From: Shigella phage Henu11
Length of the DNA stretch: 64,000 bases
Strand: one strand, 5' to 3'
Sequence record: OM953433
Part shown: piece by piece, positions 1-64,000 of the stretch
Numbering within the stretch: position 1 is the stretch's first letter
How the letters are laid out: each line of letters starts with the position of its first letter
Position numbers and translations under genes: made by a program
The notes under the pieces: model-generated
Database searches by the model: none
What the model was told of the DNA's origin: nothing
The model's input: the letters and a program-made list of their open reading frames with translations, nothing else

Positions 1-209
1 ATAATTTTCTATATAGGTAGTATACCCGTCAGGTTACTCATGTCAACAATTTTATACTAAATACATTCTAACTGCTGCATTTACTGCAAATGACAACAGA
101 GTAAGGGCTAAGGCTGCTTTGTATGTTATACTTAAGAGTTTACTTGTGAAGTAAGCCAATGATAAAACAACAAATATAAACAGAACAATTGCACTAAACA
201 TACTGGCCT

Positions 210-1310
210 CTATTCATAGTCTCGAATTACTAGCCCAACAGGGAACTGTAAAGAACCCTTACGAGTCATCTTCTGGAACTGAACCGTTAAAGGCTTCCCG
301 ATAAACTCTTCAGGATGTTCAGCAAGATACTTTTTCTTCTCGTGTGTAGTTTTCCATGAAACATCTACAAAGACGTTAGGAAGAGTCTCTACAACGAACT
401 TGCCATGACCACGCTTATCAGTCTTCACACCCGTTACTGTGAACTCTTTGGTGTGCATCTTCTTATGTTTAATCAAGAAGTATGAACGGTGACCACACTC
501 ATAGAATGAATCTGGGGAGATTGAACGGTACATTGCCCCTTCAAACTTCGCTTCAACCCACTTATCATGAGCAGTGTCAAATTCTTCCCAAGAGTTAACA
601 CGACGAGATTTAACAGGGACAACTCTACAGCCATTTCTCAGGTCATTTAAAGGTGAAGTCTCAATAACTTCACGACGCTCAGGCCAAGATTTAGTCTTGT
701 CACAGATATCATACCAGTAGAACTTAAGAAGGTGACGGTCTGGATTGTCAGCATTCTTAATCATAGATACAATATCTTCCAAGTCCCAACCATGAGCATA
801 AATCTCACCATCGAAATCCTCAACATCTTTGTGCAGTTTCAGCATAAGAAGAACATCAGGAATCAACTCTACAGGAATGTTGTATACCGTGTTCTCACGA
901 GAATATGCCGTAAAACTTTCTGAGTCAGCATCTCTTGAAATCCTGCAACGAACACCATCAAGTTTAGGTTGAGCATCGGCAGGGAATACCAGATACTTCT
1001 TGTGACTTATCTTGGAAGCATCCTGAGCAAGCTGTACACCAACCTTCTCAACATTCTCTGCTTCAGACTTTGTGTAAGCATACCCTTTACGGTCAACCTG
1101 CTTCTTGTACTTAGCAGCAACTTCAAAGAGAGCTTGCTGTTCAGCATTACGCTCATTCTTCTTACCAATGTTCTTTGGTTCTGCTGTGTACTCTTCGAAC
1201 ATCATCTTGCCATTTTCTTTACCGTAGGTTGTAACAACTTTATCACCTACAGCAACACATGACCAAACGTTGAAAGAACCATCTTTGTTTTGTTTGTACA
1301 GAATTGTCAT
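210..1310 (-). CDS. ATP-dependent DNA ligase
   Basis: 366 aa; adenylation motif I KLDGVR, FDGEIY, EGAMYR and lysine-rich LIKHKK motifs typical of small phage ATP ligases. Confidence 0.85.
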   Translation of the reverse strand: MTILYKQNKDGSFNVWSCVAVGDKVVTTYGKENGKMMFEEYTAEPKNIGKKNERNAEQQALFEVAAKYKKQVDRKGYAYTKSEAENVEKVGVQLAQDASKISHKKYLVFPADAQPKLDGVRCRISRDADSESFTAYSRENTVYNIPVELIPDVLLMLKLHKDVEDFDGEIYAHGWDLEDIVSMIKNADNPDRHLLKFYWYDICDKTKSWPERREVIETSPLNDLRNGCRVVPVKSRRVNSWEEFDTAHDKWVEAKFEGAMYRSISPDSFYECGHRSYFLIKHKKMHTKEFTVTGVKTDKRGHGKFVVETLPNVFVDVSWKTTHEKKKYLAEHPEEFIGKPLTVQFQKMTRKGSLQFPVGLVIRDYE

Positions 1311-1513
1311 TTTCTCTTACCACCAATTTCTACGTCGATAACTTGAGTGTCTCCACAAACATCAAACTTGTGAATGACATTTTCTACAGTGTAAGTCCAA
1401 CCATCAATCCTTACCCACTCACCTTCTCGTGGTACGATAGGGTTACGTTGGGCAACTGTAGTAGTTGAGTGTATAACGTCATATAGGTGAATAAAGTTTA
1501 CCAGTACTTGCAT
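1307..1513 (-). CDS. hypothetical protein
   Basis: ORF in minus-strand operon; start trimmed to internal ATG just after upstream stop. Confidence 0.35.
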   Translation of the reverse strand: MQVLVNFIHLYDVIHSTTTVAQRNPIVPREGEWVRIDGWTYTVENVIHKFDVCGDTQVIDVEIGGKRK

Positions 1514-1514
1514 C

Positions 1515-1760
1515 TTAATATCCTTCGTCAATAACGGTGATGTGTTGAGTGCTTGACTTACCATACCTGTAAGAAGTTGTTGTCTGTGAATTTGGGCAAC
1601 GGACTACTATTAAGTCATATTTAAATGTTGACCCATTAAGTTTGTATATTGAACAATCTCTCATCTCTGGAGGTAACTCATAGTTACTGTCTTGGTTGTC
1701 ATAACTTGGGTTACAGCCAGTTAGAAAAAGCACTCCAAGTGCAATGATTGTTTTCCACAT
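1515..1760 (-). CDS. putative lipoprotein
   Basis: 81 aa; N-terminal signal peptide with lipobox LTGC; four further Cys. Confidence 0.45.
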   Translation of the reverse strand: MWKTIIALGVLFLTGCNPSYDNQDSNYELPPEMRDCSIYKLNGSTFKYDLIVVRCPNSQTTTSYRYGKSSTQHITVIDEGY

Positions 1761-1981
1761 AGTTGATTTCCTTTTTCACAGTTTTCTTCGTAACCTTCTT
1801 GGACGGTCTTGTAAAGTTCCTTGAAAGTTTCTTCTTTCACTGGCTCTACAGACTTTGCTTTACACAAGTCCAAGTACCATTGATAGTCTAACCCACGACA
1901 CCATGCTTCAGACACAAAAGAAATCTGAGGGTTTATGTGTCGGATTATTGCTAAACCCGCTTCTTCTTTACTACTCATCAA
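1721..1981 (-). CDS. hypothetical protein
   Basis: 86 aa ORF in operon context. Confidence 0.4.
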   Translation of the reverse strand: MMSSKEEAGLAIIRHINPQISFVSEAWCRGLDYQWYLDLCKAKSVEPVKEETFKELYKTVQEGYEENCEKGNQLCGKQSLHLECFF

Positions 1982-2107
1982 ACTTAACCTCTCTAAAAGT
2001 CTTTAAGTAATATAGCTTGTAGTAAACTATTTCGCAACTACGAACATTTGTTTTTAAAAGGTTCCAATCAAACCCTTCACCCATCCTTCCCCAGATGCTG
2101 TAGAGCT

Positions 2108-2290
2108 TCACTGTAAAATGCTCCATCCAGTTTTCTGCCAATCACACCCACGATACCATGTAGCCATTGGGTAACCCATTTCACAGACAATCTTCCCATC
2201 TTTCATTTCGAAGAACTCATCAGATGTGAAATTTTCATTACGTACTTTGTGACCACTCTTCATGGCTTCAATAGCTTCTTCATAAGTCAT
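2108..2290 (-). CDS. hypothetical protein
   Basis: 60 aa ORF. Confidence 0.3.
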   Translation of the reverse strand: MTYEEAIEAMKSGHKVRNENFTSDEFFEMKDGKIVCEMGYPMATWYRGCDWQKTGWSILQ

Positions 2291-2307
2291 TTTGATTTCT
2301 CCAATAC

Positions 2308-2520
2308 TTAAAAGTTAATGTCGATGCGTTCACCCTTAAGGACTCCAGTGTGGTCTCTTGCAATCTTACCGTCAACAATAAGGATATGTGCAGCCCTTAA
2401 AGAGTCACGATTAAAACCTTTTACGAACTTACTAGGCATCACTACAATAAGCATCTCCTGAATCAACTCTGGAGTATAGCAATTGTCGTGAAGTTGTTGG
2501 ATAACGTCTGAAAGTGTCAT
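2308..2520 (-). CDS. hypothetical protein
   Basis: 70 aa ORF. Confidence 0.35.
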   Translation of the reverse strand: MTLSDVIQQLHDNCYTPELIQEMLIVVMPSKFVKGFNRDSLRAAHILIVDGKIARDHTGVLKGERIDINF

Positions 2521-2571
2521 GTAACCTCCTATACAAGATATAGTATAAGGTACTCTTCCATGAGCACCTTG

Positions 2572-3087
2572 TCAACTTAGTTTTGCAAACTCTCCGTGGA
2601 GTTTAATAGCAGCTTCACAGTAAGCTTTATGGGCTTCTTCTTCTGTTGTGTATGTACCTATATGTATAGTCTTGCCATTATGGTTAATCTGGGCTATCCA
2701 CTTACCAGACTTGCTTCTACTTGTACCTTTTAAGTTTTTTGATGTTCTGGGTTGTCTCCTATTAGACATGTTCTGTTCTTTTGTGGCCTCCCTGAGATTG
2801 TCCCAAGCGTTATTCAAACCATCTCCATCTTTGTGGTCAATGTGTTTATCAGGCCACTTGCCTGTCATCCAGAACCAAGCAATTCGGTGATTGCCTGTCC
2901 TGTATCCTAAAATCTGTGTGTGCATATACACACCAGACCTTGTGCGCTTGATTGCTCCGGCTTGGCTCCCAATAACCACCCTACTACTATGTGGAGGCCT
3001 GCCAATCCACGTTAAGACCCCTGTTTCGGGGTCATAGTTTAACCAAGACTTTAACTGTTCATGTGTGAATCCACAATCTCGCATCAA
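2572..3087 (-). CDS. HNH homing endonuclease with AP2-like DNA-binding domain
   Basis: 171 aa; HIDHKDGDGLNNAWDNLREAT HNH core; N-terminal YDPETGVLTW paralogous to ORF 12631-13167; lies immediately 3' of DNA polymerase. Confidence 0.75.
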   Translation of the reverse strand: MMRDCGFTHEQLKSWLNYDPETGVLTWIGRPPHSSRVVIGSQAGAIKRTRSGVYMHTQILGYRTGNHRIAWFWMTGKWPDKHIDHKDGDGLNNAWDNLREATKEQNMSNRRQPRTSKNLKGTSRSKSGKWIAQINHNGKTIHIGTYTTEEEAHKAYCEAAIKLHGEFAKLS

Positions 3088-5783
3088 TGTACCTCATACC
3101 AGCTCTTACCAACTTTACCAGTACCTGTTACCAAGGTTTCTTTCCTTAGTCCAAGGTTTTTAGAAGCTTGTCCGTACATCCAGTCAGTAATAGCCTTAAC
3201 TTCTTGAGTCATACTTTCTGGACATTCCCAACTATTTTCGTCGTGGTATGCCAGAAGAAGTCTAGCTCCAATAGCTGGCTTACGCCCATTTAGTTTCATC
3301 AACCCTTCATCATATGCTCTACGACATGCAAGGTTAATTGCTTCATTCTGGACTTGACTTTCTGAACCCATCAAAAGGTAATTTAACAGCTTGTGTGGAG
3401 ACTTACACCACAGCCAAGCTCCAGCAACCTTCACAAAACCACCTTTAGCTATCGCAGCAGTTTTACCAAACACCTCTTCAAGTGCTTTCTTAGTTGCTTT
3501 GAAATCAGCTTCCAAGTTGTCTAACAGTTTCTTAATCTTCGGCAAGCGCACAAAGTAAGTCTGCTTAGTCAATGCACCTTCCTGAGTAGTTGCTGCTTTA
3601 ATTGTTTTAGCAAACTTCTCATCACCTGCACCGAACAACAGGGCATAGATACCATTCTTAGCTTTCTTACGTCCCTTGCTAATCTCATGAAGAAGATTCT
3701 CATCCTGAGTAGCACGACAAGTCAAGATATCTTGCTCATCATTAAGGCTGAAGTAGATACTGTTCAGAGTGTGAGCATCAGTCCCTGAGTAAACTACGTA
3801 CAAATCGTTTTCAGAGTCATAACGCAGATACTTGTCAATCTCTGGATTCAGATACTGGTCAAAGTGTTTGCAGTAGTATCTTCCATCCTCTTGACGAACA
3901 AACTCAATCTCTTCTTTACCCTCTGTTACCGCTTTGGTGAAGTCTTTATCACCCATGAAGTTACAGAGTAGTACAAGCTGTGCAGAGTTCATATCAACAG
4001 ATACTACGTTGGTTCCCTCTTCACAAATCCACACTGCCCTCATTGGCTCACCGTAAACAGCAGCACCAGAAGGTACGTTTACAATACCATACTGAGTCAT
4101 ACGTCCAGTAGAAGTACCAAACACCATTGCACCTGCACTCAAACGACCATCTGGACGAATCTGGTTCAGCCAACCTTTCTCATCATCCTTTGAGTTCTCA
4201 ATAGTCCTGCGTCGGTGCATCAAAGTATAGTACTTCGCAATCTTCTGTCCAAGCTCACCTTCGATTGTATCATAAGAAGACTCTGTAAGCTTTGGTGAAG
4301 TCCTAATCAAGCAAGGCTCAAGCACATCTGTGTACTTCTTAACAGACCAGTTATGCTCGATGTAATAGACACCTTCATGCTCAATATAGTTCAACCCACA
4401 ACGCTCAACCATCTCATCCCACTTAGGATGTTTGCGAATCATCTTTTTGTTGTCTTTGAATCTGCAAACCTTAACCGGACGACCATCAGAATCTTTTTTG
4501 TAGTTCCAATCATCAGGAATCCAACCAACAGATTTTAAGTAATCCTTCACCACAGCTACCTGAGTCATTCGTGAAACTTCAAACTCAATTGGTGTGAATG
4601 GTGCATCAATCAAACCAGTGTAGCGACTTGACTCCAACTCGAAGTGATTTACAACATGCACATTATAGTACTTCACAATCTTCACAGTCTTAACTGGTTT
4701 CCAATCTTTACACTTCTTCCCAATCTTCTCATTCAGTTCATTACAAACTGCACGAGCATCTTTCATTGCTACGAAACCTTCAGGGTACTCTTCTTTGGTA
4801 ACCGTATTAGTTGGTGTGTAGCAGTTACGTTTCTCAACGTTAAAAATCTTTGTAGTTGGCTTTCCATATGGCTTGATAGGGTATTGCTTCAACTCACCTT
4901 CACGCATCTGTTCACGATACTTTGTCTTAGGGTACTTGGTAATCCTTTTTAAGCCGTCAACGTGACCAAATGTATCCACATACTCATTCCAAGACTTAGC
5001 AAACTCTTCACCTGTGACCTTACCTTTTGTCTTGATAGTTGGTGGCAGGTGTGGCTCAACCTCAGCAGCTAACTCATTAGTTAACTTGTCAAGTTCTTTA
5101 ACATGGAACTGCATAAGTTCTACATCAGCTTTCCAACCGTTGATAGCTTGCTGGCTCATCCAGAAAGATGTTTCTTTAGCTCGCATATAGGTTTCATAAG
5201 TGTCAACACCACACTTCTTAAGCTTAAGGTACTCATTATCAAGAGCACGTTTAGTTTTGGCGTTAATCTTAATATCTTCTACAACACGAGTAAGAATCTC
5301 TGCATTCCATACACCCCACTCTTCAATCTCTGGTTTACGAACACCAACACGAGCACCCCATGCAGCCAAACCATGAGCACCTTTGTAACCTTTTGGTGTA
5401 GGTCTATCCATCCACTGTACGCGAGATTGGATAAGTGAATCCTGAAAGAAGTCACTCCAAGGCTTACACTTAGGATTCTCAAAGTTCCACAGGTCAGGTG
5501 CAATGTGATTAAACACCCACCAGTCATAACCAAGACCATTGTGGATACAAAGACGTTTAGCTTTCAGTGCAAACTCAACACCTTCACGCAGACCACCTTT
5601 GATGTATTTTGTATACTTGTGACCAAGAATAGGCTCATCAGTGAAAACCCACACAGCAGGTTCATCACTGTCATCTTTATAGTCTGCGAAAGCCATTACG
5701 TGTGCTTTTGTAAACTCAAGGAGCAACCCATCAGTTTCTGTATCACCAACCAAATGTAATTTTTCGAAATCTACATTGTCCAT
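3084..5783 (-). CDS. DNA polymerase, family A (T7 gp5-like) with 3'-5' exonuclease domain
   Basis: 899 aa; exo motifs DTETDGL and HNGLGYDW; pol motifs GAHGLAAWGARVG, LFGAGDEKFA, LLAYHDENSWECP resembling T7 DNA polymerase. Confidence 0.9.
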   Translation of the reverse strand: MDNVDFEKLHLVGDTETDGLLLEFTKAHVMAFADYKDDSDEPAVWVFTDEPILGHKYTKYIKGGLREGVEFALKAKRLCIHNGLGYDWWVFNHIAPDLWNFENPKCKPWSDFFQDSLIQSRVQWMDRPTPKGYKGAHGLAAWGARVGVRKPEIEEWGVWNAEILTRVVEDIKINAKTKRALDNEYLKLKKCGVDTYETYMRAKETSFWMSQQAINGWKADVELMQFHVKELDKLTNELAAEVEPHLPPTIKTKGKVTGEEFAKSWNEYVDTFGHVDGLKRITKYPKTKYREQMREGELKQYPIKPYGKPTTKIFNVEKRNCYTPTNTVTKEEYPEGFVAMKDARAVCNELNEKIGKKCKDWKPVKTVKIVKYYNVHVVNHFELESSRYTGLIDAPFTPIEFEVSRMTQVAVVKDYLKSVGWIPDDWNYKKDSDGRPVKVCRFKDNKKMIRKHPKWDEMVERCGLNYIEHEGVYYIEHNWSVKKYTDVLEPCLIRTSPKLTESSYDTIEGELGQKIAKYYTLMHRRRTIENSKDDEKGWLNQIRPDGRLSAGAMVFGTSTGRMTQYGIVNVPSGAAVYGEPMRAVWICEEGTNVVSVDMNSAQLVLLCNFMGDKDFTKAVTEGKEEIEFVRQEDGRYYCKHFDQYLNPEIDKYLRYDSENDLYVVYSGTDAHTLNSIYFSLNDEQDILTCRATQDENLLHEISKGRKKAKNGIYALLFGAGDEKFAKTIKAATTQEGALTKQTYFVRLPKIKKLLDNLEADFKATKKALEEVFGKTAAIAKGGFVKVAGAWLWCKSPHKLLNYLLMGSESQVQNEAINLACRRAYDEGLMKLNGRKPAIGARLLLAYHDENSWECPESMTQEVKAITDWMYGQASKNLGLRKETLVTGTGKVGKSWYEVH

Positions 5784-6042
5784 TTTTACTCCCTCTCAAA
5801 TCATTCTGGATAATACCCTACAGCAATTTTCTGCAAAAAGCAAGTTGACAAACTACTTGACAAGGTGTTAGTCTTTTCGAAGTGGGTTTTATCTTAATAG
5901 ACTCCCTTTATAGATTAACTATACAGTTTCTTTAAAAGTCTTAAAAGATTTTTAATAGCTTTTAAAAAGCTTTAAAGTTATATGTATAACATACATAAAG
6001 ATAAGAGATTAAAATCTTTATAGATACTTAACAGAGGCAATC

Positions 6043-6483
6043 ATGCAGAGGATGTACGTTCACCCAGATATCAATAACCTTGTCCAAGCTTTAGAAAGAG
6101 TTGAAGCACTTTACATCGAGGCTCAGAAGGAGTATGCTTATCAACATCGTCGAATGGTTGATGTTCAGCATGAGATAGAACTATCAAGTGGATACGACGA
6201 AGGTTTAAAGTGTTCTGTATTTGAGCACATGAAAGAGATATCTTCAGAAAGACGTAAAGCGAAAGACACAATCTTTTTGATAGATACCTTAAAAAATAAG
6301 TTGCAAAATGGAACGGACTTAGATAGTCTATCCCAACTGCTTCAGGATGCAGAGAATACGTGGGACAGAAATTACTTCCCACGGTCTGAAAAAGGACTTG
6401 ACTTCTCTTCACAAGAAAGCTTAAGATTATCACGACTTACTATTAACAAAATGAGAGAGATTAAAGATGAAAACTGTAAATGA
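6043..6483 (+). CDS. hypothetical protein
   Basis: 146 aa; first gene of plus-strand block after AT-rich divergent region. Confidence 0.5.
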   Translation: MQRMYVHPDINNLVQALERVEALYIEAQKEYAYQHRRMVDVQHEIELSSGYDEGLKCSVFEHMKEISSERRKAKDTIFLIDTLKNKLQNGTDLDSLSQLLQDAENTWDRNYFPRSEKGLDFSSQESLRLSRLTINKMREIKDENCK

Positions 6484-7261
6484 GATTCTGGAAGAAAAAG
6501 GTATTGACGAAGCATTCATGCTGAACACTGTTGAGACTCTTGCTATCATTATGCGTAGCAACTCACTGTCAGGAAAATTTATCCCTGAATCTCTGCGTGT
6601 TGTAAAAAACGCTGTAGAGAATGACGAAGATTTCCGTAAAGAGGTTGAATACCTGCTGTCTAATAAGACTGATGCTCTGAAAACCATCCTCATTGGTGTT
6701 GATGCTTTTGCAACATATATCTTTGATGAAATGTATTCAGGTGGATACATCCAGATTACTGAGCAGGGTATTAAAGAGCTTGATAACATGAGTGATGAAG
6801 ACATTCTGAAAGCTATTTGTACGCCAGTTGCTGCTGTAATGGCATCACTAGAGAAGCGTATGAATGATAAGTCACCACGTTATGTAAAACTTGATTGGGG
6901 CTTTGATGAAGTATCTGAAAAGGCAATTCAGTATGCTGATGAGACAATGAATAAGCTGTCAGAGATTACTAATGGTCTCGCATTAGACCCTATTCAGGTG
7001 AAGGTAACTTCACTGTTAAACGCTATCTTTAGTATCATGGGTATCCATGCTTTACTTGAAGTTTCAAAAATGTTAGAGTCTGACCCAAGCTTTGTAGAGA
7101 GCATTTCACAAGGTGCTCATACAGCAGCACTCGGAGAAGTATTTAGTCAAACTGGTGCAGCAGTTCTTAGCACCAAGATTGCAATCAACTTCGGTGAAGA
7201 GTTTGTTCAGCAGCTAGAAGCAATGTCTGAGCGTGAACTCACTGGTTATAAACTACAATAA
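6467..7261 (+). CDS. hypothetical protein
   Basis: 264 aa ORF followed by hairpin terminator. Confidence 0.5.
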   Translation: MKTVNEILEEKGIDEAFMLNTVETLAIIMRSNSLSGKFIPESLRVVKNAVENDEDFRKEVEYLLSNKTDALKTILIGVDAFATYIFDEMYSGGYIQITEQGIKELDNMSDEDILKAICTPVAAVMASLEKRMNDKSPRYVKLDWGFDEVSEKAIQYADETMNKLSEITNGLALDPIQVKVTSLLNAIFSIMGIHALLEVSKMLESDPSFVESISQGAHTAALGEVFSQTGAAVLSTKIAINFGEEFVQQLEAMSERELTGYKLQ

Positions 7262-7276
7262 TTGTGGCATACCCTT

Positions 7277-7304
7277 AAGCCTCCTTAATTGGGGGCTTTT
7301 TATT
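7277..7304 (+). terminator. rho-independent terminator
   Basis: hairpin AGCCTCC...GGGGGCT followed by TTTTTATT. Confidence 0.5.
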
Positions 7305-7318
7305 ATGGAGTGACTTAT

Positions 7319-8059
7319 ATGAAAAGTGTTATTGCATTTACTGGAAAAGCTCGTTCTGGAAAGGATACGTCTTGCAGCATTGTAAAAAATCTATTGAATG
7401 AGGTTGGATACACTGTTAAAGTGTTTGCGTTTGCCGATAACTTAAAAGCAACTGCTGGGTTTATCTTTGACTTAAACTGGCACGACCTATATGGTGATAC
7501 GAAAGAAACGCCTAAAAAGTTTAGCTTAGATTTTGACAACCTTAACTCTCGTGTGGCATGGGCTTTCAATATAAACATGAAAAGCAAGGGTATACAAGAT
7601 GATGCAAAACTTTGTGGGGAAATCACAGACAGACTTATCAAAGAGTTAAAGAAAGTTGGTAAGCCAACATTGCTTACAAAGCTTGGTTTGAAAAATGAAT
7701 ATATGATTTCCTCAAGACAAATACAGCAAGTCTGGGGTAGTGAGGTTATCCGTAAAATTCTTGGAGAGCGTTTCTGGATTACAGACTTAGCAGAACGTAT
7801 TGAAAAATTCTATGGTGATTGTGTTAAGAAAAGTCACATAGGTATTGCACTGATATGTGATTTAAGGTTTGATATTGAAGCTGAGTTCCTTCAAAGCTAT
7901 GATAGCCAGATAATTGAGATTACAAGAAAAGATGCTATTCAGGTGGCTTCCCATAGCTCTGAACGTGGTATCTCCACTAACTTCTCCCGTGATATTATCC
8001 AGAATAACGGAACGATGGAAGAGTTAGAGAGTAAACTTAAAACCATTATCAATCTATAA
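7319..8059 (+). CDS. deoxynucleoside monophosphate kinase (T4 gp1-like)
   Basis: P-loop FTGKARSGKDT near N-terminus and C-terminal GTMEELESKLK resembling T4 dNMP kinase; start placed at ATG with GGAG RBS. Confidence 0.75.
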   Translation: MKSVIAFTGKARSGKDTSCSIVKNLLNEVGYTVKVFAFADNLKATAGFIFDLNWHDLYGDTKETPKKFSLDFDNLNSRVAWAFNINMKSKGIQDDAKLCGEITDRLIKELKKVGKPTLLTKLGLKNEYMISSRQIQQVWGSEVIRKILGERFWITDLAERIEKFYGDCVKKSHIGIALICDLRFDIEAEFLQSYDSQIIEITRKDAIQVASHSSERGISTNFSRDIIQNNGTMEELESKLKTIINL

Positions 8060-8062
8060 AAG

Positions 8063-8263
8063 GTGTTGAAGATGAGAGATAATAACTTTAAAGTAATTGA
8101 CCACCGTACAGTGGAACTCTCATCTCTTTCCAAAGAAGTTATGATGGAGCGACTTGAAAGGGTCGCTTCAAGAAGGAAAGAGATTGCAGAAGAAATCCAT
8201 GAGCTTGATAAGATTGAAAACGGTCTTAAGGCAGAACTACAACGAAGAGGTGTGAATGGCTAA
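8063..8263 (+). CDS. hypothetical coiled-coil protein
   Basis: 66 aa ORF. Confidence 0.4.
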   Translation: MLKMRDNNFKVIDHRTVELSSLSKEVMMERLERVASRRKEIAEEIHELDKIENGLKAELQRRGVNG

Positions 8264-10247
8264 ACAGAGAAAACTGAAAGATGCTGGAACATTTGTAGGC
8301 CACTGTGCATGTCCACGCCCTCAATGTTTATCTTCAGATGCAGGTTCTATATATCGTCATGATGACGGTTCATATTCAATGACATGTTTCAGTTGTGGAA
8401 AAGGTTTTCCAGAGTGGGATTTTGATAAAGGGCAGATTGTGAGTACTCATACTTCAGGTTCAGAGAATAAAAACCGTACATTTCGTGGTATGGATTTGGA
8501 TGATGTGAAAGAAAACCTAGAAGCAATGGATTTAAAAGATAGGAAGATTCCTGCAAAAGTCCTTGAGCGTCTCGGTATTAAAGTTGATATTGATGATAAC
8601 GGTGATATTGATGCACATTTCTATCCAACATACAAAAAGGATGAAGATGGTAAGTTGCAACATGTAGGTTATCGTGTTCGTCACAAATATCCAGATGACT
8701 ATCACAAAGAGCACTTACGTGGGAAGTTGAAAGACTTTTCTGGTGGTGTCGGAGATATTAAAGGTGAACTGGCTATGTTCGGTTCATGGATTGCTCCAGA
8801 AGGTGGTAACCGTCTTTTCATCTGGGAAGGTGAGATGGAATGTGCTACAGCAATCTACATGACTTCTTTAGCAATTAAAGATAAGTCTAGACGTAAGAAT
8901 TACTGCCACGTTTCTGTACCATCTGGTGCTAATGTTAAGTCTATCAAAGAGAACTATCAGTATATTACTTCCTTTGATGAGATTTACCTATGCTTTGATA
9001 ATGATGAAGCAGGGGCTAAAGCAACTAAGGAAGCTGCTGGTATCTTACCTATTGAGAAAGTAAGACTATTCCAGTATCCTGAAGGTATTAAAGACCTTAG
9101 TGAGTGGTGGACTAAGTTCTTCAAAGACAAAGATACAGTCTTAGAAGGATTTAAACAACGAATCTACAATGCACCTCGTTACTGCCCTGCTGGTATCAAG
9201 AACTTTGCAGATGGTTTCGATGCTATGAAGAATCGTGGTCAGATTCCTTTAATTCCTTTCCCAGATTCTTTCGGGGATTTGAATAAGCTGACTTATGGCG
9301 GGTATGGTTTAGGTGAGATTACAACCCTTGCTGCACCTTCATCTGTAGGTAAATCTGCATATACTCGTGAGATGATTTACAAAGCATGGAAAGATACTGA
9401 GTACAACATCGGTGTAATTCCTGTAGAAGATACTTACGAAGAACTTATGGAAATGCTCTGTGCAATCCATCTTAGTAAGCAGATTTCAGAGATTCCTTAC
9501 GATGAGCGTAATTGGGATGAGATTAAGGTTGCACATGCTGAGTTGTCAAAAGGTCGTCGTATTCACATCGTAGACCACCAAGGGGCAATTGACCAAGATA
9601 ACCTGCTGGAGTTTGTTGACTATCTGGTTAACAGTCTCGATTGTAAGATTATCATCCTTGACCCTATTACATTGGCACTGTCACGCTCTGATACAGATGA
9701 AGAAGAAGTTCTGTCTGAGTTACTTCGTCGCTGTAAGCGTTATCAGTATGCTCAGGTAAACGTATGTCACGTTCGTAAGAGTGCAGGTGGTCAAAAGGCC
9801 AACTCTGAAGGTGGTGATATTTCTGAAGAAGATATCAAGGGTTCTGGTGCATACTTCCAGATTTCCATGAACAACATTTTGCTTATGCGTAACAAGGTTG
9901 ACCCAGACCCTGTTAAAAAGAACTTGACAAAAATCAAGCTAACAAAATGTCGCCGTCATGGTAAGTCAACTGGTATTGCTGGTCACACTTGGTATAATCC
10001 AGATACAGGTCGTCTTGTAAAGGCTGCTGGATGTGGTGTTGATATTGATGGTGCAGCAGAGAATATTCGTCAGCAGTTTGGTATTGGTGAGGCTGAAGAC
10101 CATTACGATGACTCTATGCCACACTATGAAGATGTTGATTTTGACCGTGAATCTGGAGAGATTTACACACAAGAACAACGTGAAAGTTCCACCATTCCAC
10201 CTGTGATTAACGAGGATAATGATGACTGTCCGTTCGAAACTGATTGA
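8256..10247 (+). CDS. DNA primase/helicase (T7 gp4-like)
   Basis: 663 aa; N-terminal Cys-rich zinc ribbon, central primase-like region, C-terminal helicase P-loop AAPSSVGKSAY. Confidence 0.85.
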   Translation: MAKQRKLKDAGTFVGHCACPRPQCLSSDAGSIYRHDDGSYSMTCFSCGKGFPEWDFDKGQIVSTHTSGSENKNRTFRGMDLDDVKENLEAMDLKDRKIPAKVLERLGIKVDIDDNGDIDAHFYPTYKKDEDGKLQHVGYRVRHKYPDDYHKEHLRGKLKDFSGGVGDIKGELAMFGSWIAPEGGNRLFIWEGEMECATAIYMTSLAIKDKSRRKNYCHVSVPSGANVKSIKENYQYITSFDEIYLCFDNDEAGAKATKEAAGILPIEKVRLFQYPEGIKDLSEWWTKFFKDKDTVLEGFKQRIYNAPRYCPAGIKNFADGFDAMKNRGQIPLIPFPDSFGDLNKLTYGGYGLGEITTLAAPSSVGKSAYTREMIYKAWKDTEYNIGVIPVEDTYEELMEMLCAIHLSKQISEIPYDERNWDEIKVAHAELSKGRRIHIVDHQGAIDQDNLLEFVDYLVNSLDCKIIILDPITLALSRSDTDEEEVLSELLRRCKRYQYAQVNVCHVRKSAGGQKANSEGGDISEEDIKGSGAYFQISMNNILLMRNKVDPDPVKKNLTKIKLTKCRRHGKSTGIAGHTWYNPDTGRLVKAAGCGVDIDGAAENIRQQFGIGEAEDHYDDSMPHYEDVDFDRESGEIYTQEQRESSTIPPVINEDNDDCPFETD

Positions 10248-10500
10248 TAGTTATCTGAAGGAGGGTTTTGAACCCTTCTATTCAGAAAAAAGCAGAGAAA
10301 AATTTGTAAAAGAGTGCTTGACTAAGATAGAGCAGTTCGGTAAAGTACTCATCAACAAGGGACATGAAGTAAAGTTTGAACACTTATCAAAAGATAATGT
10401 TGAGCAATTTGCATTAGCGATTGATGGGTTATCTACAGTTTACACCTTTACCTTGACTAATAAACATTTTGAATATGAAATATATCGGAGAGATTCATGA
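10219..10500 (+). CDS. hypothetical protein
   Basis: 93 aa ORF. Confidence 0.4.
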   Translation: MMTVRSKLIDSYLKEGFEPFYSEKSREKFVKECLTKIEQFGKVLINKGHEVKFEHLSKDNVEQFALAIDGLSTVYTFTLTNKHFEYEIYRRDS

Positions 10501-10634
10501 AACATTCTAAAGCATTCGAGAAAGTATTTGGCGATTCCATGAAAGCAACTGCTGGTAAATCTGCTGAACACTATGTACAGAAGCGAGTTCGTACAGGTAA
10601 GACGGCTCGTAAAGCAGCTAAGAAATCTGCTTAA
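10497..10634 (+). CDS. hypothetical small basic protein (45 aa)
   Basis: short ORF not in track; ATG overlaps upstream stop; lysine/arginine-rich. Confidence 0.25.
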   Translation: MKHSKAFEKVFGDSMKATAGKSAEHYVQKRVRTGKTARKAAKKSA

Positions 10635-10638
10635 AGTG

Positions 10639-10668
10639 TTTGACAAGGGAGTACGAAGTCTGTAAGAT
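10639..10668 (+). promoter_or_regulatory. sigma70-like promoter
   Basis: TTGACA, 18-bp spacer, TAAGAT. Confidence 0.4.
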
Positions 10669-10719
10669 TGTACTCCTTGATAGTTGAGTTGAAAGTTAAT
10701 TTGAGAAAGAGGTATTAAA

Positions 10720-11580
10720 ATGTCTAAAGTTGTTAAAATGAAAGCTCCGGTAGAGAAGTACAATGGTCAAGAACGTGAGACTCTTCGTTACCTGCTGAAA
10801 GATGTTTGGTTCTATTACCTGAACACTATTCCACGTCCTCAAAAGGGTAAATCTGTGGATAAGCATTTTCCGGGCAAAGATTGTAACTACAGCGTTTCAA
10901 TTCTGGCAAAAGATGGTAACAAGCTCTTTAAAGAGTTCACCAAGTCTAAAAAGAGTCCTGAAGGTTGGGATAAAGTTACTACAGAGGCTGTTGATGCAGA
11001 TGACTTCGAAGAGAAGTTTGGTTGTGAGCCTCCGTTTGAAGCTGACACCTATCACATCCTGAAGGTTAGCCGTTCAGCAGCATATAAAGACGGTGCTGTG
11101 TGGTCAGCAAAACAGAGTTTCCCTGTAATGCTGGTTGAAGAAATCAACGGTAAGCGTGTTGCAGTTAAGCAGCCTATGAAGAAAATCAAGGCAGCAAAAT
11201 CTGATAAGCACGATGATGATAAGACTTACGATGTAATTCATCCAGATATTGCAGTTGGTAACGGTTCATTTGGTAGTGTGATTCTGGCGACTCACTTCTA
11301 CACATTTGAAGGTAACGTTCTGACCAAGCCAATTCAGGAACAATTTATCATTGATACTCTGGTTCCTTACACTGGTGGTACTGGTGGTGCTACTGAGACT
11401 GAACTGGATGAAGATGAACTGGCAATGCTTGGTCTTGCAGGTGTTGAAGACAACGGTGAAATCACTGAAGAAGATGCAAAAGATTCTGGTGATGAAGGTA
11501 AAGGTGGTGATGACGATGACGACGACCTGCCAAACCCAGATGATGACGACGAAGATGATTTCGAAACTGACGACGAGTAA
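10720..11580 (+). CDS. putative ssDNA-binding protein with acidic C-terminal tail
   Basis: 286 aa; C-terminus DDDDDDLPNPDDDDEDDFETDDE; sits between helicase and exonuclease as in T7-type replication modules. Confidence 0.45.
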   Translation: MSKVVKMKAPVEKYNGQERETLRYLLKDVWFYYLNTIPRPQKGKSVDKHFPGKDCNYSVSILAKDGNKLFKEFTKSKKSPEGWDKVTTEAVDADDFEEKFGCEPPFEADTYHILKVSRSAAYKDGAVWSAKQSFPVMLVEEINGKRVAVKQPMKKIKAAKSDKHDDDKTYDVIHPDIAVGNGSFGSVILATHFYTFEGNVLTKPIQEQFIIDTLVPYTGGTGGATETELDEDELAMLGLAGVEDNGEITEEDAKDSGDEGKGGDDDDDDLPNPDDDDEDDFETDDE

Positions 11581-11598
11581 TAGTCAGTAACTACTACA

Positions 11599-11627
11599 AA
11601 GCCCTGTACAGACGTATGGGGCTTTTT
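11599..11627 (+). terminator. rho-independent terminator
   Basis: AGCCC...GGGGCT hairpin followed by TTTTT. Confidence 0.5.
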
Positions 11628-11642
11628 CGTATGGAGAGTACA

Positions 11643-12689
11643 ATGGAACAATACACCTTAACAAAGCTCCCAGAGAGCGTTACACACGTCTTTATTGACT
11701 CTGATAGCATTGCTTACAAAGGTGCTTGTGTAGTTGAAAAAGCAAAGTACAAGTATGTGAATAAAATCACTGCTGAAGAATCCGATGCTTTTGATAGTGC
11801 AAAACTGGCAGCACAATGGTTGTCTGACCAAAGAGTTTTAACTGAAGAGTTAGGACTTGACTTTGATGAAGATGAATGGGAAAGACAGACTTGGAAAGAA
11901 GCTAAAAGTGAAGCTGAAGCAATTATGGCTACACAGCAAGTTCTTCAGGAGTGGTTGAAAGTCGTTGGTAAAGAACGCAAATGGATGGGTTACCTTACTG
12001 AGAAAGGTGTTCACAAACACAAGGATATCAAAGGTCTTGAACACCAATACCAAGGTAACAGAAAAGAAGCTGTAACACCTACACACCTAGTTGCTTGTCG
12101 TGAGTATCTTCTGTCACGACCAGAGTTTAAGCTGATTCTTGATGGGTTTGAAGCTGACTCTATCGTTATTGCAAAAGCTGAAAAGATGGGTAAAAAAGCT
12201 GCCCTCATGAGTATTGACAAAGACCTTCGACAAGCTGAAGGTACTTACTGCATTGATATGACTTATGAGAAAGCCCCATTGATTTTTATCGCTGATAATA
12301 ACGTTGGTGAAATTTGGGATTGCCCAATAAAATCTACACCAAAAGCTAAGAAGACAGTTGGAGTAGGATTTAAATTCCTCTGCTACCAAGCCGTAGCTGG
12401 TGATAACGCAGATAACTACTTCGGTTTAAAGGGTGCTGGTAAAGTTGCAGTAATGAAAGCTCTTGAAGGTAAAACTACTTACAAAGAATGTCTTGATGCA
12501 ATTTATGAACTGTATGCTAAGAAAGACTCTTACACTTATGTTTCATGGGATGGTCAGACAATTACCAGAACACCTTTAGAGTTAATGCAGCAACACTTTT
12601 TCTTAGCTTATCAGGAAAGAAATAAGAAAGATGATTTCACTTTTGATAAGTATGGGTGGACACCAAATGTTAACTCGGCAGATTCTTAA
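11643..12689 (+). CDS. 5'-3' exonuclease / flap endonuclease (T7 gp6-like)
   Basis: resembles T7 gp6 (SIDKDLRQAEGTYCIDMT, AVAGDNADNYFGLKGAGK); start moved to ATG with GGAG RBS outside terminator. Confidence 0.8.
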   Translation: MEQYTLTKLPESVTHVFIDSDSIAYKGACVVEKAKYKYVNKITAEESDAFDSAKLAAQWLSDQRVLTEELGLDFDEDEWERQTWKEAKSEAEAIMATQQVLQEWLKVVGKERKWMGYLTEKGVHKHKDIKGLEHQYQGNRKEAVTPTHLVACREYLLSRPEFKLILDGFEADSIVIAKAEKMGKKAALMSIDKDLRQAEGTYCIDMTYEKAPLIFIADNNVGEIWDCPIKSTPKAKKTVGVGFKFLCYQAVAGDNADNYFGLKGAGKVAVMKALEGKTTYKECLDAIYELYAKKDSYTYVSWDGQTITRTPLELMQQHFFLAYQERNKKDDFTFDKYGWTPNVNSADS

Positions 12690-13167
12690 AGAATATCTAC
12701 ACTATGACCCCGAAACAGGGGTCTTTACTTGGTTAGTAGACAGAACTGGTAAGGCTAAAGCTGGCTCTGTAGCTGGAGTTAAACACCATAGTGGCTATGT
12801 TTATATAAAACTCTTTGGTAAAAGATATGCAGCACACAGGTTAGCATTTTTATACATAAAAGGATACCTACCTAAATTAGTTGACCATAAGAACGGTGTT
12901 AGACATGAAAACTGGTTCAACAATTTAAGAGATTGCAGCAGGTCAGATAACAACTGTAACGCCACCAAGAGGAAAGATAATAAGTCTGGTGTGAAGGGTG
13001 TCTATTACCACAAGCAAAGGTGTAGATGGGCTGCACAGGTTAAACATAATAAAGTTTGCTATCATCTAGGGCTGTTTGATTCTGTAGCTGAGGCTGAAGA
13101 TGTTGTTAGAAAGAAAAGAGAAGAACTCCACAGAGAGTTTGCAAATCACGGAGAAACTTATGAATGA
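12631..13167 (+). CDS. HNH homing endonuclease with AP2-like domain
   Basis: VDHKNGVRHENWFNNLR HNH core; N-terminus YDPETGVFTW paralogous to ORF 2572-3087; true start may be internal. Confidence 0.7.
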   Translation: MISLLISMGGHQMLTRQILKEYLHYDPETGVFTWLVDRTGKAKAGSVAGVKHHSGYVYIKLFGKRYAAHRLAFLYIKGYLPKLVDHKNGVRHENWFNNLRDCSRSDNNCNATKRKDNKSGVKGVYYHKQRCRWAAQVKHNKVCYHLGLFDSVAEAEDVVRKKREELHREFANHGETYE

Positions 13168-13664
13168 AGATTAAAGGTTTTGGCAATTGCCCTACTTATG
13201 GTCACTGGATTTCACTATGCGGTGAAGTTGACCCATCAAAGTATTTTGGTTTTGTATACCTAGTCTACTGTAAAAAGACTGGTCAATATTATTTGGGTAA
13301 AAAGCAGTTTAACAGTATCACTAAGAAGAAGGTTGCTGGAAAGACCAGACGTAAAGTAGTGACAAAAGAAAGTGATTGGATGGTCTACCAAACTTCTTCT
13401 GAGTACATCAAGAAAGATATTGAAGCATTTGGTGAAAAAGAATTTGACTTCTACATTATCCAGACTTACTATACGCGAGGTGGCTTAGTTTACGGCGAAG
13501 CTAACCTACAACATAAGTTTGACGTCATGACAAAAAGGATTGACTCTAAGCTTCGACTCTTCTACAATGCAAACATTGCAGCAATCAAGTTTCTTACAAA
13601 AGAGACTTATGATGAAGCTGAGAAGAGAATCACTAAAATCATGAAACTTAATGAGAGAGTTTAA
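13164..13664 (+). CDS. putative GIY-YIG-type homing endonuclease
   Basis: N-terminal FGFVYLVYCKKTGQYYLGKK resembles GIY...YIG motif; tandem with HNH gene. Confidence 0.45.
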   Translation: MKIKGFGNCPTYGHWISLCGEVDPSKYFGFVYLVYCKKTGQYYLGKKQFNSITKKKVAGKTRRKVVTKESDWMVYQTSSEYIKKDIEAFGEKEFDFYIIQTYYTRGGLVYGEANLQHKFDVMTKRIDSKLRLFYNANIAAIKFLTKETYDEAEKRITKIMKLNERV

Positions 13665-13881
13665 AATGTTTAATAAAATCAAAAATGACCATGTTTCTAA
13701 AATCCAGAGCGGCGTAGCAGCACTGAAGGAGACTATCAATAAAGCTAAGTCAGCTACAGAAGCTGAGATGGATGCTCTGGAATCACAAATTCAACATCTG
13801 TTAAGCAAACGTGTTGAACTCAAAGAACGAATGGACTATATTGAGTCTCAACAAAAGTTGTTTGAAGATAAGGAGGCTTAA
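13651..13881 (+). CDS. hypothetical coiled-coil protein
   Basis: 76 aa. Confidence 0.4.
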   Translation: MREFKMFNKIKNDHVSKIQSGVAALKETINKAKSATEAEMDALESQIQHLLSKRVELKERMDYIESQQKLFEDKEA

Positions 13882-14636
13882 TGTTTAATTCCAGAGAATC
13901 CGTAAGAGATTGGAATCTACGTTGTGGCAATAATCCAAAAGAGCCATACAGCACAGAGTATTGGGAATCACTGAAAAGTCAATCCCTGTGTATGCTTGAA
14001 GAAGCTAGAGAGTTAGTCGCAGCAGTAGAAGCCAAAGACCCTGTTGAGACCCTTGATGCTCAAGCTGATTTGCAGTATGTACTTGACGGTTTAATTTTCC
14101 TGACACAGCATGACCATGATGGTGCTATTAAGGCTGTTTGTGAAAACAACAACCTCAAATACACAGACGACTATCAAGAAGCTGTACAGCGAATGTTTGA
14201 TATTGAAAAACGTACTGGTGATGAATGTTACCTGCGTCAATCAATTATTGAAGGTAAAGAGTGGTTTGCAATTATTCGCAAGTCTGATGGTAAGATTATG
14301 AAACAGTCTAATCTTCCAAAAGTTCAACTTGAAAGTTTTATTGCAGAAGTTGACGCAAAAGAATTATTTGTGGTAACATCTGACACATGCGTTATCTGCC
14401 AAGGACTGATTGGAAGTCTTGGTAGTCTTGGCATTAAAAACTTTTCTAAAGTTGAACCAATCTCTTCAAAAGCAGATAAAGATTTCTGCCGTGAGAATGG
14501 ATTATGGCTTGCGGATATTGTGTACTATGATGGTGAGAAGTTCCATGTAACCTCATATCCGAAATTGAATTATGATGCAATCAACCTCAAGCAGTGGTTG
14601 AAAGGAGTCGGTTATAATGGATTCACAGAACATTAA
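13881..14636 (+). CDS. hypothetical protein, possible MazG-like nucleotide pyrophosphohydrolase domain
   Basis: 251 aa; N-terminal EEARELVAAVEAKDPVETLDAQADLQYVL resembles MazG-type EExxE...D motif (weak). Confidence 0.4.
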   Translation: MFNSRESVRDWNLRCGNNPKEPYSTEYWESLKSQSLCMLEEARELVAAVEAKDPVETLDAQADLQYVLDGLIFLTQHDHDGAIKAVCENNNLKYTDDYQEAVQRMFDIEKRTGDECYLRQSIIEGKEWFAIIRKSDGKIMKQSNLPKVQLESFIAEVDAKELFVVTSDTCVICQGLIGSLGSLGIKNFSKVEPISSKADKDFCRENGLWLADIVYYDGEKFHVTSYPKLNYDAINLKQWLKGVGYNGFTEH

Positions 14637-14943
14637 TAAAGGTGAAGAAGTGGTGGCAAAAAGCCACTTCTCCAACTACAACCTCTCTATGACAGTGTTT
14701 ATGAATGATTCACTGTTAGACAAGTACGGAGAGAAGCCAGAAACGATTCTGGATAATGAACAAGTATTAGCAGCAGTGTTGTATAAGTATGGCTTAAATA
14801 TTGATAAACCGTACTCTTACGAGATTTGCCAGCACAGAAATACTTTTGGTAAAGTTGTTGTAGCCCCCCTGTTCATGGGTGTAGAGCGCACAGATGACCA
14901 GTGGATTTACTTGAAACGAAACTTGGATAGATACCATGTCTAA
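14617..14943 (+). CDS. hypothetical protein
   Basis: 108 aa. Confidence 0.4.
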   Translation: MDSQNINKGEEVVAKSHFSNYNLSMTVFMNDSLLDKYGEKPETILDNEQVLAAVLYKYGLNIDKPYSYEICQHRNTFGKVVVAPLFMGVERTDDQWIYLKRNLDRYHV

Positions 14944-15271
14944 AGCTAAAAAGTTAACTAAAGAAGAAATTAAATCTGGCGAAGAATTAGGCACTGATAA
15001 GTTTGGTGAGACACTCCGTCATGGTGACTTTGTAATGTACACTGAAGATTGCAAAGGTCGCAGTGATATCAAATTTGGTCGTGTTGTCTGCAAAGTACGT
15101 GGCAACTTCTCAATTGCACGACTTGAAGATGATGTTAGTGAAAAACTTGACATGGCATTCGATGAAGGTAAACGTTACTGGTACATGAATGCAATGTCTA
15201 AAGGTTCACTGACAAAAGTATCACAGAAGTTCGTTGAACTCTGGGTAAGTAAAAAGATTTTTAGCATTTAA
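14936..15271 (+). CDS. hypothetical protein
   Basis: 111 aa; followed by strong terminator. Confidence 0.45.
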   Translation: MSKAKKLTKEEIKSGEELGTDKFGETLRHGDFVMYTEDCKGRSDIKFGRVVCKVRGNFSIARLEDDVSEKLDMAFDEGKRYWYMNAMSKGSLTKVSQKFVELWVSKKIFSI

Positions 15272-15278
15272 TCTCTAA

Positions 15279-15302
15279 GGGGTCTCTTCGGAGACCCTTT
15301 TT
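15279..15302 (+). terminator. rho-independent terminator
   Basis: GGGGTCTC-TTCG-GAGACCC hairpin plus T-tract. Confidence 0.7.
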
Positions 15303-15322
15303 CACCTGTAGGATTTAATATA

Positions 15323-17557
15323 ATGATTACTACTATTCGCAAATCAGACGGTACAATCGTACCATTCGAACCAGAACGTTTAAATAAATGGGCTTCATGG
15401 GCTGACAAGAGAGGAATTATCTGGTCAGAGGTTGTAATGGAAGCTATGAAGCGTGTCTATGAAGGTTGCACAACAAAAGAAATGCACCAAGCTATGATTG
15501 ACGTTTGTATTGATAAACAAACTCAAGAGTACTCTGATATGGCTGGGAGACTACTTCTTGGCATTATCTACAAAGAAGCTTTTGGTGGATTTACAAAGGT
15601 TCCTCAGCTACTTCCATTCGTGATGAAGATGGAACAGATGGGACTTTGGGAGCACATGGATTATACACCTGAAGAAATTGACTATTTACAAGGTCACATC
15701 GTTCACTCAAAAGATATCTCATACGGTTATGCAGTACTGAAACAGTTCCGTGATAAATACGGCATTCGTGATATTAAAAGTGGTAAACTGTTTGAGTCTC
15801 CACAGTTTATGTTCATGGGTATGGCTATGAAAGCCTTTGAAAGACAGCCTAAACAGCGTCGTTTAGATGATGTTATTAAGCTCTACACATATCTATCTGA
15901 CCTGAAGATTAATGCTCCTACACCGTACCTGAACGGTCTGAGAGCTACAAAATCTGGCTATGCTTCTTGCTGCCTAATTAAAGCAAATGATACTGCTGAA
16001 TCTCTTGGCATTGCTACAAAAGTAGCTTATGACATGACCACTAAGCAAGCAGGTATTGGTATGCTGATGGAGACCAGAACAATTGGTGATGGAATCCGAC
16101 AAAACACTATTGAGCATATGGGAAAACTCCCTTATTATAAGCTTGTACGTGCTGCTGTAGAGGCTAATAAGCAGAAGAGTCGTGGTGGTTCAGCTAATAA
16201 CTTCTTCACTGCATTAGACCCACAGATTGAGGATTTGCTACGCTTGAAGCACCCTACAACGGTTCCTGCAAAGCGTATTAATGAAATGGATTACTCATTT
16301 GGTGCAAATGATTACTTCTGGCAATGTGTACAGTACGATACAGATTGGTTGCTATTCTCTTACAAAGATGCACCAAGACTGTATGACATGTTCTACACAG
16401 CAAGTGCTGATGAATTTGCTATGGCAGTAGGTCACGCAGTTCATACAGGTGTTAAACATAAACGTGTAAAGGCTCGTGAAGTTGCCAAGTTGTTTATTCA
16501 ACAACGTTATGCTACAGGACGTGTTTACCCGTTCTTTACTAACAACGCAAACTATCATACACCTTTCAAAGAGCCTTTGAAAATGTCAAACCTGTGTATG
16601 GAGATTGTCTTACCAGTTCACGGTTTTGAGGATGAAAGAGACCTGTATAGCTACACAGCCAAGAAAGAAGACGGTGAAGTTGCTCTTTGCTTCCTAGCTA
16701 GTTTGGTTGCAGGGAGAATCTCAGAAGATGAATACGCTGACGTTGCTTATTATGCTCTGGCAATGGTTGACTCCGTTATTGACCTTATGGATTATCCGTA
16801 TCCGTCGATGCGTAACCATGTTCAGAAGCGTCGTTCTGTTGGTATTGGCCTTACTAATGTGGCTCACTACCTTGCGAAGAACTATGTGAACTACTCATCA
16901 AGGGCTGGTAAAACTAAACTTCATGAGTTGGCTGAGATGCACTCTTACTTCTTGCATGAAGCATCTTTAAGACTCGCAAAAGAGCGTGGTGTACCAGAGT
17001 ACATGCAGTTTACTAAGTACCCTGATGGTTGGGTTCCACCTAAGACTGCTAACAAGAAAATTGATGAAAAGCACGATGCAAAACTTCGTTATGATTGGGA
17101 CGACCTGTCACAGCGAATCAAAGAAAATGGAGGAATCCGTAACTCTGTGTTAGAGGCTTACATGCCTAATGAGAGTTCTTCTCTGGCAACTAACACAACA
17201 AACGGTCTGTACCCTATTCGTGACTTCATCTTAACTAAGAAGTCTGCAACTGGTAACGTTCTGTTTATTGTACCTGATTATGAAGAGTTGAAGTATGTAT
17301 ATGAAATTGCTTGGGGTATTGACACATTTGATATGATTGATTGCTATGCAATTGTTCAAAAATTCACTGGTCAAGCTATCTCTTCAGATTTCTATGTTGA
17401 CTACTCGAAGTCTAAGAAGGTATCATTAGAGCAAGCTTTGAAGTACATGATTTATGCAAACCTTGTTGGTTTGAAAACTATGTACTACCTTAACAGTCGT
17501 ATCGGTGTTGGTAAATCAGCACTACAAGATGCCTACTGTGAGGGTTGTGGCGTTTAG
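15323..17557 (+). CDS. nrdA: ribonucleotide reductase class Ia alpha subunit
   Basis: 744 aa; N-terminal ATP-cone-like region, C-terminal CEGCGV tail; followed by nrdB. Confidence 0.9.
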   Translation: MITTIRKSDGTIVPFEPERLNKWASWADKRGIIWSEVVMEAMKRVYEGCTTKEMHQAMIDVCIDKQTQEYSDMAGRLLLGIIYKEAFGGFTKVPQLLPFVMKMEQMGLWEHMDYTPEEIDYLQGHIVHSKDISYGYAVLKQFRDKYGIRDIKSGKLFESPQFMFMGMAMKAFERQPKQRRLDDVIKLYTYLSDLKINAPTPYLNGLRATKSGYASCCLIKANDTAESLGIATKVAYDMTTKQAGIGMLMETRTIGDGIRQNTIEHMGKLPYYKLVRAAVEANKQKSRGGSANNFFTALDPQIEDLLRLKHPTTVPAKRINEMDYSFGANDYFWQCVQYDTDWLLFSYKDAPRLYDMFYTASADEFAMAVGHAVHTGVKHKRVKAREVAKLFIQQRYATGRVYPFFTNNANYHTPFKEPLKMSNLCMEIVLPVHGFEDERDLYSYTAKKEDGEVALCFLASLVAGRISEDEYADVAYYALAMVDSVIDLMDYPYPSMRNHVQKRRSVGIGLTNVAHYLAKNYVNYSSRAGKTKLHELAEMHSYFLHEASLRLAKERGVPEYMQFTKYPDGWVPPKTANKKIDEKHDAKLRYDWDDLSQRIKENGGIRNSVLEAYMPNESSSLATNTTNGLYPIRDFILTKKSATGNVLFIVPDYEELKYVYEIAWGIDTFDMIDCYAIVQKFTGQAISSDFYVDYSKSKKVSLEQALKYMIYANLVGLKTMYYLNSRIGVGKSALQDAYCEGCGV

Positions 17558-17570
17558 TTTGAATAACTAT

Positions 17571-17590
17571 GAGGGTCGTAAAAGACCCTC
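17571..17590 (+). terminator. hairpin, weak terminator or processing site
   Basis: GAGGGTC-GTAAAA-GACCCTC perfect hairpin, no clear T-tract. Confidence 0.3.
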
Positions 17591-17612
17591 TAAAATTAAC
17601 TTGGAGAAAGGT

Positions 17613-17888
17613 ATGCTAGATTTAATTCGCAATGCGAGAATACGTAGCAAAGATAACTCACTATATTTATTTTATATTCCAAGACGGTCTTTGTATTATA
17701 TTGCAGACTTAGACTTAAAAGTTAAGATGCCAGATGGTTCTTGGAAAGAACATATACGATATGTTGATTGTTTTAATCCAAAGCAAACATATGCAAGACC
17801 ACTTGATATGTTCAACAAGGACAAATGGGTTGTTATGACAACAACTGAAGCCAGAAACTTTCTAGATACAGGAATCTTACCAGAATGA
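17613..17888 (+). CDS. hypothetical protein
   Basis: 92 aa after trimming ORF 17505 to ATG with GGAGAAAGG RBS. Confidence 0.4.
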   Translation: MLDLIRNARIRSKDNSLYLFYIPRRSLYYIADLDLKVKMPDGSWKEHIRYVDCFNPKQTYARPLDMFNKDKWVVMTTTEARNFLDTGILPE

Positions 17889-18958
17889 TTAATCCACATC
17901 CAATTTTCTTAGGCGGTGAACGAAAAACTTTCGACTCACTGAATAAACACTATCCAAAAATCTTTGAACTGTATAAGCAGCAGAAAGCACAAGACTGGTC
18001 TGAAGATGAGTTCCCATTTGAACAGTCACGTTTAGACTTTGAGAGTGTCCCTCAATCAATGTCTGGTGTAATGCTTGAGATTCTGAAATGGCAATGGGAA
18101 GCAGATACACAGGTTGCTAAGAGTTTAGCTTTTGCATTTGCACCATTCATCTCTGATGATATCTATGCAACTGCTATCATGAAGCAATCAGAAATTGAGA
18201 ACCTTCATGCACTAACTTATTCAGAGATTGTTCGTCAGTGTATCAAGAACCCTGAAACAATCCTTGATGAGATTAACCAGAACGCTGCTGTTCAGGACAG
18301 ATTGAAGACTGTGAACAGAGCACTGGCAGAACTTCTTGACGAAGGTATTAACTATCGTTTAAGATATGTTCGTCAAGAGCTAATGGAGAAAGACCCTTTA
18401 CACTTCCACAAAGTAATCTTAAAAGGTCTCTTTGCAGTAACAGCACTTGAGGGTATTTCCTTCATGGCATCCTTTGCATGTACCTTTGCACTTGATGCAC
18501 AAGATAAGTTCCAAGGGATTGCACAAGCAGTACAGAAAATTATGCTTGACGAAATCATTCACACAAAGATTGATATCGAAGCATTAAAAGAAACTTTGAA
18601 AGATGAAGAGTGGCAAGAAGCTTTCCGTCAAGTACTCCCAGAAATTAAAGTAATTCTGGATGAGGTAGTTGAAAGTGAAGAGAAATGGTCTTATTATATT
18701 TTCTCTGAAGGACGTGCTGTTGTAGGTTTAAATACAAAACTTCTTCACGAATGGGTTTACTACAACGCTGCTCCATTGTATGATATGTTTGGTATTCCAA
18801 GAGACTTCGTAGCTCCTAAAGAACCACCTTTGAAATATATGATTAAGAAGATGGAAATTGATAAAGAGCAAAACGCTAACCAAGAACAACAAAATGGTGC
18901 GTATCTTTTGAATACTGTTGTTGATGATTTAAATTCAGGATTTTTAGAGGTTCCTTAA
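17885..18958 (+). CDS. nrdB: ribonucleotide reductase class Ia beta subunit
   Basis: 357 aa; ferritin-like di-iron family features; position after nrdA. Confidence 0.85.
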   Translation: MINPHPIFLGGERKTFDSLNKHYPKIFELYKQQKAQDWSEDEFPFEQSRLDFESVPQSMSGVMLEILKWQWEADTQVAKSLAFAFAPFISDDIYATAIMKQSEIENLHALTYSEIVRQCIKNPETILDEINQNAAVQDRLKTVNRALAELLDEGINYRLRYVRQELMEKDPLHFHKVILKGLFAVTALEGISFMASFACTFALDAQDKFQGIAQAVQKIMLDEIIHTKIDIEALKETLKDEEWQEAFRQVLPEIKVILDEVVESEEKWSYYIFSEGRAVVGLNTKLLHEWVYYNAAPLYDMFGIPRDFVAPKEPPLKYMIKKMEIDKEQNANQEQQNGAYLLNTVVDDLNSGFLEVP

Positions 18959-19200
18959 TGACTTATGTAATTTACTCAAAAGATGGATGCCCACAGTGTG
19001 TGACTGCTAAGAACTTTGCTCAGGCTCGTGGCTTAGACCATGTTGTTAGAATGCTTGGGAAAGATTATGAGCTAAGTGACCTGATGGATATTGCAAAGAT
19101 ACCTGTTCGTCAGATGCCTTTCATTATGAAGGTTGAAGATAATGAAATGAAACCTGTTGGAACACTACAAAACTTTATGGCAGAGGTGAATAATGCTTAA
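18958..19200 (+). CDS. glutaredoxin-like protein
   Basis: 80 aa; CPQC active-site motif near N-terminus; adjacent to nrd genes. Confidence 0.6.
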   Translation: MTYVIYSKDGCPQCVTAKNFAQARGLDHVVRMLGKDYELSDLMDIAKIPVRQMPFIMKVEDNEMKPVGTLQNFMAEVNNA

Positions 19201-19393
19201 ACGTTTATGGGATGGTTTTGTTGAAGATGCTCCGATGATTGCTCTGGCATTCATGGTTACTAGCCTATTTACTGATTTAAAACAAGGTGCTCTGTTTGGA
19301 GCTATGTTAGTATGGGTTATCTTTGAGATATTAGATATCAAACATGATTTGAGCGGAAAGCTTAAAAAGCTTATTGAAAAGTTTTCTAAGTAG
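19193..19393 (+). CDS. small membrane protein
   Basis: 66 aa; hydrophobic stretches. Confidence 0.35.
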   Translation: MLKRLWDGFVEDAPMIALAFMVTSLFTDLKQGALFGAMLVWVIFEILDIKHDLSGKLKKLIEKFSK

Positions 19394-19404
19394 AATTAAT
19401 ATAA

Positions 19405-19427
19405 GGGTCTCTTCGGAGACCTTTTTT
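19405..19427 (+). terminator. rho-independent terminator
   Basis: GGGTCTC-TTCG-GAGACC hairpin plus TTTTTT. Confidence 0.7.
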
Positions 19428-19442
19428 GCATTAGGAGTCAGA

Positions 19443-21584
19443 ATGGTTAAAGTACAAATTATTAAGAAAGACGGTTCACTGGAAAAACCAAATGTAAATA
19501 AAATCGTCGAAGCAGTTACCAAGTCAGCTAATAGAGTTGGCTACAAAGAGTTACCACTAGAAGTTATTCACGCTCTTGAATCAGCCTTTATGAGATTGCT
19601 TGTCAGAGCAACTAATCAGAATGCTATGCTCATCTCTGTAGATGATGTTCACAGTATTGTAGAGGGAACTCTGGCAGAGGTAAACCATGAAATCTATGAG
19701 TCATACTCAACCTACAGAAACTATCGTAAAGAGGTTGCACAGAATTGGGATGAACTTTACCAGAAAACTAAAGACACACTCTTCTTAGGTGACCGTGAGA
19801 ATGCTAACTTTGACAGCAGCTTAATCTCTACAAAAGGTTCAATCATTCGTGGGTATCTGACAAAAGAAATCTTTAAGCAGTACCACTTAACACCAGAAGA
19901 AACAAGAGCTATTGAGGATGGATTTATTTATATCCATGACTTAAGAGATTTAATCTTCGGGGGTATTAACTGCTGCTTGTTTGACATTGGAAGTGTCCTG
20001 AAAGGTGGCTTTGAAATGTCCGGCATTGAGTACTGTGAACCTAAGTCTGTACTCTCAGCTTTACAGGTTATCGGTGATGTTGTACTTTCAGCAACTGCAC
20101 AGCAGTTTGGAGGATTCACCATCCCAGAGATTGACAAGGTTCTTGTGCCATATGCTAAGAAGTCTTTTGAGTATCATCTGGAAAAAGCAAAGCAATATAA
20201 TATTCCAAGCAAGGAAGTATACCACTACGCTAAAGAGCAACTCCAGATTGAACTAACTCAAGGATTCCAATCTTTGGAAATGAAACTGAACACTGTTCCT
20301 TGCAGTCGTGGTGACTTTGCATTCACAACATTAACATTTGGTTTACTTGAACCAGACATGGCTAGTGAAGATAACCGTTTGCAATTTATGGTTGCTAAGA
20401 CTATTCTAGATGTTAGGATGAATGGTCAAGGTAAATCTAAGAAGCCTGTTGTGTTCCCTAAACTGGTTTATATCTATGATGAAACAAGACATATGTTAGA
20501 CCCTTGGCAGGGGCAGCTTTATGATAAGGCTATTGAGTGTTGCTCTAAAGCTATGTATCCAGACTTCTTAAGTGTGTCTGGTCATGGTTCTGTTGCAGAA
20601 GCTTTTGAACGTTCAGGTGCAGTTATCTCTCCAATGGGTTGTAGGGCTTTCTTATCTCCTTACTATGATGAGGAAGGTAAAGAGTTCTACACAGGTAGAG
20701 CAAACATTGGTGCAGTATCTCTTAATCTGCCGATGATTTACAAGTACTCTGAAGAGAATGATTTAGACTTCTGGAAAGAGCTTGACAAATACCTTGAAAT
20801 GATTCGAAGCTTCCATAAGAAGCGTTATGAGATGATTGCTAATATGCCAGCAAGTTCTAACCCTTTAGCATTTACACAAGGTGGATTGTATAAAGGTCAT
20901 AAGAAGCCAACTGATAAGATTGGTTGGGACACTGTTAAGTCTTTTACAGCATCTTTTGGTGTGACCGCATTAGATGAATTAACAGTGCTTGCTCAAGGTA
21001 GAAGATTGCATGAGTCTGATGGTGATATTGCAAGCAAGGTTTTAAGCTATCTGAATAGCAAGCTGGAGCAGTTTAAGCAGGAAGACGGCTTCCTGTATGC
21101 ACTTTATGGTACACCTGCTGAGAGTCTTTGTGGTACGCAATTGAAGCAGTTTAGAAATATGTTCGGGGTTGTTAAAGGTGTTTCTGATAAAGAATACTTC
21201 ACAAACAGCTTCCATATGAATGTTGGTGCAGATATTACACCATTTGAAAAGCAAGACCTAGAAGAACCTTTCTTCCACTCTTGTAATGGTGGTCATATCC
21301 AATATGTTCGTATTGCTAACCCAGAGAACCATAAAGCTATCAGAGCTTGTGTGACAAGAGGTATGGGTAAAGGTTTCTACCAAGGTGTTAACTTTGATTT
21401 AGCAATCTGTGAAAATTGTGGTCACCGTCCAAGTGCAGATGTTGAATTATGTCCTAAGTGCAACTCACATGATATCTCTGTGATTAACCGTGTTTGTGGT
21501 TATCTTGGCTGGACTAAGATTAAAGGCACTTCCAGAATGAACGATGCAAAAATTGCTGAGATTCAGGATAGAAAATCTATGTAA
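19443..21584 (+). CDS. nrdD: anaerobic ribonucleoside-triphosphate reductase
   Basis: about 713 aa after trimming to MVKVQII; C-terminal Cys cluster and glycyl-radical-type RVCGYLG motif. Confidence 0.85.
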   Translation: MVKVQIIKKDGSLEKPNVNKIVEAVTKSANRVGYKELPLEVIHALESAFMRLLVRATNQNAMLISVDDVHSIVEGTLAEVNHEIYESYSTYRNYRKEVAQNWDELYQKTKDTLFLGDRENANFDSSLISTKGSIIRGYLTKEIFKQYHLTPEETRAIEDGFIYIHDLRDLIFGGINCCLFDIGSVLKGGFEMSGIEYCEPKSVLSALQVIGDVVLSATAQQFGGFTIPEIDKVLVPYAKKSFEYHLEKAKQYNIPSKEVYHYAKEQLQIELTQGFQSLEMKLNTVPCSRGDFAFTTLTFGLLEPDMASEDNRLQFMVAKTILDVRMNGQGKSKKPVVFPKLVYIYDETRHMLDPWQGQLYDKAIECCSKAMYPDFLSVSGHGSVAEAFERSGAVISPMGCRAFLSPYYDEEGKEFYTGRANIGAVSLNLPMIYKYSEENDLDFWKELDKYLEMIRSFHKKRYEMIANMPASSNPLAFTQGGLYKGHKKPTDKIGWDTVKSFTASFGVTALDELTVLAQGRRLHESDGDIASKVLSYLNSKLEQFKQEDGFLYALYGTPAESLCGTQLKQFRNMFGVVKGVSDKEYFTNSFHMNVGADITPFEKQDLEEPFFHSCNGGHIQYVRIANPENHKAIRACVTRGMGKGFYQGVNFDLAICENCGHRPSADVELCPKCNSHDISVINRVCGYLGWTKIKGTSRMNDAKIAEIQDRKSM

Positions 21585-21593
21585 GTAGTTGAC

Positions 21594-21633
21594 AAGGTGG
21601 TGTAGGTCTTGATAGGCTTGCATCACCTTTTTT
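21594..21633 (+). terminator. rho-independent terminator
   Basis: AGGTGGTG...CATCACC hairpin plus TTTTTT. Confidence 0.5.
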
Positions 21634-21653
21634 ATTGAGTATGGAATTAACGT

Positions 21654-21911
21654 ATGAGCTATGATTTTTGGCCTAAATTTTGGTTATGGTTTCTTGGGAT
21701 TGCATTAGTAATTCTGATAGGTTTTGCTGTGTATGACAGTTACCACACTAAGCTTTGGATGACTGCAAACCATTGTCAGCAAACGTCACAAAGTAGAAAT
21801 TACCTATACTATATGACAGTCATATCAGGCAACACTACAATCATCGTCCCACAAATCGGGACAGAGTACCTGTATGTTTGTGATAACAACCAAACAATAT
21901 GGTGGTATTGA
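21654..21911 (+). CDS. small membrane protein
   Basis: 85 aa; N-terminal TM segment. Confidence 0.35.
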   Translation: MSYDFWPKFWLWFLGIALVILIGFAVYDSYHTKLWMTANHCQQTSQSRNYLYYMTVISGNTTIIVPQIGTEYLYVCDNNQTIWWY

Positions 21912-22007
21912 TGATGATTAAGACATTCTTGTTAGTCACCTTAGTAGGCTCTGTCTTACTAGGTTTCTTGTTAGGGCTTTTATACAACACATTGAAAGGA
22001 AAGAGAA

Positions 22008-22400
22008 ATGACTAAATTAAATAAAAATCAAATGAACTGGCTTAAAGACTATGCTTTAGAGTGTGGCTCTTGTGAGAAAACTCACAGAAAATACTCAGAG
22101 TTTTACATAGCATGTACTCTTTTAATAACTGACTCTGTTATTGATGACGCAAAGGATGATGACATTGAACTCCCTACGGAGTTGAGTGATAAAGTCTTAG
22201 TAGTAACTGGAACATGGTCAGATTCATATGGTACAGAAATTGGTGACATGTCTTTCTACAGTATTCAGCAAACAATAAATCCAAAGTATGTTGCTTTGAT
22301 GACTCGTGCTCAGGAAGATGAACTGCTTCAGGAATTTATTAAAGAGCATTGTGAAGAGTACGTCACAAAACATGTAAGTTTTGAAGTTGAGGTGTGCTAA
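22008..22400 (+). CDS. hypothetical protein
   Basis: 130 aa. Confidence 0.45.
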   Translation: MTKLNKNQMNWLKDYALECGSCEKTHRKYSEFYIACTLLITDSVIDDAKDDDIELPTELSDKVLVVTGTWSDSYGTEIGDMSFYSIQQTINPKYVALMTRAQEDELLQEFIKEHCEEYVTKHVSFEVEVC

Positions 22401-22885
22401 TGAACTACATGGAAATACGAAAATTCGATACAGCGAACGGTGAAGGTGCTCGTGTCAGTCTTTTTGTAGCTGGCTGCAAACATCACTGTGAAGGTTGTTT
22501 TAACAAGGAATCTTGGAAGTTTAATGCTGGTAAAGAGTTTACTTATGCAAACCTTTATGGCATTATGCAGATAATGAATGATGATGGAATCAGTGGTCTA
22601 TCTATCCTTGGTGGAGAGCCACTTGATGATAGGAATGTTCAGACAGTAACAAATATCTGTAAGCGGATTAAAACCGTATACCCAGACAAATCTATATGGT
22701 TATGGACAGGTTACCAGCTACATGAAAAAATCAACTTAGAAGTGATGAAATATGTTGACGTGGTAATAGATGGTAAGTATGATGCTTCTAAACCGACACA
22801 CAAACCGTATCGAGGGTCTGACAATCAAATACTTTGGAGAAAAGAATATGGCTGGCAAGGCGACTGTCAATGGAGAGCAGAATAG
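22394..22885 (+). CDS. nrdG: anaerobic RNR activating protein (radical SAM)
   Basis: 163 aa; CKHHCEGC radical-SAM cysteine cluster; follows nrdD. Confidence 0.8.
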   Translation: MLMNYMEIRKFDTANGEGARVSLFVAGCKHHCEGCFNKESWKFNAGKEFTYANLYGIMQIMNDDGISGLSILGGEPLDDRNVQTVTNICKRIKTVYPDKSIWLWTGYQLHEKINLEVMKYVDVVIDGKYDASKPTHKPYRGSDNQILWRKEYGWQGDCQWRAE

Positions 22886-22910
22886 AGCGGGTTTTCGAAG
22901 AGGTGAGATT

Positions 22911-23168
22911 ATGACCATCTCTTGCAATAGCTCACTGTTTGGAGAGTATAAGGTTAACCCTAACACTCTTGAAGATTGGCAGAAGTACACAAAGAGTCTT
23001 TTTGATACAACTGGATTAGACGCTTTAAAAAAGCTTGCAGAAGTTGAAGTTTTCAGAGTAAAATATAAGTCACACATGTCAAACTTCTACGCAACAAATA
23101 TTGTTGAAGATGACAAAGTGGTTTCCGTAACAGAAGAAGAACTGAAGCAGTTCTGTATTAAACTTTAA
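22911..23168 (+). CDS. hypothetical protein
   Basis: ORF 22770 trimmed to ATG with GAGGTGAG RBS after nrdG. Confidence 0.35.
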   Translation: MTISCNSSLFGEYKVNPNTLEDWQKYTKSLFDTTGLDALKKLAEVEVFRVKYKSHMSNFYATNIVEDDKVVSVTEEELKQFCIKL

Positions 23169-23183
23169 CAGAGAGATATTAAA

Positions 23184-23441
23184 ATGGGAATTTTTTCAAA
23201 CATGAAAGCAGGTTTCTTAGCAGCTCTGGCAAAAGCAGCAGCTATCGTTTCAATGACTGGTAAGCAGGTTGGAGTAGACGCTTCAGCAGTTGCACAGGTT
23301 CTTGCAAGCCAGATTGAACAGCAACCTTACATCCATGTTGGACGTGGTAAAGGTGGTAAGAAGCAAGCTCATCGCCAAACTGGTGCAGCAGCAATTAAAC
23401 GTGCAGCTAAAAAAGCTCGCAACCGTAAACGTAGCAAGTAA
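23184..23441 (+). CDS. small basic protein
   Basis: 85 aa; Ala/Lys/Arg-rich C-terminus. Confidence 0.45.
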   Translation: MGIFSNMKAGFLAALAKAAAIVSMTGKQVGVDASAVAQVLASQIEQQPYIHVGRGKGGKKQAHRQTGAAAIKRAAKKARNRKRSK

Positions 23442-23452
23442 GGATTATTAAA

Positions 23453-23764
23453 ATGGAAAAGGTTTATAACACTCGTAAAATTCAGATTTCTATCCTGTGC
23501 CAGTTTATGGCTGATAAACACAACTCCCACTATTGTGGTACAGGTTTCCTTACTCTAGGTGGTGGCTACATTAGCTTTAAAGAAGCTGTGAAGATGTACA
23601 ATGAGCACCCTGAAGATGACAAAGAGTTGAAACAACTGAAGCTTACTTATGACAAGAAGCGTAAGAAAATTGTATGCTTGAATAACCTTATCAAGCCAAC
23701 TGAAAACGTTTATGATGCAATTGGTGAGGAAGGTTTCTTAAAAGTCTTGAAAATAGCTCAGTAA
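23453..23764 (+). CDS. hypothetical protein
   Basis: 103 aa. Confidence 0.45.
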   Translation: MEKVYNTRKIQISILCQFMADKHNSHYCGTGFLTLGGGYISFKEAVKMYNEHPEDDKELKQLKLTYDKKRKKIVCLNNLIKPTENVYDAIGEEGFLKVLKIAQ

Positions 23765-23777
23765 ACGTATATGATTA

Positions 23778-23806
23778 GGGAACTGTAAAAGGTTCCCTTT
23801 TTATTT
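23778..23806 (+). terminator. rho-independent terminator
   Basis: GGGAAC...GTTCCC hairpin plus T-tract. Confidence 0.6.
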
Positions 23807-23816
23807 TGGAGAAATC

Positions 23817-24332
23817 ATGTACCATTCAAATCTGAAACGTGCTGCTGCAATGTCTGTTCTTCGTCTTGATTTTGATGAGCGTCAAGAGTTCATCGATTCA
23901 CATCAGTATGACCCTTCAAATTCTAACCACATGGTACTTTGGAACCGTGGTAAGTTTCGTGATAGTGCCTTGTTCCAGTACTACCCTCACTATACTATTG
24001 ACAACCTCTATGAATACTGTGTTGTCAAGAACACTATTGCAACTCTTAATAAGCTTTGTAGATATTCTGGAAAGAAAGCTTTCACATTAGGCCACCATAA
24101 GCCCGTGACAAAAGGTGGAGAGCACCATTGCTCGAACTGGTTTATCCAGACTCAAGAAGATAACCAGAAGCAGGGAGAGAAGCTTCCAGAAGCTCCTAAG
24201 ATGACTTGGGAAGAACAGGAAGCATATCTTATAAATAATATGCCACCAATGCTTGACAGGGAATACGCATTTCTGGCAATATCTCTCTTGTTGAAGCTTG
24301 AGACAGTTTATGAGGCAACTTATCATGGCTAG
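23817..24332 (+). CDS. hypothetical protein (His-rich, possible HNH-like)
   Basis: 171 aa; LGHHKPVTKGGEHHCSNWFIQTQEDNQKQG. Confidence 0.4.
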   Translation: MYHSNLKRAAAMSVLRLDFDERQEFIDSHQYDPSNSNHMVLWNRGKFRDSALFQYYPHYTIDNLYEYCVVKNTIATLNKLCRYSGKKAFTLGHHKPVTKGGEHHCSNWFIQTQEDNQKQGEKLPEAPKMTWEEQEAYLINNMPPMLDREYAFLAISLLLKLETVYEATYHG

Positions 24333-24603
24333 AGAACAATGGGATATTATACCACTAGTGAGTGATGGTGGAAATGGTTGTGAGATGTATATGATACGTG
24401 GTCACGTTCCAGATGCACTTGCTATTGAGATGGTAAACCACTATACTGACGGCTCTTACAAAGATTTTGGTGAGCCAAATGTAAAACGCCAATGGGTTAA
24501 ACCTGTACCAGATAGCACAGGAAATTGCAGTGTTCTATACCACACTGTTGACCCAACAAAATGTAAAACAGCTATGGCAGTAACAAACGTAACTTTTGAC
24601 TGA
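24325..24603 (+). CDS. hypothetical protein
   Basis: ORF 24298 trimmed to ATG overlapping upstream stop. Confidence 0.35.
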   Translation: MAREQWDIIPLVSDGGNGCEMYMIRGHVPDALAIEMVNHYTDGSYKDFGEPNVKRQWVKPVPDSTGNCSVLYHTVDPTKCKTAMAVTNVTFD

Positions 24604-24617
24604 GAGAAATATTATGA
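24579..24617 (+). repeat. duplicated leader, copy 1
   Basis: about 39 bp AGTAACAAACGTAACTTTTGACTGAGAGAAATATTATGA identical to 25545-25583. Confidence 0.8.
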
Positions 24618-25063
24618 TTTTTTGTAATTTACAAAAACATGTAATAGAAATTTTGTATAAAGAGTTTGGAACAGAGGAAACATTTGATTCTAATGAGGCT
24701 ATTGACGTACTTCGAAAGAAAAGCCTCTACATTAGAAGCCAGTCAATTAATAATGCTCGTGGTTACTTGACAGCATTACGACAAACTGGTGTTCTAATGA
24801 CTGTAGGTCAGATAAAAAGTAAAGGTAGGCTAAGCATTAACCAGCTAAATAAATCCTTCATGGAAAAGCATATCCAGCTATCACCATTACTGGATGAATC
24901 ACATGAAGAACCTAAAAATAAAGATGAGAACAAAATTGTTGACACAGAACCTGACGTAAGGTACTTTATTGAAAGTGCGATGTTTAATACCTTAGAAGAG
25001 GCTGTTGAGCACTGCAAAAAACACATCATTAAGATTAAACGTGCAAAGATTATTTGGGAATAA
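24614..25063 (+). CDS. hypothetical protein, paralog A
   Basis: 150 aa from ATG in duplicated leader; paralogous to 25093-25542 (shared EFGT..FDSNEA, ARGYLTALR, HIIKIKR.KIIWE). Confidence 0.5.
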   Translation: MIFCNLQKHVIEILYKEFGTEETFDSNEAIDVLRKKSLYIRSQSINNARGYLTALRQTGVLMTVGQIKSKGRLSINQLNKSFMEKHIQLSPLLDESHEEPKNKDENKIVDTEPDVRYFIESAMFNTLEEAVEHCKKHIIKIKRAKIIWE

Positions 25064-25092
25064 TTTTATACACTATCTAAAGAGACAAAGTT

Positions 25093-25542
25093 ATGATTAG
25101 CTCATTTTATGTAACGCTTGTTGAGATACTACACGAAAAATTCGGGACTGATAAGGAATTTGATTCCAATGAAGCGGTGAAAGCTCTAAGAAGCGGTTGT
25201 GATTATCTTAAGAAAATGCCGATAGCAAACTCAAGGTATTATTTATCAGCGTTGCGTAAAGTTGGGGTACTCGTGACTGTCAAGCATGGTAGTAAAAATG
25301 GTGGAGTTCTTTATATCAACCAGTTAAGCAAACCATTTATGGAAAATGAGCCACGACTAGCAAGACTGGTGACTGGTGTACAATACCAAATAAAAACTAC
25401 AGAAATTCCAGAAGTACAAGAGCAAAACCCAAATGTTAAGTACTTTGTTGGTGAAATCATGTTTGATACAATTAATGATGCTGTTGCATACTGTAAAAGC
25501 CATATCATTAAAATCAAAAGAAAGAAGATTATTTGGGAATAA
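25093..25542 (+). CDS. hypothetical protein, paralog B
   Basis: 149 aa; tandem paralog of 24614-25063. Confidence 0.5.
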   Translation: MISSFYVTLVEILHEKFGTDKEFDSNEAVKALRSGCDYLKKMPIANSRYYLSALRKVGVLVTVKHGSKNGGVLYINQLSKPFMENEPRLARLVTGVQYQIKTTEIPEVQEQNPNVKYFVGEIMFDTINDAVAYCKSHIIKIKRKKIIWE

Positions 25543-25544
25543 TA

Positions 25545-25583
25545 AGTAACAAACGTAACTTTTGACTGAGAGAAATATTATGA
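25545..25583 (+). repeat. duplicated leader, copy 2
   Basis: identical to 24579-24617; supplies RBS and ATG of Prs-like gene. Confidence 0.8.
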
Positions 25584-26461
25584 AAACTACTATTCGAGTT
25601 CTACTTAATTCAAATTCCAAAGGTTCTCATCAAGAGACCTTCAACATTATCCAGTTCCCTTCTGGGGAGATTGGTGGTAACTTCTCAGAAGACTTAGTAG
25701 ACTTTGCTGAACATGCTGCTGGTAAGATTGAAAACGTAGTCTTCACAGTACAAGGTTATGACAAAGACACACTCTTTGCATTAGCTATGGCTAAAGAAGC
25801 AATTGACCGTTTGATTCCTCAGAAAGCAACTCTGAAAACTGTTGTCTTTGGATTCTTACCAAATGCTCGCTATGACCGTCACATGTTTAAAGGTGATGCA
25901 GCAGCACTTAAAGTCTTTGCAAATCTTGTAAATGCTATGGAGTTCGATGCAGTATGTGCTCTGGATACTCACAGTAATGTTGCAGAGAATTTGTTTAAGA
26001 GCTTCTACAACCTCCCTCAAAAAGAGGCAGCAGTCCACTTTGCAAGTGACCCACGCATTGATTACTTAGTGGCTCCAGATGCAGGTGCAGCTAAGAAGAC
26101 TGAAGAGGCTGCTAAAGAGGTTGATAAACCTTATATTACAATGGCTAAGGTACGAAACCTGAAAACTGGTGAAATCACTGGTATGCGAATCCTTGATGAT
26201 GTAGACTTGACAGGTAAGACTGTCATGATTCTGGATGATATCTGTGACGGTGGTCGAACCTTTATCGAGGCTGCAAAGTATCTTCGTGAAGCTGGAGCAG
26301 AACGTGTGGAACTGTATGTCACTCATGGGATTTTCTCTAAAGGTGTTGAAAATCTCCTTGACAATGGTATCGACCATATCTACACTACAAACTCACTAGG
26401 GGATGAAAAAGACCGTGGTCTTTCCCACTTCTCACAAGTGACCGTAGCAAATATTGAATAA
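25580..26461 (+). CDS. ribose-phosphate pyrophosphokinase (Prs)-like protein; candidate ADPR-PP synthetase
   Basis: about 293 aa from ATG 25580; Prs-like ALDTHS and PRPP-binding-loop-like VMILDDICDGGRT; TTG-initiated track ORF starts 25562. Confidence 0.8.
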   Translation: MKTTIRVLLNSNSKGSHQETFNIIQFPSGEIGGNFSEDLVDFAEHAAGKIENVVFTVQGYDKDTLFALAMAKEAIDRLIPQKATLKTVVFGFLPNARYDRHMFKGDAAALKVFANLVNAMEFDAVCALDTHSNVAENLFKSFYNLPQKEAAVHFASDPRIDYLVAPDAGAAKKTEEAAKEVDKPYITMAKVRNLKTGEITGMRILDDVDLTGKTVMILDDICDGGRTFIEAAKYLREAGAERVELYVTHGIFSKGVENLLDNGIDHIYTTNSLGDEKDRGLSHFSQVTVANIE

Positions 26462-26469
26462 CAACTTTA

Positions 26470-26485
26470 GGGGCTGAAAAGCCCC
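26470..26485 (+). terminator. hairpin, weak terminator
   Basis: GGGGCT-GAAA-AGCCCC between Prs-like and NAMPT-like genes, poor T-tract. Confidence 0.3.
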
Positions 26486-26505
26486 ACTTTGAGAGAGATA
26501 AAAAG

Positions 26506-28332
26506 ATGACTAAATCACTTTATGCAGTACCAGCAGCACTTAATGCAGATGCCTACAAATCTGGCCATTTCTACCAGTATCCAGATGCTACACAGTATCT
26601 TATGCTGAACTTAACACCTCGTGGAGATAAATGGTTTAACTCTCCGTTAGAGATTGATGGTGTTGTAGCCTTTGGTATTCAGCGTTTTGTAAAAGACTAT
26701 CTGGTAGACCACTGGAATGCAACGTTCTTTGAACGTGATAAGAAAGAAGCCATTGACGAAATCTTGGAAATCATGAATGGTGTCCTTGGTGCAGATGCTA
26801 TTGGTCGTCAACATTGGGAAGAACTTCATGACTTGGGTTACCTACCTGTTGAAGTCTACTCTGTAGAGGAAGGTACAATTGTCCCTATGCGTGTCCCGAT
26901 GATTGTCTTTAAAAACACTGTAGAGGGATTCCATTGGGTAGCTGGTTACCTTGAAGATGCTTTCTCTGCTGAAATCTGGAAGGCTTGTACGATTGCAACT
27001 ATTGCACTGCATTACAAACGTATCTGTAAACAATGGGCTGACAAGACCTGTGACAATGACTTCCATTTACCTTGGCAGTGTCATGATTTTGCAATGCGTG
27101 GTATGTCTGGCTTCACAGATGATGCTTTTAATGCTGTAGGTCACTTGACCAGCTTTAAAGGTACTGACAGCTTCCCTGCTGTGTATACTGCTAAACGTGC
27201 TTATGGTCAGTTTATGACAATCAGTGATATTGGCAACTCTGTACCAGCAACTGAACACTCTGTGATGTGTGCAAACATTTCATGGAATATGAAAGACCTG
27301 ACAGAAGAGGATATTCACTCACAGTACATTATGCAGTCTGAAGGATTACTAGATGCCAAACGTTGGCGTGGTGAGGTAGAAACTTTCCATCGCCTTCTGA
27401 CAGAAGTTTACCCAACTGGTATTGCAAGTGCCGTATCAGATACTTACAACTTCTGGCGTACTGTTACACAGATTCTGCCAGAGCTACGTAATGTAATTCT
27501 GAATCGTGATGGTAAGTTGGTAATTCGTCCAGACTCTGGAGACCCTGTTCACATTGTTACAGGTTACAAAGCCGTTGAATGGGAAACTGCTAAGTCAATG
27601 TTCTACAAGCACATGAAAGGTCTTGCACCAGATAATACCCATCTGCATGACACAATCTTGAATTGTGAAATGTCTGATATTGGTTTTGGGTTCTCTGCTT
27701 GGTTAATCTCTGAAGGTTATGAGATGGTTGTTGAAAATGAAGATTTTGATTATATTGACACAATCAACCTGATTACCGCTCAGAAAACTGGACAGTTTAC
27801 TGTGAAGCGTATGTTAACAGCAGAAATTGATGGAGCTATACACACGCTGTATAACATCTTTGGTGGCACTGTTAACTCCAAAGGGTACAAAGTACTGGAT
27901 GAGCACATTGGGCTAATCTACGGTGATTCTATCACTCTGGAAAGGGCTAATGAGATTCTGTCACGTCTTGCTGATAAAGGTTTTGCAAGTTCTAACGTAG
28001 TGTTTGGTGTAGGCTCATACACCTATCAGTACCTGACTCGTGACACCTTTGCATTTGCTGTTAAAGCAACTCTTGCACAGATGGATGGTCAAGAAATTAT
28101 GCTGGCTAAAGACCCTAAAACTGACAGCGGTCTTAAGAAGTCTGCTTTTGGTGGAGTTGTCCCTATGTGGGATGGTGACAAGCTGGTAGCTGTAGATGGT
28201 TTTGGCTTTGCAGAGTTTGAAGGTGCAATTGACAACTGTCATAGTGCTTTGAAACTGGTATTTAGTAACTCGCAACCTTATGGTTACGTTAACCTGCGTG
28301 ATGTTCGAAATACTATTGACAAGCAACTTTAA
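26506..28332 (+). CDS. nadV: nicotinamide phosphoribosyltransferase (NAMPT)-family protein
   Basis: 608 aa; NADAYKSGHFYQYP, CHDFAMRGMSGF, HLTSFKGTDS, VPATEHSVM, VIRPDSGDP match NAMPT signature regions. Confidence 0.85.
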   Translation: MTKSLYAVPAALNADAYKSGHFYQYPDATQYLMLNLTPRGDKWFNSPLEIDGVVAFGIQRFVKDYLVDHWNATFFERDKKEAIDEILEIMNGVLGADAIGRQHWEELHDLGYLPVEVYSVEEGTIVPMRVPMIVFKNTVEGFHWVAGYLEDAFSAEIWKACTIATIALHYKRICKQWADKTCDNDFHLPWQCHDFAMRGMSGFTDDAFNAVGHLTSFKGTDSFPAVYTAKRAYGQFMTISDIGNSVPATEHSVMCANISWNMKDLTEEDIHSQYIMQSEGLLDAKRWRGEVETFHRLLTEVYPTGIASAVSDTYNFWRTVTQILPELRNVILNRDGKLVIRPDSGDPVHIVTGYKAVEWETAKSMFYKHMKGLAPDNTHLHDTILNCEMSDIGFGFSAWLISEGYEMVVENEDFDYIDTINLITAQKTGQFTVKRMLTAEIDGAIHTLYNIFGGTVNSKGYKVLDEHIGLIYGDSITLERANEILSRLADKGFASSNVVFGVGSYTYQYLTRDTFAFAVKATLAQMDGQEIMLAKDPKTDSGLKKSAFGGVVPMWDGDKLVAVDGFGFAEFEGAIDNCHSALKLVFSNSQPYGYVNLRDVRNTIDKQL

Positions 28333-28346
28333 AACAGTATGATAAG

Positions 28347-28369
28347 AGGCTCCTACGGGAGCCTTTTTA
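28347..28369 (+). terminator. rho-independent terminator
   Basis: AGGCTCC-TACG-GGAGCCT plus TTTTT. Confidence 0.7.
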
Positions 28370-28373
28370 ATTT

Positions 28374-28721
28374 GTGGAGATTACTATGAAAATTAAACAG
28401 ATGAATGTTAATTTAATCATTGAAGAACGTTGGGAAAACATTAAGCGTCCTGAAGATGGTCATAAGTTTATCAATGAACTGTTTCAAGCAGCACAATCAG
28501 AGTTAGCTTCTGAGATTTATACAACGGTTACTTTGAAGGTCTATATCAAAGGTCTTCCACAGAACCATCAAGAAGCTCTTGATTTGTTTCAAGAAGAATT
28601 TTACAATCCAAACAAAAAGATACTTGAGAATAGTTTTGCAGTATCTTCGAGTATTGTTCATGACAGAAGTTTTGTCCTATTCAGAACTATAGGAGATAAG
28701 GTATGCAAGGTTATTGGTTAG
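28374..28721 (+). CDS. hypothetical protein
   Basis: 115 aa with GGAG RBS. Confidence 0.45.
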   Translation: MEITMKIKQMNVNLIIEERWENIKRPEDGHKFINELFQAAQSELASEIYTTVTLKVYIKGLPQNHQEALDLFQEEFYNPNKKILENSFAVSSSIVHDRSFVLFRTIGDKVCKVIG

Positions 28722-28882
28722 AAATTGTTCTTTCACTCGGTTGTATAGTTGCTATTGCAATGTTACTATGCAAGTACTTCTCAGAGACTGAACCTTGTGA
28801 TGAGTGTGAAGGTTCTGGGGTAGTTGGTATAGGTCATTGTTGCCCTTACTGTAATGGAACTGGAAAGAAATTTAAAAAGTAA
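28703..28882 (+). CDS. small membrane-anchored zinc-ribbon protein (59 aa)
   Basis: not in ORF track; N-terminal TM helix then CDECEGSG and CPYCNGTG (CxxCxGxG) pairs. Confidence 0.4.
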   Translation: MQGYWLEIVLSLGCIVAIAMLLCKYFSETEPCDECEGSGVVGIGHCCPYCNGTGKKFKK

Positions 28883-28883
28883 C

Positions 28884-28914
28884 TTGACAGTGGCATCTAT
28901 AAAATTATATAGTT
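28884..28914 (+). promoter_or_regulatory. sigma70-like promoter upstream of rIIA-like gene
   Basis: TTGACA then about 17 bp then TATATA/ATATAG. Confidence 0.4.
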
Positions 28915-28944
28915 TGCCACATCGACAACTAAGGAGATATTCTT

Positions 28945-31317
28945 ATGCGCATGGTAAATGACCACGCAACGGTAATTAAAAGCTCAAGTACACTGGAAAC
29001 CTCTCAGGCTCAGATTAAGATGACACCTGAAATGTTCAGTCTTCTAAGCTCAGGTGTTTACACATATAAAGAACGTGCTGTAATTCGTGAATTGTCATGT
29101 AACGCAGTAGATGCTCACATTGATTCTGGTAACGTTGATAAACCTTTCTTGGTTCACTTACCAACTCGTTTCGAGCCATTCTTTGAAGTTCGTGACTTTG
29201 GTACAGGACTGACTCATGATAAAGTTATGAAACTTTACATGACCTATGGAGAATCTACAAAGAACGATTCAAACGACTACATTGGTGCTATGGGTATCGG
29301 TTCAAAGTCCCCATTTGCAATTGCTCAGTCATTCACTGTATCAAGCTATGTTGATGGTGTAGTTAACAAATACTCAGTTTACCTTGAGAATGGTATCCCT
29401 CAAGTAACTAAGTTGACTACTAACCCAACTACAGAGCCAAATGGTTTAGCTGTTCGAGTAGCGGTATCCGATAACCGTATCAACAAGTTTCATGAAGAAG
29501 CGAGCAATGTATACTCGTACTTTAAAGTTAAGCCAGAGTGTAATGTTGAGTACTATGACATTCTTGAAGCAATGACTTCCATTTCTCGTGAAGATGGTGT
29601 CTATGATGCAATGAAGTACAAAGAGAACTGGCGCTCAAATAGTAACAGCGTCCATTTCAATGTAATCATGGGTAACATTGCTTATCCGGTTGAAATGGGT
29701 GAGTTGCTTGGCTCAGAGTTTACAAACATTCTGCCTCAGTTCTTCCGTAGTGCTGTAGACCTTGTTAACATCTACATGCCAATTGGTTCAGTGGCTATTG
29801 CTGCATCTCGTGAAGCATTGCAGATGAATGAGACCACTAAGACCAAGATTGTTGAAGCTGTGAAGAAAATCACTAAGACAATCGTAGAAGATGTGGTAAA
29901 AGAGATTGCTAACAAGCCAACTCTGATTGATGCTGCTCAAGCCTATGATACCATGAGGAAGGAGGCTCGTGAAATCTTTATTCACGTCCAAGATTCTCTG
30001 GAATGGCAAGGCCAGAACTTGAAAAAGCTTGAACAAAAACTGTTAGGTATCCGTCGTGGTCAGTTAACTGAAGCAGATGGTTCTCCGTCATTCTTGAAAG
30101 ATGATGCAGGTAACTTGAGGCTTGACAAAGATGGTAATCCAGTTCCTAATATTGGTAATCTGTATGAACCTGTAGCATACTACAAGTACAGCAGTCTGGA
30201 GAACCGTATTCGAGCAACTTCAGCAACTTATTCACAAGATGCAGCAATGTTTAGTATCTTTGGTGCAATGAGTAAAGACAAGTTGAGCAACTATTTGTTC
30301 CTTATTAATGACCGTCGAAACAAGAACGGGTCTGAGAAGACAACTGGTAAAAACCAGATTATCCGTGGAGCTTGCCGTGACCGTGAACAGGAAGACTCTA
30401 ACTTCCGTCGCTACAATGGTATTGCTTTCTTGTTCAGCAGTCAGCAGCAATTTGATGAGTTTGTAGCTTTGCATATGCTTGACAAGAGTCTGTTAAGTGT
30501 GCATACAATGTCATCTAAAGAGCACCACTATGAAAAACGTACTATTGTACGTGGTGTTGTAAAACTGTATAAAGCATTTATATGTCCAAATACTTACATG
30601 ATTCGTTATACAGAGGTTAAAGAGAACTTTGATGAGATTGAAGAACCACAACTGTATATCAAAGCACAGAGTGATGAAGTGATTGGTGGAATCTTCTCAT
30701 GTTCACCAGAACGTGCTGCAACGTTGATGACAGAGTTAACTGGACAGTCAGTTTATGTCTTCCGTAAAGCCAACTGGAAAAAGATTCCTGAAGACTGGAC
30801 AGAAGTCAATGAACAAGTGATGAAAGATTTCATTGATGCTACACATTGGATTGAGTATCATCGTTTCTTGACTCACCAATATATGACTAATAATCATGAT
30901 ATTACTGATTGTAATGTGATTTCTCGAAACTTTATGTTTGCTGATAAGCGTAAGTCCAGAGGCCACATTTACAGTAAAGACTTTAAGAAGACTATTTTCT
31001 TAGAGGGGAATGAAGAGGCTATAGAAGCAATGTTTGGACGCTTGGCATACACTGCTGCACCAGTTGCTTACAAAGATATTACCAGCACTCTTGATACCAT
31101 TCGCAGGAATATGAGAGGCTCTTGTAAGCCAAGAAAGGTTCTGGATAACGCTAAGAAGCGTCTTGAAAGTAAGTTCAAAGATTACTTTGAGAAACGCCGT
31201 AAAGAAAACTTCTTGCTTTCTAATCTGGATTGGAATAAAGTATCACCCGTCGAAGTTGGTAAGTTTTTAGGTTTTGACACTAAGAGCATTCCAGAAGATA
31301 CTGTATGCTGGGATTAA
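28945..31317 (+). CDS. rIIA: rIIA-like protein
   Basis: 790 aa; N-terminal GHKL-ATPase-like VIRELSCNAVDA and DFGTGL motifs; followed by rIIB-like gene. Confidence 0.7.
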   Translation: MRMVNDHATVIKSSSTLETSQAQIKMTPEMFSLLSSGVYTYKERAVIRELSCNAVDAHIDSGNVDKPFLVHLPTRFEPFFEVRDFGTGLTHDKVMKLYMTYGESTKNDSNDYIGAMGIGSKSPFAIAQSFTVSSYVDGVVNKYSVYLENGIPQVTKLTTNPTTEPNGLAVRVAVSDNRINKFHEEASNVYSYFKVKPECNVEYYDILEAMTSISREDGVYDAMKYKENWRSNSNSVHFNVIMGNIAYPVEMGELLGSEFTNILPQFFRSAVDLVNIYMPIGSVAIAASREALQMNETTKTKIVEAVKKITKTIVEDVVKEIANKPTLIDAAQAYDTMRKEAREIFIHVQDSLEWQGQNLKKLEQKLLGIRRGQLTEADGSPSFLKDDAGNLRLDKDGNPVPNIGNLYEPVAYYKYSSLENRIRATSATYSQDAAMFSIFGAMSKDKLSNYLFLINDRRNKNGSEKTTGKNQIIRGACRDREQEDSNFRRYNGIAFLFSSQQQFDEFVALHMLDKSLLSVHTMSSKEHHYEKRTIVRGVVKLYKAFICPNTYMIRYTEVKENFDEIEEPQLYIKAQSDEVIGGIFSCSPERAATLMTELTGQSVYVFRKANWKKIPEDWTEVNEQVMKDFIDATHWIEYHRFLTHQYMTNNHDITDCNVISRNFMFADKRKSRGHIYSKDFKKTIFLEGNEEAIEAMFGRLAYTAAPVAYKDITSTLDTIRRNMRGSCKPRKVLDNAKKRLESKFKDYFEKRRKENFLLSNLDWNKVSPVEVGKFLGFDTKSIPEDTVCWD

Positions 31318-31325
31318 AAAATAGT

Positions 31326-31354
31326 TTGACAGGGGCTGAAAAGCCCCTTAGAAT
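31326..31354 (+). promoter_or_regulatory. sigma70-like promoter overlapping hairpin
   Basis: TTGACA, 17 bp containing GGGGCTGAAAAGCCCC hairpin, TAGAAT. Confidence 0.45.
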
Positions 31355-31397
31355 ACGAACCACTAAGTAATTTTAAACAACAAAGAGAGATATTGAA

Positions 31398-32519
31398 ATG
31401 ACTACTAAGACTAAAGCACAAATCGACGCAGAAATCTATGCACTGGTTAAAGAAGGTAAACTGACCAAAACTGCAATCGCTCTGAAGTATAACACTTCAA
31501 CCCGTTCGGTAGGTCGTGCTGTAGAGCGCCATGAAGCAACGCTGCTGTCAGGGAAAACCAAAGCAAAACCTGCAAAGACTCTGAAAGATATTGCAAAGAG
31601 TGCTAAGAAAGTTAAAGCGACCAAGAAGGTATCTAAGCAGAAACCTGTTGCAAAAGCTGTTAAAGAAGCAGTCAAAGCAGAACCTGTAAATGCTCTGCAT
31701 GAAGCAATGCAGAATAACAGCCAGATTGAATACATGATTACTGGTGATTCTGTTATCATGACTTTCGGTGCAGAGTCTGAGATTGTTGAGTCAACTCACC
31801 CTAACTACACTGATATTGTAATGGCTGTTGTTTCAGGTGAGTACAAGAAAGCTTTTGAACTGATGAACATTCGCAAGTCTATTGAGAACTTCACTCAAGG
31901 TGCTGTAACCATCAAAGGTGACAACCTGTATTACGGTGCTGTTCAGATGCGCTCAACTCTGGTAGACCGTATTCTGGATATGATGAAGAAAGGTGATAAT
32001 GGCTTTGTTCGACTGATTGCATTCTTTGAAAAACTGATGGAAAACCCATCAAAAGACTCTGTAGAACAACTTTGGGGCTTCGTATCACACCTCGATGTTG
32101 AAATTGATGAAGAAGGTTATATCATCGGTTGGAAGAAAGTCACAACTCGTGGTGGTAAACTGTTTGACTCTCGTACCTGCAAAGTTCCAAATGATTTGGG
32201 TAACATTGTAGAGATGCCACGTTGGATGGTTGATAATAACCGCCATGTAACCTGCTCTCAGGGTCTGCACGTTGGTGCTTGGGATTATGTAACTAGCTTC
32301 TCTGGTGACACTATCCTGAAAGTTCGTGTTCATCCTCGTGATGTTGTTTCAGTACCAACTGACTACAACGACATGAAAATGCGAGCTTCCCGTTATGAAG
32401 TTGCAGCGATTGTAAATAGTCGCCGTGAAATCATCAAAGAGTGGGATGGTTCAGAAGCACTTCACGTAGTTGTAGGTACTGCTGGTGAACTGATTTCTCA
32501 GCGTAAACGTGAAGTTTAA
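31398..32519 (+). CDS. rIIB: rIIB-like protein
   Basis: 373 aa; called mainly by position after rIIA-like gene and lysine-rich N-terminal region. Confidence 0.5.
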   Translation: MTTKTKAQIDAEIYALVKEGKLTKTAIALKYNTSTRSVGRAVERHEATLLSGKTKAKPAKTLKDIAKSAKKVKATKKVSKQKPVAKAVKEAVKAEPVNALHEAMQNNSQIEYMITGDSVIMTFGAESEIVESTHPNYTDIVMAVVSGEYKKAFELMNIRKSIENFTQGAVTIKGDNLYYGAVQMRSTLVDRILDMMKKGDNGFVRLIAFFEKLMENPSKDSVEQLWGFVSHLDVEIDEEGYIIGWKKVTTRGGKLFDSRTCKVPNDLGNIVEMPRWMVDNNRHVTCSQGLHVGAWDYVTSFSGDTILKVRVHPRDVVSVPTDYNDMKMRASRYEVAAIVNSRREIIKEWDGSEALHVVVGTAGELISQRKREV

Positions 32520-32536
32520 TAAGTAAATTCCTAAAG

Positions 32537-32561
32537 GGGCTGCTTCGGCAGCCTTTTTTAT
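32537..32561 (+). terminator. rho-independent terminator
   Basis: GGGGCTGC-TTCG-GCAGCC plus TTTTTT. Confidence 0.7.
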
Positions 32562-32620
32562 TTGAAAAATGTGCAGGTTAGTGTATAATTATCTGCATGT
32601 TTAACAAAATAGGAGTGCAA

Positions 32621-33169
32621 ATGAAGAAATTTGTTTTAGGTTTGTGCTTATTCTTTACAGCACATTTAGCTACAGCGTCTGACTGTCCAGAGCTTACAAT
32701 CAGCCAGAAAGTTAATATGTTAAAAGCATATAACTATGGCGAAGGACAGATGGGAAAAGGTTGGGGAATCCCTTTAGCAGCTATAGCCTTACAAGAGTCA
32801 CAATTAGGTGTCATGTTAGAAAATAAAAAGACTCATGATTATGGTGTTTTCCAAAATCACTTGAAGACTGTTGTAAAGCGTAACAAGGTATCTCCAAAGG
32901 TTGCTAAGAAGAAGCTAGTAAGTGACTTCCATTACTCAGCGAAAGAGGCTCATAAGGAGCTATTATTCTGGACTAAGGTTCATGGTAACCCAGATGGAAA
33001 GTACTCTATGAAGCGTGTCCTAGCTTCTTATAATGCTGGTTACAAATACAAGATTCCAAAGGCTAGACAATACTCTCAAGATGTGTACAATAACATGAAA
33101 CTGCTTGCTCAATGTGAGTTTGCAACAAACATTAAAAAGGTAAAATATGAGCGAATCAAAACAATTTGA
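32621..33169 (+). CDS. secreted protein with lytic-transglycosylase-like motif
   Basis: signal peptide MKKFVLGLCLFFTAHLATA; AIALQESQLG resembles SLT-domain catalytic motif; start at ATG with AGGAG RBS. Confidence 0.45.
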   Translation: MKKFVLGLCLFFTAHLATASDCPELTISQKVNMLKAYNYGEGQMGKGWGIPLAAIALQESQLGVMLENKKTHDYGVFQNHLKTVVKRNKVSPKVAKKKLVSDFHYSAKEAHKELLFWTKVHGNPDGKYSMKRVLASYNAGYKYKIPKARQYSQDVYNNMKLLAQCEFATNIKKVKYERIKTI

Positions 33170-33842
33170 TATGGTTCTGTGTCATGCTTATGATATTAAG
33201 CCACTTGATTTAGATATCAGTTCTGCAAGTTGGTCAGATATTGCTAAAGCTGACTTTGCAGATACAGCAAGAAATGTTGTGTGTAGATTTGAAGACTTCC
33301 ACTCAACAAAGACACAGATTCCTTGTCAGGATTTGCTAACAGGTAAAACTGTAGATGTTGGTCGTAACAGCCTTATCTTGGTTGCAAAGAACTTGGAAGA
33401 AAAACGTAAAATGGTCTTAGCAGACATTGACGGTGTTCTTACAAGCTTTAATAAGGAGCTTAATGCAACTTTGTTAGATGATGGTACTTACTCACAGTAT
33501 ACTAACTTGGTAGACTCTCGCAGAGCTAAACCAACATATGTTTTTAACATCCTGTGTGGTATATCAAGAAATGCTGATATAGGATTCTTAACTGCTCGTG
33601 GAGAATCACAAAGAGTTGTCACACATCTTTTCCTGAATGAGAATGTAGACAGTGATTTCCTACTGTTTATGCGTGGATTTGGTGACAATGAGATTAGTGC
33701 AGAAAGTTTGAAAGTTCGTATGCTTCAGTCTTGCATTCTACCTTACTATGATGTAGTATGCTTTATAGAAGATACAGTGAAGAACGTGGCAAAGGTTGAA
33801 AGAATCTTACCACACATCAAAACAATGCTTGTTAAAAACTGA
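33147..33842 (+). CDS. putative HAD-superfamily phosphatase
   Basis: 231 aa; LADIDGVLT resembles HAD motif I. Confidence 0.4.
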   Translation: MSESKQFDMVLCHAYDIKPLDLDISSASWSDIAKADFADTARNVVCRFEDFHSTKTQIPCQDLLTGKTVDVGRNSLILVAKNLEEKRKMVLADIDGVLTSFNKELNATLLDDGTYSQYTNLVDSRRAKPTYVFNILCGISRNADIGFLTARGESQRVVTHLFLNENVDSDFLLFMRGFGDNEISAESLKVRMLQSCILPYYDVVCFIEDTVKNVAKVERILPHIKTMLVKN

Positions 33843-33853
33843 GAGAGTAAACC

Positions 33854-34318
33854 ATGCAAAATATTATTACAGTAGCTATCGATGCTTCCGGTAACAAATC
33901 ACAGATAGTTCGTGAGATTATCAAAAGTAATTTCGATGGTAAAATCTTTCGTGCAGTAAACGTGAAAGCTGATGGTAACATTCGTGAGTATCGTGCAATG
34001 TTGAATGTCACAAAACACGTTAAAGGTGTTGGTTCAACTACTGCTCATAAAGAAAATCTGATGACTATCTATGATATGGGTATGGCTTCAGAGTTAGGTG
34101 CAAAAGGGATTGTACAATCCGGTGCTCCTTACCGTTCTTTCAATCTGGAAACTGCTCTTATGCTTTCCTTTACAAGTGGTTCTCAGACTACCACTTACCT
34201 CTTCACAGATACTGCAACGGTTTCTGCGATTAAGGATAATACCATTAAGGCTGGCGTAGCTGCTGCTTCAAAAGCCTCAACAATGGCAGCAAATGTCCTT
34301 GCGAAAGTTCTTGGTTAA
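33854..34318 (+). CDS. hypothetical protein
   Basis: 154 aa; followed by terminator. Confidence 0.45.
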   Translation: MQNIITVAIDASGNKSQIVREIIKSNFDGKIFRAVNVKADGNIREYRAMLNVTKHVKGVGSTTAHKENLMTIYDMGMASELGAKGIVQSGAPYRSFNLETALMLSFTSGSQTTTYLFTDTATVSAIKDNTIKAGVAAASKASTMAANVLAKVLG

Positions 34319-34329
34319 AGTTATTATAG

Positions 34330-34352
34330 AGGCTCCTTCGGGAGCCTTTTTC
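34330..34352 (+). terminator. rho-independent terminator
   Basis: GAGGCTCC-TTCG-GGAGCC plus TTTTT. Confidence 0.7.
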
Positions 34353-34370
34353 ATTTCTAGGAGAAGTTAA

Positions 34371-34718
34371 ATGACGTTTAAAGAATTTTGTCAAGCAGCT
34401 TTTGTAATCATTTTCTTAATAGGTGTTGGTGCTTGGGGAGGTTACACTTACAAGACCAGTCAAGTTAATGAAAAGGAGTTAACTAACCAGAGACTTGTAA
34501 GTGTTGCTAAAGATGCTTATCAAGAAGGTTTATCAAATCTTAGCTCCAATTACAAAAATGATTTGAAAGATGTGCTTGCTAAAAACAAACACACCAAAGA
34601 GGTATTGAACTATGAAAAAACTAAGACAGTCTTTATTAATGATTGTGCTACTGAGCCTTATGTCAGGGTGTTCAACGAACAAAGTGAACAGTACCTTCAA
34701 AAACTCCCAAGTAAGTGA
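34371..34718 (+). CDS. candidate i-spanin (N-terminal TM protein)
   Basis: 115 aa; N-terminal TM AFVIIFLIGVGAWGG then charged region; 3' end overlaps lipoprotein ORF out of frame. Confidence 0.4.
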   Translation: MTFKEFCQAAFVIIFLIGVGAWGGYTYKTSQVNEKELTNQRLVSVAKDAYQEGLSNLSSNYKNDLKDVLAKNKHTKEVLNYEKTKTVFINDCATEPYVRVFNEQSEQYLQKLPSK

Positions 34719-34881
34719 GAGTGACAAGTACACTCAAGAAGAAGCACGATATGAGGTTAAAGGCACTAAAGGTGAAGACCTTGCAAGTGCTCTTGAGTTT
34801 TATCGTGATGGTTACTATGAATGTACTATTAAGGCAAACAATTTAATTGATATGATTTTGTTAGGGAATAGGCAGCAATGA
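34612..34881 (+). CDS. candidate o-spanin (lipoprotein)
   Basis: 89 aa; signal peptide with lipobox LMSGC; begins inside 34371-34718 in another frame. Confidence 0.4.
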   Translation: MKKLRQSLLMIVLLSLMSGCSTNKVNSTFKNSQVSESDKYTQEEARYEVKGTKGEDLASALEFYRDGYYECTIKANNLIDMILLGNRQQ

Positions 34882-35147
34882 CAGAGAAGAATGAAACATT
34901 TTTTGTGGAAGGTTATCTTCTGTTACCAAGACCAAATAACACTTACATGAGATTTGACATTATGCCAACGGTTATGGATGATGTAACTTGTCACATCTTT
35001 ATGCAGGGTGTTTCTGCACAACTTAAACATGTTGGAAGAGATTGCAAAATACGTGTTGACAACCATCCTGAAATCAACGAGAATCACTACACATGGTTCG
35101 GAGAAGAGTCTAAAGAAATCTATGCAGTCCTTAAAACGAGGAAGTGA
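34878..35147 (+). CDS. hypothetical protein
   Basis: 89 aa. Confidence 0.4.
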   Translation: MTEKNETFFVEGYLLLPRPNNTYMRFDIMPTVMDDVTCHIFMQGVSAQLKHVGRDCKIRVDNHPEINENHYTWFGEESKEIYAVLKTRK

Positions 35148-35153
35148 GGTTTA

Positions 35154-35483
35154 GTGATGCAACTAGATGGTAAGAATTATGTAGCCGTCTTTTCAGACGG
35201 TGAGAAAGAAATTGGTACAGCACAAGTCTGTCACAGTGGTAAAGAGTTTCTCTATGGGGTTGTTGCATTCATTGGTACTCGTGGAGATATGAAGTCTTTT
35301 AAAGATTGTGTTGACAAGCTTGAAGAATCCATAGAGAATCATTGGTGTCTGATATGGCTTAATGCAGAGAATGTTAAAGAACGCTATGCAAAAGTTGGTA
35401 TCCATATTGAAAGCATCGAACATGTTGACCTGTTTGAGCTAACTGAAAAGGTGATGTATGAAAGCAATTCTGGTAAGAAGTAA
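35154..35483 (+). CDS. hypothetical protein
   Basis: 109 aa. Confidence 0.4.
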   Translation: MMQLDGKNYVAVFSDGEKEIGTAQVCHSGKEFLYGVVAFIGTRGDMKSFKDCVDKLEESIENHWCLIWLNAENVKERYAKVGIHIESIEHVDLFELTEKVMYESNSGKK

Positions 35484-35694
35484 AGTTACACGTCAAGTGT
35501 TAGTAGGGGCTATATTTGTTGGACGGGATGAGGTAATACCATTCATGAACCCCTTGATTCACTACAACTTCAAGATAGGGGATTTTAAACACTACCTGAA
35601 TCCTCTGCTTACAAGATTAAGCTTAGAAGAGTTTAAGTGTAATTACTCTTATGAAGGTGATACATACTTCCAAGAGGTAATATCAAATGGCTGA
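35458..35694 (+). CDS. hypothetical protein
   Basis: 78 aa. Confidence 0.35.
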   Translation: MKAILVRSKVTRQVLVGAIFVGRDEVIPFMNPLIHYNFKIGDFKHYLNPLLTRLSLEEFKCNYSYEGDTYFQEVISNG

Positions 35695-35887
35695 TTTCTG
35701 CACTAAGTGTTCTGTTGAGATGTTTGGAAAAGATACAGGAGACTTAAAAGGTCTCTTTACAAAGGCAGAATTTAAAGCTGGTTCAGCAATGCCAGTAATC
35801 TGTGAAGGTTGCGGTGCTTTATGGGTAGACCATGAAGGTAACCGAGTTAAACCATCTGAAGATAACGAACGTTGGGAGCATTACTAA
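35687..35887 (+). CDS. small zinc-ribbon protein
   Basis: 66 aa; CTKC...CEGC cysteine pairs. Confidence 0.4.
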   Translation: MADFCTKCSVEMFGKDTGDLKGLFTKAEFKAGSAMPVICEGCGALWVDHEGNRVKPSEDNERWEHY

Positions 35888-35888
35888 T

Positions 35889-36683
35889 ATGGGTATCGTA
35901 AAAATTATTAAAGGTGATATCTTTAAAGATTTTGATGGTAAGAAGTTTGATATCATTGGTCACGGTTGTAACTGCATGAACTTGATGCCAGCAGGTATCG
36001 CAGCAACAATTGCTAAACGCTACCCAAAAGCTTATGAAACTGACGCTGAAGTTTATGCTACAGTAGGTGGTGAAAATCATAACCCTAAGCATCTAATGCT
36101 TGGTAACATCTCTGTAGCACGTTTTAAGCAGGGTCGAATTGCTAACCTTTACACTCAGGTTATCACTGGCAAAGATGCACGATACAACGCCTTAGAAGCA
36201 GCTTTACAGCGTCTTAACAACTACTGTAAAGTTAATCAACTTAAGAAAGTTGGGCTTCCGATGATTGGTGCAGGGATTGGTGGTCTTGATAGCATGGCTG
36301 TACTGTCCATTATCAACCAGACTATGAAGGATGTTGACGTTTATATGTATGTCTATGAAGATAAGATGTACAGTCAGTTGACTAGTCCTGTTACTGGTTG
36401 GGAGAACTTCAGTGAGCCTCAATACTTTGATGGTGTTGCTGTGGTAGGCAAGGATAAAGTTACCCTCAAGGTGAAGCGTAATGGCAAGGTACACACCAGT
36501 TACCCTCCGGTTGAGAAGTACAATCGAAGTAACGCTCAAGTTACCCACCCGTTACAAGGCCACCACCACAGAGCGGTAACGTTTGGCGATGATGCAAGTG
36601 TATATATCAATGCGACTACAGAAGAGTTTGCAGAAGATTATATCACACATGAAAACGTAAACTATGTTGAAGCACGTAACTAA
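35889..36683 (+). CDS. macro-domain (ADP-ribose binding/processing) protein
   Basis: about 264 aa from ATG after upstream stop; IIKGDIF, FDIIGHGCNCMNLMPAGIA and LPMIGAGIGGLD resemble macro-domain glycine-rich motifs; C-terminal extension unknown. Confidence 0.6.
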   Translation: MGIVKIIKGDIFKDFDGKKFDIIGHGCNCMNLMPAGIAATIAKRYPKAYETDAEVYATVGGENHNPKHLMLGNISVARFKQGRIANLYTQVITGKDARYNALEAALQRLNNYCKVNQLKKVGLPMIGAGIGGLDSMAVLSIINQTMKDVDVYMYVYEDKMYSQLTSPVTGWENFSEPQYFDGVAVVGKDKVTLKVKRNGKVHTSYPPVEKYNRSNAQVTHPLQGHHHRAVTFGDDASVYINATTEEFAEDYITHENVNYVEARN

Positions 36684-36710
36684 TAAGTTACCCAGATAAA
36701 CATAGACAAG

Positions 36711-36756
36711 CCCTCCAAAGTTTGAGTTTAAAATCTCAGGTAAGGAGGGCTTTTTC
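36711..36756 (+). terminator. rho-independent terminator
   Basis: CCCTCC...GGAGGG long hairpin plus TTTTT. Confidence 0.55.
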
Positions 36757-36940
36757 ATTTTAAATTTGTGCAGGTATAGTTGCATAGAACTCTGGACAGA
36801 TTTCTTTAGCTGAACTCCAAAGGGAAAATTCATTTCAAATTTGTGCAGGTTTAGACTCCAAAGGGGTTTTTCATTTTCAATCTGTGCAGATGCAGTTGGA
36901 CTCCAAAGGGAAAATTCATTTTCAGTTTGTGCAGGTAGGT
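36749..36940. repeat. four direct ~40-bp repeats (CTCCAAAGGG..TTCATTT..TTTGTGCAGGT)
   Basis: copies near 36749, 36824, 36856, 36900; TGTGCAGGT also at 32566. Confidence 0.7.
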
Positions 36941-36956
36941 AGCTGTAGGAAACCAG

Positions 36957-36988
36957 CCCCACCATCCCCTCTTACTCCCCTTCCTCCC
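36957..36988 (-). other. G-quadruplex / i-motif-forming tract
   Basis: four C-runs (CCCC,CCCC,CCCC,CCC) with 5-7 nt loops on plus strand, unusual in AT-rich genome. Confidence 0.4.
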
Positions 36989-37108
36989 AAAAGTCAAGAT
37001 AAAAATTTGTAGAGAACTCAAAAATAATTCTTGACTAGATTCCTGTTTTAGTGTATCCGCATACGTGCGTTCTATTCACGAAACATCAAAAATATTTTTA
37101 AAAATTTT

Positions 37109-37137
37109 GTTGACTTCATAAATCCAGTCTTATAGTA
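37109..37137 (+). promoter_or_regulatory. sigma70-like promoter with AT-rich upstream element, upstream of small-gene array
   Basis: TTGACT, about 17 bp, TAGTAT; preceded by AAAAATATTTTTAAAAATTTT. Confidence 0.45.
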
Positions 37138-37187
37138 TTTGCATCAACGGGAAACATCCCAACAATCCTAAACTGGAGAATCTGAAA

Positions 37188-37394
37188 ATGTTATATCAAC
37201 GTGAGTTAATGATTGTTGACAACAACAAAACAAATAAACGTCGTTTCTATATGCTAATTTGTGATGTTTGGCAACGTATCTCAGAAAAAGATTTTGATAA
37301 ATATGTTAATACGTCAATCAGGTCAGATTGTTACTTGACAAATCATACAAGACAGTTTACAAGACATACAGCAATTTATTATTACAACGTTTAA
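37188..37394 (+). CDS. small array protein
   Basis: 68 aa; preceded by conserved leader. Confidence 0.45.
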   Translation: MLYQRELMIVDNNKTNKRRFYMLICDVWQRISEKDFDKYVNTSIRSDCYLTNHTRQFTRHTAIYYYNV

Positions 37395-37406
37395 GAAGGC
37401 TTGACA

Positions 37407-37568
37407 ATGATTAAAGAAAACGATGTAATACAATACAAAGATTTAGACGGATACCTAAAAATTGGTAAAGTCTTCTATCTCTATAAATCTGCTATGGGTA
37501 ATAATTGTGTAGCCCTTACAAATGGCGATAAAATAACCATGAAAGATTTTATAAAAATTATTGCATAA
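37407..37568 (+). CDS. small array protein (53 aa)
   Basis: short ORF not in track; followed by type-B hairpin. Confidence 0.3.
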   Translation: MIKENDVIQYKDLDGYLKIGKVFYLYKSAMGNNCVALTNGDKITMKDFIKIIA

Positions 37569-37652
37569 AGTACTTTACATGGGGTTTAAAAGCTAGTATC
37601 TTAAGCCCCAGATAAAGAGCTTTACCAACAATCCTAAACTGGAGAATCTGAA

Positions 37653-38033
37653 ATGAAATATCGTGCGCCTAAATTTATCAACAAAGAAAACTTTCGTAGT
37701 ATCTTAGAGGAAACTATGAAAGAAAACTTCAAAGGAAAAATAATTGTTGTTCACGCTTACAATTTTAAGTATGATGTTAATGGTAACCGTATCAACCACT
37801 ACAAAGCTACTATGCTTGACGGTACATTATCCGGTGAAAAAGCTATCATAAATGCTATTGCAGGACGTGGTAAAACTGTGATACGATGCGAAAAAAGACG
37901 CTATCAAGGCGGAAAATATGGATATGAAGATGCAATGTATCATCTTGATAAAATGGGGTATGATGTAGAGAAAGCTGGAGTATCCCAAACTATTGGTAGT
38001 GACGGCTACGTTACAGTTTTCAAAATTAATTAA
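37653..38033 (+). CDS. small array protein
   Basis: 126 aa; conserved leader. Confidence 0.5.
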   Translation: MKYRAPKFINKENFRSILEETMKENFKGKIIVVHAYNFKYDVNGNRINHYKATMLDGTLSGEKAIINAIAGRGKTVIRCEKRRYQGGKYGYEDAMYHLDKMGYDVEKAGVSQTIGSDGYVTVFKIN

Positions 38034-38123
38034 ATAAAGTCCTTTACATGGGGTTTATAGTTAGATAAGATAAGCCCCAGATAAAGAGCTTTACCAACAA
38101 TCAACCTAAACTGGAGTATCAAA

Positions 38124-38381
38124 ATGGCTACTATCAAAAACATCATTGTATCTGCAAAATCTCGTGATGACGCTCGCGCAACTGCTAAAAAACTAAATGG
38201 TAAAGTGGTTGACAACGGAAAAGAATCTGCTGTAAGATGGGGCGTGAAATGTGATAAGGAAATTACTTTAAAACGTAGTTCCTATGACCTTTTCAAAGGT
38301 GTAAAAGCAATCGGTAGAACTAACGTCTACACGAAGAAAGGTTATAAAATGCACTTATCATTAACTGACAATTTAATCTGA
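38124..38381 (+). CDS. small array protein
   Basis: 85 aa; conserved leader. Confidence 0.5.
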   Translation: MATIKNIIVSAKSRDDARATAKKLNGKVVDNGKESAVRWGVKCDKEITLKRSSYDLFKGVKAIGRTNVYTKKGYKMHLSLTDNLI

Positions 38382-38473
38382 TAAAGTGCTTTACATGGGG
38401 TTTATAAGTTGCTAGTATAAGCCCCAGATAAAGAGCTTTACTAACCAATAGTCCTAAACTGGAGAATCTTAAT

Positions 38474-38986
38474 ATGTCATACGTTGAAGCTACCTTTGAA
38501 GTTCAAAAAGAAAAATTCACTATCATCTATGAAGCTGTTAATATTTGTGAAGCATCCCATTGTGTGGAAAATTGGAAGTTTACCGATGAGCACAAAGGCG
38601 GGGTTACAATCAAACTTAAAAATCCAGAGCGTAACGGGTACAAATATGCAATTCCACAGCATTACAGCCTTTCTCAATTGATGAGTGATTATGCTAAACA
38701 AGGCCGCGAAAATCCATCTATAGAGGCTTACAAGAGCTTACAAGATGAATTACAAAGAGATTTAGAGGCTAACAGCTATGTACTATTTGCAAAGGTAGAA
38801 GATAAAGAAGGTAATACGGTATTAAATAGCTTTTCACTTGCTTATGGTTTCGATTGGTGTTATCTTGACGGGGAAGATTTAGATTCACGATTAGAAGAGG
38901 AAGTGTCGAACTCCGATGGAGAATCTGAAGTAATGGAACGTTTGGAAGACTTGAAAGATTCTGTTATGAATATCTTTAATATCTAA
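38474..38986 (+). CDS. small array protein (acidic C-terminus)
   Basis: 170 aa; conserved leader. Confidence 0.5.
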   Translation: MSYVEATFEVQKEKFTIIYEAVNICEASHCVENWKFTDEHKGGVTIKLKNPERNGYKYAIPQHYSLSQLMSDYAKQGRENPSIEAYKSLQDELQRDLEANSYVLFAKVEDKEGNTVLNSFSLAYGFDWCYLDGEDLDSRLEEEVSNSDGESEVMERLEDLKDSVMNIFNI

Positions 38987-39069
38987 AGTGCTTTACATGG
39001 GGCTATCAAGTTGATAAGATAGCCCCAGATAAAGAGCTTTACCAACAATCCTAAACTGGAGAATCTAAA

Positions 39070-39366
39070 ATGTTTATTGCCGCAAACGTTAGAACTAAAT
39101 TAAGCCAGCTATTAAGCAATATTCAATTCATTGAATCCATGCGCCGTACCTCTGAAGCCGTAGAATGGTATCACGGAAAGATTGACAAAAGGGAAGTTGT
39201 GATTTGTGTATGGAGCTTTTGTAAAGAATACAGAAAGCCGTTGCTTCAGATAGATATCTATGATAATGCTAATAAATCAGCTATTAAATCCACAAAAGAT
39301 ATGGTAGATTCTTATGAAATTAGTCACACTGGTAAACTATTCCACAAAGGTAAAAACAAATGCTAA
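39070..39366 (+). CDS. small array protein
   Basis: 98 aa; conserved leader. Confidence 0.5.
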   Translation: MFIAANVRTKLSQLLSNIQFIESMRRTSEAVEWYHGKIDKREVVICVWSFCKEYRKPLLQIDIYDNANKSAIKSTKDMVDSYEISHTGKLFHKGKNKC

Positions 39367-39707
39367 TCACATACACTGCAATTTTTATCTCTATTGTGGC
39401 GCTCTATAAAGCCTTGCAAGCGCACAGTATAGCTAATAAGGCACTTACAAGGGATTTAAAAATAAATCTTGTACGGGGCTTTTTAGAGCGTTTGAGCTTA
39501 GAACAATTGAAACGTTTAGAGATGAGCTTTCGATTCAAAGCAGAGACATACCGGATTGATAACATCCTAGATGGTGATTTTAAATTAATCAGTGATTATG
39601 ACATACTTCTTGAGTCAATTCAAGATATAAACCTGAAAGATTATTATATTGTAATAGCACAAGAAATTAATAAAAAAGAGCTTGCAATGCAGAATCAAAA
39701 CAAGTAA
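39360..39707 (+). CDS. small array protein (N-terminal TM; C-terminus ..AMQNQNK encoded by cassette)
   Basis: 115 aa. Confidence 0.45.
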   Translation: MLITYTAIFISIVALYKALQAHSIANKALTRDLKINLVRGFLERLSLEQLKRLEMSFRFKAETYRIDNILDGDFKLISDYDILLESIQDINLKDYYIVIAQEINKKELAMQNQNK

Positions 39708-39765
39708 AGTATTCATCAACGGGGCAAGATAGAAGCCCCAACAATCCTAAACTGGAGAATCTAAA

Positions 39766-40038
39766 ATGTATACTACTAATGACGGTCGCACTTTGAACGT
39801 AACTTTAAAACACTATGTAGACGGTGTATTAAACTTTGAAGAGTTAAGAGCAGAACAGCAACTATTAGATTGGCAAGTAGCAGGTTTACAAAAAACCGCT
39901 ACAGGATATGGAAAGAAAATTCCTACATCTTGGAAAGTTCGATACCTTGGAAAGTTACGCAGAATTTATCAAGATGTTTATAGTAATAGCGGTGTAAGTT
40001 ACATTATTGTTAGTGGTAAAAAGTTGTATTTAGTCTAA
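39766..40038 (+). CDS. small array protein
   Basis: 90 aa; conserved leader. Confidence 0.5.
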   Translation: MYTTNDGRTLNVTLKHYVDGVLNFEELRAEQQLLDWQVAGLQKTATGYGKKIPTSWKVRYLGKLRRIYQDVYSNSGVSYIIVSGKKLYLV

Positions 40039-40127
40039 TAAATTGCTTTACATGGGGTTATCAAGTTGATAAGATAGCCCCAGATAAAGAGATTTACCAA
40101 CAATCAACCTAAACTGGAGTATCAAAA

Positions 40128-40535
40128 ATGACTAATGTTAATCACAAAGAAGTTGCAATTTTGAAAGCACGTTTGACCATTAACCGCATCAACATTGTAA
40201 CATCAGCAGCGCCAGACGAAACACTGCATAATATCATCGGCAAAATTCAGGGCGTAGTAGTAGACACAAAACAGCTTAAAGAGTCCTTGCAAGATGTAGC
40301 AGCAGGGGCTATAATTGACGGTGCTCAATATGAGATGAAGGAAATGCTGTCAAAGTCAAAAGTAATGAATAAAGAACTTGACTTGAAAATGTTTAGATTT
40401 GCTGTTAAAGTGTGGCTATGTGTTGATTTTGATGCAAACTTTGCAATTGCTGATTTCTTTGCAACATGGTTACAGCGTAACTTACCGGTCGAAGTTTTCC
40501 GTGAAATCTGCGATGCAATTTATTCAGAGATTTGA
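40128..40535 (+). CDS. small array protein
   Basis: 135 aa; conserved leader. Confidence 0.5.
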   Translation: MTNVNHKEVAILKARLTINRINIVTSAAPDETLHNIIGKIQGVVVDTKQLKESLQDVAAGAIIDGAQYEMKEMLSKSKVMNKELDLKMFRFAVKVWLCVDFDANFAIADFFATWLQRNLPVEVFREICDAIYSEI

Positions 40536-40620
40536 TTGACATTGCAAAAGCATAGTAGTAGAGTACTCATCAACGGGGCAAGTTAGAAGCCCCAACAATC
40601 CTAAACTGGAGAATCTGAAA

Positions 40621-40869
40621 ATGTTTAATATGTTGAATATCCCTGACACTTGCCGACTCTTAACACAATTTGATAACCTTGGTAAGCCGTTTTTATATCA
40701 TATGCCAGATAACACTGCAAAAACTTACAGTTACATTGTAAACCGTTTTACGGCTTATGGTTCAAAGTATGGCTATAATGTCAAGACTCAAAAGGTGACT
40801 TTGTTCACAAGTATTGAAGAGTTACCAACTGTTGCCGTTAAACTAATCTTTACAAAGAAAACTAAATAA
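40621..40869 (+). CDS. small array protein
   Basis: 82 aa; conserved leader. Confidence 0.5.
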   Translation: MFNMLNIPDTCRLLTQFDNLGKPFLYHMPDNTAKTYSYIVNRFTAYGSKYGYNVKTQKVTLFTSIEELPTVAVKLIFTKKTK

Positions 40870-40953
40870 AGTCCTTTACATGGGGTTTAAAAGCTAGTAT
40901 ATTAAGCCCCAGATAAAGAGCTTTACCAACAATCCTAAACTGGAGAATCTAAA

Positions 40954-41511
40954 ATGAAATGCTTCCACGGTACTACACAAGAAAACTTCGTAAATCTTAT
41001 TAATGGCGGTGATAAACCATCAGGAGCTTGGAATTGCTCTGATATGGATGGATGTTTTTATGTCTACCCTGTTAGCAAGTTCTATGATGTAGAAAATCTG
41101 GATGACGAACAAATCATAGATGAAGGTATTAGAAACGCGCTTGATAGCGCAAGCATTACAGCAGCCTATCAAATGAAGTCACAAAAACTTGTCATCTTGG
41201 AACTAGATATTCCAGAAGATGATTTACAAGATGACTGGAGTTGTGAGAACATGAGCGACGTCGCAAGCTTTACAGAATATTTCGATAAAGAATGGATTAA
41301 AAAGGTTTACACAACTGAATTTAATGCTATGTATGCGCCTTTCTTTGTCCCTAACCTGAATAATAGGAACTTGGGTTATATACCGGATGAGTTACACAAC
41401 ATTGCGGCAATAGTTCAACGTAGTGATGAGATGAATAATGTTTATATTGATATCTTCGAGACTATGCAATGTAACGTAGCAGAAACGGCTATAAACGACT
41501 TAACAGCATAA
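40954..41511 (+). CDS. small array protein
   Basis: 185 aa; conserved leader. Confidence 0.5.
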   Translation: MKCFHGTTQENFVNLINGGDKPSGAWNCSDMDGCFYVYPVSKFYDVENLDDEQIIDEGIRNALDSASITAAYQMKSQKLVILELDIPEDDLQDDWSCENMSDVASFTEYFDKEWIKKVYTTEFNAMYAPFFVPNLNNRNLGYIPDELHNIAAIVQRSDEMNNVYIDIFETMQCNVAETAINDLTA

Positions 41512-41574
41512 ACGATAGAATCATACCAGTTCACTAGAAAAGCCCCGCACAGGGGCTTACAAGAGGCTTAAAAG

Positions 41575-41805
41575 ATGCTTACAACAATCTATCTTATCCT
41601 ATCTATCTGCAATGGTTCACAATGTGACTTTAAAGGTCTGGAAGAGTTTACAGGTAGCGAAAATAATGCTATTGTTGCCTGTCAGATAGCAAGGCAAGAC
41701 TACCCAACATCGGATGATATCCAATGTTACTATAAATCAGAAGATGATGAAGGGATTTACTTTGATAGTGTGAATGGTGAATATGAGATTCTTATAGAAA
41801 AGTAG
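41575..41805 (+). CDS. small protein with hydrophobic N-terminus
   Basis: 76 aa; lacks conserved leader. Confidence 0.4.
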   Translation: MLTTIYLILSICNGSQCDFKGLEEFTGSENNAIVACQIARQDYPTSDDIQCYYKSEDDEGIYFDSVNGEYEILIEK

Positions 41806-41895
41806 TTGACACTAAAAACGCAAACAAGTAAAGTATTCATCAACGGGAAGGAAACTTCCCCACTAAACAAAATTCCTAAACTGGAGAATCTGAAA

Positions 41896-42237
41896 ATGGC
41901 CTATGTAACAATTATCACCGATAAAGAAAATTCGTCATGGTCTACCCAAGTTAACGACAAAATGACACCTATGCAGTGTCTCAAATACTTTGAGCAGTGG
42001 AACAGGGGAGAAGATGTAAGCCCCTTTCAAGTGATGCAGATTGTACATGTTGACAATGAAGGGAATAAAACTACCCTTAACACTGAGTACTATACTACAC
42101 GTTTCGAGACTCGCAAATCAGCTATGCAGGGTTTAAGAGAAAAGGGATATAGTCACATTGCCGCGCTCATTTGGTCTGATTTGCTTAAAAAACAGTCATT
42201 AACCTATGTTAAGCCAGAAAAAATCTTTATAAGCTAA
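41896..42237 (+). CDS. small array protein
   Basis: ORF 41806 trimmed to ATG directly after conserved leader. Confidence 0.5.
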   Translation: MAYVTIITDKENSSWSTQVNDKMTPMQCLKYFEQWNRGEDVSPFQVMQIVHVDNEGNKTTLNTEYYTTRFETRKSAMQGLREKGYSHIAALIWSDLLKKQSLTYVKPEKIFIS

Positions 42238-42432
42238 TCAACAACTTATAAAAATCTTTTGAAAAACTATTGACAATGCCCCTTGACAAGTGTAACTTTG
42301 TTCGAGGGGGTTTATCTAAAAGGATTCACTTAAAAGATTCTTTATAGATAAGCGTAAAAAGTACTTGCAAAGGTTTAATCATATCTATATAGTATCTTCA
42401 AAAGGCAACTTCCTAAACTGGAGAATCACAAA

Positions 42433-42573
42433 ATGTTAGATATCATTAAAAACCCTATCCTTTGCGGTATGATTGTTTCTGTTGTGTTGCCATTAGCAAT
42501 GCTCATCATTGGTGAAATCTCAGATAAACTTTTTGATAAAAAACTACTTGCAATACAGAATCAAAACAAGTAA
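42433..42573 (+). CDS. small membrane protein (46 aa; C-terminus ..AIQNQNK)
   Basis: not in track; conserved leader; hydrophobic core. Confidence 0.3.
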   Translation: MLDIIKNPILCGMIVSVVLPLAMLIIGEISDKLFDKKLLAIQNQNK

Positions 42574-42637
42574 AGTATTTATCAACGGGGAGGGAGACTT
42601 CCCCACTAAACAAAATTCCTAAACTGGAGAATCTGAA

Positions 42638-43165
42638 ATGAACAAGTTCCAAGCAATTAATCATATCCGTTCCAATGCAGTAATGAGCAAGCCAGTAAAA
42701 GACACCTTCGAATTCCGCTGTAATGATAAGTTGTTTGCAGTCATTACAAAAGGGGAAGATAAAAAGTATTATGTACATCGCCAAAACGTTAAGTTAGTAA
42801 CAGCAGACAACTTTATGAAAGCTGTTGCAACAATCCTACCGGATTTTATGGAACTGGTAGCAGAACTTTGTGAACACTGCATCAAGTCATCAAAGGCAGA
42901 ATTAAACCGCTTTAAAATGGCTTATGAGCGTTCTATCAAGTCCCATAACATGTATATCATGCCATTGGCTTTTGGTACTCAGGCAATGGGAACAGGTTGT
43001 CATCCTTTCCACCTTTACGATGTAGAAAGCATTTACCTTAGTGAGTCAAAAGATATTGATTTTAGTTTACAGTTAGGACAAGCATTAAATGATATGATTA
43101 AATTACACGAAAAATCCGTAAAAGATATGCAAAAAGAGCTTGACGAAATCATCGTAAATCTATAA
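42638..43165 (+). CDS. small array protein
   Basis: 175 aa; conserved leader. Confidence 0.5.
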   Translation: MNKFQAINHIRSNAVMSKPVKDTFEFRCNDKLFAVITKGEDKKYYVHRQNVKLVTADNFMKAVATILPDFMELVAELCEHCIKSSKAELNRFKMAYERSIKSHNMYIMPLAFGTQAMGTGCHPFHLYDVESIYLSESKDIDFSLQLGQALNDMIKLHEKSVKDMQKELDEIIVNL

Positions 43166-43225
43166 AGTACTTATCAACGGGGAGGGAATGACCTTCCCCA
43201 ACAATCCTAAACTGGAGACTAGAAA

Positions 43226-43489
43226 ATGAATAATCAAGAAATCACTATCCTGTTACAAATCGGTACTGACAAAGAAGATATCCAACTTTGCAAACGTATT
43301 GAAAGTGATTGGTTCAACGGTGAAATCATCGCAGAATCTTATGAAGTAGTCGGATTCATGAATGGTGAAGTTGTAAGCCATTTCGGTTTAACTAAATCTG
43401 AAGCCGTTGCAAAGTATGACGTTTTATCTTGTGAGATTCTTACAAAATACAATGAAAAAAGACTTGCAACTTATGCAGCAATGAATTAA
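43226..43489 (+). CDS. small array protein
   Basis: 87 aa; conserved leader. Confidence 0.5.
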   Translation: MNNQEITILLQIGTDKEDIQLCKRIESDWFNGEIIAESYEVVGFMNGEVVSHFGLTKSEAVAKYDVLSCEILTKYNEKRLATYAAMN

Positions 43490-43555
43490 TATTACTTTCA
43501 ACGGGGAGGGAGACTTCCCCACTAAAACAAAATTCCTAAACTGGAGAATCTGAAA

Positions 43556-43807
43556 ATGGCTACTATCCGCGCAACTGTTAACAATTTTGGCTTCCATGTA
43601 TTAGATGTTAAATTTGATATGGTTGGAACTGGTGATGCTTTCGGTATGATTGAAATGTGTCTGAAGGCAACTATTCAGGACTACAATCCATCGGAAACAT
43701 TCTGGAAAGAAACTAAACAGGAAGTTTTAAAGGATGGTGTATCTTCTTACTATTGGGGTGATTCTCTTATCACGCTTTACTACCAAAAATTTGGTGTGAT
43801 TAACTAA
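43556..43807 (+). CDS. small array protein
   Basis: 83 aa; conserved leader; last gene before convergence region. Confidence 0.5.
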   Translation: MATIRATVNNFGFHVLDVKFDMVGTGDAFGMIEMCLKATIQDYNPSETFWKETKQEVLKDGVSSYYWGDSLITLYYQKFGVIN

Positions 43808-43848
43808 CAAGTCGCCGCAACGGGGCAAATAGCCCCAGATACCTATAC

Positions 43849-43871
43849 AGCCCCTTCAATGGGGCTTTTTT
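43849..43871 (+). terminator. rho-independent terminator
   Basis: AGCCCC-TTCAAT-GGGGCT plus TTTTTT. Confidence 0.65.
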
Positions 43872-44295
43872 ACGTCTTCCTAGAATCTTACCAGACATTT
43901 AGAACAATAACTCTATAGCTTACTCTATATCCTCTTATCAAATCAACTTAAATATAAGCCCATAACCCGAAAGGGAAGGGCAATCCCTAAAACGCTCTAT
44001 AACGCTCTATACGGGCTTATCATCTCATCTTAAGCAATCATATTAACCTACTCTTAAAAGCCCTTTATAGAGCTTTCTAGAGCCTTAAAAGAATCTTATA
44101 AGGGTATAAGCTTTATTATCTCGTTAGTATCTTGTGAATGGTTAAACAGGGGCTTGAAAGTTACTTAATAATGTGTTATGGGGAACTAAAAAGAGCTTAA
44201 AAGTAACGTAAAAGATGCTTAAAAGTAACGTAAAAGTTAGCCCCCTTTACATTCTCTTAACAAAATCTTAACAAATGCAACATAGTTATGCTTAT

Positions 44296-44356
44296 TAGAG
44301 ACTTGTTAGCCCCTTGTTAAATCCTTGTTAGAGGTATGTTAAGAGCTTGTTAGACT
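44296..44356. repeat. five 11-bp phased repeats (cTTGTTAg)
   Basis: TTGTTA cores at about 44304, 44315, 44326, 44337, 44348; 11-bp spacing. Confidence 0.75.
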
Positions 44357-44545
44357 CTTTGAAGTCCCTGTATAAGCCCCTAGAAAGCCCTATAAAGAGC
44401 TATACAGGCAATTGGGCTATAGTTACTATGGAGAACCTTAGAAATGGCTGTATAGAGCTATACAGGGCTTTTAAGAGGGCTTTTAAGAGAATCACTGAGA
44501 GAGGGAAGGGAACTATAGACCAAGAGATAGTGACCATGTTAATAG

Positions 44546-44762
44546 CTTGTTAAAAAGGTTTAGAACTTGTTAGCATCTTGTTAATTATCTTAACAAAATA
44601 ACTCTTAAGATTTAACTATTTAGCAACTTATAAGCAACTTGTTAGACTCTTGTTAGTAATGTTACAGACTTGTTAAGCTCTTGTTAGTTCTGTTAAGAGA
44701 CTGTTAAGGACTTTGAAGAGATGTTAAGAGCTTGAGAGAGTTGTTAAGAGATTGTTAATGAT
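44546..44762. repeat. array of about 15 10/11-bp phased repeats (nnTGTTAAGnn), some inverted
   Basis: densest run 44638-44760 with copies roughly every 11 bp. Confidence 0.75.
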
Positions 44763-45010
44763 ATTTTAAGATTTTGCAAAGGGGATGTTACAGGGCTGTT
44801 AAGGGCTACCAAGCAGATATACACCCTAGACAGATATTTTTCAGTTCCTTCAAAGAACCTAAAAAGTGACCTACCTAGTCTATTTTATAAAAATTTTATA
44901 GAACTGAATAACTATCTATACACTATCTAGTATAAAACAGGTAATAACAGGCTTATAAGATACCTTGTTAGTACCGTGTTAGACCTTGTAGGATAAGCCT
45001 TTACAGGGAA

Positions 45011-45280
45011 TACCTGTTTAGTGTTATATAACAGTCTATATAGAGGCTTAGTTGACCCTAGTGAACCATCTGTAGAGAGTACTCTCTGTGACATAGAGAT
45101 TAAGATGGATATAGGGGCTTCTAAGGGGCTATGAAGAGACTAGGAAGGTGATTATATAGGTTTGGAAGAGGGCTTGTTAGAGAGCTTTGTAGAGGGCTAT
45201 TTAGAAGGGGCTATATAGTTTCACTAGATAGAGACTAAGAGGCTATATAGATACTATATAATACTATATAGAGAGTATGC
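45011..45280. repeat. cluster of palindromic CTATATAG octamers
   Basis: copies near 45011, 45216, 45246, 45259, 45270; related CTATACAG/GTATAGAG copies at 44395-44470. Confidence 0.6.
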
Positions 45281-45360
45281 TTAGATAGGTTGTTTAGAAG
45301 GTCTAGATATTTTATCACATATCATGGTGACCCAAGATGAACGGAGTGAATCCAAATTTT

Positions 45361-45392
45361 ATAAAATAATAAAAGCCCCAAAAGAGGGGCTG
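45361..45392 (-). terminator. rho-independent terminator (minus strand)
   Basis: reverse complement AGCCCCTCTTTTGGGGCT followed by TTTATTATTTT. Confidence 0.6.
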
Positions 45393-45400
45393 TAAAGTTC

Positions 45401-46066
45401 TTAGCAAAGGTTATCTATGATAGCCTGAATAGCTGGAATAGTTGTGTGATAAAAATGAGTGTTTCCGTTATGGGCTTCTCTCACTTGTAACATGATAGAG
45501 TGACCCTTTACAGGGAAGCATTGAATGTGATAACGATTCCCGTTAAATACTACTCCACCACCTGAACAGAACCCTTCCAAGACTGACTTAGTAAGGAACT
45601 CTTCTTTTCCTGTGACCTTTATGAAGACACCTCTGTTAACTTGTGAATGGTAAATGTCTTCCATAAACAGCATCTGTTGTCCACCAAGTGAAACCATAGA
45701 GATACCTTTACGATTCTGCTCTTTAACATATATCTCAAGTTTCTTCAAAGTCTCTTCATAGAACGGATAAGACTTCTTCACAAAGATACCTTCAAGTGGC
45801 TCATCACCAGCATCTTCACGTTCATCTTTAAGTCTACCTACAAGACAATCAAGGCTTCTTCTCTCGCTATCGTCAAGATACTTATTAATATCTTCCAAGC
45901 TAAGTACCAAGTACTTTCTCTCTAAGTTAAATTCTTTGGTCATCTCTATCAAATCCTTAAAAGCTTTTTCAGTAACCTTCTTCCATTCTTCTGAGTTCTT
46001 CTTCTGAGGGAGTACCATATCTCTCAAGAACTTGAAACTCTTCTTCAGACGGGCTTCCATAATCAT
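45401..46066 (-). CDS. hypothetical protein
   Basis: 221 aa; last gene of minus-strand block. Confidence 0.5.
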   Translation of the reverse strand: MIMEARLKKSFKFLRDMVLPQKKNSEEWKKVTEKAFKDLIEMTKEFNLERKYLVLSLEDINKYLDDSERRSLDCLVGRLKDEREDAGDEPLEGIFVKKSYPFYEETLKKLEIYVKEQNRKGISMVSLGGQQMLFMEDIYHSQVNRGVFIKVTGKEEFLTKSVLEGFCSGGGVVFNGNRYHIQCFPVKGHSIMLQVREAHNGNTHFYHTTIPAIQAIIDNLC

Positions 46067-46071
46067 ACTCT

Positions 46072-46533
46072 TCAGAAATCGATTCTGTAGTCTGAACGGC
46101 TATAGTTTGCTGTAATGAATCCATCGTAACCTACCAACCATCTTCCATAGGTGTTAAAAATTGAAGTGTTATCAGCACTCATAATATCACCTTCATAGCC
46201 TAAATCGTCAATCTCTCTAACAAGCTTAATAGAGCCGACTGTTTCACCTGTTGGTGCATGTTTGATGATGTATACACGATTTAATTTACAATCTTCTTCT
46301 TCTTCTTCACGTAAATCATATGGCTTCAGTAAATCTCTATCTGCTTGTAAGTTGGACTCTGAAAAAGCTGCATGAACCATGTAAGCTTCTGAACACTCCC
46401 AGATAAAGCTATGAAGAAGAACCTTTGCAGCATGTCTTGAACAACCAAATTCTGCAACGATATCTTTGTACATATCATCTTTAGTCCCGTTGTTAAGCAA
46501 AGCTTTACGCACTACCTCTTTAACATTCTTCAT
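46072..46533 (-). CDS. hypothetical protein
   Basis: ORF 46072-46584 trimmed to internal ATG to reduce overlap. Confidence 0.45.
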   Translation of the reverse strand: MKNVKEVVRKALLNNGTKDDMYKDIVAEFGCSRHAAKVLLHSFIWECSEAYMVHAAFSESNLQADRDLLKPYDLREEEEEDCKLNRVYIIKHAPTGETVGSIKLVREIDDLGYEGDIMSADNTSIFNTYGRWLVGYDGFITANYSRSDYRIDF

Positions 46534-46816
46534 CTTTCCAATCCTCATCTCTCTCAATTTGAAACTCATCAGGTAACTCTGCAATAGCTTTCAAGTAATA
46601 AGCTTCTTGAATGTTGCAAAGTTCTTCATAACCACCATTCATAAGCCAGTTGTAACCAGCAGGTACACCGTTATCATCACAGAACCCTGTGTAGAGCATC
46701 GCTTTATGAATCATGTTAAGTGGTTTGTAAGCAACTTCAACGATATAGAAAGTGTTATCTTTCCAGCCACCCTTTGGAGGATGGATACCTTTAACGCCTC
46801 TGGATTGTGGAGTCAT
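46520..46816 (-). CDS. hypothetical protein
   Basis: 98 aa. Confidence 0.45.
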   Translation of the reverse strand: MTPQSRGVKGIHPPKGGWKDNTFYIVEVAYKPLNMIHKAMLYTGFCDDNGVPAGYNWLMNGGYEELCNIQEAYYLKAIAELPDEFQIERDEDWKDEEC

Positions 46817-46857
46817 AGCTTTTCCTCTAAACAGGGGCTTTTACACCCCTTGGCAGA

Positions 46858-47067
46858 TTACTCTTCAGCAGATTCTTTATCTTTCTTTGAAGAAGTCTTT
46901 TTATCTTTCTTCTTAGTCTCAGTTGCTGCAATAGCAATGTCAACAAGCTGTGCTAAGTCAGATTTAATCACTGTTACTGGTTGTTCGTTGTAGAAACCTT
47001 TCTCAAGGTACTCTTTGAACTCTTCCAGAGTGTTAAAGCCAAAAGGCTTGACAGGTGTTCTAATCAT
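46858..47067 (-). CDS. hypothetical protein (Lys-rich C-terminus)
   Basis: 69 aa. Confidence 0.4.
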   Translation of the reverse strand: MIRTPVKPFGFNTLEEFKEYLEKGFYNEQPVTVIKSDLAQLVDIAIAATETKKKDKKTSSKKDKESAEE

Positions 47068-47137
47068 TTACCCTCCGAGATATCTTTTAAGATTTTCTGG
47101 TTAATCATTTCCGCAATAGCATAGCGGATACAAACTA

Positions 47138-47644
47138 CTAAAATTTTAGGTTGCATTCTTTACTTACCTCTTCAAACTTACTCTCAAACTCTACAATCTT
47201 CTTCTTGTAAGTTGTCATTCTCAAACATGAGAGGATGATACCAACTATTGGAATCACATACAAGAACCAAATCTCAGAAATTTTCTTCTCAGCTTGGTTA
47301 AACGTTAAATCCTGCATGTACATGCCACCGAATGAGATTACACAAATCATAGCAAGGAATACAGATAACATGATTGCTATTCCTGCCCACCCTCTGGTAT
47401 TATGTTCAGCATTTCTACGCTTATTTTCCAGATTGATAAGTTCGTTGTAGTCTGCTGAGAAGTCTCTGTAGAAAGCTTTCAAGTACTCTCTGCTGTAACC
47501 TTCAAAACATCCTGTACCAAACCAATTTTCACCTCCAAAGTGTGAAATAGTTCCTTCTTCACCGTTTGCTTTCACAATCTTGAAAGATACATGGTGTCTT
47601 GACTTCTCATAAGAAATCTGGTCTCTTGAATCTTCATAAATCAT
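47138..47644 (-). CDS. membrane protein
   Basis: 168 aa; two hydrophobic segments (GWAGIAIMLSVFLAMICVISFGG; IWFLYVIPIVGIILSCL). Confidence 0.5.
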   Translation of the reverse strand: MIYEDSRDQISYEKSRHHVSFKIVKANGEEGTISHFGGENWFGTGCFEGYSREYLKAFYRDFSADYNELINLENKRRNAEHNTRGWAGIAIMLSVFLAMICVISFGGMYMQDLTFNQAEKKISEIWFLYVIPIVGIILSCLRMTTYKKKIVEFESKFEEVSKECNLKF

Positions 47645-62922: not shown

Positions 62923-64000
62923 ATGGCAGATATCACAGAAACACAAGAAAGCCTTCCTCCATTCAGAATGGGTGAGGTTGGGAGTCTTGGCCTTAAAGTT
63001 CGCTCAGGAAGAATCTATGAAGAACCTAGACAGGCTTTAAGATTCCCAGAAAGTATTAAGACTTTCCAACTTATGATGAGAGACCCTTCAGTAGCAGCCT
63101 CTGTAAATATTATTAAGATGTTTGTCAGAAAGGTTAACTGGAGATTCGTACCACCGAAGGGAAAAGAGAAAGATGCCAAGATGATTGAAAGGGCTAATTT
63201 CTTTAACTCACTAATGAATGACATGGAGCACGATTGGGCTGACTTTATTAACTCTGTAATGTCATTCTGTACTTACGGTTTCTGTGTAAACGAGAAAGTT
63301 TATAAGAAACGTCAAGGCAAGAAAGGTAAGTACCCTTCAAAATATAATGATGGTTTAATTGGTTGGGCTAAATTACCAATCCGTAATCAGACTACATTAG
63401 ACAAATGGTACTTTGACTCTGACTATAGAAAAGTCATTGGTGTTAGACAGAACCTGCGTAATGTTTCCCATATTGCAGGAGCAATTAATCTTGGTGAACA
63501 ACCATTGACAAGAAAGCTTCCTAGAAGTAAATTCTTATTGTTCAAGTATGACGATGAATATGGTAACCCAGAGGGACGTTCACCATTACTTAATGCTTAT
63601 GTTCCTTGGAAATACAAAGTTCAAATTGAAGAGTTTGAAGCAGTTGGTGTTTCCAGAGACTTAGTAGGTATGCCAAAGATTGGTCTTCCACCTGATTACT
63701 TAGGTGAAGATGCAGAACCTGAAAAGAAAGCTTTTGTTAAATACTGCCAAGAAGTAGTAAATGATTTAATTGCTAATGACAGAGCAGGTTTAATTTGGCC
63801 TAGATTTATCGACCCAGAAACTAAAGAAGATATCTTTGAGTTCTCATTAGTTTCTCGACAGGGTGCTAAAGCTTATGATACAGGTTCTATCATTGATAGA
63901 TACTCTAAGCAAATTATGATGGCGTTTATGTCTGATGTTCTTGCTATGGGACAGTCAAAGTATGGCTCATTCTCTCTGGCAGATTCTAAGACAAGCTTAC
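62923..64000 (+). CDS. putative portal protein (3' partial, runs off window)
   Basis: open frame from ATG 62923 to window end with no stop; position directly after terminase large subunit. Confidence 0.5.
   Translation, partial: MADITETQESLPPFRMGEVGSLGLKVRSGRIYEEPRQALRFPESIKTFQLMMRDPSVAASVNIIKMFVRKVNWRFVPPKGKEKDAKMIERANFFNSLMNDMEHDWADFINSVMSFCTYGFCVNEKVYKKRQGKKGKYPSKYNDGLIGWAKLPIRNQTTLDKWYFDSDYRKVIGVRQNLRNVSHIAGAINLGEQPLTRKLPRSKFLLFKYDDEYGNPEGRSPLLNAYVPWKYKVQIEEFEAVGVSRDLVGMPKIGLPPDYLGEDAEPEKKAFVKYCQEVVNDLIANDRAGLIWPRFIDPETKEDIFEFSLVSRQGAKAYDTGSIIDRYSKQIMMAFMSDVLAMGQSKYGSFSLADSKTSL

Follow-up and report, generated by a model that had tools for sequence, protein, structure and literature searches.

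Homing endonuclease genes (HEGs) adjoin polymerase and RNR genes and turn over at fixed sites (PMC10448857), and freestanding HNN-AP2 endonucleases occur in phages as multi-copy genes of patchy distribution (PMC2248197). In Shigella phage Henu11 (OM953433), a stretch of 64,000 nucleotides (hereafter the window) carries three nuclease genes next to its replication genes, which raises the question of which of them behave as mobile elements. The window is that of a Mooglevirus-type myophage (Ounavirinae, Felix O1-like), and six HNH copies have been reported in Felix O1 (PMC3185647). The original prediction was that all three are freestanding HEGs that bracket the replication genes, spread by intronless homing and create mosaic boundaries there. 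The account that we favour, and hold with good confidence, is that the two HNH genes are indeed freestanding HNN-AP2 homing endonuclease genes and that the third, a GIY-YIG gene, is a fixed and non-mobile core nuclease gene.

Nuclease genes at the outer ends of the replication module

The replication module is made up of two divergent operons, pol and primase-to-exo, and the outer end of each is occupied by one of two paralogous HNH genes. On the minus strand, the family A DNA polymerase gene (pol, 3084..5783, 899 aa) is the conserved flank of HNH-A (2572..3084, minus strand), a variable gene located directly past the pol stop codon at what we call site A, and encoding 170 aa with ATG 3084 as start (the ORF list places the start at a TTG, 3087). 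On the plus strand, the 5'-3' exonuclease gene (exo, 11616..12689, phrog_107) precedes the second variable gene, HNH-B (12631..13167, likely start ATG 12667, 166 aa), which occupies the interval between exo and the GIY-YIG gene (site B). The latter (13164..13664, plus strand, phrog_447) encodes a protein of 166 aa with the nuclease domain alone, of the SegE type (PF19835). The three predicted open reading frames are real, and a profile search recovered the expected domains, HNH_3 with AP2 twice and SegE-type GIY-YIG once; the count of three nevertheless missed a fourth HNH gene, which sits between two tRNA genes of the window (56868-57353).

HNH-A and HNH-B proteins are 34% identical, which bears out their description as paralogs. 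The HNH_3 domain was matched at 1.3e-14 in HNH-A and 1.7e-8 in HNH-B, and the D-H, N and N residues of both align with D74/H75, N87 and N96 of I-HmuI, so that the HNH/His-Me finger motif is present; a profile built for site B also matches the I-HmuI structure (1u3e, E = 1.4e-5). The AP2 DNA-binding domain is present in HNH-A, with 38.1 bits against a cut-off of 33.3 and matches to plant AP2/ERF structures with E-values down to 2.9e-8. In HNH-B this domain is probable: it scores 28.7 bits (E = 1.7e-6), under the cut-off, with a segment that lines up with the AP2 part of HNH-A and with weak PDB AP2 matches at the expected place.

The same HNH_3 core (D-H..N..N, no zinc cysteines) is found in I-HmuI of SPO1 and in the T5 F-Tfl proteins, of which hegE/F-TflV and F-TflVIII are 34-49% identical to the HNH proteins of the window (tblastn), and a C-terminal AP2 domain likewise occurs in the HNN-AP2 enzymes of Xp10/OP1/Xop411, T1, T5 and RB16/RB43. 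In total, the HNH family was located by tblastn at 5349 places in 3161 records, often in several copies and in unrelated phages, with the F-Tfl nicking HNH endonucleases of T5 among the matches. However, I-HmuI is intron-encoded and HNH-A and HNH-B are not, and whereas HNN-AP2 genes are scattered in Xoo phages, HNH-A and HNH-B each keep to one exact intergenic position, at either end of the replication module; nicking or cutting by the Ounavirinae proteins is predicted from their sequences. Orthologs annotated at the same positions exist in Henu12 (gp45/gp36/gp35), Sf14 (gp82/gp83), Michonne (gp37/gp26) and KPS64 (gp36/gp25). In Henu12, HNH-A is 100% identical and the GIY-YIG protein 98.8% identical, and the genes are already labelled as HNH or GIY-YIG homing endonucleases. 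The presence of these three genes was thus already known from close relatives, and the result is largely expected for this phage group.

Occupied sites, empty sites and mosaic flanks

HNH-A and HNH-B are distributed sporadically: near-identical relatives either carry them or lack them, at sites adjoining pol and exo that are exact to the nucleotide. Site A is occupied in about half of ~297 relatives and site B in ~35% of 268 records. Among compared genomes that are 90-100% identical in the flanks, all combinations occur: Henu12 is A+B+, KPS64, Sf13, Michonne and mistaenkt are A+B-, Sf14 and Moogle are A-B+, and SFPB is A-B-. Clean empty sites read 'cactaatagt|gTTGACAagg' for A and 'gggagccag|ttatgaATGAag' for B, and relative to the empty-site genomes the insert carrying HNH-B spans 12653-13149. 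The downstream junction of site A lies in a conserved intergenic element, TTGACAAGGTGCTCATGGAAGAGTACCTTATACTAT (2540..2575, minus strand), which is unique in the window and kept in 9/9 genomes, occupied or empty; the HNH-A stop codon TGA falls within its TTGACA. No sigma-70 promoter was called in this element, in which TTGACA and TATACT stand 22 nt apart.

At either site, three or more strongly divergent alleles occur, with site-specific conserved ends. For HNH-B, ~85 nt at the 5' end and ~60 nt at the 3' end are common to the compared alleles and flank a variable central cassette (12735..13065, plus strand) that is ~50% identical to the allele of Henu12 and Moogle and 54-57% identical to that of Sf14; Henu12 thus differs from the window in its HNH-B allele (~50% in the centre). 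Identity above 95% to the HNH-B allele of the window was seen in ESh22 only (96% aa).

The mosaic boundaries predicted at the replication genes were found at both HNH genes as identity patches, islands and graded flanks. Outside three patches the window is ~100% identical to its closest relative, Henu12, and two of these patches (3100-3380 and 12735-13280) abut or include HNH genes. The 3'-terminal zone of pol next to HNH-A (3087..3380, minus strand) is 74-88% identical to Henu12, as opposed to 100% elsewhere, and 3180-3379 is 100% identical to Sf13. Compared with empty-site genomes, identity decays gradually toward both insertion points. At the pol 3' end it rises with distance from 72% to 91-94% over ~300 nt and reaches 98% by ~3480; on the left of the HNH-B insertion it drops from 99% to 58% on approach, and on the right it climbs from 80% to 98% by ~13480. 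The coding ends of the neighbours change as well, the last codons of pol giving SWYEVH* in occupied and SWLEVH* in empty genomes, and the last ~13-15 codons of exo being replaced in HNH-B carriers (FDKYGWTPNVNSADS* vs FKKYNWEPVMNED*).

Conversely, with more distant relatives each HNH gene forms an island of 95-98% identity, while the rest of the genomes is at ~83-86%. HNH-A is 95-98% identical to Si3, with pol at ~83% in the same comparison, and a tract around HNH-B that includes the exo 3' end (11950..13350, plus strand) is 94-98% identical to ESh22 against a background of 80-90%; this putative co-conversion or lateral-transfer tract also encloses the first ~250 nt of the GIY-YIG gene. With the same partners, dS is 1.1-1.2 for HNH-A and 0.39-0.78 for the adjacent pol, and within an allele HNH-A has a dN/dS of ~0.05.

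A fixed GIY-YIG nuclease gene next to site B

The distribution of the GIY-YIG gene is that of a core gene. Its family was found at 767 places in 765 records, and in essentially every one of ~296 Ounavirinae-type records (≥60% identity) it is single-copy and located directly after exo or HNH-B. For comparison, exo was found at ≥60% identity in 257 records and the pol 3' end in 297, and the organism counts of the GIY-YIG gene match those of pol. The slot is syntenic in another genus, Kolesnikvirus, and no empty site was found in the ~296 records. The gene has a dN/dS of 0.05-0.08, like pol and exo, purifying selection on it being strong throughout the subfamily, and in Erwinia phages it is 62% identical, compared with 54% for exo. 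Cyanomyophages share this GIY-YIG protein, which is T4-like gene cluster 213.

The protein matches PF19835 at 1.1e-26 with invariant GIY/YIG/E/R/N residues, and its GIY-YIG fold was confirmed, the best fold match being the catalytic domain of I-TevI; this catalytic domain is common to the window protein, I-TevI and the T4 Seg-type enzymes (SegE, PF19835). However, Seg-type homing genes are sporadic and module-bearing, whereas the gene of the window is universal and syntenic and its protein is modelled as a nuclease domain of about 140 aa with one short C-terminal helix. No C-terminal DNA-binding module of the NUMOD, IENR1, HTH or zinc finger type was found in the 166 aa, which match PF19835 alone, as do all close homologs (128-180 aa); long family members (220-390 aa) carry NUMOD3, HTH or I-HmuI-NUMOD-like modules. 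In size and single-domain build, the protein presumably resembles non-homing GIY-YIG nucleases, e.g., T4 endonuclease II. Because it is single-copy, syntenic, universal, under low dN/dS and devoid of a DNA-binding module, the gene does not look mobile.

An active freestanding homing role for this gene, as an old HEG fixed in Ounavirinae that still homes into or excludes phages beyond the sample, is unlikely. Its Pfam family is named for SegE, many depositors write 'GIY-YIG homing endonuclease', the catalytic motifs are intact with I-TevI as best fold match, and the gene adjoins a HEG hot spot. Set against this are the lack of an empty site in ~296 records, its single copy and its synteny across genera, a dN/dS equal to that of the replication genes, a better conservation than exo in Erwinia phages, and a protein without the NUMOD3/HTH module seen in the long family members. 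As a universally conserved core gene (~296 records, single copy, syntenic), it is the one of the three for which the homing claim is not supported; intronless homing is supported for HNH-A and HNH-B, which are sporadic at precise sites, have mosaic flanks and belong to a multi-copy family. The GIY-YIG gene is better read as encoding a fixed core nuclease of Ounavirinae outside the mobile layer. Labels in other records conflict ('GIY-YIG homing endonuclease', 'NAD synthetase', 'HNH homing endonuclease', 'hypothetical'), and the gene is neither demonstrably mobile nor that of an NAD enzyme. Most likely the protein would serve the phage itself, e.g., in DNA processing or degradation without sequence-specific homing. 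What hundreds of records label 'GIY-YIG homing endonuclease' or 'NAD synthetase' is a conserved nuclease-only core gene that merits a functional test.

Proposed homing of the HNH genes and its alternatives

For HNH-A and HNH-B we infer cleavage activity, target sites and a homing mechanism along the following lines. In co-infection with a relative that does not have the gene, the enzyme would bind through its AP2 domain and nick or cut the unoccupied allele close to the pol (site A) or exo (site B) 3' end, and recombinational repair from the HEG carrier would give the recipient a copy of the gene together with a few hundred bases of flanking DNA. The junction differences in the last codons of pol and the last ~13-15 codons of exo would shield the carrier from self-cleavage. 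Each site would act as a hot spot in which alleles swap by recombination in their site-specific conserved ends, the 5' end closing at a GC-rich palindrome.

It is quite unlikely that the bracketing HNH genes mobilise the entire ~10-kb pol-to-exo module as cargo of a 'HEG-island' as described by Barth, Dunham and Seed (2023; PMC10448857), although the arrangement invites this reading. As in HEG-islands, HEGs border essential operons, in many cases beside DNA polymerase (here HNH-A at the pol 3' end and HNH-B, with the GIY-YIG gene, where the primase-to-exo operon has its 3' end), cognate positions hold homologs with or without nucleotide similarity, and nuclease genes mark exchange boundaries (PMC10448857). 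The divergent operons with paralogous HNH genes at their outer ends and the HEG turnover at fixed positions also fit the published description (PMC10448857). However, raised identity across the whole module was not found in the handful of genomes compared, in which the islands measure ~0.5 kb (HNH-A) and ~1.2-1.4 kb (HNH-B) and do not extend over the full module. In Sf13, identity is 72-93% over pol but 95-100% over the primase-to-exo operon, and the module therefore breaks internally; many relatives have one HEG only, or neither.

Very unlikely is the view that the HNH-AP2 genes are accessory regulators or nucleases kept for the benefit of the phage, deleted time and again and exchanged by ordinary homologous recombination, which would account for their patchiness. 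The strong purifying selection seen within an allele (dN/dS ~0.05) would fit such genes, as would their translational coupling to pol and exo, which ties their expression to that of the replication genes, and the use of AP2 domains in transcription factors too. Yet several unrelated-looking alleles occupy the same nucleotide-precise sites, the allele phylogeny is discordant with the genome phylogeny, identity islands are centred on the HNH genes, flank divergence is graded as co-conversion predicts, and the family holds characterised homing or nicking enzymes such as I-HmuI (1u3e) and T5 F-Tfl (GenBank names). Homing of HNH-A and HNH-B is the reading that we retain.

In that reading the HNH genes render both ends of the replication module locally mosaic, and these regions should therefore be avoided in Ounavirinae phylogeny and taxonomy. 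Their mobility is also a consideration when engineering therapeutic Felix O1-like phages. Coliphages and Shigella phages that are culturable and closely related represent all of A+B+, A+B-, A-B+ and A-B- and, with several alleles per site, form a convenient natural panel for experiments on intronless homing and HEG turnover.

All Ounavirinae HNH-AP2 alleles conserve, near the 5' end, an 18-nt rare-codon palindrome, GACCCC-N6-GGGGTC. In the window the same sequence, GACCCCGAAACAGGGGTC, occurs in HNH-A (3016..3033, minus strand), where it encodes D-P-E-T-G-V, and in HNH-B (12706..12723, plus strand), and right past the latter, at 12735, the allele of the window is exchanged for another in Henu12. 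Tentatively, we consider a joint reading possible in which the palindrome would be under selection as an element of DNA or RNA that acts in cis, and not a by-product of the D-P-x-T-G-V peptide, and, separately, the nuclease-only GIY-YIG protein may descend from a HEG nuclease that has been domesticated for an undescribed core task in the DNA metabolism of myophages. Autoregulation is known for I-TevI, and candidate roles of the palindrome are an operator for a GC-preferring AP2 domain, i.e., autoregulation, an attenuating hairpin, or a recombination anchor for swapping allele 'cassettes' between conserved ends.

Gene order and domains of the nuclease genes

The first 16 kb of the window match Ounavirinae myophages, with Shigella phage Henu12 as the best match (97% overall), followed by the Mooglevirus phages Sf14-Sf19, KPS64, SFPB, Michonne and Moogle (89-96%) and by Suspvirus and Felixounavirus members (~80-85%). 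This region holds a replication module composed of the DNA polymerase gene (pol; 3084-5783, minus strand) and a plus-strand operon that starts at 6043 and encodes a dNMP kinase, a primase/helicase, a phrog_3877 protein and a 5'-3' exonuclease (exo; 11616-12689), after which a MazG-like gene and then the ribonucleotide reductase genes are found. The original prediction placed three freestanding homing endonuclease genes (HEGs) around this module, and three ORFs are present there, at 2572-3087 on the minus strand after the pol stop (HNH-A), and at 12631-13167 (HNH-B) and 13164-13664 (the GIY gene) on the plus strand. The observation is confirmed and its interpretation is partly supported, and the gene boundaries are slightly revised. 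HNH-A probably starts at the ATG that overlaps the pol stop (TGATG at 3084) and HNH-B at that of position 12667, with which the Sf14 annotation and the N-termini of other alleles agree, and the HNH-B stop is overlapped by the GIY ATG. All three nuclease genes are thus translationally linked to their upstream neighbours.

Profile searches support nuclease domains in the three proteins, HNH_3 in HNH-A (1.3e-14) and HNH-B (1.7e-8) and PF19835 ('SegE_GIY-YIG', 1.1e-26) in the GIY protein, and the PHROG results are consistent with these matches. The AP2 domain proposed for both HNH proteins is clear in HNH-A (1.9e-9), where it matches plant AP2/ERF structures, but only sub-threshold in HNH-B (1.7e-6, 28.7 bits vs a cut-off of 33.3 bits). 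The paralogy of HNH-A and HNH-B is borne out by 34% identity (E = 2e-27); no second pair of this kind exists in the 64 kb, and a search of the window found no other paralogs of the three nuclease proteins. Both retain residues aligning with D74/H75, N87 and N96 of I-HmuI, and a profile built from the site-B alleles alone matches this enzyme (1u3e, 1.4e-5). NCBIfam gave no match for any of the four nucleases of the window (the fourth is a tRNA-cluster HNH protein, see below), while PADLOC matched the HNH proteins only to a generic 'homing endonuclease' model and gave no match for the GIY protein. The HNH family is widespread, with 5349 places in 3161 records that include unrelated phages, and the T5 'nicking homing endonucleases' hegE/F-TflV and F-TflVIII are among the matches.

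Genes of this kind have long been familiar in this phage group. The HNN-AP2 class of endonucleases has been described (PMC2248197), Felix O1 carries six HNH copies (PMC3185647), and HEG 'infestation' with gene conversion has been described in larger coliphages (bioRxiv 10.1101/2021.03.08.434280). Orthologs of the nuclease genes are already annotated in GenBank, and the finding is therefore already known, both in kind and in instance. The added value is modest and lies in the reclassification of the GIY-YIG gene, in allele cassettes and co-conversion tracts documented for each of the two HNH sites, and in a rare-codon palindrome.

Occupancy, alleles and mosaic flanks at the two HNH sites

Occupancy of the HNH-A slot after pol (site A) and of the HNH-B slot between exo and the GIY gene (site B) was compared in eight annotated relatives. 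Both sites are occupied in Henu12, only site A in KPS64, Sf13, Michonne and mistaenkt, only site B in Sf14 and Moogle, and neither in SFPB, and in these genomes presence or absence of either gene is nucleotide-precise. At an empty site A, the pol stop 'cactaatagt' is directly followed by the conserved element 'gTTGACAAGGTGCTCATGGAAGAGTACCTTATACTAT', and at an occupied site the TTGACA of this element contains the HNH-A stop codon. The 36-nt intergenic element TTGACAAGGTGCTCATGGAAGAGTACCTTATACTAT (2540-2575, minus strand) is conserved in 9/9 genomes, with site A occupied or empty, and occurs once in the window. A sigma-70 promoter reading of the TTGACA...TATACT downstream of HNH-A was set aside in favour of the neutral term 'conserved intergenic element', given the 22-nt spacing and the absence of a scanner call. 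At an empty site B, ...aattgggagccag is joined to ttatgaATGAagattaaagg and the GIY gene begins within the exo 3' end. In genomes with this site occupied, where HNH-B corresponds to an insert at 12653-13149, the last ~13-15 exo codons differ and encode FDKYGWTPNVNSADS before the stop vs FKKYNWEPVMNED in empty genomes. A wider survey of 50,697 phage records by DNA queries that span the junctions, sampled in even steps, gave an occupancy of ~35% of 268 records for site B (63 with a fully alignable allele, ~27 with a divergent centre and ~165 empty) and, judged from coverage classes and depositor annotation, of roughly half of 297 records for site A.

Each site harbours several alleles. At site A there are at least three types (window/Henu12/Michonne/mistaenkt, KPS64 and Sf13) with 43-48% amino acid identity, and at site B also at least three (window/ESh22, Henu12/Moogle and Sf14) with ~55% identity. 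The DNA of the allele centres can hardly be aligned, and allele ends are conserved and site-specific: all site-A alleles terminate in ...EEAHxAYCEAAIKLHG(D/E)FAKLS before the stop codon, the first ~85 nt are common to site-B alleles, and the last ~60 nt (...RKKREELHREFANHGETYE and stop) are shared by the window/ESh22 and Henu12/Moogle types. Barth, Dunham and Seed (PMC10448857) describe 'HEG turnover at cognate positions', and the multiplicity of alleles per site agrees with their account. In Moogle, the site-B HNH gene is annotated with only 339 nt (Moogle 12748-13086) in DNA nearly identical to the 537-nt Henu12 allele, which reflects either a 5' disruption, as in a degenerating HEG, or a mis-called start.

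The mosaic boundaries that had been predicted for this region are present. In a nine-genome alignment scanned in 100-nt windows, the DNA is ~100% identical to Henu12 outside three patches. One of them (3100-3380) covers the pol 3' end adjoining HNH-A, with 74-88% identity to Henu12 and 100% to Sf13 at 3180-3379, and another (12735-13280) covers the centre of HNH-B, where identity to Henu12 falls to ~50%, and the first ~100 nt of the GIY gene; Henu12, although the nearest genome, does not carry the HNH-B allele of the window. In comparison with empty-site genomes, identity decays toward the insertions, on the left of site B from 99% (11980) through 89% and 79% to 58% (12580), recovering on its right from 80% (13180) through 87% and 89% to 98% (13480), and at site A rising from 72% (3080) through 74%, 78% and 91-94% to 98% (3480). 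Identity islands complete this picture. HNH-A is 95-98% identical to its counterpart in the Felixounavirus Si3, against a pol average of ~83%, and identity falls abruptly at the pol stop; the exo 3' half together with HNH-B (11950-13150) is 94-98% identical to ESh22 against a background of 80-90%. The HNH-B allele of the window exceeds 95% identity in ESh22 only and reaches 80-90% in 38 more records, which include Felix O1-type phages (~86% DNA identity). Within its allele, HNH-A has a dN/dS of ~0.05, which indicates selection on the protein, and its dS of 1.1-1.2 vs 0.39-0.78 for the adjacent pol with the same partners indicates that the two genes have different histories.

Site variability, alleles, mosaic tracts and family spread together support intronless homing with co-conversion of the flanks, cleavage being the presumed step. 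The divergent replication operons have a paralogous HNH gene at either outer end, an architecture that would also suit mobilisation of the whole replication module as a single 'HEG-island'. Against this, the islands of identity are as short as 0.5-1.4 kb, breakpoints fall inside the module, as exemplified by Sf13 at ~6400, and only one HEG, or neither, is present in many relatives; this alternative is not supported in the genomes examined. The remaining patch of the Henu12 comparison (6580-7980, 1.4 kb) has no HEG nearby. It takes in the greater part of two genes, ORF 6467-7261 and the dNMP kinase gene (7289-8059), with 64-91% (mostly 64-82%) identity to Henu12 and ~90-100% to KPS64, SFPB, Sf14 and Sf13, and represents an allelic module exchange.

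The GIY-YIG gene

Proposed as the third HEG, the GIY gene behaves as a core gene. Each genome has a single copy of it (by tblastn, 767 places in 765 records), at 60% identity or more it is found in ~296 records compared with 257 for the exonuclease, and its counts by organism parallel those of the pol 3' end (GIY/pol: Escherichia 123/120, Salmonella 80/80, Erwinia 29/29, Shigella 22/22). Its 5' end directly follows exo or HNH-B in every site-B match. Even Erwinia phage Tian (Kolesnikvirus), in which the GIY protein is 62% and exo ~54% identical to those of the window, keeps the order primase/helicase, phrog_3877, exo, GIY, small ORF, MazG-like and RNR. Its dN/dS (0.05-0.08) lies beside those of pol (0.04-0.06) and exo (0.04-0.05). 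To the extent that sequence can show, this universal conservation refutes the HEG reading of the GIY gene; of the three proposed HEGs, the two HNH genes stand, with their precise variable sites and mosaic flanks. The GIY product is best regarded as a fixed, probably domesticated nuclease.

A profile search of 1.84 billion representatives returned 2340 relatives of the GIY protein, and lengths among the best 150 are bimodal (64 of up to 200 aa and 86 above 200 aa). NUMOD3, HTH or I-HmuI-NUMOD-like modules were found in nine of the ten long relatives tested, which marks the protein of the window as a nuclease-only form. In this it differs from Seg-type enzymes, which have a module conferring site specificity. 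A search of the protein sequence against solved structures gave nothing meaningful. Distant single-copy homologs occur in ~390 cyanomyophage records, for example in S-SSM5 (3890-4375, 'T4-like GC 213'), where the gene lies ~2 kb downstream of nrdAB and is labelled 'NAD synthetase'. The same label is carried by RefSeq Ounavirinae records, many cyanomyophage records and PHROG 447. An NAD synthetase identity is unsupported by Pfam, fold or alignment, and the label looks like a propagated mis-annotation.

A rare-codon palindrome and other variable loci

Both HNH genes contain the palindrome GACCCCGAAACAGGGGTC (GACCCC-N6-GGGGTC), at 3016-3033 in HNH-A and 12706-12723 in HNH-B, which encodes D-P-E-T-G-V. 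These are its only two matches in the window, vs 0.03 expected by chance. The 6-bp stem is kept in 7/7 aligned Ounavirinae alleles with three different loops. Among 51 exact matches in a scan of 2.9 million viral contigs, 29 lie in HNH-family ORFs of contigs related to the window (26 assigned by regex, three by an identical N-terminus), with five loop variants and an invariant stem. The others are HNH genes of unrelated contigs (8/51) and unrelated non-coding hairpins (14/51), so the motif is not exclusive to Ounavirinae. The palindrome uses the rarest phage codons: in a set of ten core genes CCC encodes 0/137 prolines, and GGG accounts for 8% of the glycines and GTC for 7% of the valines. Foreign codon usage was rejected as the cause, since outside the motif the HNH alleles use these codons at only 11%, 13% and 7%, which makes the set a ~1 in 2000 event. 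A general by-product of the YDPxTGV peptide was likewise rejected, because, in a set of 80 diverse family members, the peptide is usually accompanied in distant homologs by 1-4 of the six pairs, two pairs being forced by the amino acids. The hairpins have local stabilities of -12.6 and -13.9 kcal/mol and modest fold z-scores (-2.2 and -3.2 locally, -0.8 and -1.7 in ~100-nt contexts). That of HNH-B, with its T-rich tail, was flagged as terminator-like, and position 12735, where the swap between the window and Henu12 alleles starts, lies just beyond it. The palindrome may serve as an anchor for recombination, as an operator or as an attenuator, or may be a patch left by gene conversion.

Relative to Sf14, in which no endonuclease is annotated beyond those of the replication region, the window carries extra segments. 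One of them (56695-57397) contains a gene absent from the original prediction (56868-57353, plus strand) for a 161-aa zinc-finger-type HNH protein (phrog_2255, 2.8e-34; no Pfam match at E <= 0.01) of a family different from that of HNH-A and HNH-B. The gene sits between tRNA-Met (56774-56850) and tRNA-Ile (57347-57422), which are 2 nt apart in Sf14, and is probably another freestanding HEG, located in a tRNA cluster. The window thus holds three variable HNH genes and one fixed GIY-YIG gene. Two inserts specific to the window, at 24618-25545 and 38485-38983, do not encode nucleases. Sf14 lacks the 928 bp of the former region, which lie just ahead of the gene for ribose-phosphate pyrophosphokinase and carry two tandem paralogous plus-strand ORFs (24596-25063 and 25093-25542, 155 and 149 aa, both phrog_29478); the ORF that follows starts with MTERNIM, the same peptide as the first copy. 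The latter falls in a small-ORF cluster (37653-38986; ORFs 37653-38033, 38124-38381 and 38474-38986, the last being phrog_4190) that has no blastn match in Sf14 and no nuclease domains and constitutes a variable accessory region. The pol gene of the window is uninterrupted. Two pol CDSs are annotated in Salmonella phage Si3, which has an 801-bp insertion in pol at the equivalent of window position ~3640, and PC79-13 and Felix O1 AF320576 likewise show 'DNA polymerase (x2)'; an intron is one candidate for the Si3 insertion, and an additional HEG site within pol is another.

Follow-up and report, generated by a model that had tools for sequence, protein, structure and literature searches.

A two-gene cassette nested in a duplicated gene X-prs junction of the Mooglevirus-like Shigella phage Henu11

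In the 64,000-nucleotide stretch of Shigella phage Henu11 DNA that we analysed (sequence record OM953433; hereafter, the window), two tandem paralogous genes, A and B, separate a small gene, X, from a prs-like gene, and an exact 39-bp direct repeat stands at both ends of the pair. Comparison with relatives shows that these 39 bp are the native junction of prs, composed of the X stop, a ribosome-binding site (RBS) and the prs ATG, and that a second copy of this junction serves paralog A. Our preferred account, to which we give a probability of about 0.7, is that the cassette is nested within a duplicated junction, that A is translated from the copy of the prs start, that the leader copies provide homology for recombination, and that the downstream repeat copy, R2, has occasionally been re-templated.

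Layout of the locus and distribution of the cassette

The best matches of the region were Citrobacter phage BSwM KMM2 (96%) and Mordin (94%), both from the genus Mooglevirus (Ounavirinae), and the Henu11 genome is accordingly that of a Mooglevirus-like Ounavirinae phage. Paralogs A and B are identical to the proteins gp29 and gp30 of Shigella phage Henu11. The features of the locus are the following:

23777..23798, + strand: terminator-like hairpin 5' of the gene block
24325..24603, + strand: gene X, 92 aa, phrog_4726; R1 contains its last 8 codons and its stop
24579..24617, + strand: repeat copy R1, with the X 3' end, TGA stop, GAGAG RBS and the ATGA starting paralog A
24614..25063, + strand: paralog A, 149 aa, phrog_29478; ortholog of Pr103Blw gene A and of gene 3 of the four-gene arrays
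24618..25583 (equivalently 24579-25544), + strand: 966-bp indel unit, absent in ~94% of related phage records
25064..25092, + strand: spacer between A and B, including a ribosome-binding site of its own, AAAGAGAC
25093..25542, + strand: paralog B, 149 aa, phrog_29478; shares 46% identity with A
25545..25583, + strand: repeat copy R2, with an X 3' end that no longer codes, RBS and the ATGA starting prs
25580..26461, + strand: prs-like gene of the ribose-phosphate pyrophosphokinase family; Pfam Pribosyltran and Pribosyl_synth, phrog_619
26506..28332, + strand: nicotinamide/nicotinate phosphoribosyltransferase-like (nadV-like) gene, 608 aa
28344..28367, + strand: terminator-like hairpin 3' of the nadV-like gene

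The prs-like gene is the first and the nadV-like gene the second gene of a NAD/PRPP module, the function of the latter being taken from the annotation of its orthologues and from Pfam NAPRTase matches. The two hairpins bound a presumed transcription unit containing the cassette, within which A and B would be co-transcribed with X, prs and the nadV-like gene. Two genes 5' of the cassette, a conserved 171-aa protein (23817-24332) shows weak HNH-endonuclease matches (phrog_2214, E 2.6e-5; IscB HNH region, E 3e-3), and in Moogle and ESCO50 the interval from prs to nadV holds an HNH homing endonuclease (L004 4205-4696; L005 5255-5746). Such nearby nucleases could stimulate local mosaicism.

The repeat, AGTAACAAACGTAACTTTTGACTGAGAGAAATATTATGA, is exact over 39 nt at 24579-24617 and 25545-25583, with a spacing of 966 nt; thus, the initial annotation was correct in describing an identical segment with RBS and ATG before paralog A and before the prs-like gene. 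Its first 25 nt correspond to the last 8 codons of gene X (VTNVTFD) and the TGA stop, the coding end of X making up two thirds of the element. Both copies carry a GAGAG Shine-Dalgarno-like site 7 nt 5' of the ATG and end in ATGA, where the ATG is the start of paralog A in R1 and of prs in R2. The ATG of A follows the X stop by 10 nt, at the place that prs occupies in most relatives, and in Henu11 a distance of 37 nt separates the B stop from the start of prs. An in-frame TTG further upstream in the repeat (24596 and 25562) would add MTERNI; we rejected it as the true start, as no RBS precedes it and the GAGAG site is placed before the ATG.

Two further observations concern the edges of the paralogs. 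An imperfect 18-nt inverted repeat at 24610-24646 (TATTATGATTTTTTGTAA / TTACAAAAACATGTAATA, 78% complementary) spans the start and first codons of paralog A and, on visual inspection, is apparently not conserved in Felixounavirus-type A genes. At 25540-25569, the double stop of B (TAA TAA) is followed by the fossil X tail (VTNVTFD*) in the frame of B, which is probably a coincidence, because in Mordin the spacer is 1 nt shorter and the frame is different.

Among 225 matching records, only 4 covered positions 23800-26600 contiguously, while most aligned in two pieces with a span exactly 966 bp shorter. Precisely these 966 bp between the repeat copies are missing from Henu12 and from more than 200 further records, which retain one copy of the element, with X joined directly to prs; the presence/absence polymorphism that had been predicted for this locus is thus real. 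The element is present as a single, unbroken copy, with X stop, RBS and prs ATG together, in Henu12, Moogle, Silverhawkium, Felix O1 and Ro111lw. Since the same leader directly precedes prs in the cassette-less Felix O1, Moogle and Henu12, prs keeps its ancestral start region, and the proposal of the initial annotation that the translation start of the NAD module had been rewired has to be abandoned. An assembly artefact was ruled out by the identical layout in independent isolates and metagenome assemblies.

The A/B family is encoded in 15 of ~251 Ounavirinae records with gene X (tblastn with A), and every Ounavirinae copy found sits at the X-prs locus. The number of family members between X and prs is 0, 2 or 4, always at one site. 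Two genes are present in Pr103Blw and many metagenomic Felixounavirus contigs, and four, in the order long, short, long, short, in ESCO50, finno, Seyj1-1 and others; among the matches listed in a DNA-pattern scan of metagenomes, L061, a four-gene array, was the one real locus. Adjacent same-strand paralogs whose copy number is polymorphic among relatives make the locus a tandem array. No relatives were found in IMG/VR when scanned with the family alignment, and no account of the cassette was found in the literature on Henu11/Henu12 or on Felixounavirus/Mooglevirus indels.

It is also important to consider the sequences between array members. In Felixounavirus-type loci, the A-B and gene2-gene3 spacers, AACTTCT-ATTGAGAG and AACATTTGATTAGG, are decayed copies of the X-end/RBS leader, AACTTTTGATTGAGAG (shuffle p <= 0.0055), and the A-B spacer of Henu11 resembles the leader at the level of the RBS only (p about 0.15). 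Repeats at unit borders are therefore found in both groups, being exact at the outer borders in Henu11 and decayed at some inner borders in the Felixounavirus-type arrays. The position of these leader copies suggests that the unit of duplication was the leader with one gene or the leader with a gene pair, and the pattern points to unequal recombination at the leader copies.

Some loci show additional changes. In the Logan contig L009 (SRR14751623; 3527-3901), the cassette is present, prs and the nadV-like gene are lost, and the first 24 prs codons are fused in frame to a homologue of the gene at 28374-28721; because this contig lacks both genes, the NAD module, too, is dispensable and deletable. 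The prs gene is split into ORFs of 162 aa and 130 aa in L008 4467-5347 (KMM2) and L165 2467-3347, with one base missing in KMM2 at window position 26022, possibly reflecting a pseudogene or a sequencing error. Among the otherwise near-identical Felixounavirus-type contigs L011-L018, the length of a (GA)n tract in the RBS of the first leader, ~20 nt before gene A, varies from GAGAGAGAGAA to GAGAGAGAGAGAGAGAGAA, which could be slippage altering the RBS spacing.

The paralogs: family, age and predicted fold

The two tandem ORFs, which the initial annotation called clear paralogs on inspection of the sequence, are indeed paralogous: they share 65 of 141 positions (46% identity, E 3e-34), B aligning with A over nearly its full length. 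HMM and structure searches, from which an indication of their nature had been expected, assigned both proteins end to end to phrog_29478 (E ~1e-85; about 2e-85), a family with no annotated function, and recovered a winged helix in the model of A. The family is very small: it forms 8 clusters at 90% identity, and an exhaustive profile search of 1.84 billion representative proteins returned only 4 matches. One of these, P0010, is a distant single-copy relative located in an unrelated phage contig beside rIIB, SLT and PNKP-like genes. Within the family, we distinguish A-type, B-type, intermediate gene-1-type and short-type paralogs, some of which look chimeric, with 28-58% identity between types.

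The proportion of synonymous differences (pS) between A and its Pr103Blw orthologue is 0.79, as compared with 0.51 for the flanking gene X and 0.57 for prs, and between A and B synonymous sites are saturated. Because of this saturation, the duplication of the paralogs is not recent. Thus, of the recent duplication or recombination whose footprint the initial annotation saw here, the repeat stands as a scar, while the recency of the paralog duplication does not, given the 46% identity. The divergence values show that the genes themselves are ancient; only the repeat looks young. The dN/dS values of 0.05-0.22 indicate purifying selection, under which A and B have most likely been kept beside genes of nucleotide and NAD metabolism.

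Searches of Pfam, NCBIfam, PADLOC and PDB sequences with A, B and X gave nothing above threshold for A/B function or for X. The AlphaFold2 model of A, built on 9 sequences, has a mean pLDDT of 74, rising to about 90 for residues 1-90. It consists of an N-terminal canonical winged helix and a small beta-beta-alpha unit with a basic tail, the two being connected by a variable, disordered linker. The topology of the N-terminal part, H1-b1-H2-H3-b2-b3, matches that of solved winged helices, and Foldseek agrees, with a probability of about 1 and weak E-values; in a fold search of BFVD, only family members and generic winged-helix proteins were recovered. The C-terminal unit, modelled at low confidence, contains the most conserved sequence in the family, [YF]F..x..F....A[VI]E[HY]CK..[IL]I..K..K[IV][IV]WE, a module for which no known relatives were found.

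In its predicted N-terminal topology, A resembles winged-helix proteins of the MarR/SarA/Fur/PadR kind, the best superpositions being with SarX and with Fur-family and MarR-family proteins. Unlike such regulators, A belongs to no Pfam or NCBIfam profile and has an extra conserved C-terminal module, its DNA binding being only predicted; searches of Pfam, NCBIfam and PDB returned no sequence-family support for it. Overall, the model induces us to propose that A is most likely a small winged-helix protein that binds nucleic acids, and that the same holds for B by homology.

The downstream repeat copy and the mosaic block

Altogether, 32 Mooglevirus-type cassette-bearing loci were gathered, Henu11 included, although many of them are metagenomic and may re-sample few strains, so that the counts below overstate the number of independent observations. 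In every cassette locus of this set but Henu11, R1 reads ...ACATTTGTAAC..., and R2 occurs in four forms:

R2 form alpha, Henu11 and KMM2: AAGTAACAAACG..., matching the Henu11 X end
R2 form alpha', 18 loci: AATTTACAAACGTAACTTTTGACTGAGAGAAATA..., with the ACAAACG fossil kept
R2 form beta, 11 loci: CCAAAAACTTCATTACTTTATTGATTGAGAG..., like the Felixounavirus-type spacer on visual comparison
R2 form gamma, Mordin: CATAACATTTG..., with Mordin's own X allele

The 18 loci of form alpha' combine the ACAAACG fossil in R2 with an X end of their own that reads ACATTTG, and KMM2 has one allele in R1 and the other in R2. Identical R1 and R2 are confined to 2 of the 32 loci, Henu11 (39 bp) and Mordin (37 bp), each for a different X allele; the exact match of the 39-bp copies is peculiar to the Henu11 genome. 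In Mordin, R2 carries the phage's own ACATTTG allele, with three adjacent substitutions matching its own R1. This looks like the signature of conversion, an event that we infer from the shared allele. Taken together, the forms of R2 indicate that it is a fossil of the X end, which normally drifts and has been re-templated from the X-leader junction at least once.

Why the copies are identical in Henu11 becomes clearer when this phage is compared with Henu12. There are 0 differences between the two over 23200-24440 (1.2 kb) and 25584-28990 (3.4 kb), as opposed to 39 substitutions within 24445-24588, a stretch that precedes the 966-bp cassette. In other words, the 3' part of X differs by 27% from that of an otherwise identical phage. 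The Henu11 allele of this stretch is rare: its best match in the phage collection is 87%, and its identity to all other cassette loci is about 73-75%. The cassette itself is >99% identical between Henu11 and KMM2. The simplest reading of such a pattern is that one imported block brought the 3' end of X along with R1, A, B and R2; for a donor similar to KMM2 on the downstream side, the right edge of the block would fall within 25555-25636, inside R2 or shortly behind it. R1 would then equal R2 exactly in Henu11 because the imported block carries the cassette together with the rare X allele that R2 copies, this R2 being either an old copy preserved or a refreshed one.

A second patch divergent from the otherwise identical Henu12 backbone lies at 22500-23200, covering the 3' end of an nrdG-like gene and the following ORF. 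Over all the relatives in the comparison, it shows 8-46 differences per 100 nt, and it points to another patch of recombination.

The same observations allow a different history, in which the 39 bp are the pristine scar of one recent insertion into an X-prs junction of the Henu11 allele type, the copies never having been homogenised since. It would explain why R2 of Henu11 and KMM2 equals the rare X-end allele of Henu11, and the retention of ACAAACG in 18 further loci, whatever their own X allele, fits one founding duplication. Nevertheless, we consider this history unlikely. The cassette genes have diverged between genera at least as much as the flanking genes, and Felixounavirus-type cassettes occupy the same site, with spacers of 26-35 nt versus 36-38 nt and weak X-end similarity. 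The presence of these same-site cassettes with similar spacers makes the insertion appear older than the repeat looks. Moreover, R2 of Mordin, with the other X allele, needs a second event.

How the cassette may be gained, lost and multiplied

The nested-junction account, which we favour, can be laid out as a scenario. A cassette of two anciently diverged paralogs would have come to lie inside the X-prs junction, leaving the junction present on each side. The first duplication, which placed an X 3' end downstream of B, would need an illegitimate join or a Campbell-type insertion. In this layout, paralog A is translated from the copy of the prs start region, with prs retaining the same region but following B. 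The leader copies might act as portable homology: unequal or homologous recombination between them would delete the cassette cleanly, giving the common state of 0 copies; it would also lead to expansion, as in the four tandem genes of some Felixounaviruses; and it would move the cassette with flanking sequence between co-infecting relatives. The non-coding R2 would normally drift and occasionally be re-templated from the X-leader junction. It should be kept in mind that 39 bp is short for efficient homologous recombination, which counts against leader-mediated exchange.

It is tempting to go further and to suppose that leaders and paralogs together form a self-perpetuating plug-in, in which circles or unequal exchange shuttle the cassette from one co-infecting Ounavirinae phage to another via ~40 bp of gene-junction homology and the winged-helix paralogs are new, fast-diversifying regulators of host takeover or anti-defence, tuned through their copy number (0, 2 or 4). 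We regard this extension as distinctly improbable and mention it as speculation.

Another reading takes the 39-bp element for a regulatory consensus (a promoter, an RBS leader or an RNA structure) that stands before many genes and is kept identical by selection. The element does contain a functional-looking RBS and start codon, decayed leaders precede some members of the Felixounavirus-type arrays, and a real family of repeated leaders exists elsewhere in the window, at 37-43.5 kb. However, the element itself occurs in two copies only in the whole 64-kb window, allowing for up to 3 mismatches, and in 0 copies in 100 dinucleotide-preserving shuffles; its 23-nt core gives the same result, and its 16-nt RBS core shows no significant enrichment in the window. 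With two copies only, it is not a general regulatory motif, and the initial annotation was right to prefer a scar to a motif preceding many unrelated genes. Promoter and terminator scans found no promoter-like site in 24579-24617 or 25545-25583, nor did the repeat contain any terminator-like one; across the region, sites of both kinds are as frequent as chance predicts, with promoter-like ones not exceeding their number in shuffles. With a folding energy of -1.6 kcal/mol, the 39-mer is less stable than shuffles (z +0.57), as expected for an open translation start region. Finally, the two thirds that derive from the coding end of X have no evident role downstream of B and drift there in most relatives. 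The element is thus neither a motif repeated throughout the genome nor a promoter, a terminator or an RNA structure, and the regulatory reading, already largely refuted, has only a very slight chance of being correct.

Least credible of all is an autonomous mobile element (a transposon or a homing-endonuclease/integrase cassette) with the repeat as its target-site duplication: the unit is discrete, patchily distributed and bounded by direct repeats, and HNH-like genes lie nearby (the 171-aa protein; the prs-nadV gap of Moogle and ESCO50), but neither A nor B carries a signature of a transposase, integrase or nuclease above threshold in Pfam, PHROGs, NCBIfam or PADLOC (the sub-threshold Transposase_29 match scores 15.6 bits against a cut-off of 27), an inverted-repeat search found no pairing between the ends of 24579-25583, all Ounavirinae copies are at one locus, and 39 bp is well above the usual target-site duplications of 2-14 bp.

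As for known systems, the closest analogue in the way of working is the PeSL (promoter-early stem-loop) cassettes of T4-type phages, which combine a strong sigma70-like promoter with a terminator stem-loop and are present in many copies in hyperplastic regions (Arbiol et al. 2010, PMC2839356; Comeau et al. 2014, PMC4122927). Recombination between neighbouring PeSLs has been proposed to cause gene gain, loss and shuffling, and mini-circles were shown (PMC2839356; PMC4122927). In both cases, short intergenic repeats flank non-essential ORFs, and indels of close relatives coincide with them. The Henu11 element differs in having no promoter, no stem-loop and two copies only, being instead a duplicated gene end with an RBS and a start codon.

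Tandem arrays formed by unequal crossing-over offer a second parallel, with head-to-tail paralogs at one locus, 0/2/4 copies, repeats at the junctions and chimeric-looking paralogs; in contrast to such arrays, the Henu11-type paralogs are old and strongly diverged, and only the flanking leaders are nearly identical. Phage morons and other accessory indels are similar in that an optional block lies between two conserved genes and is dispensable in most relatives. Classical morons, however, carry their own promoter and terminator, while the A/B cassette has no detectable ones and apparently depends on the operon in which it sits and on the copied translation start.

We would also like to comment on the other repeats of the window. 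Nearly identical leaders, CAACAATCCTAAACTGGAGAATCTGAAAATG (families D2-D6 and D9-D11), stand before each of about ten genes at 37148-43588, and many of these leaders follow a promoter-like sequence and a GC stem-loop (AAAGT.CTTTACATGGGGTTTA...AAGCCCCAGATAAAGAGCTTTACCAAC). By analogy, this looks like a true family of repeated, PeSL-like regulatory cassettes in a region of small ORFs. Two clusters of short direct repeats, possibly iteron-like or made up of binding sites, adjoin that region at 36733-36936 and 43985-44466; they comprise four copies of 43 nt (D13) and repeats of CCCTAGAAAGCCCTATAAAGAGCTATACAGG (D14). On the + strand, 26 tRNA genes form an array at 55464-60863, and the shared T-arm and acceptor ends of tRNAs account for several repeat families in the window.

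Overall, the X-prs cassette represents ordinary gain, loss and multiplication of phage accessory genes by recombination and no new kind of system. What it offers is a clean and well-sampled case of accessory-gene turnover in Felix O1-like and Moogle-like phages of therapy and biocontrol, where one gene junction would provide both a translation start and the homology for the insertion, multiplication and traceless removal of a cassette. In addition, nature supplies a nearly isogenic pair, a Henu11-like phage with the cassette and Henu12 without it, which may be used to find the role of this orphan winged-helix family.

Follow-up and report, generated by a model that had tools for sequence, protein, structure and literature searches.

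A predicted NARP1 NAD+ reconstitution operon (Adps and Namat) in the Ounavirinae phage Henu11

Two adjacent genes of Shigella phage Henu11 (positions 25580 to 28332 of the 64,000-nucleotide stretch of sequence record OM953433, referred to here as the window) very probably constitute a NARP1 operon encoding a Prs-like Adps and a NAMPT-like Namat. This assignment was made because the genes are orthologous to those of Escherichia phage JohannRWettstein (Bas63) and carry the signature residues of the system; the enzyme activities are predicted. During infection, a NAD-depleting defense of the SIR2, TIR, or SEFIR type would split NAD+ into ADP-ribose (ADPR) and nicotinamide. Adps, a diverged ribose-phosphate diphosphokinase, would transfer ATP-derived pyrophosphate onto the terminal ribose C1'' of ADP-ribose to yield ADPR-PP, and Namat, a diverged NAMPT, would allow nicotinamide to displace the pyrophosphate of ADPR-PP, such that NAD+ would be formed with neither an NMN intermediate nor NMNAT. 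From orthology to Bas63, we infer that the window pair carries out both reactions and confers the anti-defense phenotype. A pair labeled [quoted passage not shown] in GenBank would then be a counter-defense module, and Felix O1 and Mooglevirus therapy candidates would be predicted to tolerate SIR2-, TIR-, and SEFIR-based NAD-depleting defenses. The scientific gain is small, since NARP1 has been described before and the published work includes this phage lineage; the only leads that go beyond the literature are a distal Adpp-like Macro gene, an insertion subdomain in Namat, and an accessory-gene hotspot at the Adps start.

The window belongs to an Ounavirinae phage (Felix O1-like/Mooglevirus). 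The DNA was 100% identical to that of Shigella phage Henu12 and 94 to 97% identical to that of phages Mordin, Michonne, Moogle, Sf13, and FelixO1. As a sequence-only reading had claimed, the list of open reading frames contained a Prs-family gene and a 608-aa NAMPT-family gene adjoining on the plus strand (Table 1), each with family profile matches far above chance. That reading had also placed the second gene 45 bp after the first; namat does directly follow adps, but the true spacer is 44 nt, 45 being the difference in coordinates. The motifs that it had cited were all recovered, namely, ALDTHS (aa 127 to 132) and VMILDDICDGGRT in Adps and YQYP (aa 23 to 26), HDFAMRG (aa 193 to 199), FKGTDS (aa 217 to 222), and IRPDSGDP (aa 340 to 347) in Namat. 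The pair was present at full length in about 250 records as part of the conserved core of the Ounavirinae, and its neighbors were collinear with Bas63 genes 74 to 84, with no rearrangement.

Table 1. Predicted features of the adps-namat region (positions in the window)
Feature	Position	Strand	Basis or remark
adps, predicted ADP-ribose diphosphokinase (Prs family), 293 aa	25580..26461	+	Bas63_0079 orthology; Namat-linked clade
Adps ribose-5-phosphate/PRPP loop VMILDDICDGGRT (aa 215-227)	26222..26260	+	Alignment versus canonical Prs
Spacer hairpin GGGGC-TGAAAA-GCCCC, between adps and namat	26470..26485	+	Folding versus shuffles
namat, predicted nicotinamide ADP-ribose transferase (NAMPT family), 608 aa	26506..28332	+	Bas63_0080 orthology; Namat structures
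Namat selectivity-clamp loop (SCL) TPRGDKWF, K42-W43	26614..26637	+	K-W identical to Bas63 TPRSDKWF
Second, length-variable Namat insertion (aa 258-289)	27277..27372	+	Just past catalytic His251
Lineage-specific subdomain of 87 aa inserted into Namat (aa 356-442)	27571..27831	+	
Namat selectivity-clamp helix (SCH) GSYTYQYLTRD (aa 503-513)	28012..28044	+	PMC12774641 motif
Intrinsic-terminator-like hairpin plus T-run, 12 nt past the namat stop	28344..28373	+	10-bp stem, then TTTTTAATTT

Namat was 75% identical to Bas63_0080 over its full length and matched NCBIfam model NF006629 with 465 bits (cutoff, 405) and PHROG family phrog_448 with an E value of 2e-199. Its top sequence matches in the PDB were the SpbetaL1 Namat crystal structures 9w5w and 9w5x (E value, 2e-125), with human NAMPT at 1e-40, and the leading Foldseek matches of its AF2 model (pLDDT, 91) were Namat structures with a TM score of 0.95 on the target. 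The catalytic core of SpbetaL1 Namat (F189, R192, D215, R306, D308, and the catalytic His) corresponded to F195, R198, D221, R341, D343, and H251 of the window protein; the core residues D15 and Y17 were also present. By the SCL rule, adenine stacking is given by an Arg at position 3 or by a Lys or Tyr followed by a stacking residue, and it was reported, with Bas63 as the named example, that where the third position is Lys the following residue stacks on adenine (PMC12774641). The SCL position series in the window protein was G40-D41-K42-W43, i.e., of the Lys type, and its K-W pair is predicted to supply W43 as the adenine-stacking residue. The SCH signature of Namat, defined in the same paper, is missing from the NMN-forming Haemophilus ducreyi NadV (GAQTYQRNTRD) and Xcc Nampt (GGALLQKVDRD). 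At the level of its residues, Namat bears the published ADPR-PP selectivity signature, which these NMN-forming NadV/Nampt enzymes lack.

Adps aligned with Bas63_0079 at 81% identity over 293 of 293 aa with no gaps and matched phrog_619 with an E value of 4e-99. The sole NCBIfam Prs model that it passed was the subfamily model TIGR01251 (131 bits; cutoff, 113); it fell below the cutoffs of all of the Prs equivalog models, the top one giving 107.6 bits versus a cutoff of 296. The sequence-only reading had proposed an alignment with canonical Prs and Adps enzymes; in this alignment the catalytic residues were kept, the loop Thr was replaced, and the two clades were split. The catalytic K190 (equivalent to K162 of SpbetaL1 and K197 of Bacillus subtilis Prs) was invariant, as were R192, H131, R97, D99, R100, D219, and D220. 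Two loops of Adps read DTHS and DGGRT, versus DLHA and DTGGT in canonical Prs. The ribose-5-phosphate/PRPP loop is DDM[IV]DTGGTL in canonical Prs and DD[IL]CDGGRTF, DDLCDAGGTF, or DDLSSYGGTF in the Namat-linked set, and in Adps the Thr following the third Asp was replaced relative to canonical Prs, a change that may be tied to ADPR specificity. A literature and structure search found no published or solved Adps structure and no Adps specificity determinants. Among PDB entries, archaeal class III Prs gave the best matches to both Adps proteins.

Pairwise BLAST left Adps unplaced (73 bits with the Adps of the Bacillus phage FADO versus 67 bits with Escherichia coli Prs), and an earlier tree with a single outgroup was uninformative on its placement. 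A neighbor-joining tree, a simple distance method, was then built from 19 Namat-linked proteins (including the Bas63 and FADO Adps) and a small outgroup of four class I bacterial Prs; Adps grouped with the Namat-linked proteins, split from canonical Prs in 200 of 200 bootstrap replicates. In the published tree, Bas63 Adps served as a query, and the accompanying table includes the near-identical Sf13 and Mordin proteins.

The sequence-only reading had held that a NARP1 pair and a plain salvage pair could not be separated by sequence alone. This no longer holds with the comparison data at hand: Bas63 orthology, the clamp motif of Namat, the loops and clade of Adps, and the published tables tell NARP1 from NAD salvage without experiments, in favor of NARP1. 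In the salvage reading, Adps would convert ribose-5-phosphate to PRPP, a NadV-type enzyme would make NMN from PRPP and nicotinamide, and host NadR/PncC would finish the synthesis. The GenBank annotations read this way, the Pfam, NCBIfam, and PHROG names are those of Prs and NAMPT, and in vitro Namat turns PRPP into NMN about half as fast as human NAMPT does; because Namat enzymes keep this side activity, some ordinary salvage may take place. As the main function of the pair, however, salvage is highly improbable, given the clamp residues for ADPR-PP preference, the position of Adps apart from canonical Prs and far under the equivalog cutoffs (108 versus 296 bits), and the behavior of the Bas63 orthologs, whose action is independent of host pncC/nadR and yields ADPR-PP in infected cells.

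NARP1 itself was defined by deletion of Bas63 genes 79 and 80 (Osterman et al., bioRxiv 10.1101/2024.02.11.579819), which sensitized the phage to SIR2-HerA; deletion of NARP1 in FADO likewise sensitizes that phage to DSR2. Conversion of ADPR and ATP to ADPR-PP and of ADPR-PP and nicotinamide to NAD+, with ADPR-PP preferred over PRPP, was demonstrated in vitro only with the SpbetaL1 enzymes, data that relate to the window proteins at 47% (Namat) and 31% (Adps) identity, with FADO as the proxy; for Bas63 the in vivo evidence came from metabolites. In the published Tables S1 and S2, the Prs homologs from Mordin, Michonne, Moogle, Sf13, and FelixO1 are classed as Namat-linked and the Namat homologs as Adps-associated, and the listed proteins of the first four were near-identical to the window pair.

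The window pair resembles bas63_0079 (Adps) and bas63_0080 (Namat) in belonging to the Ounavirinae and in gene order, spacing of about 45 bp, spacer hairpin, and terminator, and the two Namats share an identical SCL K-W pair, the same type of SCH motif, and the 87-aa insertion. A longer variable insertion at aa 258 to 289 accounts for the 15 aa by which the window Namat exceeds that of Bas63; this insertion, modeled as helical, comprises 32 aa in the window protein, compared with 17 aa in Bas63 and about 3 aa in FADO. With the biochemically characterized SpbetaL1 system (9W5W/9W5X) and with FADO, the pair shares the two-gene architecture, the catalytic residues, the clamp GS[FY]TYQY.TRD, and the predicted fold (TM score of 0.95 on the target against the crystal structures). 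The Bacillus Namats, in contrast, are about 490 to 498 aa long, lack both insertions, and have an SCL in which Arg40 serves directly rather than a Lys-Trp pair. As a separate observation, the 87-aa insertion of the Ounavirinae Namat is a folded subdomain also present in Bas63, and a search for structural relatives of this subdomain found none.

Adjacent genes for a 289-aa Prs-like and a 496-aa NAMPT-like protein also occur as chromosomal NrtR-linked pairs in Enterobacteriaceae (e.g., Klebsiella michiganensis), where the NAMPT-like proteins carry GSFTYQYNTRD and are 44 to 45% identical to the window Namat. Unlike the window pair, these are bacterial, lie beside a Nudix/NrtR regulator, and lack the 87-aa insertion; the bacterial NARP1 of Paenibacillus foliorum (PMC12774641) was grouped with the chromosomal pairs as a related system. 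Their position next to an NAD regulator suggests possible housekeeping recycling, and together with the conservation of the phage pair across the Ounavirinae it would fit a mainly metabolic role for NARP1 chemistry, in which NAD+ would be kept up for replication (e.g., by recycling ADP-ribose from NAD-consuming enzymes of the host or phage) and counter-defense would be secondary. We consider this role very unlikely to be the main one, since in Bas63 ADPR-PP was unseen without a defense system, the deletion phenotype was defense dependent, and a gene-essentiality screen gave mixed essentiality for the enzymes of nucleotide and nicotinamide metabolism. A NARP1 operon acting in counter-defense is the preferred reading.

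The claim that no NMNAT/NadM/NadR-type gene is seen in the window was borne out within that stretch, which covers about 64 kb of a genome type of about 88 kb: no (H/T)xGH, ISSTxxR, or Nudix-box signature was found in its six frames, and no cytidylyltransferase/NMNAT Pfam domain was found in the 32 ORFs scanned (30 beyond the pair). The annotations of the relatives Henu12 and Bas63 likewise list no NMNAT. The window pair is like NARP2 and KVP40 NadV-NatV in having a NAMPT-family enzyme, and NARP2 also restores NAD+ against depletion defenses; NARP2, however, combines a PRPP-using Nampt with a bifunctional NMNAT, whereas the window has Adps, a clamp that favors ADPR-PP, and no NMNAT that could be found.

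With regard to accessory genes, no RyR domain (PF02026) was matched in any neighbor of the pair, so that the locus does not read as a RyDEP-extended NARP1, and no Macro domain was found in the seven upstream and three downstream neighbors. The only Macro-domain gene of the window (35889 to 36683) lies 7.5 kb downstream of the pair, roughly a dozen genes away. Its product matched Pfam Macro with 29.4 bits (cutoff, 22), had Poa1p as its best PDB relatives (E value, 2e-4), and was 30% identical to the Adpp of Vibrio phage Gary over the whole of Adpp (E value, 3e-16); the HxCNC motif and the GxGxxGG motif are both conserved. It was equally close to T4-like Tk.4 proteins of other phages, its very broad phage family being one that includes these proteins, and it has a C-terminal extension of about 110 aa. 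The core Adps and Namat and the encoded Adpp-like Macro protein recall NARP1-AP (Adps-Adpp-Namat) of phage Gary (bioRxiv 10.64898/2026.01.28.702374), although the window Macro gene is outside the operon and not within two genes of the pair. The survey in that study would have missed such a distal gene because it scanned only two genes on either side of each operon. It is conceivable, but on balance doubtful, that Ounavirinae phages, this one and Bas63 among them, carry a split, extended NARP1 in which the unlinked, putative Poa1p/Adpp-like phosphatase would turn ADPR-1''-phosphate from RES-type defenses into ADP-ribose for Adps and the 87-aa Namat subdomain would have a lineage-specific role, e.g., docking Adps for hand-over of the labile ADPR-PP. 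The Adps and Namat of SpbetaL1 do not bind to one another.

The spacer hairpin had a folding energy of -12.8 kcal/mol (z = -3.6), and an equally good fold arose in none of 200 shuffles. It is also found in Bas63 and has no T-run; RNA stability or processing are candidate roles. The hairpin after namat (-18.2 kcal/mol; z = -4.3) is identical in sequence in Bas63. Matches resembling sigma-70 promoters were no more common in the region (18) than in shuffles (16.3), and therefore no promoter is claimed; two promoter-like-plus-hairpin pairs were seen in the region. Unlike Bas63, the window has a 966-bp cassette at the Adps start and no counterpart to Bas63_0081. This cassette holds two genes, its insertion point coincides with the start of Adps, and a 39-bp direct repeat lies on its flanks; Henu12 does not have it, which rules out that the window is Henu12 itself. 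For Adps, a TTG start at 25562 was considered and rejected in favor of the ATG at 25580, because the relatives all begin at this ATG (MKT...) and the extra codons belong to the duplicated 39-bp leader.

The adjacent Prs-like and NAMPT-like genes (adps and namat) very probably encode NARP1, the pathway in which Adps and Namat rebuild NAD+ from ADP-ribose (ADPR) and nicotinamide. This interpretation, offered by the sequence-only reading, was supported by orthology to the gene pair of Escherichia phage Bas63, by the Namat selectivity clamp, by the tree split of Adps, and by the lack of an NMNAT gene in the window. Both open reading frames were present as described, and all of the motifs quoted for them were found at the expected positions. 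The Prs-like protein matched Pribosyltran/Pribosyl_synth, TIGR01251 (131 bits; cut-off, 113), and phrog_619 (E = 4e-99) but fell far below the cut-off of every Prs equivalog model (e.g., 108 versus 296 bits); the NAMPT-like protein matched NAPRTase/NAMPT_N, NF006629 (465 bits; cut-off, 405), and phrog_448 (E = 2e-199). By these profile matches, the family membership of both proteins is unambiguous, and their catalytic residues are intact. A TTG codon 18 nt 5' of the Adps ATG is mechanically possible as a start but is used by no relative.

Features of the window associated with the NARP1 pair, with other genes considered
Feature	Coordinates	Strand	Description
Prs-like ORF (adps)	25580-26461	+	293 aa counted from ATG
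NAMPT-like ORF (namat)	26506-28332	+	608 aa
Macro-domain gene	35889-36683 (ORF opens at 35832)	+	Pfam PF01661, 29.4 bits; 7.5 kb downstream of Namat
Cassette, 966 bp	within 24579-25583		two paralogous ORFs; inserted exactly at Adps start codon
Cassette ORFs	24614-25063, 25093-25542		46% identical paralogues; phrog_29478, no known domain
Perfect direct repeat, 39 bp	24579-24617 and 25545-25583		flanks cassette; duplicates Adps leader/RBS
Ends of putative transcription unit	23747-23798 and 28316-28367		sigma-70-like promoter match (10-11/12), then hairpin and T-run
Pyrophosphohydrolase-domain ORF	13881-14636		PRA-PH/MazG-like, PF01503
Deoxynucleotide monophosphate kinase-domain ORF	7289-8059		PF21448

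The operon consists of the two genes, with a 44-nt spacer, a hairpin inside, and a strong terminator. No Macro or RyR domain was found in the immediate neighbors of the pair; therefore, the operon is the two-gene core, whereas the published NARP1-AP form (with the associated phosphatase Adpp) and RyDEP-extended form (with an RyR-domain gene) have accessory genes. Moreover, neither a six-frame search of the window nor Pfam scans of its longer unassigned ORFs gave any NMNAT-type signature, so that the absence noted earlier held and NARP2, the Nampt-plus-NMNAT pathway, was ruled out within the window.

NARP1 was found through deletion of genes 79 and 80 in the BASEL phage Bas63 (JohannRWettstein, Felixounavirus), which lowered plating on SIR2-HerA about 20-fold; NAD+ levels were higher with wild-type Bas63, ADPR-PP was detected only with wild-type Bas63 plus the defense system, and host pncC and nadR were dispensable for the effect (bioRxiv 10.1101/2024.02.11.579819). 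In the Bas63 record (MZ501086), these genes encode 293 and 593 aa, are separated by a 45-nt spacer, and have rIIA/rIIB on their 3' side. Window Adps was 81% identical to the gene 79 product (293/293 residues aligned, without gaps) and Namat was 75% identical to the gene 80 product. Ten flanking ORFs were collinear with Bas63 genes 74 to 84, and both the spacer hairpin and the terminator 3' of namat were kept, the latter identically. The relationship is one of orthology, beyond family membership.

Pairwise scores failed to place Adps (31% identity and 73 bits against Adps of Bacillus phage FADO; 28% and 67 bits against E. coli Prs), and an alignment and tree were therefore built from 19 Prs-like proteins linked to Namat (those of the window, Bas63, and FADO and other phage and enterobacterial members) and 4 canonical Prs proteins (E. 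coli Prs and three from the published Table S1, marked not Namat-linked). This comparison, proposed in the sequence-only reading, placed the window protein on the Namat-linked side of a split recovered in 200/200 bootstrap neighbor-joining trees. K190, the catalytic lysine and counterpart of the K162A mutant of Adps from Bacillus phage SpbetaL1, was conserved, as were the ATP/ribose ligands. A structure and literature search found no Adps structure. The consistently different sites may widen the 5-phosphate pocket so that the ADP moiety fits.

Sites differing consistently between Namat-linked proteins and canonical Prs in the same alignment
Site	Namat-linked	Canonical Prs
DxH motif	DxHS	DLHA
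PDxG motif	PDAGAxKK	PDxGGVxRA
Flexible catalytic loop	KxR[ND]xxTG[END][IL]	KRR...N
Ribose-5-phosphate loop	DD[IL]CDGGRTF	DDM[IV]DTGGTL

The SpbetaL1 Namat crystal structure defined a two-part selectivity clamp holding the ADPR-PP adenine, one part being a variable loop that gives a stacking residue, with Bas63 as the Lys-type example (PMC12774641). Window Namat has GSYTYQYLTRD at aa 503 to 513 and the loop TPRGDKWF, whose K-W pair is the same as in Bas63. At the motif site, in contrast, the NMN-forming NadV of Haemophilus ducreyi has GAQTYQRNTRD and Xanthomonas Nampt has GGALLQKVDRD; the motif thus does separate Namat from these enzymes. The catalytic-core set was complete. The best PDB sequence matches were Namat structures 9w5w/9w5x (E = 2e-125), followed by HdNadV as the next-closest solved structure (5e-100) and human NAMPT (about 1e-40), and the confident AlphaFold model (pLDDT, 91.1) likewise matched Namat structures first (TM, 0.95 on the target).

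By extension from the Bas63 and SpbetaL1 experiments, Adps would move pyrophosphate from ATP onto ADPR freed by SIR2, TIR, or SEFIR effectors, and Namat would join nicotinamide to ADPR-PP, yielding NAD+ while skipping NMN and NMNAT. The phage would so withstand NAD-depletion defenses and not those killing otherwise.

The pair and the DNA downstream were 100% identical to Shigella phage Henu12, and the pair region was 94 to 97% identical to Citrobacter phages Mordin and Michonne and Shigella phages Sf13 to Sf19 (Mooglevirus group). Its identity to Felixounavirus genomes, about 250 of them, was about 76%. The window therefore belongs to a lytic Ounavirinae myophage. In the NARP1 tables, Prs homologues of Mordin, Michonne, Moogle, Sf13, and FelixO1 are marked "Namat within 10 genes: Yes," and the NAMPT homologues of the same phages are marked "Adps-associated" (bioRxiv 10.1101/2024.02.11.579819). 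These sequences are essentially the window proteins, and thus the pair is a known system, correctly recognized, in an already recorded lineage. The remaining interest lies in a distal Adpp-like gene and an unexplained Namat subdomain.

The former, a Macro-domain gene, is conserved as Bas63 gene 95 (Bas63_0095; 64% identity). Its product was 30% identical to the characterized Adpp of Vibrio phage Gary over the whole of Adpp (E = 3e-16) but has an additional C-terminal region of ~110 aa. Among PDB entries, its best relatives were those of the ADPR-1''-phosphate phosphatase Poa1p of yeast (E = 2e-4). The aRES/NARP1-AP study scanned just two genes on each side of NARP1 operons, and its table holds no enterobacterial phages (bioRxiv 10.64898/2026.01.28.702374), so a gene this distant would be missed. 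The Macro gene could be an unlinked NARP1-AP component overlooked by that survey. However, its family (phrog_335/T4 Tk.4) spans 2,752 phage records, including similarly close T4-like Tk.4 proteins, which disfavors a dedicated role.

Several minor features were observed. The stable T-run hairpins at the two ends of the unit, each directly behind its promoter match, had dG values of -14.4 and -18.2 kcal/mol and z scores near -4; sigma-70 promoter-like matches overall were not enriched over shuffles. The window is mosaic, since the cassette DNA just 5' of the pair (25000-25555) is missing from Henu12 (L004 12916-13209), as it is from Bas63, and agrees with Citrobacter phages BSwM KMM2 and Mordin, which carry the cassette; the window is thus distinct from the Henu12 record. 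The cassette ORF family occurs in only 15 Ounavirinae records, in two copies every time. Salmonella phage vB_SAg-RPN213 (Felixounavirus; L005 3998-5724) has four small ORFs between the gp78-like gene and Adps; with such variable content, this junction is an accessory-gene hotspot. In several Felixounaviruses, an HNH endonuclease is annotated under the pair match, which is there in two pieces. The pyrophosphohydrolase- and kinase-domain ORFs are further phage genes for nucleotide metabolism; the Kongming system, which depletes NAD, is reported to be triggered by dNMP kinases (PMC12774641).

Outside phages, the closest relatives are chromosomal, namely, 289-aa Prs-like and 496-aa NAMPT-like genes on a Klebsiella michiganensis contig (L006 3211-6491), the latter product carrying GSFTYQYNTRD and sharing 44 to 45% identity with window Namat. 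This pair is divergent from a Nudix/NrtR-type regulator. NrtR is known to respond to ADPR, which would be consistent with ADPR recycling by the bacterial operon.

What the first reader, a model, noticed from the sequence alone, without database searches (positions are those of the whole stretch)
34371..34881. Candidate two-component spanin with overlapped architecture, far from the endolysin
A 115-aa protein with one N-terminal TM helix is followed by an 89-aa lipoprotein (lipobox LMSGC) whose start lies inside the 3' end of the first gene in another frame. This is the i-spanin/o-spanin arrangement, yet it lies about 16 kb from the endolysin gene and on the opposite strand block.
Basis: inference. 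Interest (0 to 1): 0.4.

Follow-up and report, generated by a model that had tools for sequence, protein, structure and literature searches.

The report
Known FelixO1-type overlapped two-component spanin
These two overlapping genes are the outer-membrane-disrupting "spanin" pair of a FelixO1/Moogle-like phage; the pair is real and conserved but already catalogued, and its distance from the endolysin gene is normal for this phage group.

Summary
ORF 34371-34718 encodes 115 aa with one N-terminal TM segment. ORF 34612-34881 encodes 89 aa with signal MKKLRQSLLMIVLLSLMSG|CST. The second ORF starts 107 nt inside the first, in the +1 frame. A soluble Phage_lysozyme endolysin lies 15.8 kb away on the minus strand.

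The window is a Mooglevirus (Ounavirinae), 99% identical to Shigella phages KPS64, Sf19 and Sf17. In those records the pair is already annotated as i-spanin/o-spanin. The spanin census of Kongari et al. 2018 lists Felix01, wV8 and Moogle in the overlapped "JH2" family with the same geometry.

My own tests agree. All 48 complete related loci, from three phage groups, keep a +1-frame lipoprotein ORF. Codon-position variability shows both frames are coding, and the overlap is under double constraint. One periplasmic Cys is invariant in each protein. In Sashavirus phages the homologous pair directly follows holin and endolysin genes.

Separation from the endolysin has a precedent in T4 and is the rule across Ounavirinae and Kuravirus.

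No member of this family has been tested experimentally, so function rests on inference.

Verdict: a correct interpretation of an already known feature, of low interest.

The parts
34328..34359 (+). Intrinsic terminator (9-bp GC-rich stem, tetraloop, T-run) closing the upstream PNK/hypothetical-gene unit, immediately before the spanin genes
   Evidence: terminator scan; RNA fold, -16.4 kcal/mol, z = -2.07. A terminator is annotated at the same place in Michonne.
34359..34363 (+). Shine-Dalgarno AGGAG of the i-spanin gene, 7 nt upstream of the ATG
   Evidence: Read from the sequence. The same site is marked in the Kongari 2018 supplement for Moogle and Felix01.
34371..34718 (+). i-spanin gene (115 aa): N-terminal TM segment at about residues 6-24, an 88-aa mostly helical periplasmic domain, invariant Cys92 and a conserved EKTK..F.N.C....Y...FNE motif
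   Evidence: phrog_1152 'Rz-like spanin' E=4.2e-38. Annotated i-spanin in relatives.
34599..34603 (+). Shine-Dalgarno GAGGT of the o-spanin gene, lying inside the i-spanin coding sequence
   Evidence: Conserved as aaagaggta in all Ounavirinae loci. Marked in the Kongari supplement.
34612..34881 (+). o-spanin gene (89 aa): 19-aa SPase II signal, lipobox LMSG|C with Cys20 at 34669-34671, Ser at +2, and a 70-aa proline-free mature protein with invariant Cys71 and a conserved C-terminal LEFYRDGYYEC..K.NNLIDMIL segment
   Evidence: phrog_4180 E=1.5e-48 and phrog_2425 E=9e-11. Annotated o-spanin in relatives.
34612..34718 (+). 107-nt dual-coding overlap: i-spanin residues 81-115 and o-spanin residues 1-35 (the 35 full o-frame codons; the +1 frame offset leaves a 2-nt remainder), read in the +1 frame
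   Evidence: Nucleotide diversity is 0.059 with no third-position relief, against 0.127 and 0.161 in the single-coding flanks.
50719..51183 (-). Soluble endolysin (Phage_lysozyme/GH24 type, no N-terminal TM or SAR segment), the presumed functional partner whose peptidoglycan degradation frees the spanin complex

Best explanation
The pair is the two-component spanin of a Mooglevirus (FelixO1-like myovirus) and belongs to the catalogued overlapped 'JH2/FelixO1' spanin family.

Shown here: the two genes, their overlap, the purifying selection on both frames, the TM and lipobox signals, the invariant cysteines, and the gene context in relatives.

Inferred from the lambda and T4 paradigms, in five steps:

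1. The 115-aa protein inserts in the inner membrane by its N-terminal TM segment. Its roughly 88-residue, mainly helical domain lies in the periplasm.
2. The 89-aa protein is processed by signal peptidase II at LMSG|C and lipidated on Cys20. Because it has Ser rather than Asp at +2, the Lol pathway sorts it to the inner leaflet of the outer membrane.
3. The conserved C-terminal regions of the two proteins bind each other, forming a complex that spans the periplasm through the peptidoglycan mesh. The single invariant periplasmic cysteines, Cys92 and Cys71, make homotypic disulfide-linked dimers.
4. The complexes accumulate harmlessly. When holin-released endolysin (50719-51183) degrades the murein, they are free to move and change conformation. 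They then fuse the inner and outer membranes and complete lysis.
5. Because the murein restrains the complex after translation, the genes need not be co-transcribed with the endolysin. This explains their position in the rIIA/rIIB-PNK block 16 kb away.
For: - Near-identical phages annotate the pair as i-spanin/o-spanin, including the curated Michonne record and its paper.
- Kongari 2018 lists Felix01, wV8 and Moogle as overlapped i-/o-spanins of the JH2 family. The geometry matches: a 348-nt i-spanin gene (115 aa), 107-nt overlap, 89-aa o-spanin, 19-aa signal, CST after cleavage, and one periplasmic Cys in each.
- The i-spanin matches phrog_1152 'Rz-like spanin' at E=4e-38.
- TM and lipobox signals are present.
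- All 48 complete related loci (Ounavirinae, Kuravirus, Sashavirus) carry a +1-frame lipobox ORF overlapping the 3' end of the TM-protein gene.
- Nucleotide diversity (pi) at codon positions 1/2/3 is 0.085/0.061/0.235 in the i-only part and 0.088/0.058/0.334 in the o-only part, each in its own frame. In the overlap it is 0.064/0.050/0.064.
- Invariant residues include the lipid-acceptor Cys20, plus Cys71 in the o-spanin and Cys92 in the i-spanin.
- In Sergei the homologous pair sits in a holin-endolysin-holin-spanin cassette. In the 9 Sashavirus loci (Sergei plus 8 IMG/VR contigs) it directly follows the holin genes. Both Sergei proteins fall in the same PHROGs as the window's pair.
- T4 spanins are functional although remote from holin and endolysin.
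Against: - No member of the JH2/FelixO1 family has been tested experimentally. The census states that essentially all experimental work was on lambda Rz/Rz1, and it adds only a T4 complementation test.
- There is no sequence similarity to lambda, T4 or other experimentally studied spanins.
- The mature o-spanin has no proline, unlike the proline-rich Rz1.
- The AlphaFold models have low confidence, pLDDT 54 and 59. They support only a crude secondary-structure picture.
- I did not run a dedicated coiled-coil prediction. The census predicts no coiled coil for Felix01 and one 27-residue segment for Moogle.
- I did not locate the holin.
- Expression timing is unknown.
Confidence: 0.9

Rival explanations
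1. The lipoprotein, with or without its membrane partner, is a superinfection-exclusion or receptor-masking factor like T5 Llp or the Cor proteins. It would be made early to protect the infected cell and would have no role in lysis.
For: - The pair lies in an early/middle-type gene block, after rIIA/rIIB and PNK and before a macro-domain gene.
- A terminator precedes it.
- PHROGs labels the o-spanin families 4180 and 2425 as unknown function.
Against: - The obligatory pairing with an overlapping type-II membrane-protein gene in 48/48 loci is the spanin signature. It is not a feature of Llp or Cor.
- The homologous pair sits at the end of a holin-endolysin cassette in Sashavirus.
- A separate solo lipoprotein gene exists at 1515..1760 that fits an exclusion role better.
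Confidence: 0.04
2. The pair is an envelope-spanning complex with another role, such as regulating lysis timing or signalling in the manner of an antiholin. It would be associated with the adjacent rII genes rather than with outer-membrane disruption.
For: - The pair lies about 1.9 kb downstream of rIIB.
- It has no similarity to experimentally proven spanins.
- The o-spanin is proline-free.
Against: - Known periplasmic lysis-inhibition factors, such as T4 RI, are not lipoprotein/TM pairs (established knowledge).
- In Kuravirus and Sashavirus the pair occurs without rII neighbours.
- The features match every defining trait of two-component spanins that could be tested here.
Confidence: 0.04
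3. The 89-aa ORF is a chance open frame inside and after a real gene, and not a gene itself.
For: - Many database records leave it unannotated or call it hypothetical.
- Metagenome gene callers truncate it to 68-73 aa.
Against: - The o-only segment shows strong third-position relaxation in the o frame, pi 0.334 against 0.088 and 0.058.
- The frame is open in all 29 unique Ounavirinae sequences.
- Its start, Shine-Dalgarno sequence, lipobox Cys and C-terminal motif are conserved down to 27% identity in other phage families.
Confidence: 0.01

Closest known systems
JH2/FelixO1 overlapped two-component spanin family (Kongari et al. 2018, BMC Bioinformatics 19:326): Felix01 p014/p015 and the Moogle i-/o-spanin
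   Same: - The geometry is identical: 115-aa i-spanin, 89-aa o-spanin, 107-nt overlap in the +1 frame.
- The same Shine-Dalgarno sequences, 19-aa signal, SG|CST cleavage context and single periplasmic Cys in each protein are present.
- The i-spanin is 77% identical to Felix01's and 90% to the Moogle locus's (L028).
- The o-spanin is 81% identical to Felix01's and 88% to Moogle's.
- The neighbourhood is the same: rIIB, Vs.1-like protein, PNK, a hypothetical gene, then the spanins.
   Different: Only point substitutions. This is the same gene pair in a closely related phage.
Phage T4 PseT.3/PseT.2 spanin (separated architecture, experimentally functional)
   Same: - Sizes are similar (117 aa and 99 aa precursor).
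- The i-spanin is a type-II membrane protein and the o-spanin is a lipoprotein.
- The o-spanin has predicted helical content and no proline-rich region.
- The genes are remote from holin and endolysin and lie near a polynucleotide kinase gene (pseT).
   Different: - No detectable sequence similarity, and different PHROGs: 739/812 against 1152/4180.
- T4's genes overlap by only 4 nt (the 'separated' class), against 107 nt here.
- T4's i-spanin has no periplasmic Cys and its o-spanin has two essential ones. Here each protein has one.
- Gene order relative to PNK is reversed.
Phage lambda Rz/Rz1 (embedded architecture, the mechanistic paradigm)
   Same: An inner-membrane type-II protein is paired with an outer-membrane lipoprotein encoded in the +1 frame. 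Periplasmic cysteines are available for homotypic disulfides. The presumed mechanism is murein-restrained membrane fusion.
   Different: - Rz1 is wholly embedded in Rz, whereas here the second gene extends past the first.
- Rz1 is 40 aa when mature, proline-rich and unstructured. Here the mature protein is 70 aa and proline-free, with a predicted C-terminal helix.
- There are no Pfam Rz or Rz1 hits.
- Lambda's genes sit in the S-R-Rz lysis cassette.
Sashavirus (phage Sergei gp65/gp66) and Kuravirus (phiEco32, EK5) spanins
   Same: - They are homologous in both components. The i-spanins match phrog_1152 at E=5e-27 and 3e-37. The o-spanins match phrog_2425, which the window's o-spanin also hits at 9e-11.
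- They share the overlapped +1-frame architecture and conserved motifs.
   Different: - Identity is only 24-28%.
- Their o-spanins carry prolines in the linker and a second periplasmic Cys.
- Sergei's pair is inside a classical lysis cassette.

Membership tests
Two-component spanin (generic definition, Young laboratory) | i-spanin: a small integral inner-membrane protein with a single N-terminal TM segment and a periplasmic C-terminal domain | tested here: met
   One hydrophobic segment at residues 6-24 (KD19 1.89), with no other segment in that range, followed by an 88-aa hydrophilic remainder. I did not run a dedicated topology predictor. The census's TM-prediction column reads TRUE for Felix01 and Moogle.
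Two-component spanin (generic definition, Young laboratory) | o-spanin: a small lipoprotein with an SPase II signal and lipobox, and no inner-membrane retention signal (no Asp at +2) | tested here: met
   The sequence MKKLRQSLLMIVLLSLMSG|CST matches the PS51257-style rule, and +2 is Ser. Cys20 is invariant across six lineages. The profile's weak PDB hit is to the signal region of the OM lipoprotein BamE. LipoP and SignalP were not available here.
Two-component spanin (generic definition, Young laboratory) | The two genes are adjacent in embedded, overlapped or separated architecture, with the i-spanin first | tested here: met
   Overlapped: the o-spanin starts 107 nt before the i-spanin stop, in the +1 frame. 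This arrangement is kept in 48/48 complete loci.
Two-component spanin (generic definition, Young laboratory) | At least one periplasmic cysteine, allowing intermolecular disulfide linkage | tested here: met
   Cys92 in the i-spanin and Cys71 in the o-spanin are both invariant. Disulfide formation itself was not tested.
Two-component spanin (generic definition, Young laboratory) | Required for outer-membrane disruption; complements lambda Rz/Rz1 defects; the two subunits interact through their C-termini | not testable with these tools
   No experiment on any JH2/FelixO1-family member was found.
Two-component spanin (generic definition, Young laboratory) | Association with other lysis genes in at least some members | tested here: met
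   In Sergei the homologous pair closes a holin-endolysin-holin cassette. In the 9 Sashavirus loci it directly follows the holin genes. It is not linked to lysis genes in Ounavirinae or Kuravirus.
JH2/FelixO1 overlapped spanin family (Kongari 2018) | Sequence similarity of both components to family members | tested here: met
   The i-spanin is 77% identical to Felix01's and the o-spanin 81%. The o-spanin is 88% identical to the NCBI entry 'o-spanin [Citrobacter phage Moogle]'. phrog_1152 E=4e-38.
Lambda Rz/Rz1 family | Sequence similarity to Rz/Rz1; embedded gene; proline-rich Rz1; two coiled-coil domains in Rz | tested here: not met
   No Pfam hit to Rz or Rz1 families. The architecture is overlapped, not embedded. 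The mature o-spanin has 0 Pro. I made no coiled-coil prediction of my own. The census predicts none for Felix01 and one 27-residue segment for Moogle.
T4 PseT.3/PseT.2 family | Sequence similarity; separated architecture; two conserved Cys in the o-spanin and none in the i-spanin | tested here: not met
   BLASTP finds nothing beyond the TM segment. The PHROGs differ. The cysteine pattern is 1+1.

The most novel reading that the evidence does not exclude
The FelixO1-type pair could be more than a terminal lysis device. It sits in an early/middle-type block: rIIA, rIIB, a secreted Vs.1-like muramidase, PNK, then the spanins and a macro-domain gene. It is linked to a macro-domain gene in both Ounavirinae and Kuravirus. 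Its o-spanin is proline-free and helical, unlike Rz1.

Two readings are not excluded. The complex may be made early as a periplasm-spanning structure with an additional role, for example envelope remodelling or exclusion of superinfecting phage. Alternatively it may fuse membranes by a mechanism distinct from that of lambda Rz/Rz1.
Probability: 0.07. Interest if true: 0.45.

Novelty: already known. Interest (0 to 1): 0.1.

Why it matters
The finding matters little beyond correct annotation, because the pair is the expected spanin of this phage group and is already in the literature and in GenBank.

Two practical points follow.

1. Automated pipelines still miss or truncate this o-spanin. PHROGs 4180 and 2425 carry no function label. 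RefSeq calls FelixO1 p015 hypothetical, FIfi106 lacks the gene, and EK5 and Zyzzx start it too late. As a result, some papers wrongly report that only one spanin component is present.
2. The family has never been tested experimentally. It differs from lambda Rz1 in lacking prolines, so a complementation test would be cheap and would broaden the experimental base for spanin mechanisms.

Tried and rejected
- **Homology to T4 PseT.3/PseT.2.** The shared PNK neighbourhood suggested it. BLASTP found no alignment beyond the TM segment, and the PHROGs differ. Rejected at the sensitivity available. I did not attempt a profile-profile comparison against a T4-family alignment.
- **Solved-structure relatives.** None were found. 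The only hit was a weak one to the BamE signal region.
- **AlphaFold2 models of both proteins.** Confidence was low, pLDDT 54 and 59, from shallow alignments of close relatives. I did not run fold searches because the matches would be meaningless.
- **The search for related loci with the six-lineage i-spanin alignment.** I used single-protein queries instead.
- **The search for homologous proteins.** It returned only relatives at 55% identity or more, so it did not widen the family.
- **Locating the 'class III holin' mentioned for Michonne.**
  - It is not in Michonne 57000-81400.
  - The membrane-protein candidates 19193-19393 and 21654-21911 are not annotated as holins in any relative.
  - No PHROG or Pfam holin hit appeared for any TM candidate.
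  - The holin is left unidentified and may lie outside the window.
- **Chance-ORF explanation.** Rejected by the codon-position analysis.

Full report
**Observation**

Both ORFs exist at the stated coordinates: 34371..34718 (+, 115 aa) and 34612..34881 (+, 89 aa). The second starts 107 nt before the stop codon of the first, in the +1 frame.

The 115-aa protein has a single hydrophobic stretch at residues 6-24 (FCQAAFVIIFLIGVGAWGG). Its Kyte-Doolittle 19-residue mean is 1.89. The remaining 88 residues are hydrophilic.

The 89-aa protein begins MKKLRQSLLMIVLLSLMSG|CST. This satisfies a PROSITE PS51257-type lipobox rule, with Cys at position 20 and Ser at +2.

Only three of 649 ATG-initiated ORFs of 40 aa or more in the six frames of the window satisfy that rule. 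A lipobox ORF starting in the 3' end of a TM-protein gene is therefore not a likely accident.

Each ORF has a Shine-Dalgarno sequence at proper spacing: AGGAG at 34359-34363 and GAGGT at 34599-34603.

The endolysin is 50719..51183 on the minus strand. It matches phrog_7 (E=2.7e-55) and Pfam Phage_lysozyme (E=2.4e-38), and its N-terminus has no TM or SAR segment.

**What the window is**

The region is 99.4-98.4% identical to Shigella phages KPS64, Sf19, Sf17, Sf13 and others. It is 96% identical to Citrobacter phages Michonne and Mordin (genus Mooglevirus, subfamily Ounavirinae) and more distantly related to about 230 Felixounavirus records.

In most of the closest records the two ORFs are already annotated as i-spanin and o-spanin. 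These include the manually curated Michonne record, which also marks both ribosome-binding sites and the upstream terminator. [quoted passage not shown]

The reference census of spanins (Kongari et al. 2018, PMC6139136) lists Felix01 (p014/p015), wV8 and Moogle as overlapped ('ovl') pairs. It gives a 348-nt i-spanin gene, a 107-nt overlap, an 89-aa o-spanin, a 19-aa signal, 'CST' after the cleavage site and one periplasmic Cys in each protein. It places them in the 'JH2' i-spanin family (15 members, including PhiEco32) and the JH2 o-spanin family (11 members). The finding is therefore a rediscovery of a catalogued feature.

**Independent tests**

*Family placement.* The i-spanin matches phrog_1152 'Rz-like spanin' at E=4.2e-38. 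The o-spanin matches phrog_4180 (E=1.5e-48) and phrog_2425 (E=9e-11), both labelled 'unknown function', and only weakly a spanin PHROG. Pfam has no model for either.

*Breadth.* tblastn finds the i-spanin in 320 phage records and the o-spanin in 266. These extend to Hafnia and Erwinia Ounavirinae, to phiEco32-like podoviruses (Kuravirus) and to the siphovirus Sergei (Sashavirus).

*Pairing.* I examined 49 loci: the window, six GenBank loci and 42 IMG/VR contigs.
- 45 loci showed a +1-frame ORF with a lipobox overlapping the 3' end of the TM-protein gene.
- Three more have it with an INA|C lipobox that my regular expression was too strict to accept.
- The last locus is cut by a contig end.
- In total, 48 of 48 complete loci carry the pair.

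*Conserved residues.* Across six lineages at 24-81% identity, the invariant residues include the acylated Cys20, Thr22, Gly54, Cys71, Asn76 and Leu78 in the o-spanin. In the i-spanin they include Gly24, Glu82, Lys83, Phe88, Asn90, Cys92, Tyr97 and Asn102. One periplasmic cysteine per subunit is thus invariant. This fits the census's general rule that two-component spanins need intermolecular disulfides.

*Dual coding.* I compared 29 unique, gap-free Ounavirinae sequences. Nucleotide diversity (pi) by codon position was as follows.

| Segment | Frame | Position 1 | Position 2 | Position 3 | Mean |
|---|---|---|---|---|---|
| i-only | i-spanin | 0.085 | 0.061 | 0.235 | 0.127 |
| o-only | o-spanin | 0.088 | 0.058 | 0.334 | 0.161 |
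| overlap | i-spanin | 0.064 | 0.050 | 0.064 | 0.059 |

Each unique segment shows the third-position relaxation of a translated gene in its own frame. The overlap is two- to three-fold less variable and shows no relaxed position. The overlap is most constrained where it encodes mature o-spanin (mean 0.032). Both ORFs are therefore real genes and the overlap is under double constraint. This rules out a chance ORF.

*Context.* In phage Sergei the homologous pair closes a classical cassette: holin/antiholin, endolysin, holin/antiholin, i-spanin, o-spanin. Sergei's i-spanin matches phrog_1152 at E=5e-27 and its o-spanin matches phrog_2425 at E=8e-27. In the 9 Sashavirus loci (Sergei plus 8 IMG/VR contigs) the pair directly follows homologues of the Sergei holin genes. 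This is guilt by association from a distant branch of the same family.

In Ounavirinae and Kuravirus, by contrast, no endolysin lies within the flanks fetched (2.5-4 kb each side). Separation is the rule there.

*Structure.* No solved structure is related to either protein. The AlphaFold2 models are of low confidence.
- The i-spanin model (pLDDT 54) is mostly helical between residues 39 and 111.
- The o-spanin model (pLDDT 59) has a signal helix, a disordered stretch at residues 18-34 and a C-terminal helix at residues 54-88.
- This agrees with the census's secondary-structure tables: Felix01 i-spanin periplasmic domain 66% helix, o-spanin 20% helix and 16% strand. For coiled coils the census predicts none in Felix01 and one 27-residue segment in Moogle.
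- I use these models only as crude support for a helical i-spanin, and for an o-spanin made of a flexible linker plus a structured C-terminal part.

**Expression context**

A strong intrinsic terminator at 34328-34349, followed by a T-run, lies directly upstream. The next predicted terminator on this strand is at 36853-36869, after the macro-domain gene. The pair probably heads, or is read through into, a unit of about eight small genes. A weak sigma-70-like match overlaps the terminator and is not evidence of a promoter. Timing is unknown.

**Mechanism (inferred from the lambda and T4 paradigms summarised in PMC6139136)**

1. The i-spanin is anchored in the inner membrane.
2. The o-spanin is acylated at Cys20 and sorted to the outer membrane, because +2 is Ser.
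3. The conserved C-terminal regions bind across the periplasm, and Cys92 and Cys71 form homotypic disulfides.
4. The complex is held inactive by the murein meshwork until the holin-released endolysin destroys it.
5. The complex then fuses the two membranes.

This post-translational restraint explains why linkage to the endolysin is unnecessary. The legend of Fig. [quoted passage not shown]

T4's spanin genes also lie next to the polynucleotide kinase gene pseT, as here (PNK at 33147-33842). However, the proteins show no detectable similarity and the gene order is reversed. I treat this as a parallel, not as homology.

**Differences from the paradigms**

- The mature o-spanin has no proline, whereas Rz1 is proline-rich.
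- The architecture is overlapped, not embedded (lambda) or separated (T4).
- The cysteine pattern is 1+1, against 2+1 in lambda and 0+2 in T4.
- Kuravirus and Sashavirus homologues carry linker prolines and a second o-spanin Cys.

**What is not established**

- No member of this family has been tested experimentally.
- Lipidation, localisation, subunit interaction and lysis function are all inferred.
- I could not find the holin.

**Verdict**

The feature is already known, and the supposedly odd distance from the endolysin is normal for this phage group and for T4. Interest is low.

Noticed in passing
window 32597..33169 (+); likely true start at 32621: This is a secreted lysozyme-like protein lying 1.2 kb upstream of the spanins, between rIIB and PNK. 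It has a signal peptide (MKKFVLGLCLFFTAHLATA|SD) and a weak SLT-transglycosylase match (Pfam PF01464 E=0.002; phrog_600, unknown function). The FelixO1 record calls its homologue the '20.7 kDa protein in vs-regB intergenic region', i.e. T4 Vs.1-like, and Michonne notes a 'lysozyme-like domain'. It is conserved in 30 related loci. A second, exported muramidase-like protein near the spanins could bear on lysis or on envelope remodelling.
   Followed up: partly
window 1515..1760 (-): This is a second predicted lipoprotein of 81 aa (MWKTIIALGVLFLTG|CNPS; phrog_902, unknown function). The upstream ORF has no TM segment, so it is a solo lipoprotein and not a second spanin pair. It is a candidate superinfection-exclusion or receptor-masking factor.
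   Followed up: partly
window 35832..36683 (+); L003 2963-3403; L005 2724-3506: A macro-domain (Appr-1-p processing) gene lies downstream of the spanin pair in 35 related loci. In Erwinia phage FIfi106 and in the Kuravirus phage EK5 it follows the pair directly (about 8 nt after the unannotated o-spanin ORF in FIfi106; abutting it in EK5; EK5 shows 25% identity, E=3e-5). In the window it is separated from the pair by five small ORFs. The linkage of spanins and a macro domain across unrelated phage families is unexplained.
   Followed up: partly
L003 (EK5) 2703-2963; L004 (Zyzzx) 2429-2725; L005 (FIfi106) 2441-2716; L006 (FelixO1) 2501-2770: The o-spanin is mis-annotated or missing in public records. 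EK5 and Zyzzx start it downstream of the signal peptide and lipobox. FIfi106 does not annotate it. FelixO1 RefSeq calls p015 hypothetical. PHROGs 4180 and 2425 carry no function label. Metagenome gene callers truncate it to 68-73 aa. This explains papers that report only one spanin component in Felixounaviruses (PMC8300805, PMC9951933).
   Followed up: yes
window 55464..60863 (+): An array of 26 tRNA genes is interspersed with a few small ORFs, matching the tRNA cluster annotated in Michonne and studied in Sf14.
   Followed up: partly
window about 43800..45400: This ORF-poor stretch lies at the switch from the plus-strand gene block to the minus-strand block. Collinearity with Sf19 extends only to about window 41850 (Sf19 88414 of 90375). 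By extrapolation the point where related linear records are opened would fall near here, so it may contain the genome terminus or regulatory DNA.
   Followed up: no
window 47138..47644 (-), 21654..21911 (+), 39360..39707 (+), 19193..19393 (+): These small membrane proteins of unknown function have one or two TM segments each. None is annotated or profile-matched as a holin, so the holin of this phage remains unidentified within the window.
   Followed up: partly

Follow-up and report, generated by a model that had tools for sequence, protein, structure and literature searches.

Shigella phage Henu11 (sequence record OM953433) encodes a two-domain protein in which a macro domain of the clade that includes T4 Tk.4 and the Vibrio phage enzyme Adpp is followed by a conserved orphan domain. 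Judged from its genomic context, the protein would be an anti-defense hydrolase with ADP-ribose-1''-phosphate (ADPR-1''-phosphate) as its main substrate, and it would work in a split version of NARP1-AP, a published three-gene pathway that rebuilds NAD+. A probability of about 0.45 is assigned to this reading. The novelty lies in the orphan domain and in the placement of the gene, which is unlinked to NARP1; the enzyme itself is of a type whose description dates from 2025-26. The window referred to below is the whole stretch of 64,000 nucleotides that was analyzed, and the relevant features are collected in Table 1.

Table 1. The macro gene, its immediate surroundings and the NARP1 pair in the window.
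Feature	Coordinates	Strand	Basis or remark
Adps-like (PRPP-synthetase-like) gene	25562..26461	+	Pfam Pribosyltran and Pribosyl_synth; PDB PRPP synthetases at ~1e-17; directly upstream of the Namat-like gene
Namat-like (NAMPT-like) gene	26506..28332	+	Pfam NAPRTase and NAMPT_N
66-aa CxxC...CxxC protein	35687..35887	+	ORF list; PHROG 2210, function unknown
Shine-Dalgarno-like GGGAG	35874..35878	+	10 nt 5' of the macro ATG; read from the sequence
CDS, 264-aa two-domain macro protein	35889..36683	+	ORF and translation; stop codon within the coordinates
Macro domain, aa 1-156	35889..36356	+	Poa1p-like Tk.4/Adpp clade
C-terminal orphan domain, aa 157-264	36357..36680	+	
Inverted repeat AGCCCTCC ... 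GGAGGGCT, GC-rich, then TTTTTCATTTT	36699..36761	+	Repeat I5; 16 nt past the macro stop

The phage is a Mooglevirus (Ounavirinae, Felix-O1-like), and the nucleotide identity of the window is about 97.5% to Shigella phages Sf13 to Sf19 and 91% to Citrobacter phage Mordin. Shigella phage Henu12 is identical (100% protein identity) in the two genes that were compared, the macro gene and the NAMPT-like gene. The open reading frame of the macro gene runs from an ATG at 35889 to the end of a stop codon at 36683, as the first-pass annotation had located it, and its 264-aa product is matched over the full length by PHROG 335 (E 1.5e-105). The Mordin record has a ribosome-binding site annotated at the place equivalent to the GGGAG motif. 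A longer in-frame ORF from 35832 is the form annotated in the Henu12 record, while a 264-aa CDS is annotated at this position in Mordin, Sf18, Sf15 and KMM2; the database homologues in the alignment likewise start with MGIV or MGVT. One base separates the ATG from the stop codon of the 66-aa ORF upstream (TAA-T-ATG); the CxxC protein of that ORF is likely a co-translated neighbor. Four relatives have a short ORF at the position of the 66-aa ORF (66 aa in Mordin and L005, 70 aa in Wc4 and 103 aa in L004), the match being one of position only. The inverted repeat downstream of the macro gene is a possible, low-confidence end of the transcription unit; the terminator scan made no call there because the loop is 27 nt. 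GenBank labels already in use for the gene are 'macro domain-containing protein' and 'phosphatase'.

Assignment of the N-terminal part to the macro family is far beyond chance. Pfam PF01661 is matched with 29.6 bits, its gathering cut-off being 22 (E 7.3e-7; aa 25-141, profile positions 2-117 of 118), and the AlphaFold2 model of the 264-aa protein (pLDDT 89, pTM 0.88) has the three-layer alpha/beta/alpha macro fold, so profile search and structure prediction both bear out the macro domain proposed in the first pass. The three motifs on which that proposal had been based are all present: GDIF at aa 9-12, GHGCNCMNLMPAGIA at aa 24-38 and LPMIGAGIGGLD at aa 123-134. The elements looked for as evidence of ADP-ribose binding were an N-terminal Asp (adenine), a loop 1 of the form N-x6-[GA]-G-[IV]-A and a loop 2 of the form G-x-G-x-G. 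These correspond to D10 in GDIF, to the segment from N28 to A35-G36-I37-A38 and to G127-A-G129-I-G131-G132, respectively. Other key residues are H25-G-C-N28-C, N86-L-Y-T89-Q90 and I126, with which loop 2 opens (I126-G-A-G-I-G-G132). H25-G-C-N28, G36, N86, T89-Q90, P124, G127 and G129 are invariant in 25 homologues. Homology and the structural model thus support an intact macro domain that is predicted to bind ADP-ribose and to carry the catalytic residues of the Tk.4/Adpp/Poa1p clade.

Another reading is that the protein is a non-catalytic reader or sponge, or a housekeeping protein that, for example, clears ADPR-1''-phosphate arising from RNA repair. In its favor, many macro domains only bind ADP-ribose, a polynucleotide-kinase-like (PNK-like) gene is found 2 kb upstream (33147-33842), and residue 34 in loop 1 is Pro in the window copy and Gly in close relatives. 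Such a role is very doubtful, however. Family members differ at residue 34 (G, S, D, N, K, A), and all of them keep the catalytic His and the N-x-Y-T-Q motif. Moreover, homologues are either catalytic or needed for counter-defense, and no Tpt1-type source of ADPR-1''-phosphate was seen in the window.

The macro domain carries the clade signature H-G-C-N-C, N-L-Y-T-Q and I-G-A-G-I-G-G and falls in the group formed by yeast Poa1p, human TARG1 and DarG. In comparison with other macro proteins, it scores 16.3 and 16.2 against the DarG macrodomains (7omu and 5m3i), 15.6 against a Bacteroides orphan (2afc), 14.8 against TARG1 and 14.7 against Poa1p, but 12.3 against MacroD2 and 10.7 against MacroD1. 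The MacroD and YmdB proteins that the first-pass annotation had put forward as comparators therefore belong to the wrong class. The combination of a catalytic Asp after the GGG loop, an aromatic loop 2 (G-[IV]-[YF]-G) and a closest structure of the MacroD/YmdB type was not found. The top PDB sequence matches of the window protein are Poa1p, which is the best, and TARG1. The sole NCBIfam and PADLOC matches are to DarG, and both are partial (E 5e-13 and 3e-13). Equivalence to DarG was rejected: NF048014 is matched with 49.1 bits where 250 are required, the match is limited to the macro part (aa 5-163 to profile positions 2-153 of 338), and a C-terminal DarT-binding domain of the DarG type was not recognized in the window protein.

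Residues were compared in an alignment that took in T2 Tk.4, phiKZ gp104, ten NARP1-associated macro proteins, Poa1p, TARG1 and Mycobacterium tuberculosis DarG. Segments of the Poa1p and TARG1 sequences used are consistent with the PDB alignments, and the check on the DarG sequence was an indirect one, by way of its matches to phiKZ gp104 and Thermus phage phiMa. In this alignment, the position of the catalytic Lys of DarG (K80, Taq DarG), TARG1 (K84) and phiKZ gp104 (K78) is occupied without exception by Gln (Q90) in the clade of the window protein, and H25, which is kept throughout that clade, is absent from DarG. Q90 is a further reason for rejecting membership in the group of DarG and the DarG-like AdfM of the phiKZ gp104 type. 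In the HMMER alignment with human TARG1/OARD1 (PDB 4J5R, 2LGR), both catalytic residues are replaced, K84 by Q90 and D125 by a Gly of the GIGG loop (TARG1 numbering). Poa1p (PDB 6LFQ and related entries) is an ADP-ribose 1''-phosphate phosphatase but differs from the phage proteins in being eukaryotic, in having Ser at the position of the clade's Gln and in a large insertion before loop 2. Poa1p acts in tRNA splicing (bioRxiv 10.64898/2026.01.28.702374).

Two phage proteins of the Poa1p-like clade have published functions. The first is Tk.4 of T4, which has been named AdfM (anti-DarT factor macrodomain) since transposon insertions in its gene as well as a clean deletion sensitize T4 to DarTG2; the case is a genetic one (bioRxiv 10.1101/2025.11.20.689424). 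T2 Tk.4 is the closest characterized relative of the window protein by BLAST identity (38-39% over about 135 aa, E 2e-18, 66 bits), and its HGCNC, NLYTQ and IGAGIG motifs are identical to those of the window protein. Like the macro gene, tk.4 belongs to a virulent enterobacterial myovirus, and in the T2 annotation it is found in the regB-tk block among small genes of unknown function. Tk.4 differs in consisting of one domain of 155 aa, the window protein having about 105 residues more. T4, moreover, is not known to carry NARP1.

The second protein is Adpp (gp137) of Vibrio phage Gary, which is encoded between Adps and Namat and converts ADPR-1''-phosphate to ADPR, as demonstrated by LC-MS (bioRxiv 10.64898/2026.01.28.702374). 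ADPR-1''-phosphate is the product of the RES-domain defense NADase aRES; NARP1 rebuilds NAD+ from the ADPR made by Adpp, and the resulting three-gene pathway, NARP1-AP, defeats aRES, an activity that is lost when any of the three genes is inactivated (bioRxiv 10.64898/2026.01.28.702374). The window protein is 30% identical to Adpp over 164 aa (E 3e-16, 60 bits). H24 of Adpp, the target of an H24A construct in the plasmid list of that study (Table S4; bioRxiv 10.64898/2026.01.28.702374), aligns with H25 of the window protein, both proteins have the Gln that follows the Y-[TG] motif, and both phages carry Adps and Namat. Adpp differs in its position inside an Adps-Adpp-Namat operon, in its HQCNC/YGQ motif variant and in having no C-terminal domain.

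Tk.4 and Adpp are themselves homologues, with a mutual identity of 35% and 77 bits. The name AdfM spans two different macro clades because the AdfM of chimalliviruses, phiKZ gp104 (PMC13309987), is a Lys-type, DarG-like protein with 22% identity to the window protein (E 0.006); the window protein goes with Tk.4 and Adpp. It is about equally distant from these two. Its bit scores to NARP1-adjacent macro proteins range from 60 to 78 and bracket the score of 66 to Tk.4, the macro protein of Pseudomonas phage JG004 being at the upper end (32% identity, 78 bits). In a neighbor-joining tree (60 bootstraps) the Ounavirinae macro clade has 100% support and lies nearer Tk.4, but with a bootstrap of 30-35%, all deeper nodes being at or below 37%. 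The HGCNC/YTQ variant is common to the window protein and Tk.4 while most NARP1-adjacent macro proteins have HQxNC/YGQ, an observation that speaks against an Adpp-like role; the exception is the NARP1-adjacent macro protein of Acinetobacter phage phiAbaA1, which has HGCNC/YTQ. Sequence does not decide between the Tk.4-like and the Adpp-like role.

With its relationship to Tk.4, the protein could have a main role of the AdfM type, a possibility to be taken seriously although it is not the preferred one. ADP-ribose would then be removed from DarT2-marked thymidines on phage ssDNA so that replication continues, and the C-terminal domain would engage DNA, the replisome or DarT2, comparable to the second, DarT-binding domain of DarG2. 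The sensitivity of T4 lacking tk.4 to DarTG2, the DarG matches in NCBIfam and PADLOC and the position of the macro gene away from NARP1 agree with such a role, and an extra domain is easier to explain with a macromolecular substrate than with a small molecule. On the other hand, the catalytic Lys of DarG, TARG1 and phiKZ AdfM is a Gln in Tk.4 just as it is in the window protein, the evidence on Tk.4, a member of this Gln-type clade, is genetic, and Tk.4 and phiKZ gp104 function as single domains. The suggestion made in the first pass that the phage might reverse ADP-ribosylation fits the published role of Tk.4.

The pair of genes described in the first pass as Prs-like and NAMPT-like is real, and by sequence it is a bona fide NARP1 pair because the NAMPT-like protein has the Namat structures 9W5W and 9W5X as its best PDB matches with E 2e-125, while its matches to ordinary NAMPTs are at about 1e-40. 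The pair lies 7.5 kb upstream of the macro gene on the same strand, with about 13 ORFs in between, which include rIIA, rIIB, a RegB-like gene, the PNK-like gene, spanins and several small ORFs. In the published NARP1-AP cases, the macro gene is at most two genes from the Adps-Namat pair (bioRxiv 10.64898/2026.01.28.702374), a distance that the Henu11 gene exceeds. That the gene stands outside the NARP1 operon, some 13 genes away, is a point against an Adpp-like role. The published list of NARP1-AP systems is made up of Pseudomonas, Vibrio and Acinetobacter phages (bioRxiv 10.64898/2026.01.28.702374); the table names no phage for Escherichia, Salmonella or Klebsiella and has no 'shigella' or 'citrobacter' entry.

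L004, L005 and Pectobacterium phage Wc4, whose macro proteins have an identity of just 38-42%, share the gene order (Adps, Namat, rIIA, rIIB, ..., macro). About 255 phage records have the full-length macro protein, and an about equal number have Namat at 60% identity or more. This co-occurrence is consistent with a functional link, but shared ancestry predicts it equally; co-occurrence inside one phage subfamily may reflect shared ancestry alone, which likewise tells against an Adpp-like role. The macro family has at least one function independent of NARP1, since 944 Escherichia phage records have a member of the macro family versus 192 with a Namat/NadV homologue.

A Pfam scan of 36 ORFs of the window, including all large ones, revealed no further NAD- or ADP-ribose-related genes and, the window being part of the genome, no ADP-ribosyltransferase in that part. 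The latter result bears on another explanation, according to which the protein erases ADP-ribose from a different macromolecule, that is, a protein or RNA marked by an ADP-ribosyltransferase of a host defense (e.g., an mRNA modification of the CmdT type) or by a phage enzyme. In favor of it, the TARG1/DarG/Poa1p class of macro domains handles several substrates linked at C1'', the fold and the binding loops of the window protein are intact, and its C-terminal domain could provide target specificity. This explanation is nevertheless improbable: besides the outcome of the Pfam scan, the literature found ties no phage member of the clade to such a substrate.

The preferred reading, a split NARP1-AP, would work as follows. 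On the basis of homology and the structural model, the macro domain is predicted to bind ADP-ribose: the adenine would contact D10, and the two glycine-rich loops would hold the diphosphate and the distal ribose. The group at C1'' of the distal ribose would be hydrolyzed off and free ADP-ribose released. Where NADases of the aRES type phosphorolyse NAD+ to ADPR-1''-phosphate, the macro enzyme would remove the 1''-phosphate to give ADPR, from which the Adps-like and Namat-like enzymes of the phage, together with nicotinamide, would regenerate NAD+. Gary Adpp is the sole clade member with an ADPR-1''-phosphate phosphatase activity shown by LC-MS, and the window protein keeps H25 and the N-x-Y-[TGAS]-Q motif (N86, T89, Q90), which are family-invariant. 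The thematic link between the macro gene and the Prs-like/NAMPT-like pair that was drawn in the first pass is supported. Its most concrete form had not been named there: dephosphorylation of ADPR-1''-phosphate would feed NARP1, as it does in NARP1-AP. For the degradation of cyclic-ADPR immune signals, which had also been suggested, neither the analysis nor the literature found offers support in this macro family. The aRES systems that were cloned came from E. coli, Klebsiella and Enterobacter, bacteria that are related to the hosts of the window phage. The literature search turned up no mention of a Felixounavirus macro domain and no report of how Felix-O1-like phages respond to DarTG or aRES.

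By analogy with what has been proposed for T4 Tk.4, thymidines that DarT2 has modified in phage ssDNA may be a further substrate, with their ADP-ribose removed at the same active site. The two activities would be compatible, and the ADPR from both could be recycled by NARP1. A more elaborate version, which is unlikely, envisions a factor with two targets and two modes of action: a single site would handle both ADPR-1''-phosphate (aRES) and ADP-ribosyl-thymidine (DarT2), the unlinked NARP1 would recycle the ADPR, and the C-terminal domain would either bind and block a defense enzyme, in the manner of the second DarG domain, or tether the protein to the replisome or to Adps/Namat.

Residues 157-264, the C-terminal domain, form a folded module that is restricted to this phage lineage and is without a detectable relative in sequence or fold. 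The extension noted in the first pass is real, but its length is about 105-108 aa rather than the roughly 90 aa given there. It is present in all of the approximately 255 Ounavirinae records and, in a strongly diverged form, in distant relatives, with P177, G182, P206 and Y239 as invariant residues. The domain is under purifying selection, with a dN/dS of 0.077 in the comparison with Mordin (0.071 for the macro part). In the model, a short helix and a linker lead into about six beta strands, and a helix ends the domain; pLDDT values are about 80-90 except in the linker and one loop. Even this predicted fold was not reproduced independently, because a Foldseek search of BFVD returned the SUSP2 orthologue alone and with a poor TM-score. 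Pfam searches with single sequences and with nine family members gave chance-level matches only (DUF4767 at E 0.07; PH at E 0.06 in one member), and the best match in a profile search of PDB sequences had an E of 1.1.

A phmmer search of 1.8 billion representatives with the C-terminal domain returned its own family and giant surface proteins at E 5e-6 to 7e-4. The latter were rejected as homologues: the matches fall on Bact_surface_Ig-like/SdrD repeats, are inflated by the summing of weak repeats and receive no support from the fold search. The C-terminal domains of DarG2 and phiKZ gp104 are unrelated to that of the window protein. A fusion with the aRES inhibitor aRad1 was likewise rejected, as neither the C-terminal domain nor the 66-aa protein is similar to it and the window contains no aRad1-like ORF. 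With a net charge between -5 and +2 in the homologues, the domain is unlikely to be a basic module for DNA binding. As a guess, the domain targets the enzyme or binds a partner. The Adpp and Tk.4 homologues function without a second domain, which is a point against the preferred reading.

Functions have only recently been given to this clade, and they are two different ones: Tk.4 is reported to counter DarTG2, and Adpp rescues NARP1 from aRES. Felix-O1-like phages, which are widely used in typing and biocontrol of Salmonella and E. coli, all have a third branch of the family in combination with an added domain and an unlinked NARP1. If neither the split pathway nor the orphan domain holds, what is left is a gene routinely annotated as 'macro domain/phosphatase'. 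The C-terminal domain, for its part, is a conserved and structurally orphan target for experiments. If the split NARP1-AP is true, about 255 more NARP1-carrying phage records, all from enterobacterial phages (Escherichia, Salmonella, Shigella and Citrobacter), would be equipped against RES-type NAD+ phosphorolysis, and screens that depend on gene adjacency would undercount the pathway.

The macro gene probably begins at the start codon that gives a product of 264 aa, which is the one used in the annotations of Mordin, Sf15, Sf18 and KMM2. The GenBank record of Henu12 places the start at an upstream in-frame ATG, and the resulting 283-aa version overlaps the preceding gene by 56 nt. Codon 34 of the macro gene, which specifies a residue in ADP-ribose-binding loop 1, is CCA (Pro) in the window and in Henu12 versus GGT (Gly) in Sf15, Sf18, KMM2 and Mordin. 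All three bases of the codon are changed, each to its complement, and the proline could come either from a genuine change of several nucleotides or from an artefact of sequencing. In the wider macro family this residue is variable (G, S, D, N, K or A).

A single base separates the macro start codon from the end of the gene for a small CxxC protein, which may be considered a candidate partner of the macro protein. Four relatives, compared by gene position, also have a short ORF at this place, with a length of 66 aa in both Mordin and L005, of 70 aa in Pectobacterium phage Wc4 and of 103 aa in L004 (L004 and L005, like Wc4, have a macro protein only 38-42% identical).

Features of the window
Feature	Position	Remarks
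66-aa protein	35687-35887	two CxxC pairs; PHROG 2210, function unknown
Extension in the Henu12 annotation	35832-35888	
Macro gene codon 34	35988-35990	
~43-nt repeat	36733-36936	four copies; directly 3' of macro gene
29-nt direct repeat	37159-37187 and 37625-37653	two perfect copies; CCAACAATCCTAAACTGGAGAATCTGAAA
Namat-like gene	26506-28332 (+)	
DUF2828/DUF7788 protein	53883-55298	471 aa; Pfam E 7e-27 and 1e-43

Downstream, a gap of ~500 bp separates the macro gene from the next plus-strand ORF, and outside the repeats the plus strand here is non-coding. Copies of the ~43-nt repeat (consensus ..CTCCAAAGGG(A/T)nTTCATTT(T)CAAnTTGTGCAGGT) are spaced 75, 41 and 45 nt from start to start, and the first of them overlaps a GC-rich hairpin that is followed by a T-run. 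The 29-nt repeats each contain a GGAG ribosome-binding site and reach the ATG of the ORFs starting at 37188 and 37653. They are probably shared leader or promoter elements, since the Mordin record carries 14-nt 'repeat_region' features just ahead of the ribosome-binding site in many early genes.

Elsewhere in the window, the Namat-like protein has 608 aa versus 491-496 aa in the solved Namat chains, and its match to these chains is broken into three stretches, which suggests from the alignment that the Ounavirinae enzyme carries ~100 inserted residues of its own. The DUF2828/DUF7788 protein is encoded ahead of the structural module among otherwise unannotated neighbours.

Two recent papers have given the name AdfM to non-orthologous macrodomains, namely T4 Tk.4, which is Gln-type and Poa1p-like, and phiKZ gp104, which is instead Lys-type and DarG-like. 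Tk.4 (T2 sequence) is 35% identical (E 9e-22) to Adpp, the ADPR-1''-phosphate phosphatase of Vibrio phage Gary (Table S1, bioRxiv 10.64898/2026.01.28.702374), and given this kinship one may ask whether the clade of Tk.4 and Adpp is bifunctional.

Follow-up and report, generated by a model that had tools for sequence, protein, structure and literature searches.

The DNA between the rIIA-rIIB-lysis-macro operon and the early small-gene array of Felix-O1-like phages is a non-coding control region, laid out as the operon terminator, three or four ~35-bp units in the same orientation, a pyrimidine-rich tract and back-to-back -35 boxes of the sigma-70 type. Its repeat array is a real, deeply conserved cluster of cis elements of a familiar kind (a regulatory repeat array with divergent promoters), and at the entry to the early-gene array no other non-coding DNA is conserved as strongly as this region. 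We propose, with a probability of about 0.4, that the array may consist of DNA sites for a probably phage-encoded protein that controls transcription at the boundary between the operon and the early array. An earlier note on this DNA had suggested either a regulator-binding array or a structural switch; the binding array is the alternative that fits the data best, and the structural switch fared poorly.

Locus and gene setting

The window, that is, the whole 64,000-nucleotide stretch of Shigella phage Henu11 that was analysed (record OM953433), is from a Mooglevirus phage (Felix-O1-like, Ounavirinae). Over positions 36000-38000, identity is 99% with Shigella phage Henu12 and 97-98% with the Mooglevirus phages Sf13-Sf19 and Citrobacter phage KMM2, and 217 Felix-O1-like records match this interval. 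With gene names transferred from the annotation of phage Sf18, the plus-strand genes upstream of the array are rIIA, rIIB, a lysozyme-like gene, polynucleotide kinase, spanins, several unknowns and a macro-domain gene. Downstream of the array follow small genes that belong to PHROG families without known function. The repeats and the C-rich tract fill the 504-nt gap between the macro-domain gene and the small-gene array, the two borders of which are as follows.

35832-36683, plus strand: macro-domain "phosphatase" gene (Sf18 annotation)
37163-37394, plus strand: conserved leader CAATCCTAAACTGGAGAATCTGAAAATG and first early gene (68 aa, phrog_5293)

According to the genome paper of Felix O1, the timing of gene expression in these phages is unexplained, and Felix-O1-like phages encode no recognised polymerase modifier (PMC3185647). 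The repeats are mentioned neither in that paper nor in the other literature searched, in which we also found no transcriptome or start-site map for this phage group. The article text of the Bas63 knockout screen gives no result for the repeat region.

Repeat units and the core motif

Four direct repeats had been described here, and they are real: they lie at 36733-36775, 36808-36850, 36849-36891 and 36894-36936, with 70-88% identity to the reference copy, and Tandem Repeats Finder run on the window reports 36814-36935 (period 45, score 138). All four had been said to end in TTTGTGCAGGT, which holds for three of them (36765, 36840 and 36926); the third unit ends in TCTGTGCAGAT. We therefore refer to a redefined motif, the bipartite core TCATTT-N7-GTGCAG, which is present in all four units on one strand. 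It is preceded by a run of A4-5 or T5 and, when units are aligned across relatives, by fixed T and G positions farther upstream. A second short motif lies between the first two units.

36741-36776, plus strand: unit R1 (T-type), core TCATTTTAAATTTGTGCAG at 36755-36773; the 5' part is the terminator 3' arm and T-tail
36780-36800: second short motif in two copies (TTGCATAGAAC; near-palindrome TCTGGACAGA), from the repeat family and alignments
36816-36851, plus strand: unit R2 (A-type), CTCCAAAGGGAAAAT followed by core TCATTTCAAATTTGTGCAG at 36830-36848
36857-36892, plus strand: unit R3 (T-type), CTCCAAAGGGGTTTT followed by core TCATTTTCAATCTGTGCAG at 36871-36889
36902-36937, plus strand: unit R4 (A-type), core TCATTTTCAGTTTGTGCAG at 36916-36934, then GTAGG

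The start-to-start distances of the units are 75, 41 and 45 nt, so that R1 is set apart from the others; it is also fused to the T-tail of the macro-gene terminator. Within R2, CTCCAAAG is unchanged in 10 aligned relatives. R3 has the look of a weak hairpin-plus-T5 terminator, and the terminator scan lists a terminator-like site at 36853-36869. R4 is the best conserved of the four in the conservation track. The second short motif reads TCTGTAGAGAA, TCTATAGAG or TCTGTACAGA in relatives, and a third copy of it, TTTGTAGAGAAC, is found at 37006-37017.

Both in the window and in the complete 90-kb Sf18 genome, the core occurs in four exact copies, all within the array, and in two further copies with one mismatch. 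Shuffled sequence gives 0.3 matches at up to one mismatch and 0 exact ones. With its exact copies confined to the array in the complete genome of Sf18, the core is thus no promoter motif of genome-wide use. For TTTGTGCAGGT, a check of genome-wide positions relative to gene starts had been proposed, and it showed no regular placement before genes: the array locus and one other promoter are the only places that have it. Of the two one-mismatch matches, only the copy in the promoter after rIIB (see below) is credible; the other, at window position 93 on the minus strand, lies inside a probable small open reading frame and is probably a chance match.

Terminator and candidate divergent promoters

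The repeats had been placed between a terminator and the promoter of the small-gene array. This location is correct, with a hairpin (36710-36750) plus T5 on one side and promoters at 37031-37059 and 37110-37138 on the other.

36710-36755, plus strand: intrinsic terminator of the rII/lysis/macro-domain operon, stem GCCCTCC (36710-36716)/GGAGGGC (36744-36750), inner TGAG/CTCA helix, T5
36969-36997, minus strand: candidate leftward promoter Pminus, inferred; -35 TTGACT (36997 to 36992), 17-nt spacer, -10 TAAGAG (36974 to 36969)
36989-37036: most conserved block of the gap, perfect 8-bp inverted repeat AGTCAAGA (36992-36999)/TCTTGACT (37029-37036) with a 29-nt A/T-rich spacer
37031-37059, plus strand: candidate promoter P1, read from sequence; TTGACT-17-TATCCG, A-rich upstream element
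37110-37138, plus strand: promoter P2 of the first early gene, TTGACT-17-TAGTAT, A/T-rich upstream element (37087-37109)

The terminator at R1 qualifies as Rho-independent, with a 7-bp GC stem and T5 after the stop codon of the macro gene. Its stem varies by clade with the pairing kept (AGCCTTTCTTA/TAAGGAGGGCT, GGCTGCC/GGCGGCC, AGCCTCC/GGGGGCT). It is annotated in phage Barry, and the scan detects its counterpart in Erwinia phage Coenus; the scan missed the hairpin in the window because its loop exceeds 8 nt.

The block at 36989-37036 is 89% identical between distant clades, compared with 40-54% at third codon positions, and its inverted repeat amounts to back-to-back -35 boxes. For P1, the -35 box and the upstream element show no change in 30 relatives, and the -10 element reads TA..(C/T)G in all clades; the promoter scan omits P1 because position 6 of its -10 element is not T. 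The -35 box of Pminus is likewise invariant across the 30 relatives. In the window its -10 element is without the final T and goes unlisted in the scan. In relatives that carry a replacement tract in place of the C-rich one, the leftward promoter, read by eye, is TTGACT-17-TAGCCT or TATTTT, and at the same place in Coenus it is TTGACG-18-TATACT, with a scan score of 10/12. A transcript from Pminus would cross the tract and the four units toward the R1 hairpin.

Conservation across relatives

We compared 30 distinct sequences from Felixounavirus, Mooglevirus and Suspvirus. At the 12 specified core positions, identity between the window's clade and distant clades is 95%, a figure that is somewhat inflated because the set was collected partly with motif-containing patterns. 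Between distant clades, identity falls to 55% in the N7 spacer, which still is A/T-rich in every case, to 52% in the DNA between units and to 40-54% at the third codon positions of the genes on either side. Among relatives derived from BLAST that span the array, all carry the cores. The spacing between R3 and R4 is 45 nt in 30/30 sequences, and at the other two spacings, nearly all sequences have 39/41 and 73-77 nt; a natural variant with three units is found in 6/30.

The arrangement extends beyond these genera. Erwinia phage Coenus, the rIIB of which is only 59% identical, has a syntenic 460-nt gap after its macro-domain homologue, and this gap holds a terminator, four tandem units of 37-39 nt, a C-rich block (CGCCCACCCTCCCCTCTACC) and a back-to-back promoter pair. 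The units take the form W5-TCATTTT-N6-GTGCAT-AG. Two Kolesnikvirus-like contigs are arranged as in Coenus, and a more distant 88-kb contig (proteins 37-65% identical) has 4-5 units after a macro-domain gene. The array region survives across genera whose proteins share only 40-60% identity. A motif-cluster search of IMG/VR returned mostly contigs of ~85-90 kb from this phage group; the three unrelated matches that we inspected were all tandem repeats, and two clearly fall within coding sequence. In 185,579 bacterial genomes, the double-core pattern gave six matches in unrelated taxa and none in an enterobacterial host, and from their titles and match layout these six look like chance tandem repeats. 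Judged by its conservation the element is functional, and it is placed exactly at the entry to the early array.

C-rich tract and G-quadruplex motif

The claim of a C-rich tract with four C-runs and a minus-strand G-quadruplex motif was confirmed, the minus strand reading GGGAGGAAGGGGAGTAAGAGGGGATGGTGGGG at 36957-36988.

36953-36988, minus strand: pyrimidine-rich tract with four C-runs on the plus strand; canonical G-quadruplex motif from 36988 to 36957

The quadruplex prediction that had been asked of this tract also came out positive. Taking as canonical a motif with four runs of at least 3 G, loops of 1-7 nt and a G4Hunter magnitude of at least 1.5, the tract has four runs of G3+, loops of 1-7 nt and a G4Hunter score of -2.16, the most extreme in the window. 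Even with loops relaxed to G3+N1-12, no other quadruplex motif turns up on the two strands of the window or anywhere in the complete Sf18 genome; just 14/200 shuffles hold a canonical motif (loops 1-7) at all. The quadruplex as a switch, on the other hand, did not stand up to comparison. It is not a conserved feature, because 14/30 distinct relatives carry in its stead an unrelated 52-nt tract of the same length, in which the plus strand is weakly G-rich (G4Hunter +1.52) and a four-run motif is absent, and because the Erwinia relatives have three C-runs only. The replacement tract might have arisen by a simple inversion of the C-tract; the sole support is a shared 10-mer, GGTGGGGCTG (P 0.005-0.5 depending on the pair), a weak hint of partial inversion.

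Non-B DNA could nevertheless be the main functional part of the region, as a quadruplex, i-motif or triplex acting as a switch that depends on supercoiling or transcription, or as an R-loop primer for replication. The uniqueness of the motif in the genome and its extreme score speak for this, as do the relatives that have the C-tract, in which the C-runs are kept and the loops vary. Felix O1 has a perfect homopyrimidine mirror repeat in the same slot (G4Hunter -2.64), the replacement tract is also G-rich, although on the opposite strand, and a leftward transcript would be purine-rich at the tract. Against these points stand the three C-runs of the Erwinia lineage, the missing four-run motif of the replacement tract and the identity of the tract between clades, ~50% as compared with 95% for the unit cores. 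We regard non-B DNA as a quite improbable centre of function; on the reading that we prefer, the C-rich tract would be an accessory element prone to such structures rather than an essential part.

The tract bears on another alternative as well, a transcription stop-and-insulation zone composed of a strong terminator at R1, a weak one at R3 and a C-rich, G-poor Rho-loading (rut) tract. Such a zone would shield the early promoters, so that transcription running on from the operon upstream neither enters nor occludes them, and the repeats would then be decayed duplicates of a terminator tail. The conserved hairpin plus T5 at R1, the terminator-like listing of R3 and the resemblance of the 5' parts of the units to a terminator 3' arm and tail are in line with this, and a 60-nt stretch at the tract has the largest C-over-G excess in the whole window. 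The tract is, however, ~45-55 nt long as opposed to ~70-80 nt for a rut site, its C-over-G excess is lost in the 14/30 relatives with the replacement tract, and base-for-base conservation is not normal for rut sites. Moreover, R2 and R4 carry an A-run instead of a T-run, the R3 hairpin is just 3 bp in most relatives, and the invariant GTGCAG downstream of the T-tails has no role in termination. Insulation as the purpose of the array therefore seems improbable to us.

A fifth core copy after rIIB

The earlier note had also placed a copy of the motif 40 bp upstream of the open reading frame at 32621. A site is indeed present there, but it agrees in only 9/11 bases (TGTGCAGGT at 32570-32578, 43 nt before the ATG). 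In terms of the redefined core, it is a copy with one mismatch, TTATTT-N7-GTGCAG at 32558-32576.

32538-32589, plus strand: rIIB terminator (GGCTGC-TTCG-GCAGCC plus T6), fifth core copy and promoter

This fifth copy lies between the -35 (TTGAAA, 32562-32567) and -10 (TATAAT, 32584-32589) elements of a sigma-70-type promoter that precedes the lysozyme-like/polynucleotide kinase/spanin/macro operon. It is kept in 7 relatives, with GTGTAG as the reading in one of them, whereas the adjoining spacer bases vary. At the corresponding place in Erwinia phage Coenus it is missing.

RNA and coding potential

The main rival to DNA sites is a minus-strand non-coding RNA of ~260 nt (~330 nt in the Erwinia phages) made from the predicted leftward promoter. 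Beginning within the G-rich tract or close to it, this RNA would present the four units as CUGCAC-N7-AAAUGA modules in single-stranded form, end at the R1 hairpin acting in both directions, and bind or titrate a protein or an RNA. The back-to-back -35 boxes that are invariant in the 30 relatives are consistent with it, and so are the leftward promoter scoring 10/12 in Coenus and the TAnnnT -10 elements of the replacement-tract relatives. Promoter, conserved body and hairpin exactly bracket the repeats. The structural tests of the region gave little signal: RNAalifold found 0 compensatory pairs on one strand and 2 on the other, and folding stability was not unusual (z-scores of -1.3 and -1.8). 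Sequence conservation without covariation would also suit an unstructured RNA of the sponge type. On the other side, the -10 element in the window and most relatives is TAAGAG, with the key final T missing, the U-tract after the hairpin is poor on the minus strand (TTGTCTATGTTTAT), and the fifth core copy at 32558 is without evident leftward transcription. An Rfam search of the region gave no credible match to a known RNA family. On balance we find a leftward RNA doubtful. If it were true, the repeats would be the body of an RNA gene and not DNA operators. It is unlikely, by our estimate, that such an RNA of ~260-330 nt with four modules is conserved across the Ounavirinae and represents a novel type of non-coding RNA in phages, serving to sponge a protein or RNA or to prime an R-loop.

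Pairing with ribosome-binding sites was considered as a further role at the RNA level. In the window, R4 is complementary at 15/18 positions to the first early gene's ribosome-binding region (-21.5 kcal/mol), and the pairing of the four units together with early-gene ribosome sites exceeds that of all 200 random genomic controls, with only R4 contributing. We rejected this antisense role, as the pairing is unremarkable in several relatives, among them Moogle, SUSP1 and ESh22, and in the Erwinia phages the units are kept while the leader differs.

A protein gene on the minus strand was likewise dismissed: the open reading frames range from 32 to 173 codons, with starts, frames and lengths that differ among relatives, and a minus-strand reading frame cannot continue through unit spacings of 41 or 37 nt. 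Such a "gene" over the array is annotated in Mordin (Mordin_126), Henu12 (Henu12_gp3), BPS17L1 and ESh22, so that several database records wrongly annotate the array as a gene.

Host factors, genome ends and replication

No consensus sites for the host factors DnaA, IHF, Fis, CRP or LexA were found in 36600-37200, and by eye the motif matched none of the sigma-54, MotA-box and EcoKI patterns. The ten neighbouring proteins contain no Pfam DNA-binding domain. A helix-turn-helix protein is annotated elsewhere in Sf18 (gp13).

Genome ends in this group can be located from phage UAB_Phi87, for which a 608-bp terminal repeat has been mapped with Bal31 (PMC4837284). The UAB_Phi87 record has an identical 542 bp at both ends, matching the mapped terminal repeat, and this sequence corresponds to about 59165-59707 of the window, in the tRNA cluster. 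The array as a genome end or packaging site was discarded, since this mapped repeat is ~22 kb away. A terminal repeat at window 44240-44850, suggested by the record starts of Ro111lw and KMM2, was abandoned as well, the mapped UAB_Phi87 repeat being elsewhere, and a boundary of T5-like first-step transfer fell together with it.

The array might also be imagined as a replication origin of the iteron type, in which the four repeats would bind an initiator beside A/T-rich DNA and promoters. There is a single cluster per genome with ~19-bp cores in one orientation, and an A/T-rich stretch (37087-37113) and strong promoters are near. However, the DnaA boxes are missing from 36600-37200, no initiator-like gene adjoins, and the A/T-rich stretch is the upstream element of P2, 150 nt from the units. 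The GC skew is without a replication-type change at the array, and a repeat-dense non-coding region of 1.3 kb at 44000-45300 is the more obvious candidate. We consider an iteron origin at the array highly improbable.

Proposed role as a regulator-binding array

According to the reading that we prefer, the units would be the DNA recognition sites of one sequence-specific protein, probably encoded by the phage. Bound side by side on the units, this protein would decide how RNA polymerase behaves at the boundary. It could stop transcription that runs on from the operon upstream as well as transcription that leaves the divergent promoter leftward, or else it could tune the rightward early promoter P1. 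The fifth site, in the promoter after rIIB, would be bound by this protein too in the enteric phages, most simply for repression.

Several observations favour DNA binding. The core has two parts, is conserved in sequence and leaves its A/T-rich spacer free, which is typical of a two-part protein contact; the spacing of the units is nearly fixed, their orientation single, and the core unique in the genome. Recognition at the level of DNA is further suggested by the fifth copy, which lies in a promoter spacer, a context that is not expected to be transcribed leftward. The lack of an RNA-structure signal and the conservation of the layout as far as the Erwinia phages and the more distant contig point in the same direction. 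As would be expected of an operator array, several copies of the motif lie in intergenic DNA near promoters and are conserved above the neutral level.

Other observations argue against DNA binding. None of the four clustered units overlaps the main early promoters: they are 95-280 bp upstream of P1 and would be part of the leftward transcript that is predicted. The Erwinia lineage lacks the fifth site. Further, a single cluster per genome is equally typical of an origin, an RNA gene or an operator.

Either way, the array offers a concrete handle for finding the missing regulator of these phages, or a new phage RNA. Felix-O1-like phages are widely used in typing, biocontrol and therapy directed at Salmonella and E. 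coli, and their engineering is under way, so that knowing which intergenic DNA must stay undisturbed is of practical use.

Comparison with known systems

In Neisseria pilE and in mitochondrial CSBII, a promoter-proximal G-quadruplex goes together with a small transcript of its own. As in these systems, the G-rich non-template strand here lies immediately downstream of a candidate promoter, so that transcription would expose it; in contrast to them, the phage subfamily has not kept the four-run motif throughout, and the promoter is a predicted one. Phage P1 encodes its c4 antisense RNA upstream of the ribosome site that this RNA masks, and on the same strand. The 15/18 complementarity of R4 in the window would resemble this, but it is not conserved in Felix-O1-like relatives.

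With iterons of the lambda type and of plasmids, the array shares 3-5 repeats of ~19-22 bp in the same orientation, with conserved spacing and unique in the genome; it differs from them in having no DnaA boxes, no adjoining initiator gene and no unwinding element directly beside the repeats. The one extra copy in a promoter recalls autoregulated Rep genes, although the operon behind that promoter is without a recognisable initiator.

In working principle, the closest known system is the p4 switch region of phage phi29. Its early/late switch uses four sites for the small DNA-binding protein p4 between the divergent promoters A2b/A2c and A3, and these sites are imperfect inverted repeats that overlap the promoters. 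Felix-O1-like units, by contrast, are asymmetric, of one orientation and located beside the promoters; we found no sequence relationship between the two, and we know of no p4-like protein in the Ounavirinae. What the two regions have in common is the arrangement: one cluster of four sites per genome, set in a short stretch of intergenic DNA along with divergent promoters and A/T tracts, at the boundary between temporal classes of genes.

Open reading frames and assembly breaks at the repeats

Across the repeats between the macro-domain gene and the early array, mechanical prediction yields the following minus-strand open reading frames:
36552-36965, minus strand, open reading frame across the repeats
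36851-37021, minus strand, open reading frame across the repeats

Public records describe such frames as hypothetical proteins (Mordin_126, Henu12_gp3, BPS17L1 gp012 and ESh22). We rejected them as genes because their reading frames are not conserved, and both are almost certainly spurious.

We observed that several independent assemblies of related phages are broken in or beside the C-tract that lies 3' of the last repeat unit (window 36935-36990), including the following:
ON210138, start of record
MN850610, start of record
L153, the sequence of a relative, end
L008, the sequence of another relative, break

The EC106 record ends at ...CTCTTACTCCCC, with the following ∼190 nt missing, and that of Andreotti ends 20 nt ahead of the tract and carries a fold-back chimera. 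Of the IMG/VR contigs, one stops within the C-tract, followed by Nextera adapter sequence, and a second shows a junction to host-like DNA ∼60 nt upstream. These breaks could result from misassembly driven by the repeats, from C/G runs that are poorly read through, or from a physical discontinuity.

Other repeat regions and virion DNA ends

A 1.3-kb noncoding region between convergent transcription units (window 44000-45300) is densely filled with CTTGTTAAGA/TGTTAAGAGA-type repeats 10 to 11 bp in length, which give ∼20 rows in the Tandem Repeats Finder output. The region is a candidate origin. The public records of Ro111lw and KMM2 start or end within it, and these boundaries are probably assembly breaks. 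Just left of the window start, in the complete relative Sf18 (10900-11110), degenerate GGTT/GGTCTGG repeats on the minus strand make up a G/T-rich intergenic stretch upstream of gp17.

In this group of phages, the ends of the virion DNA are probably located in the tRNA region:
55464-60863, plus strand, cluster of 26 tRNA genes

For the relative UAB_Phi87, the terminal direct repeat has been determined by experiment, and it corresponds to window ∼59165-59707, inside this cluster (tRNA-Gln/Leu/Gln genes). The inner boundary is approximate, since only record positions 1-201 were aligned directly (window 59707-59506).

Palindrome avoidance

GATC is absent from the window (1-64000), compared to ∼192 sites expected with both strands counted. 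The palindromic hexamers ATGCAT, CCATGG, CAGCTG and CACGTG are likewise missing there (15.6, 10, 8.5 and 6.2 expected, respectively). This is a very strong avoidance of restriction or Dam sites.

Leaders of the early-array genes

Almost all early-array genes are preceded by a near-identical leader, (C)AATCCTAAACTGGAGAATCT(G/A)AAAATG, present in 14 copies within window 37160-43600, for example:
37163-37190, leader copy
37630-37655, leader copy
40596-40623, leader copy

Most genes carrying the leader also have their own promoter (TTTACA/TTGACA-17-TAnnnT). A translational regulator or an RNase could target the leader. It is kept across Felixounavirus, Mooglevirus and Suspvirus, whereas the early-gene leader of Erwinia phages differs (CAACCCTTATAAAGGAAT...ATG).
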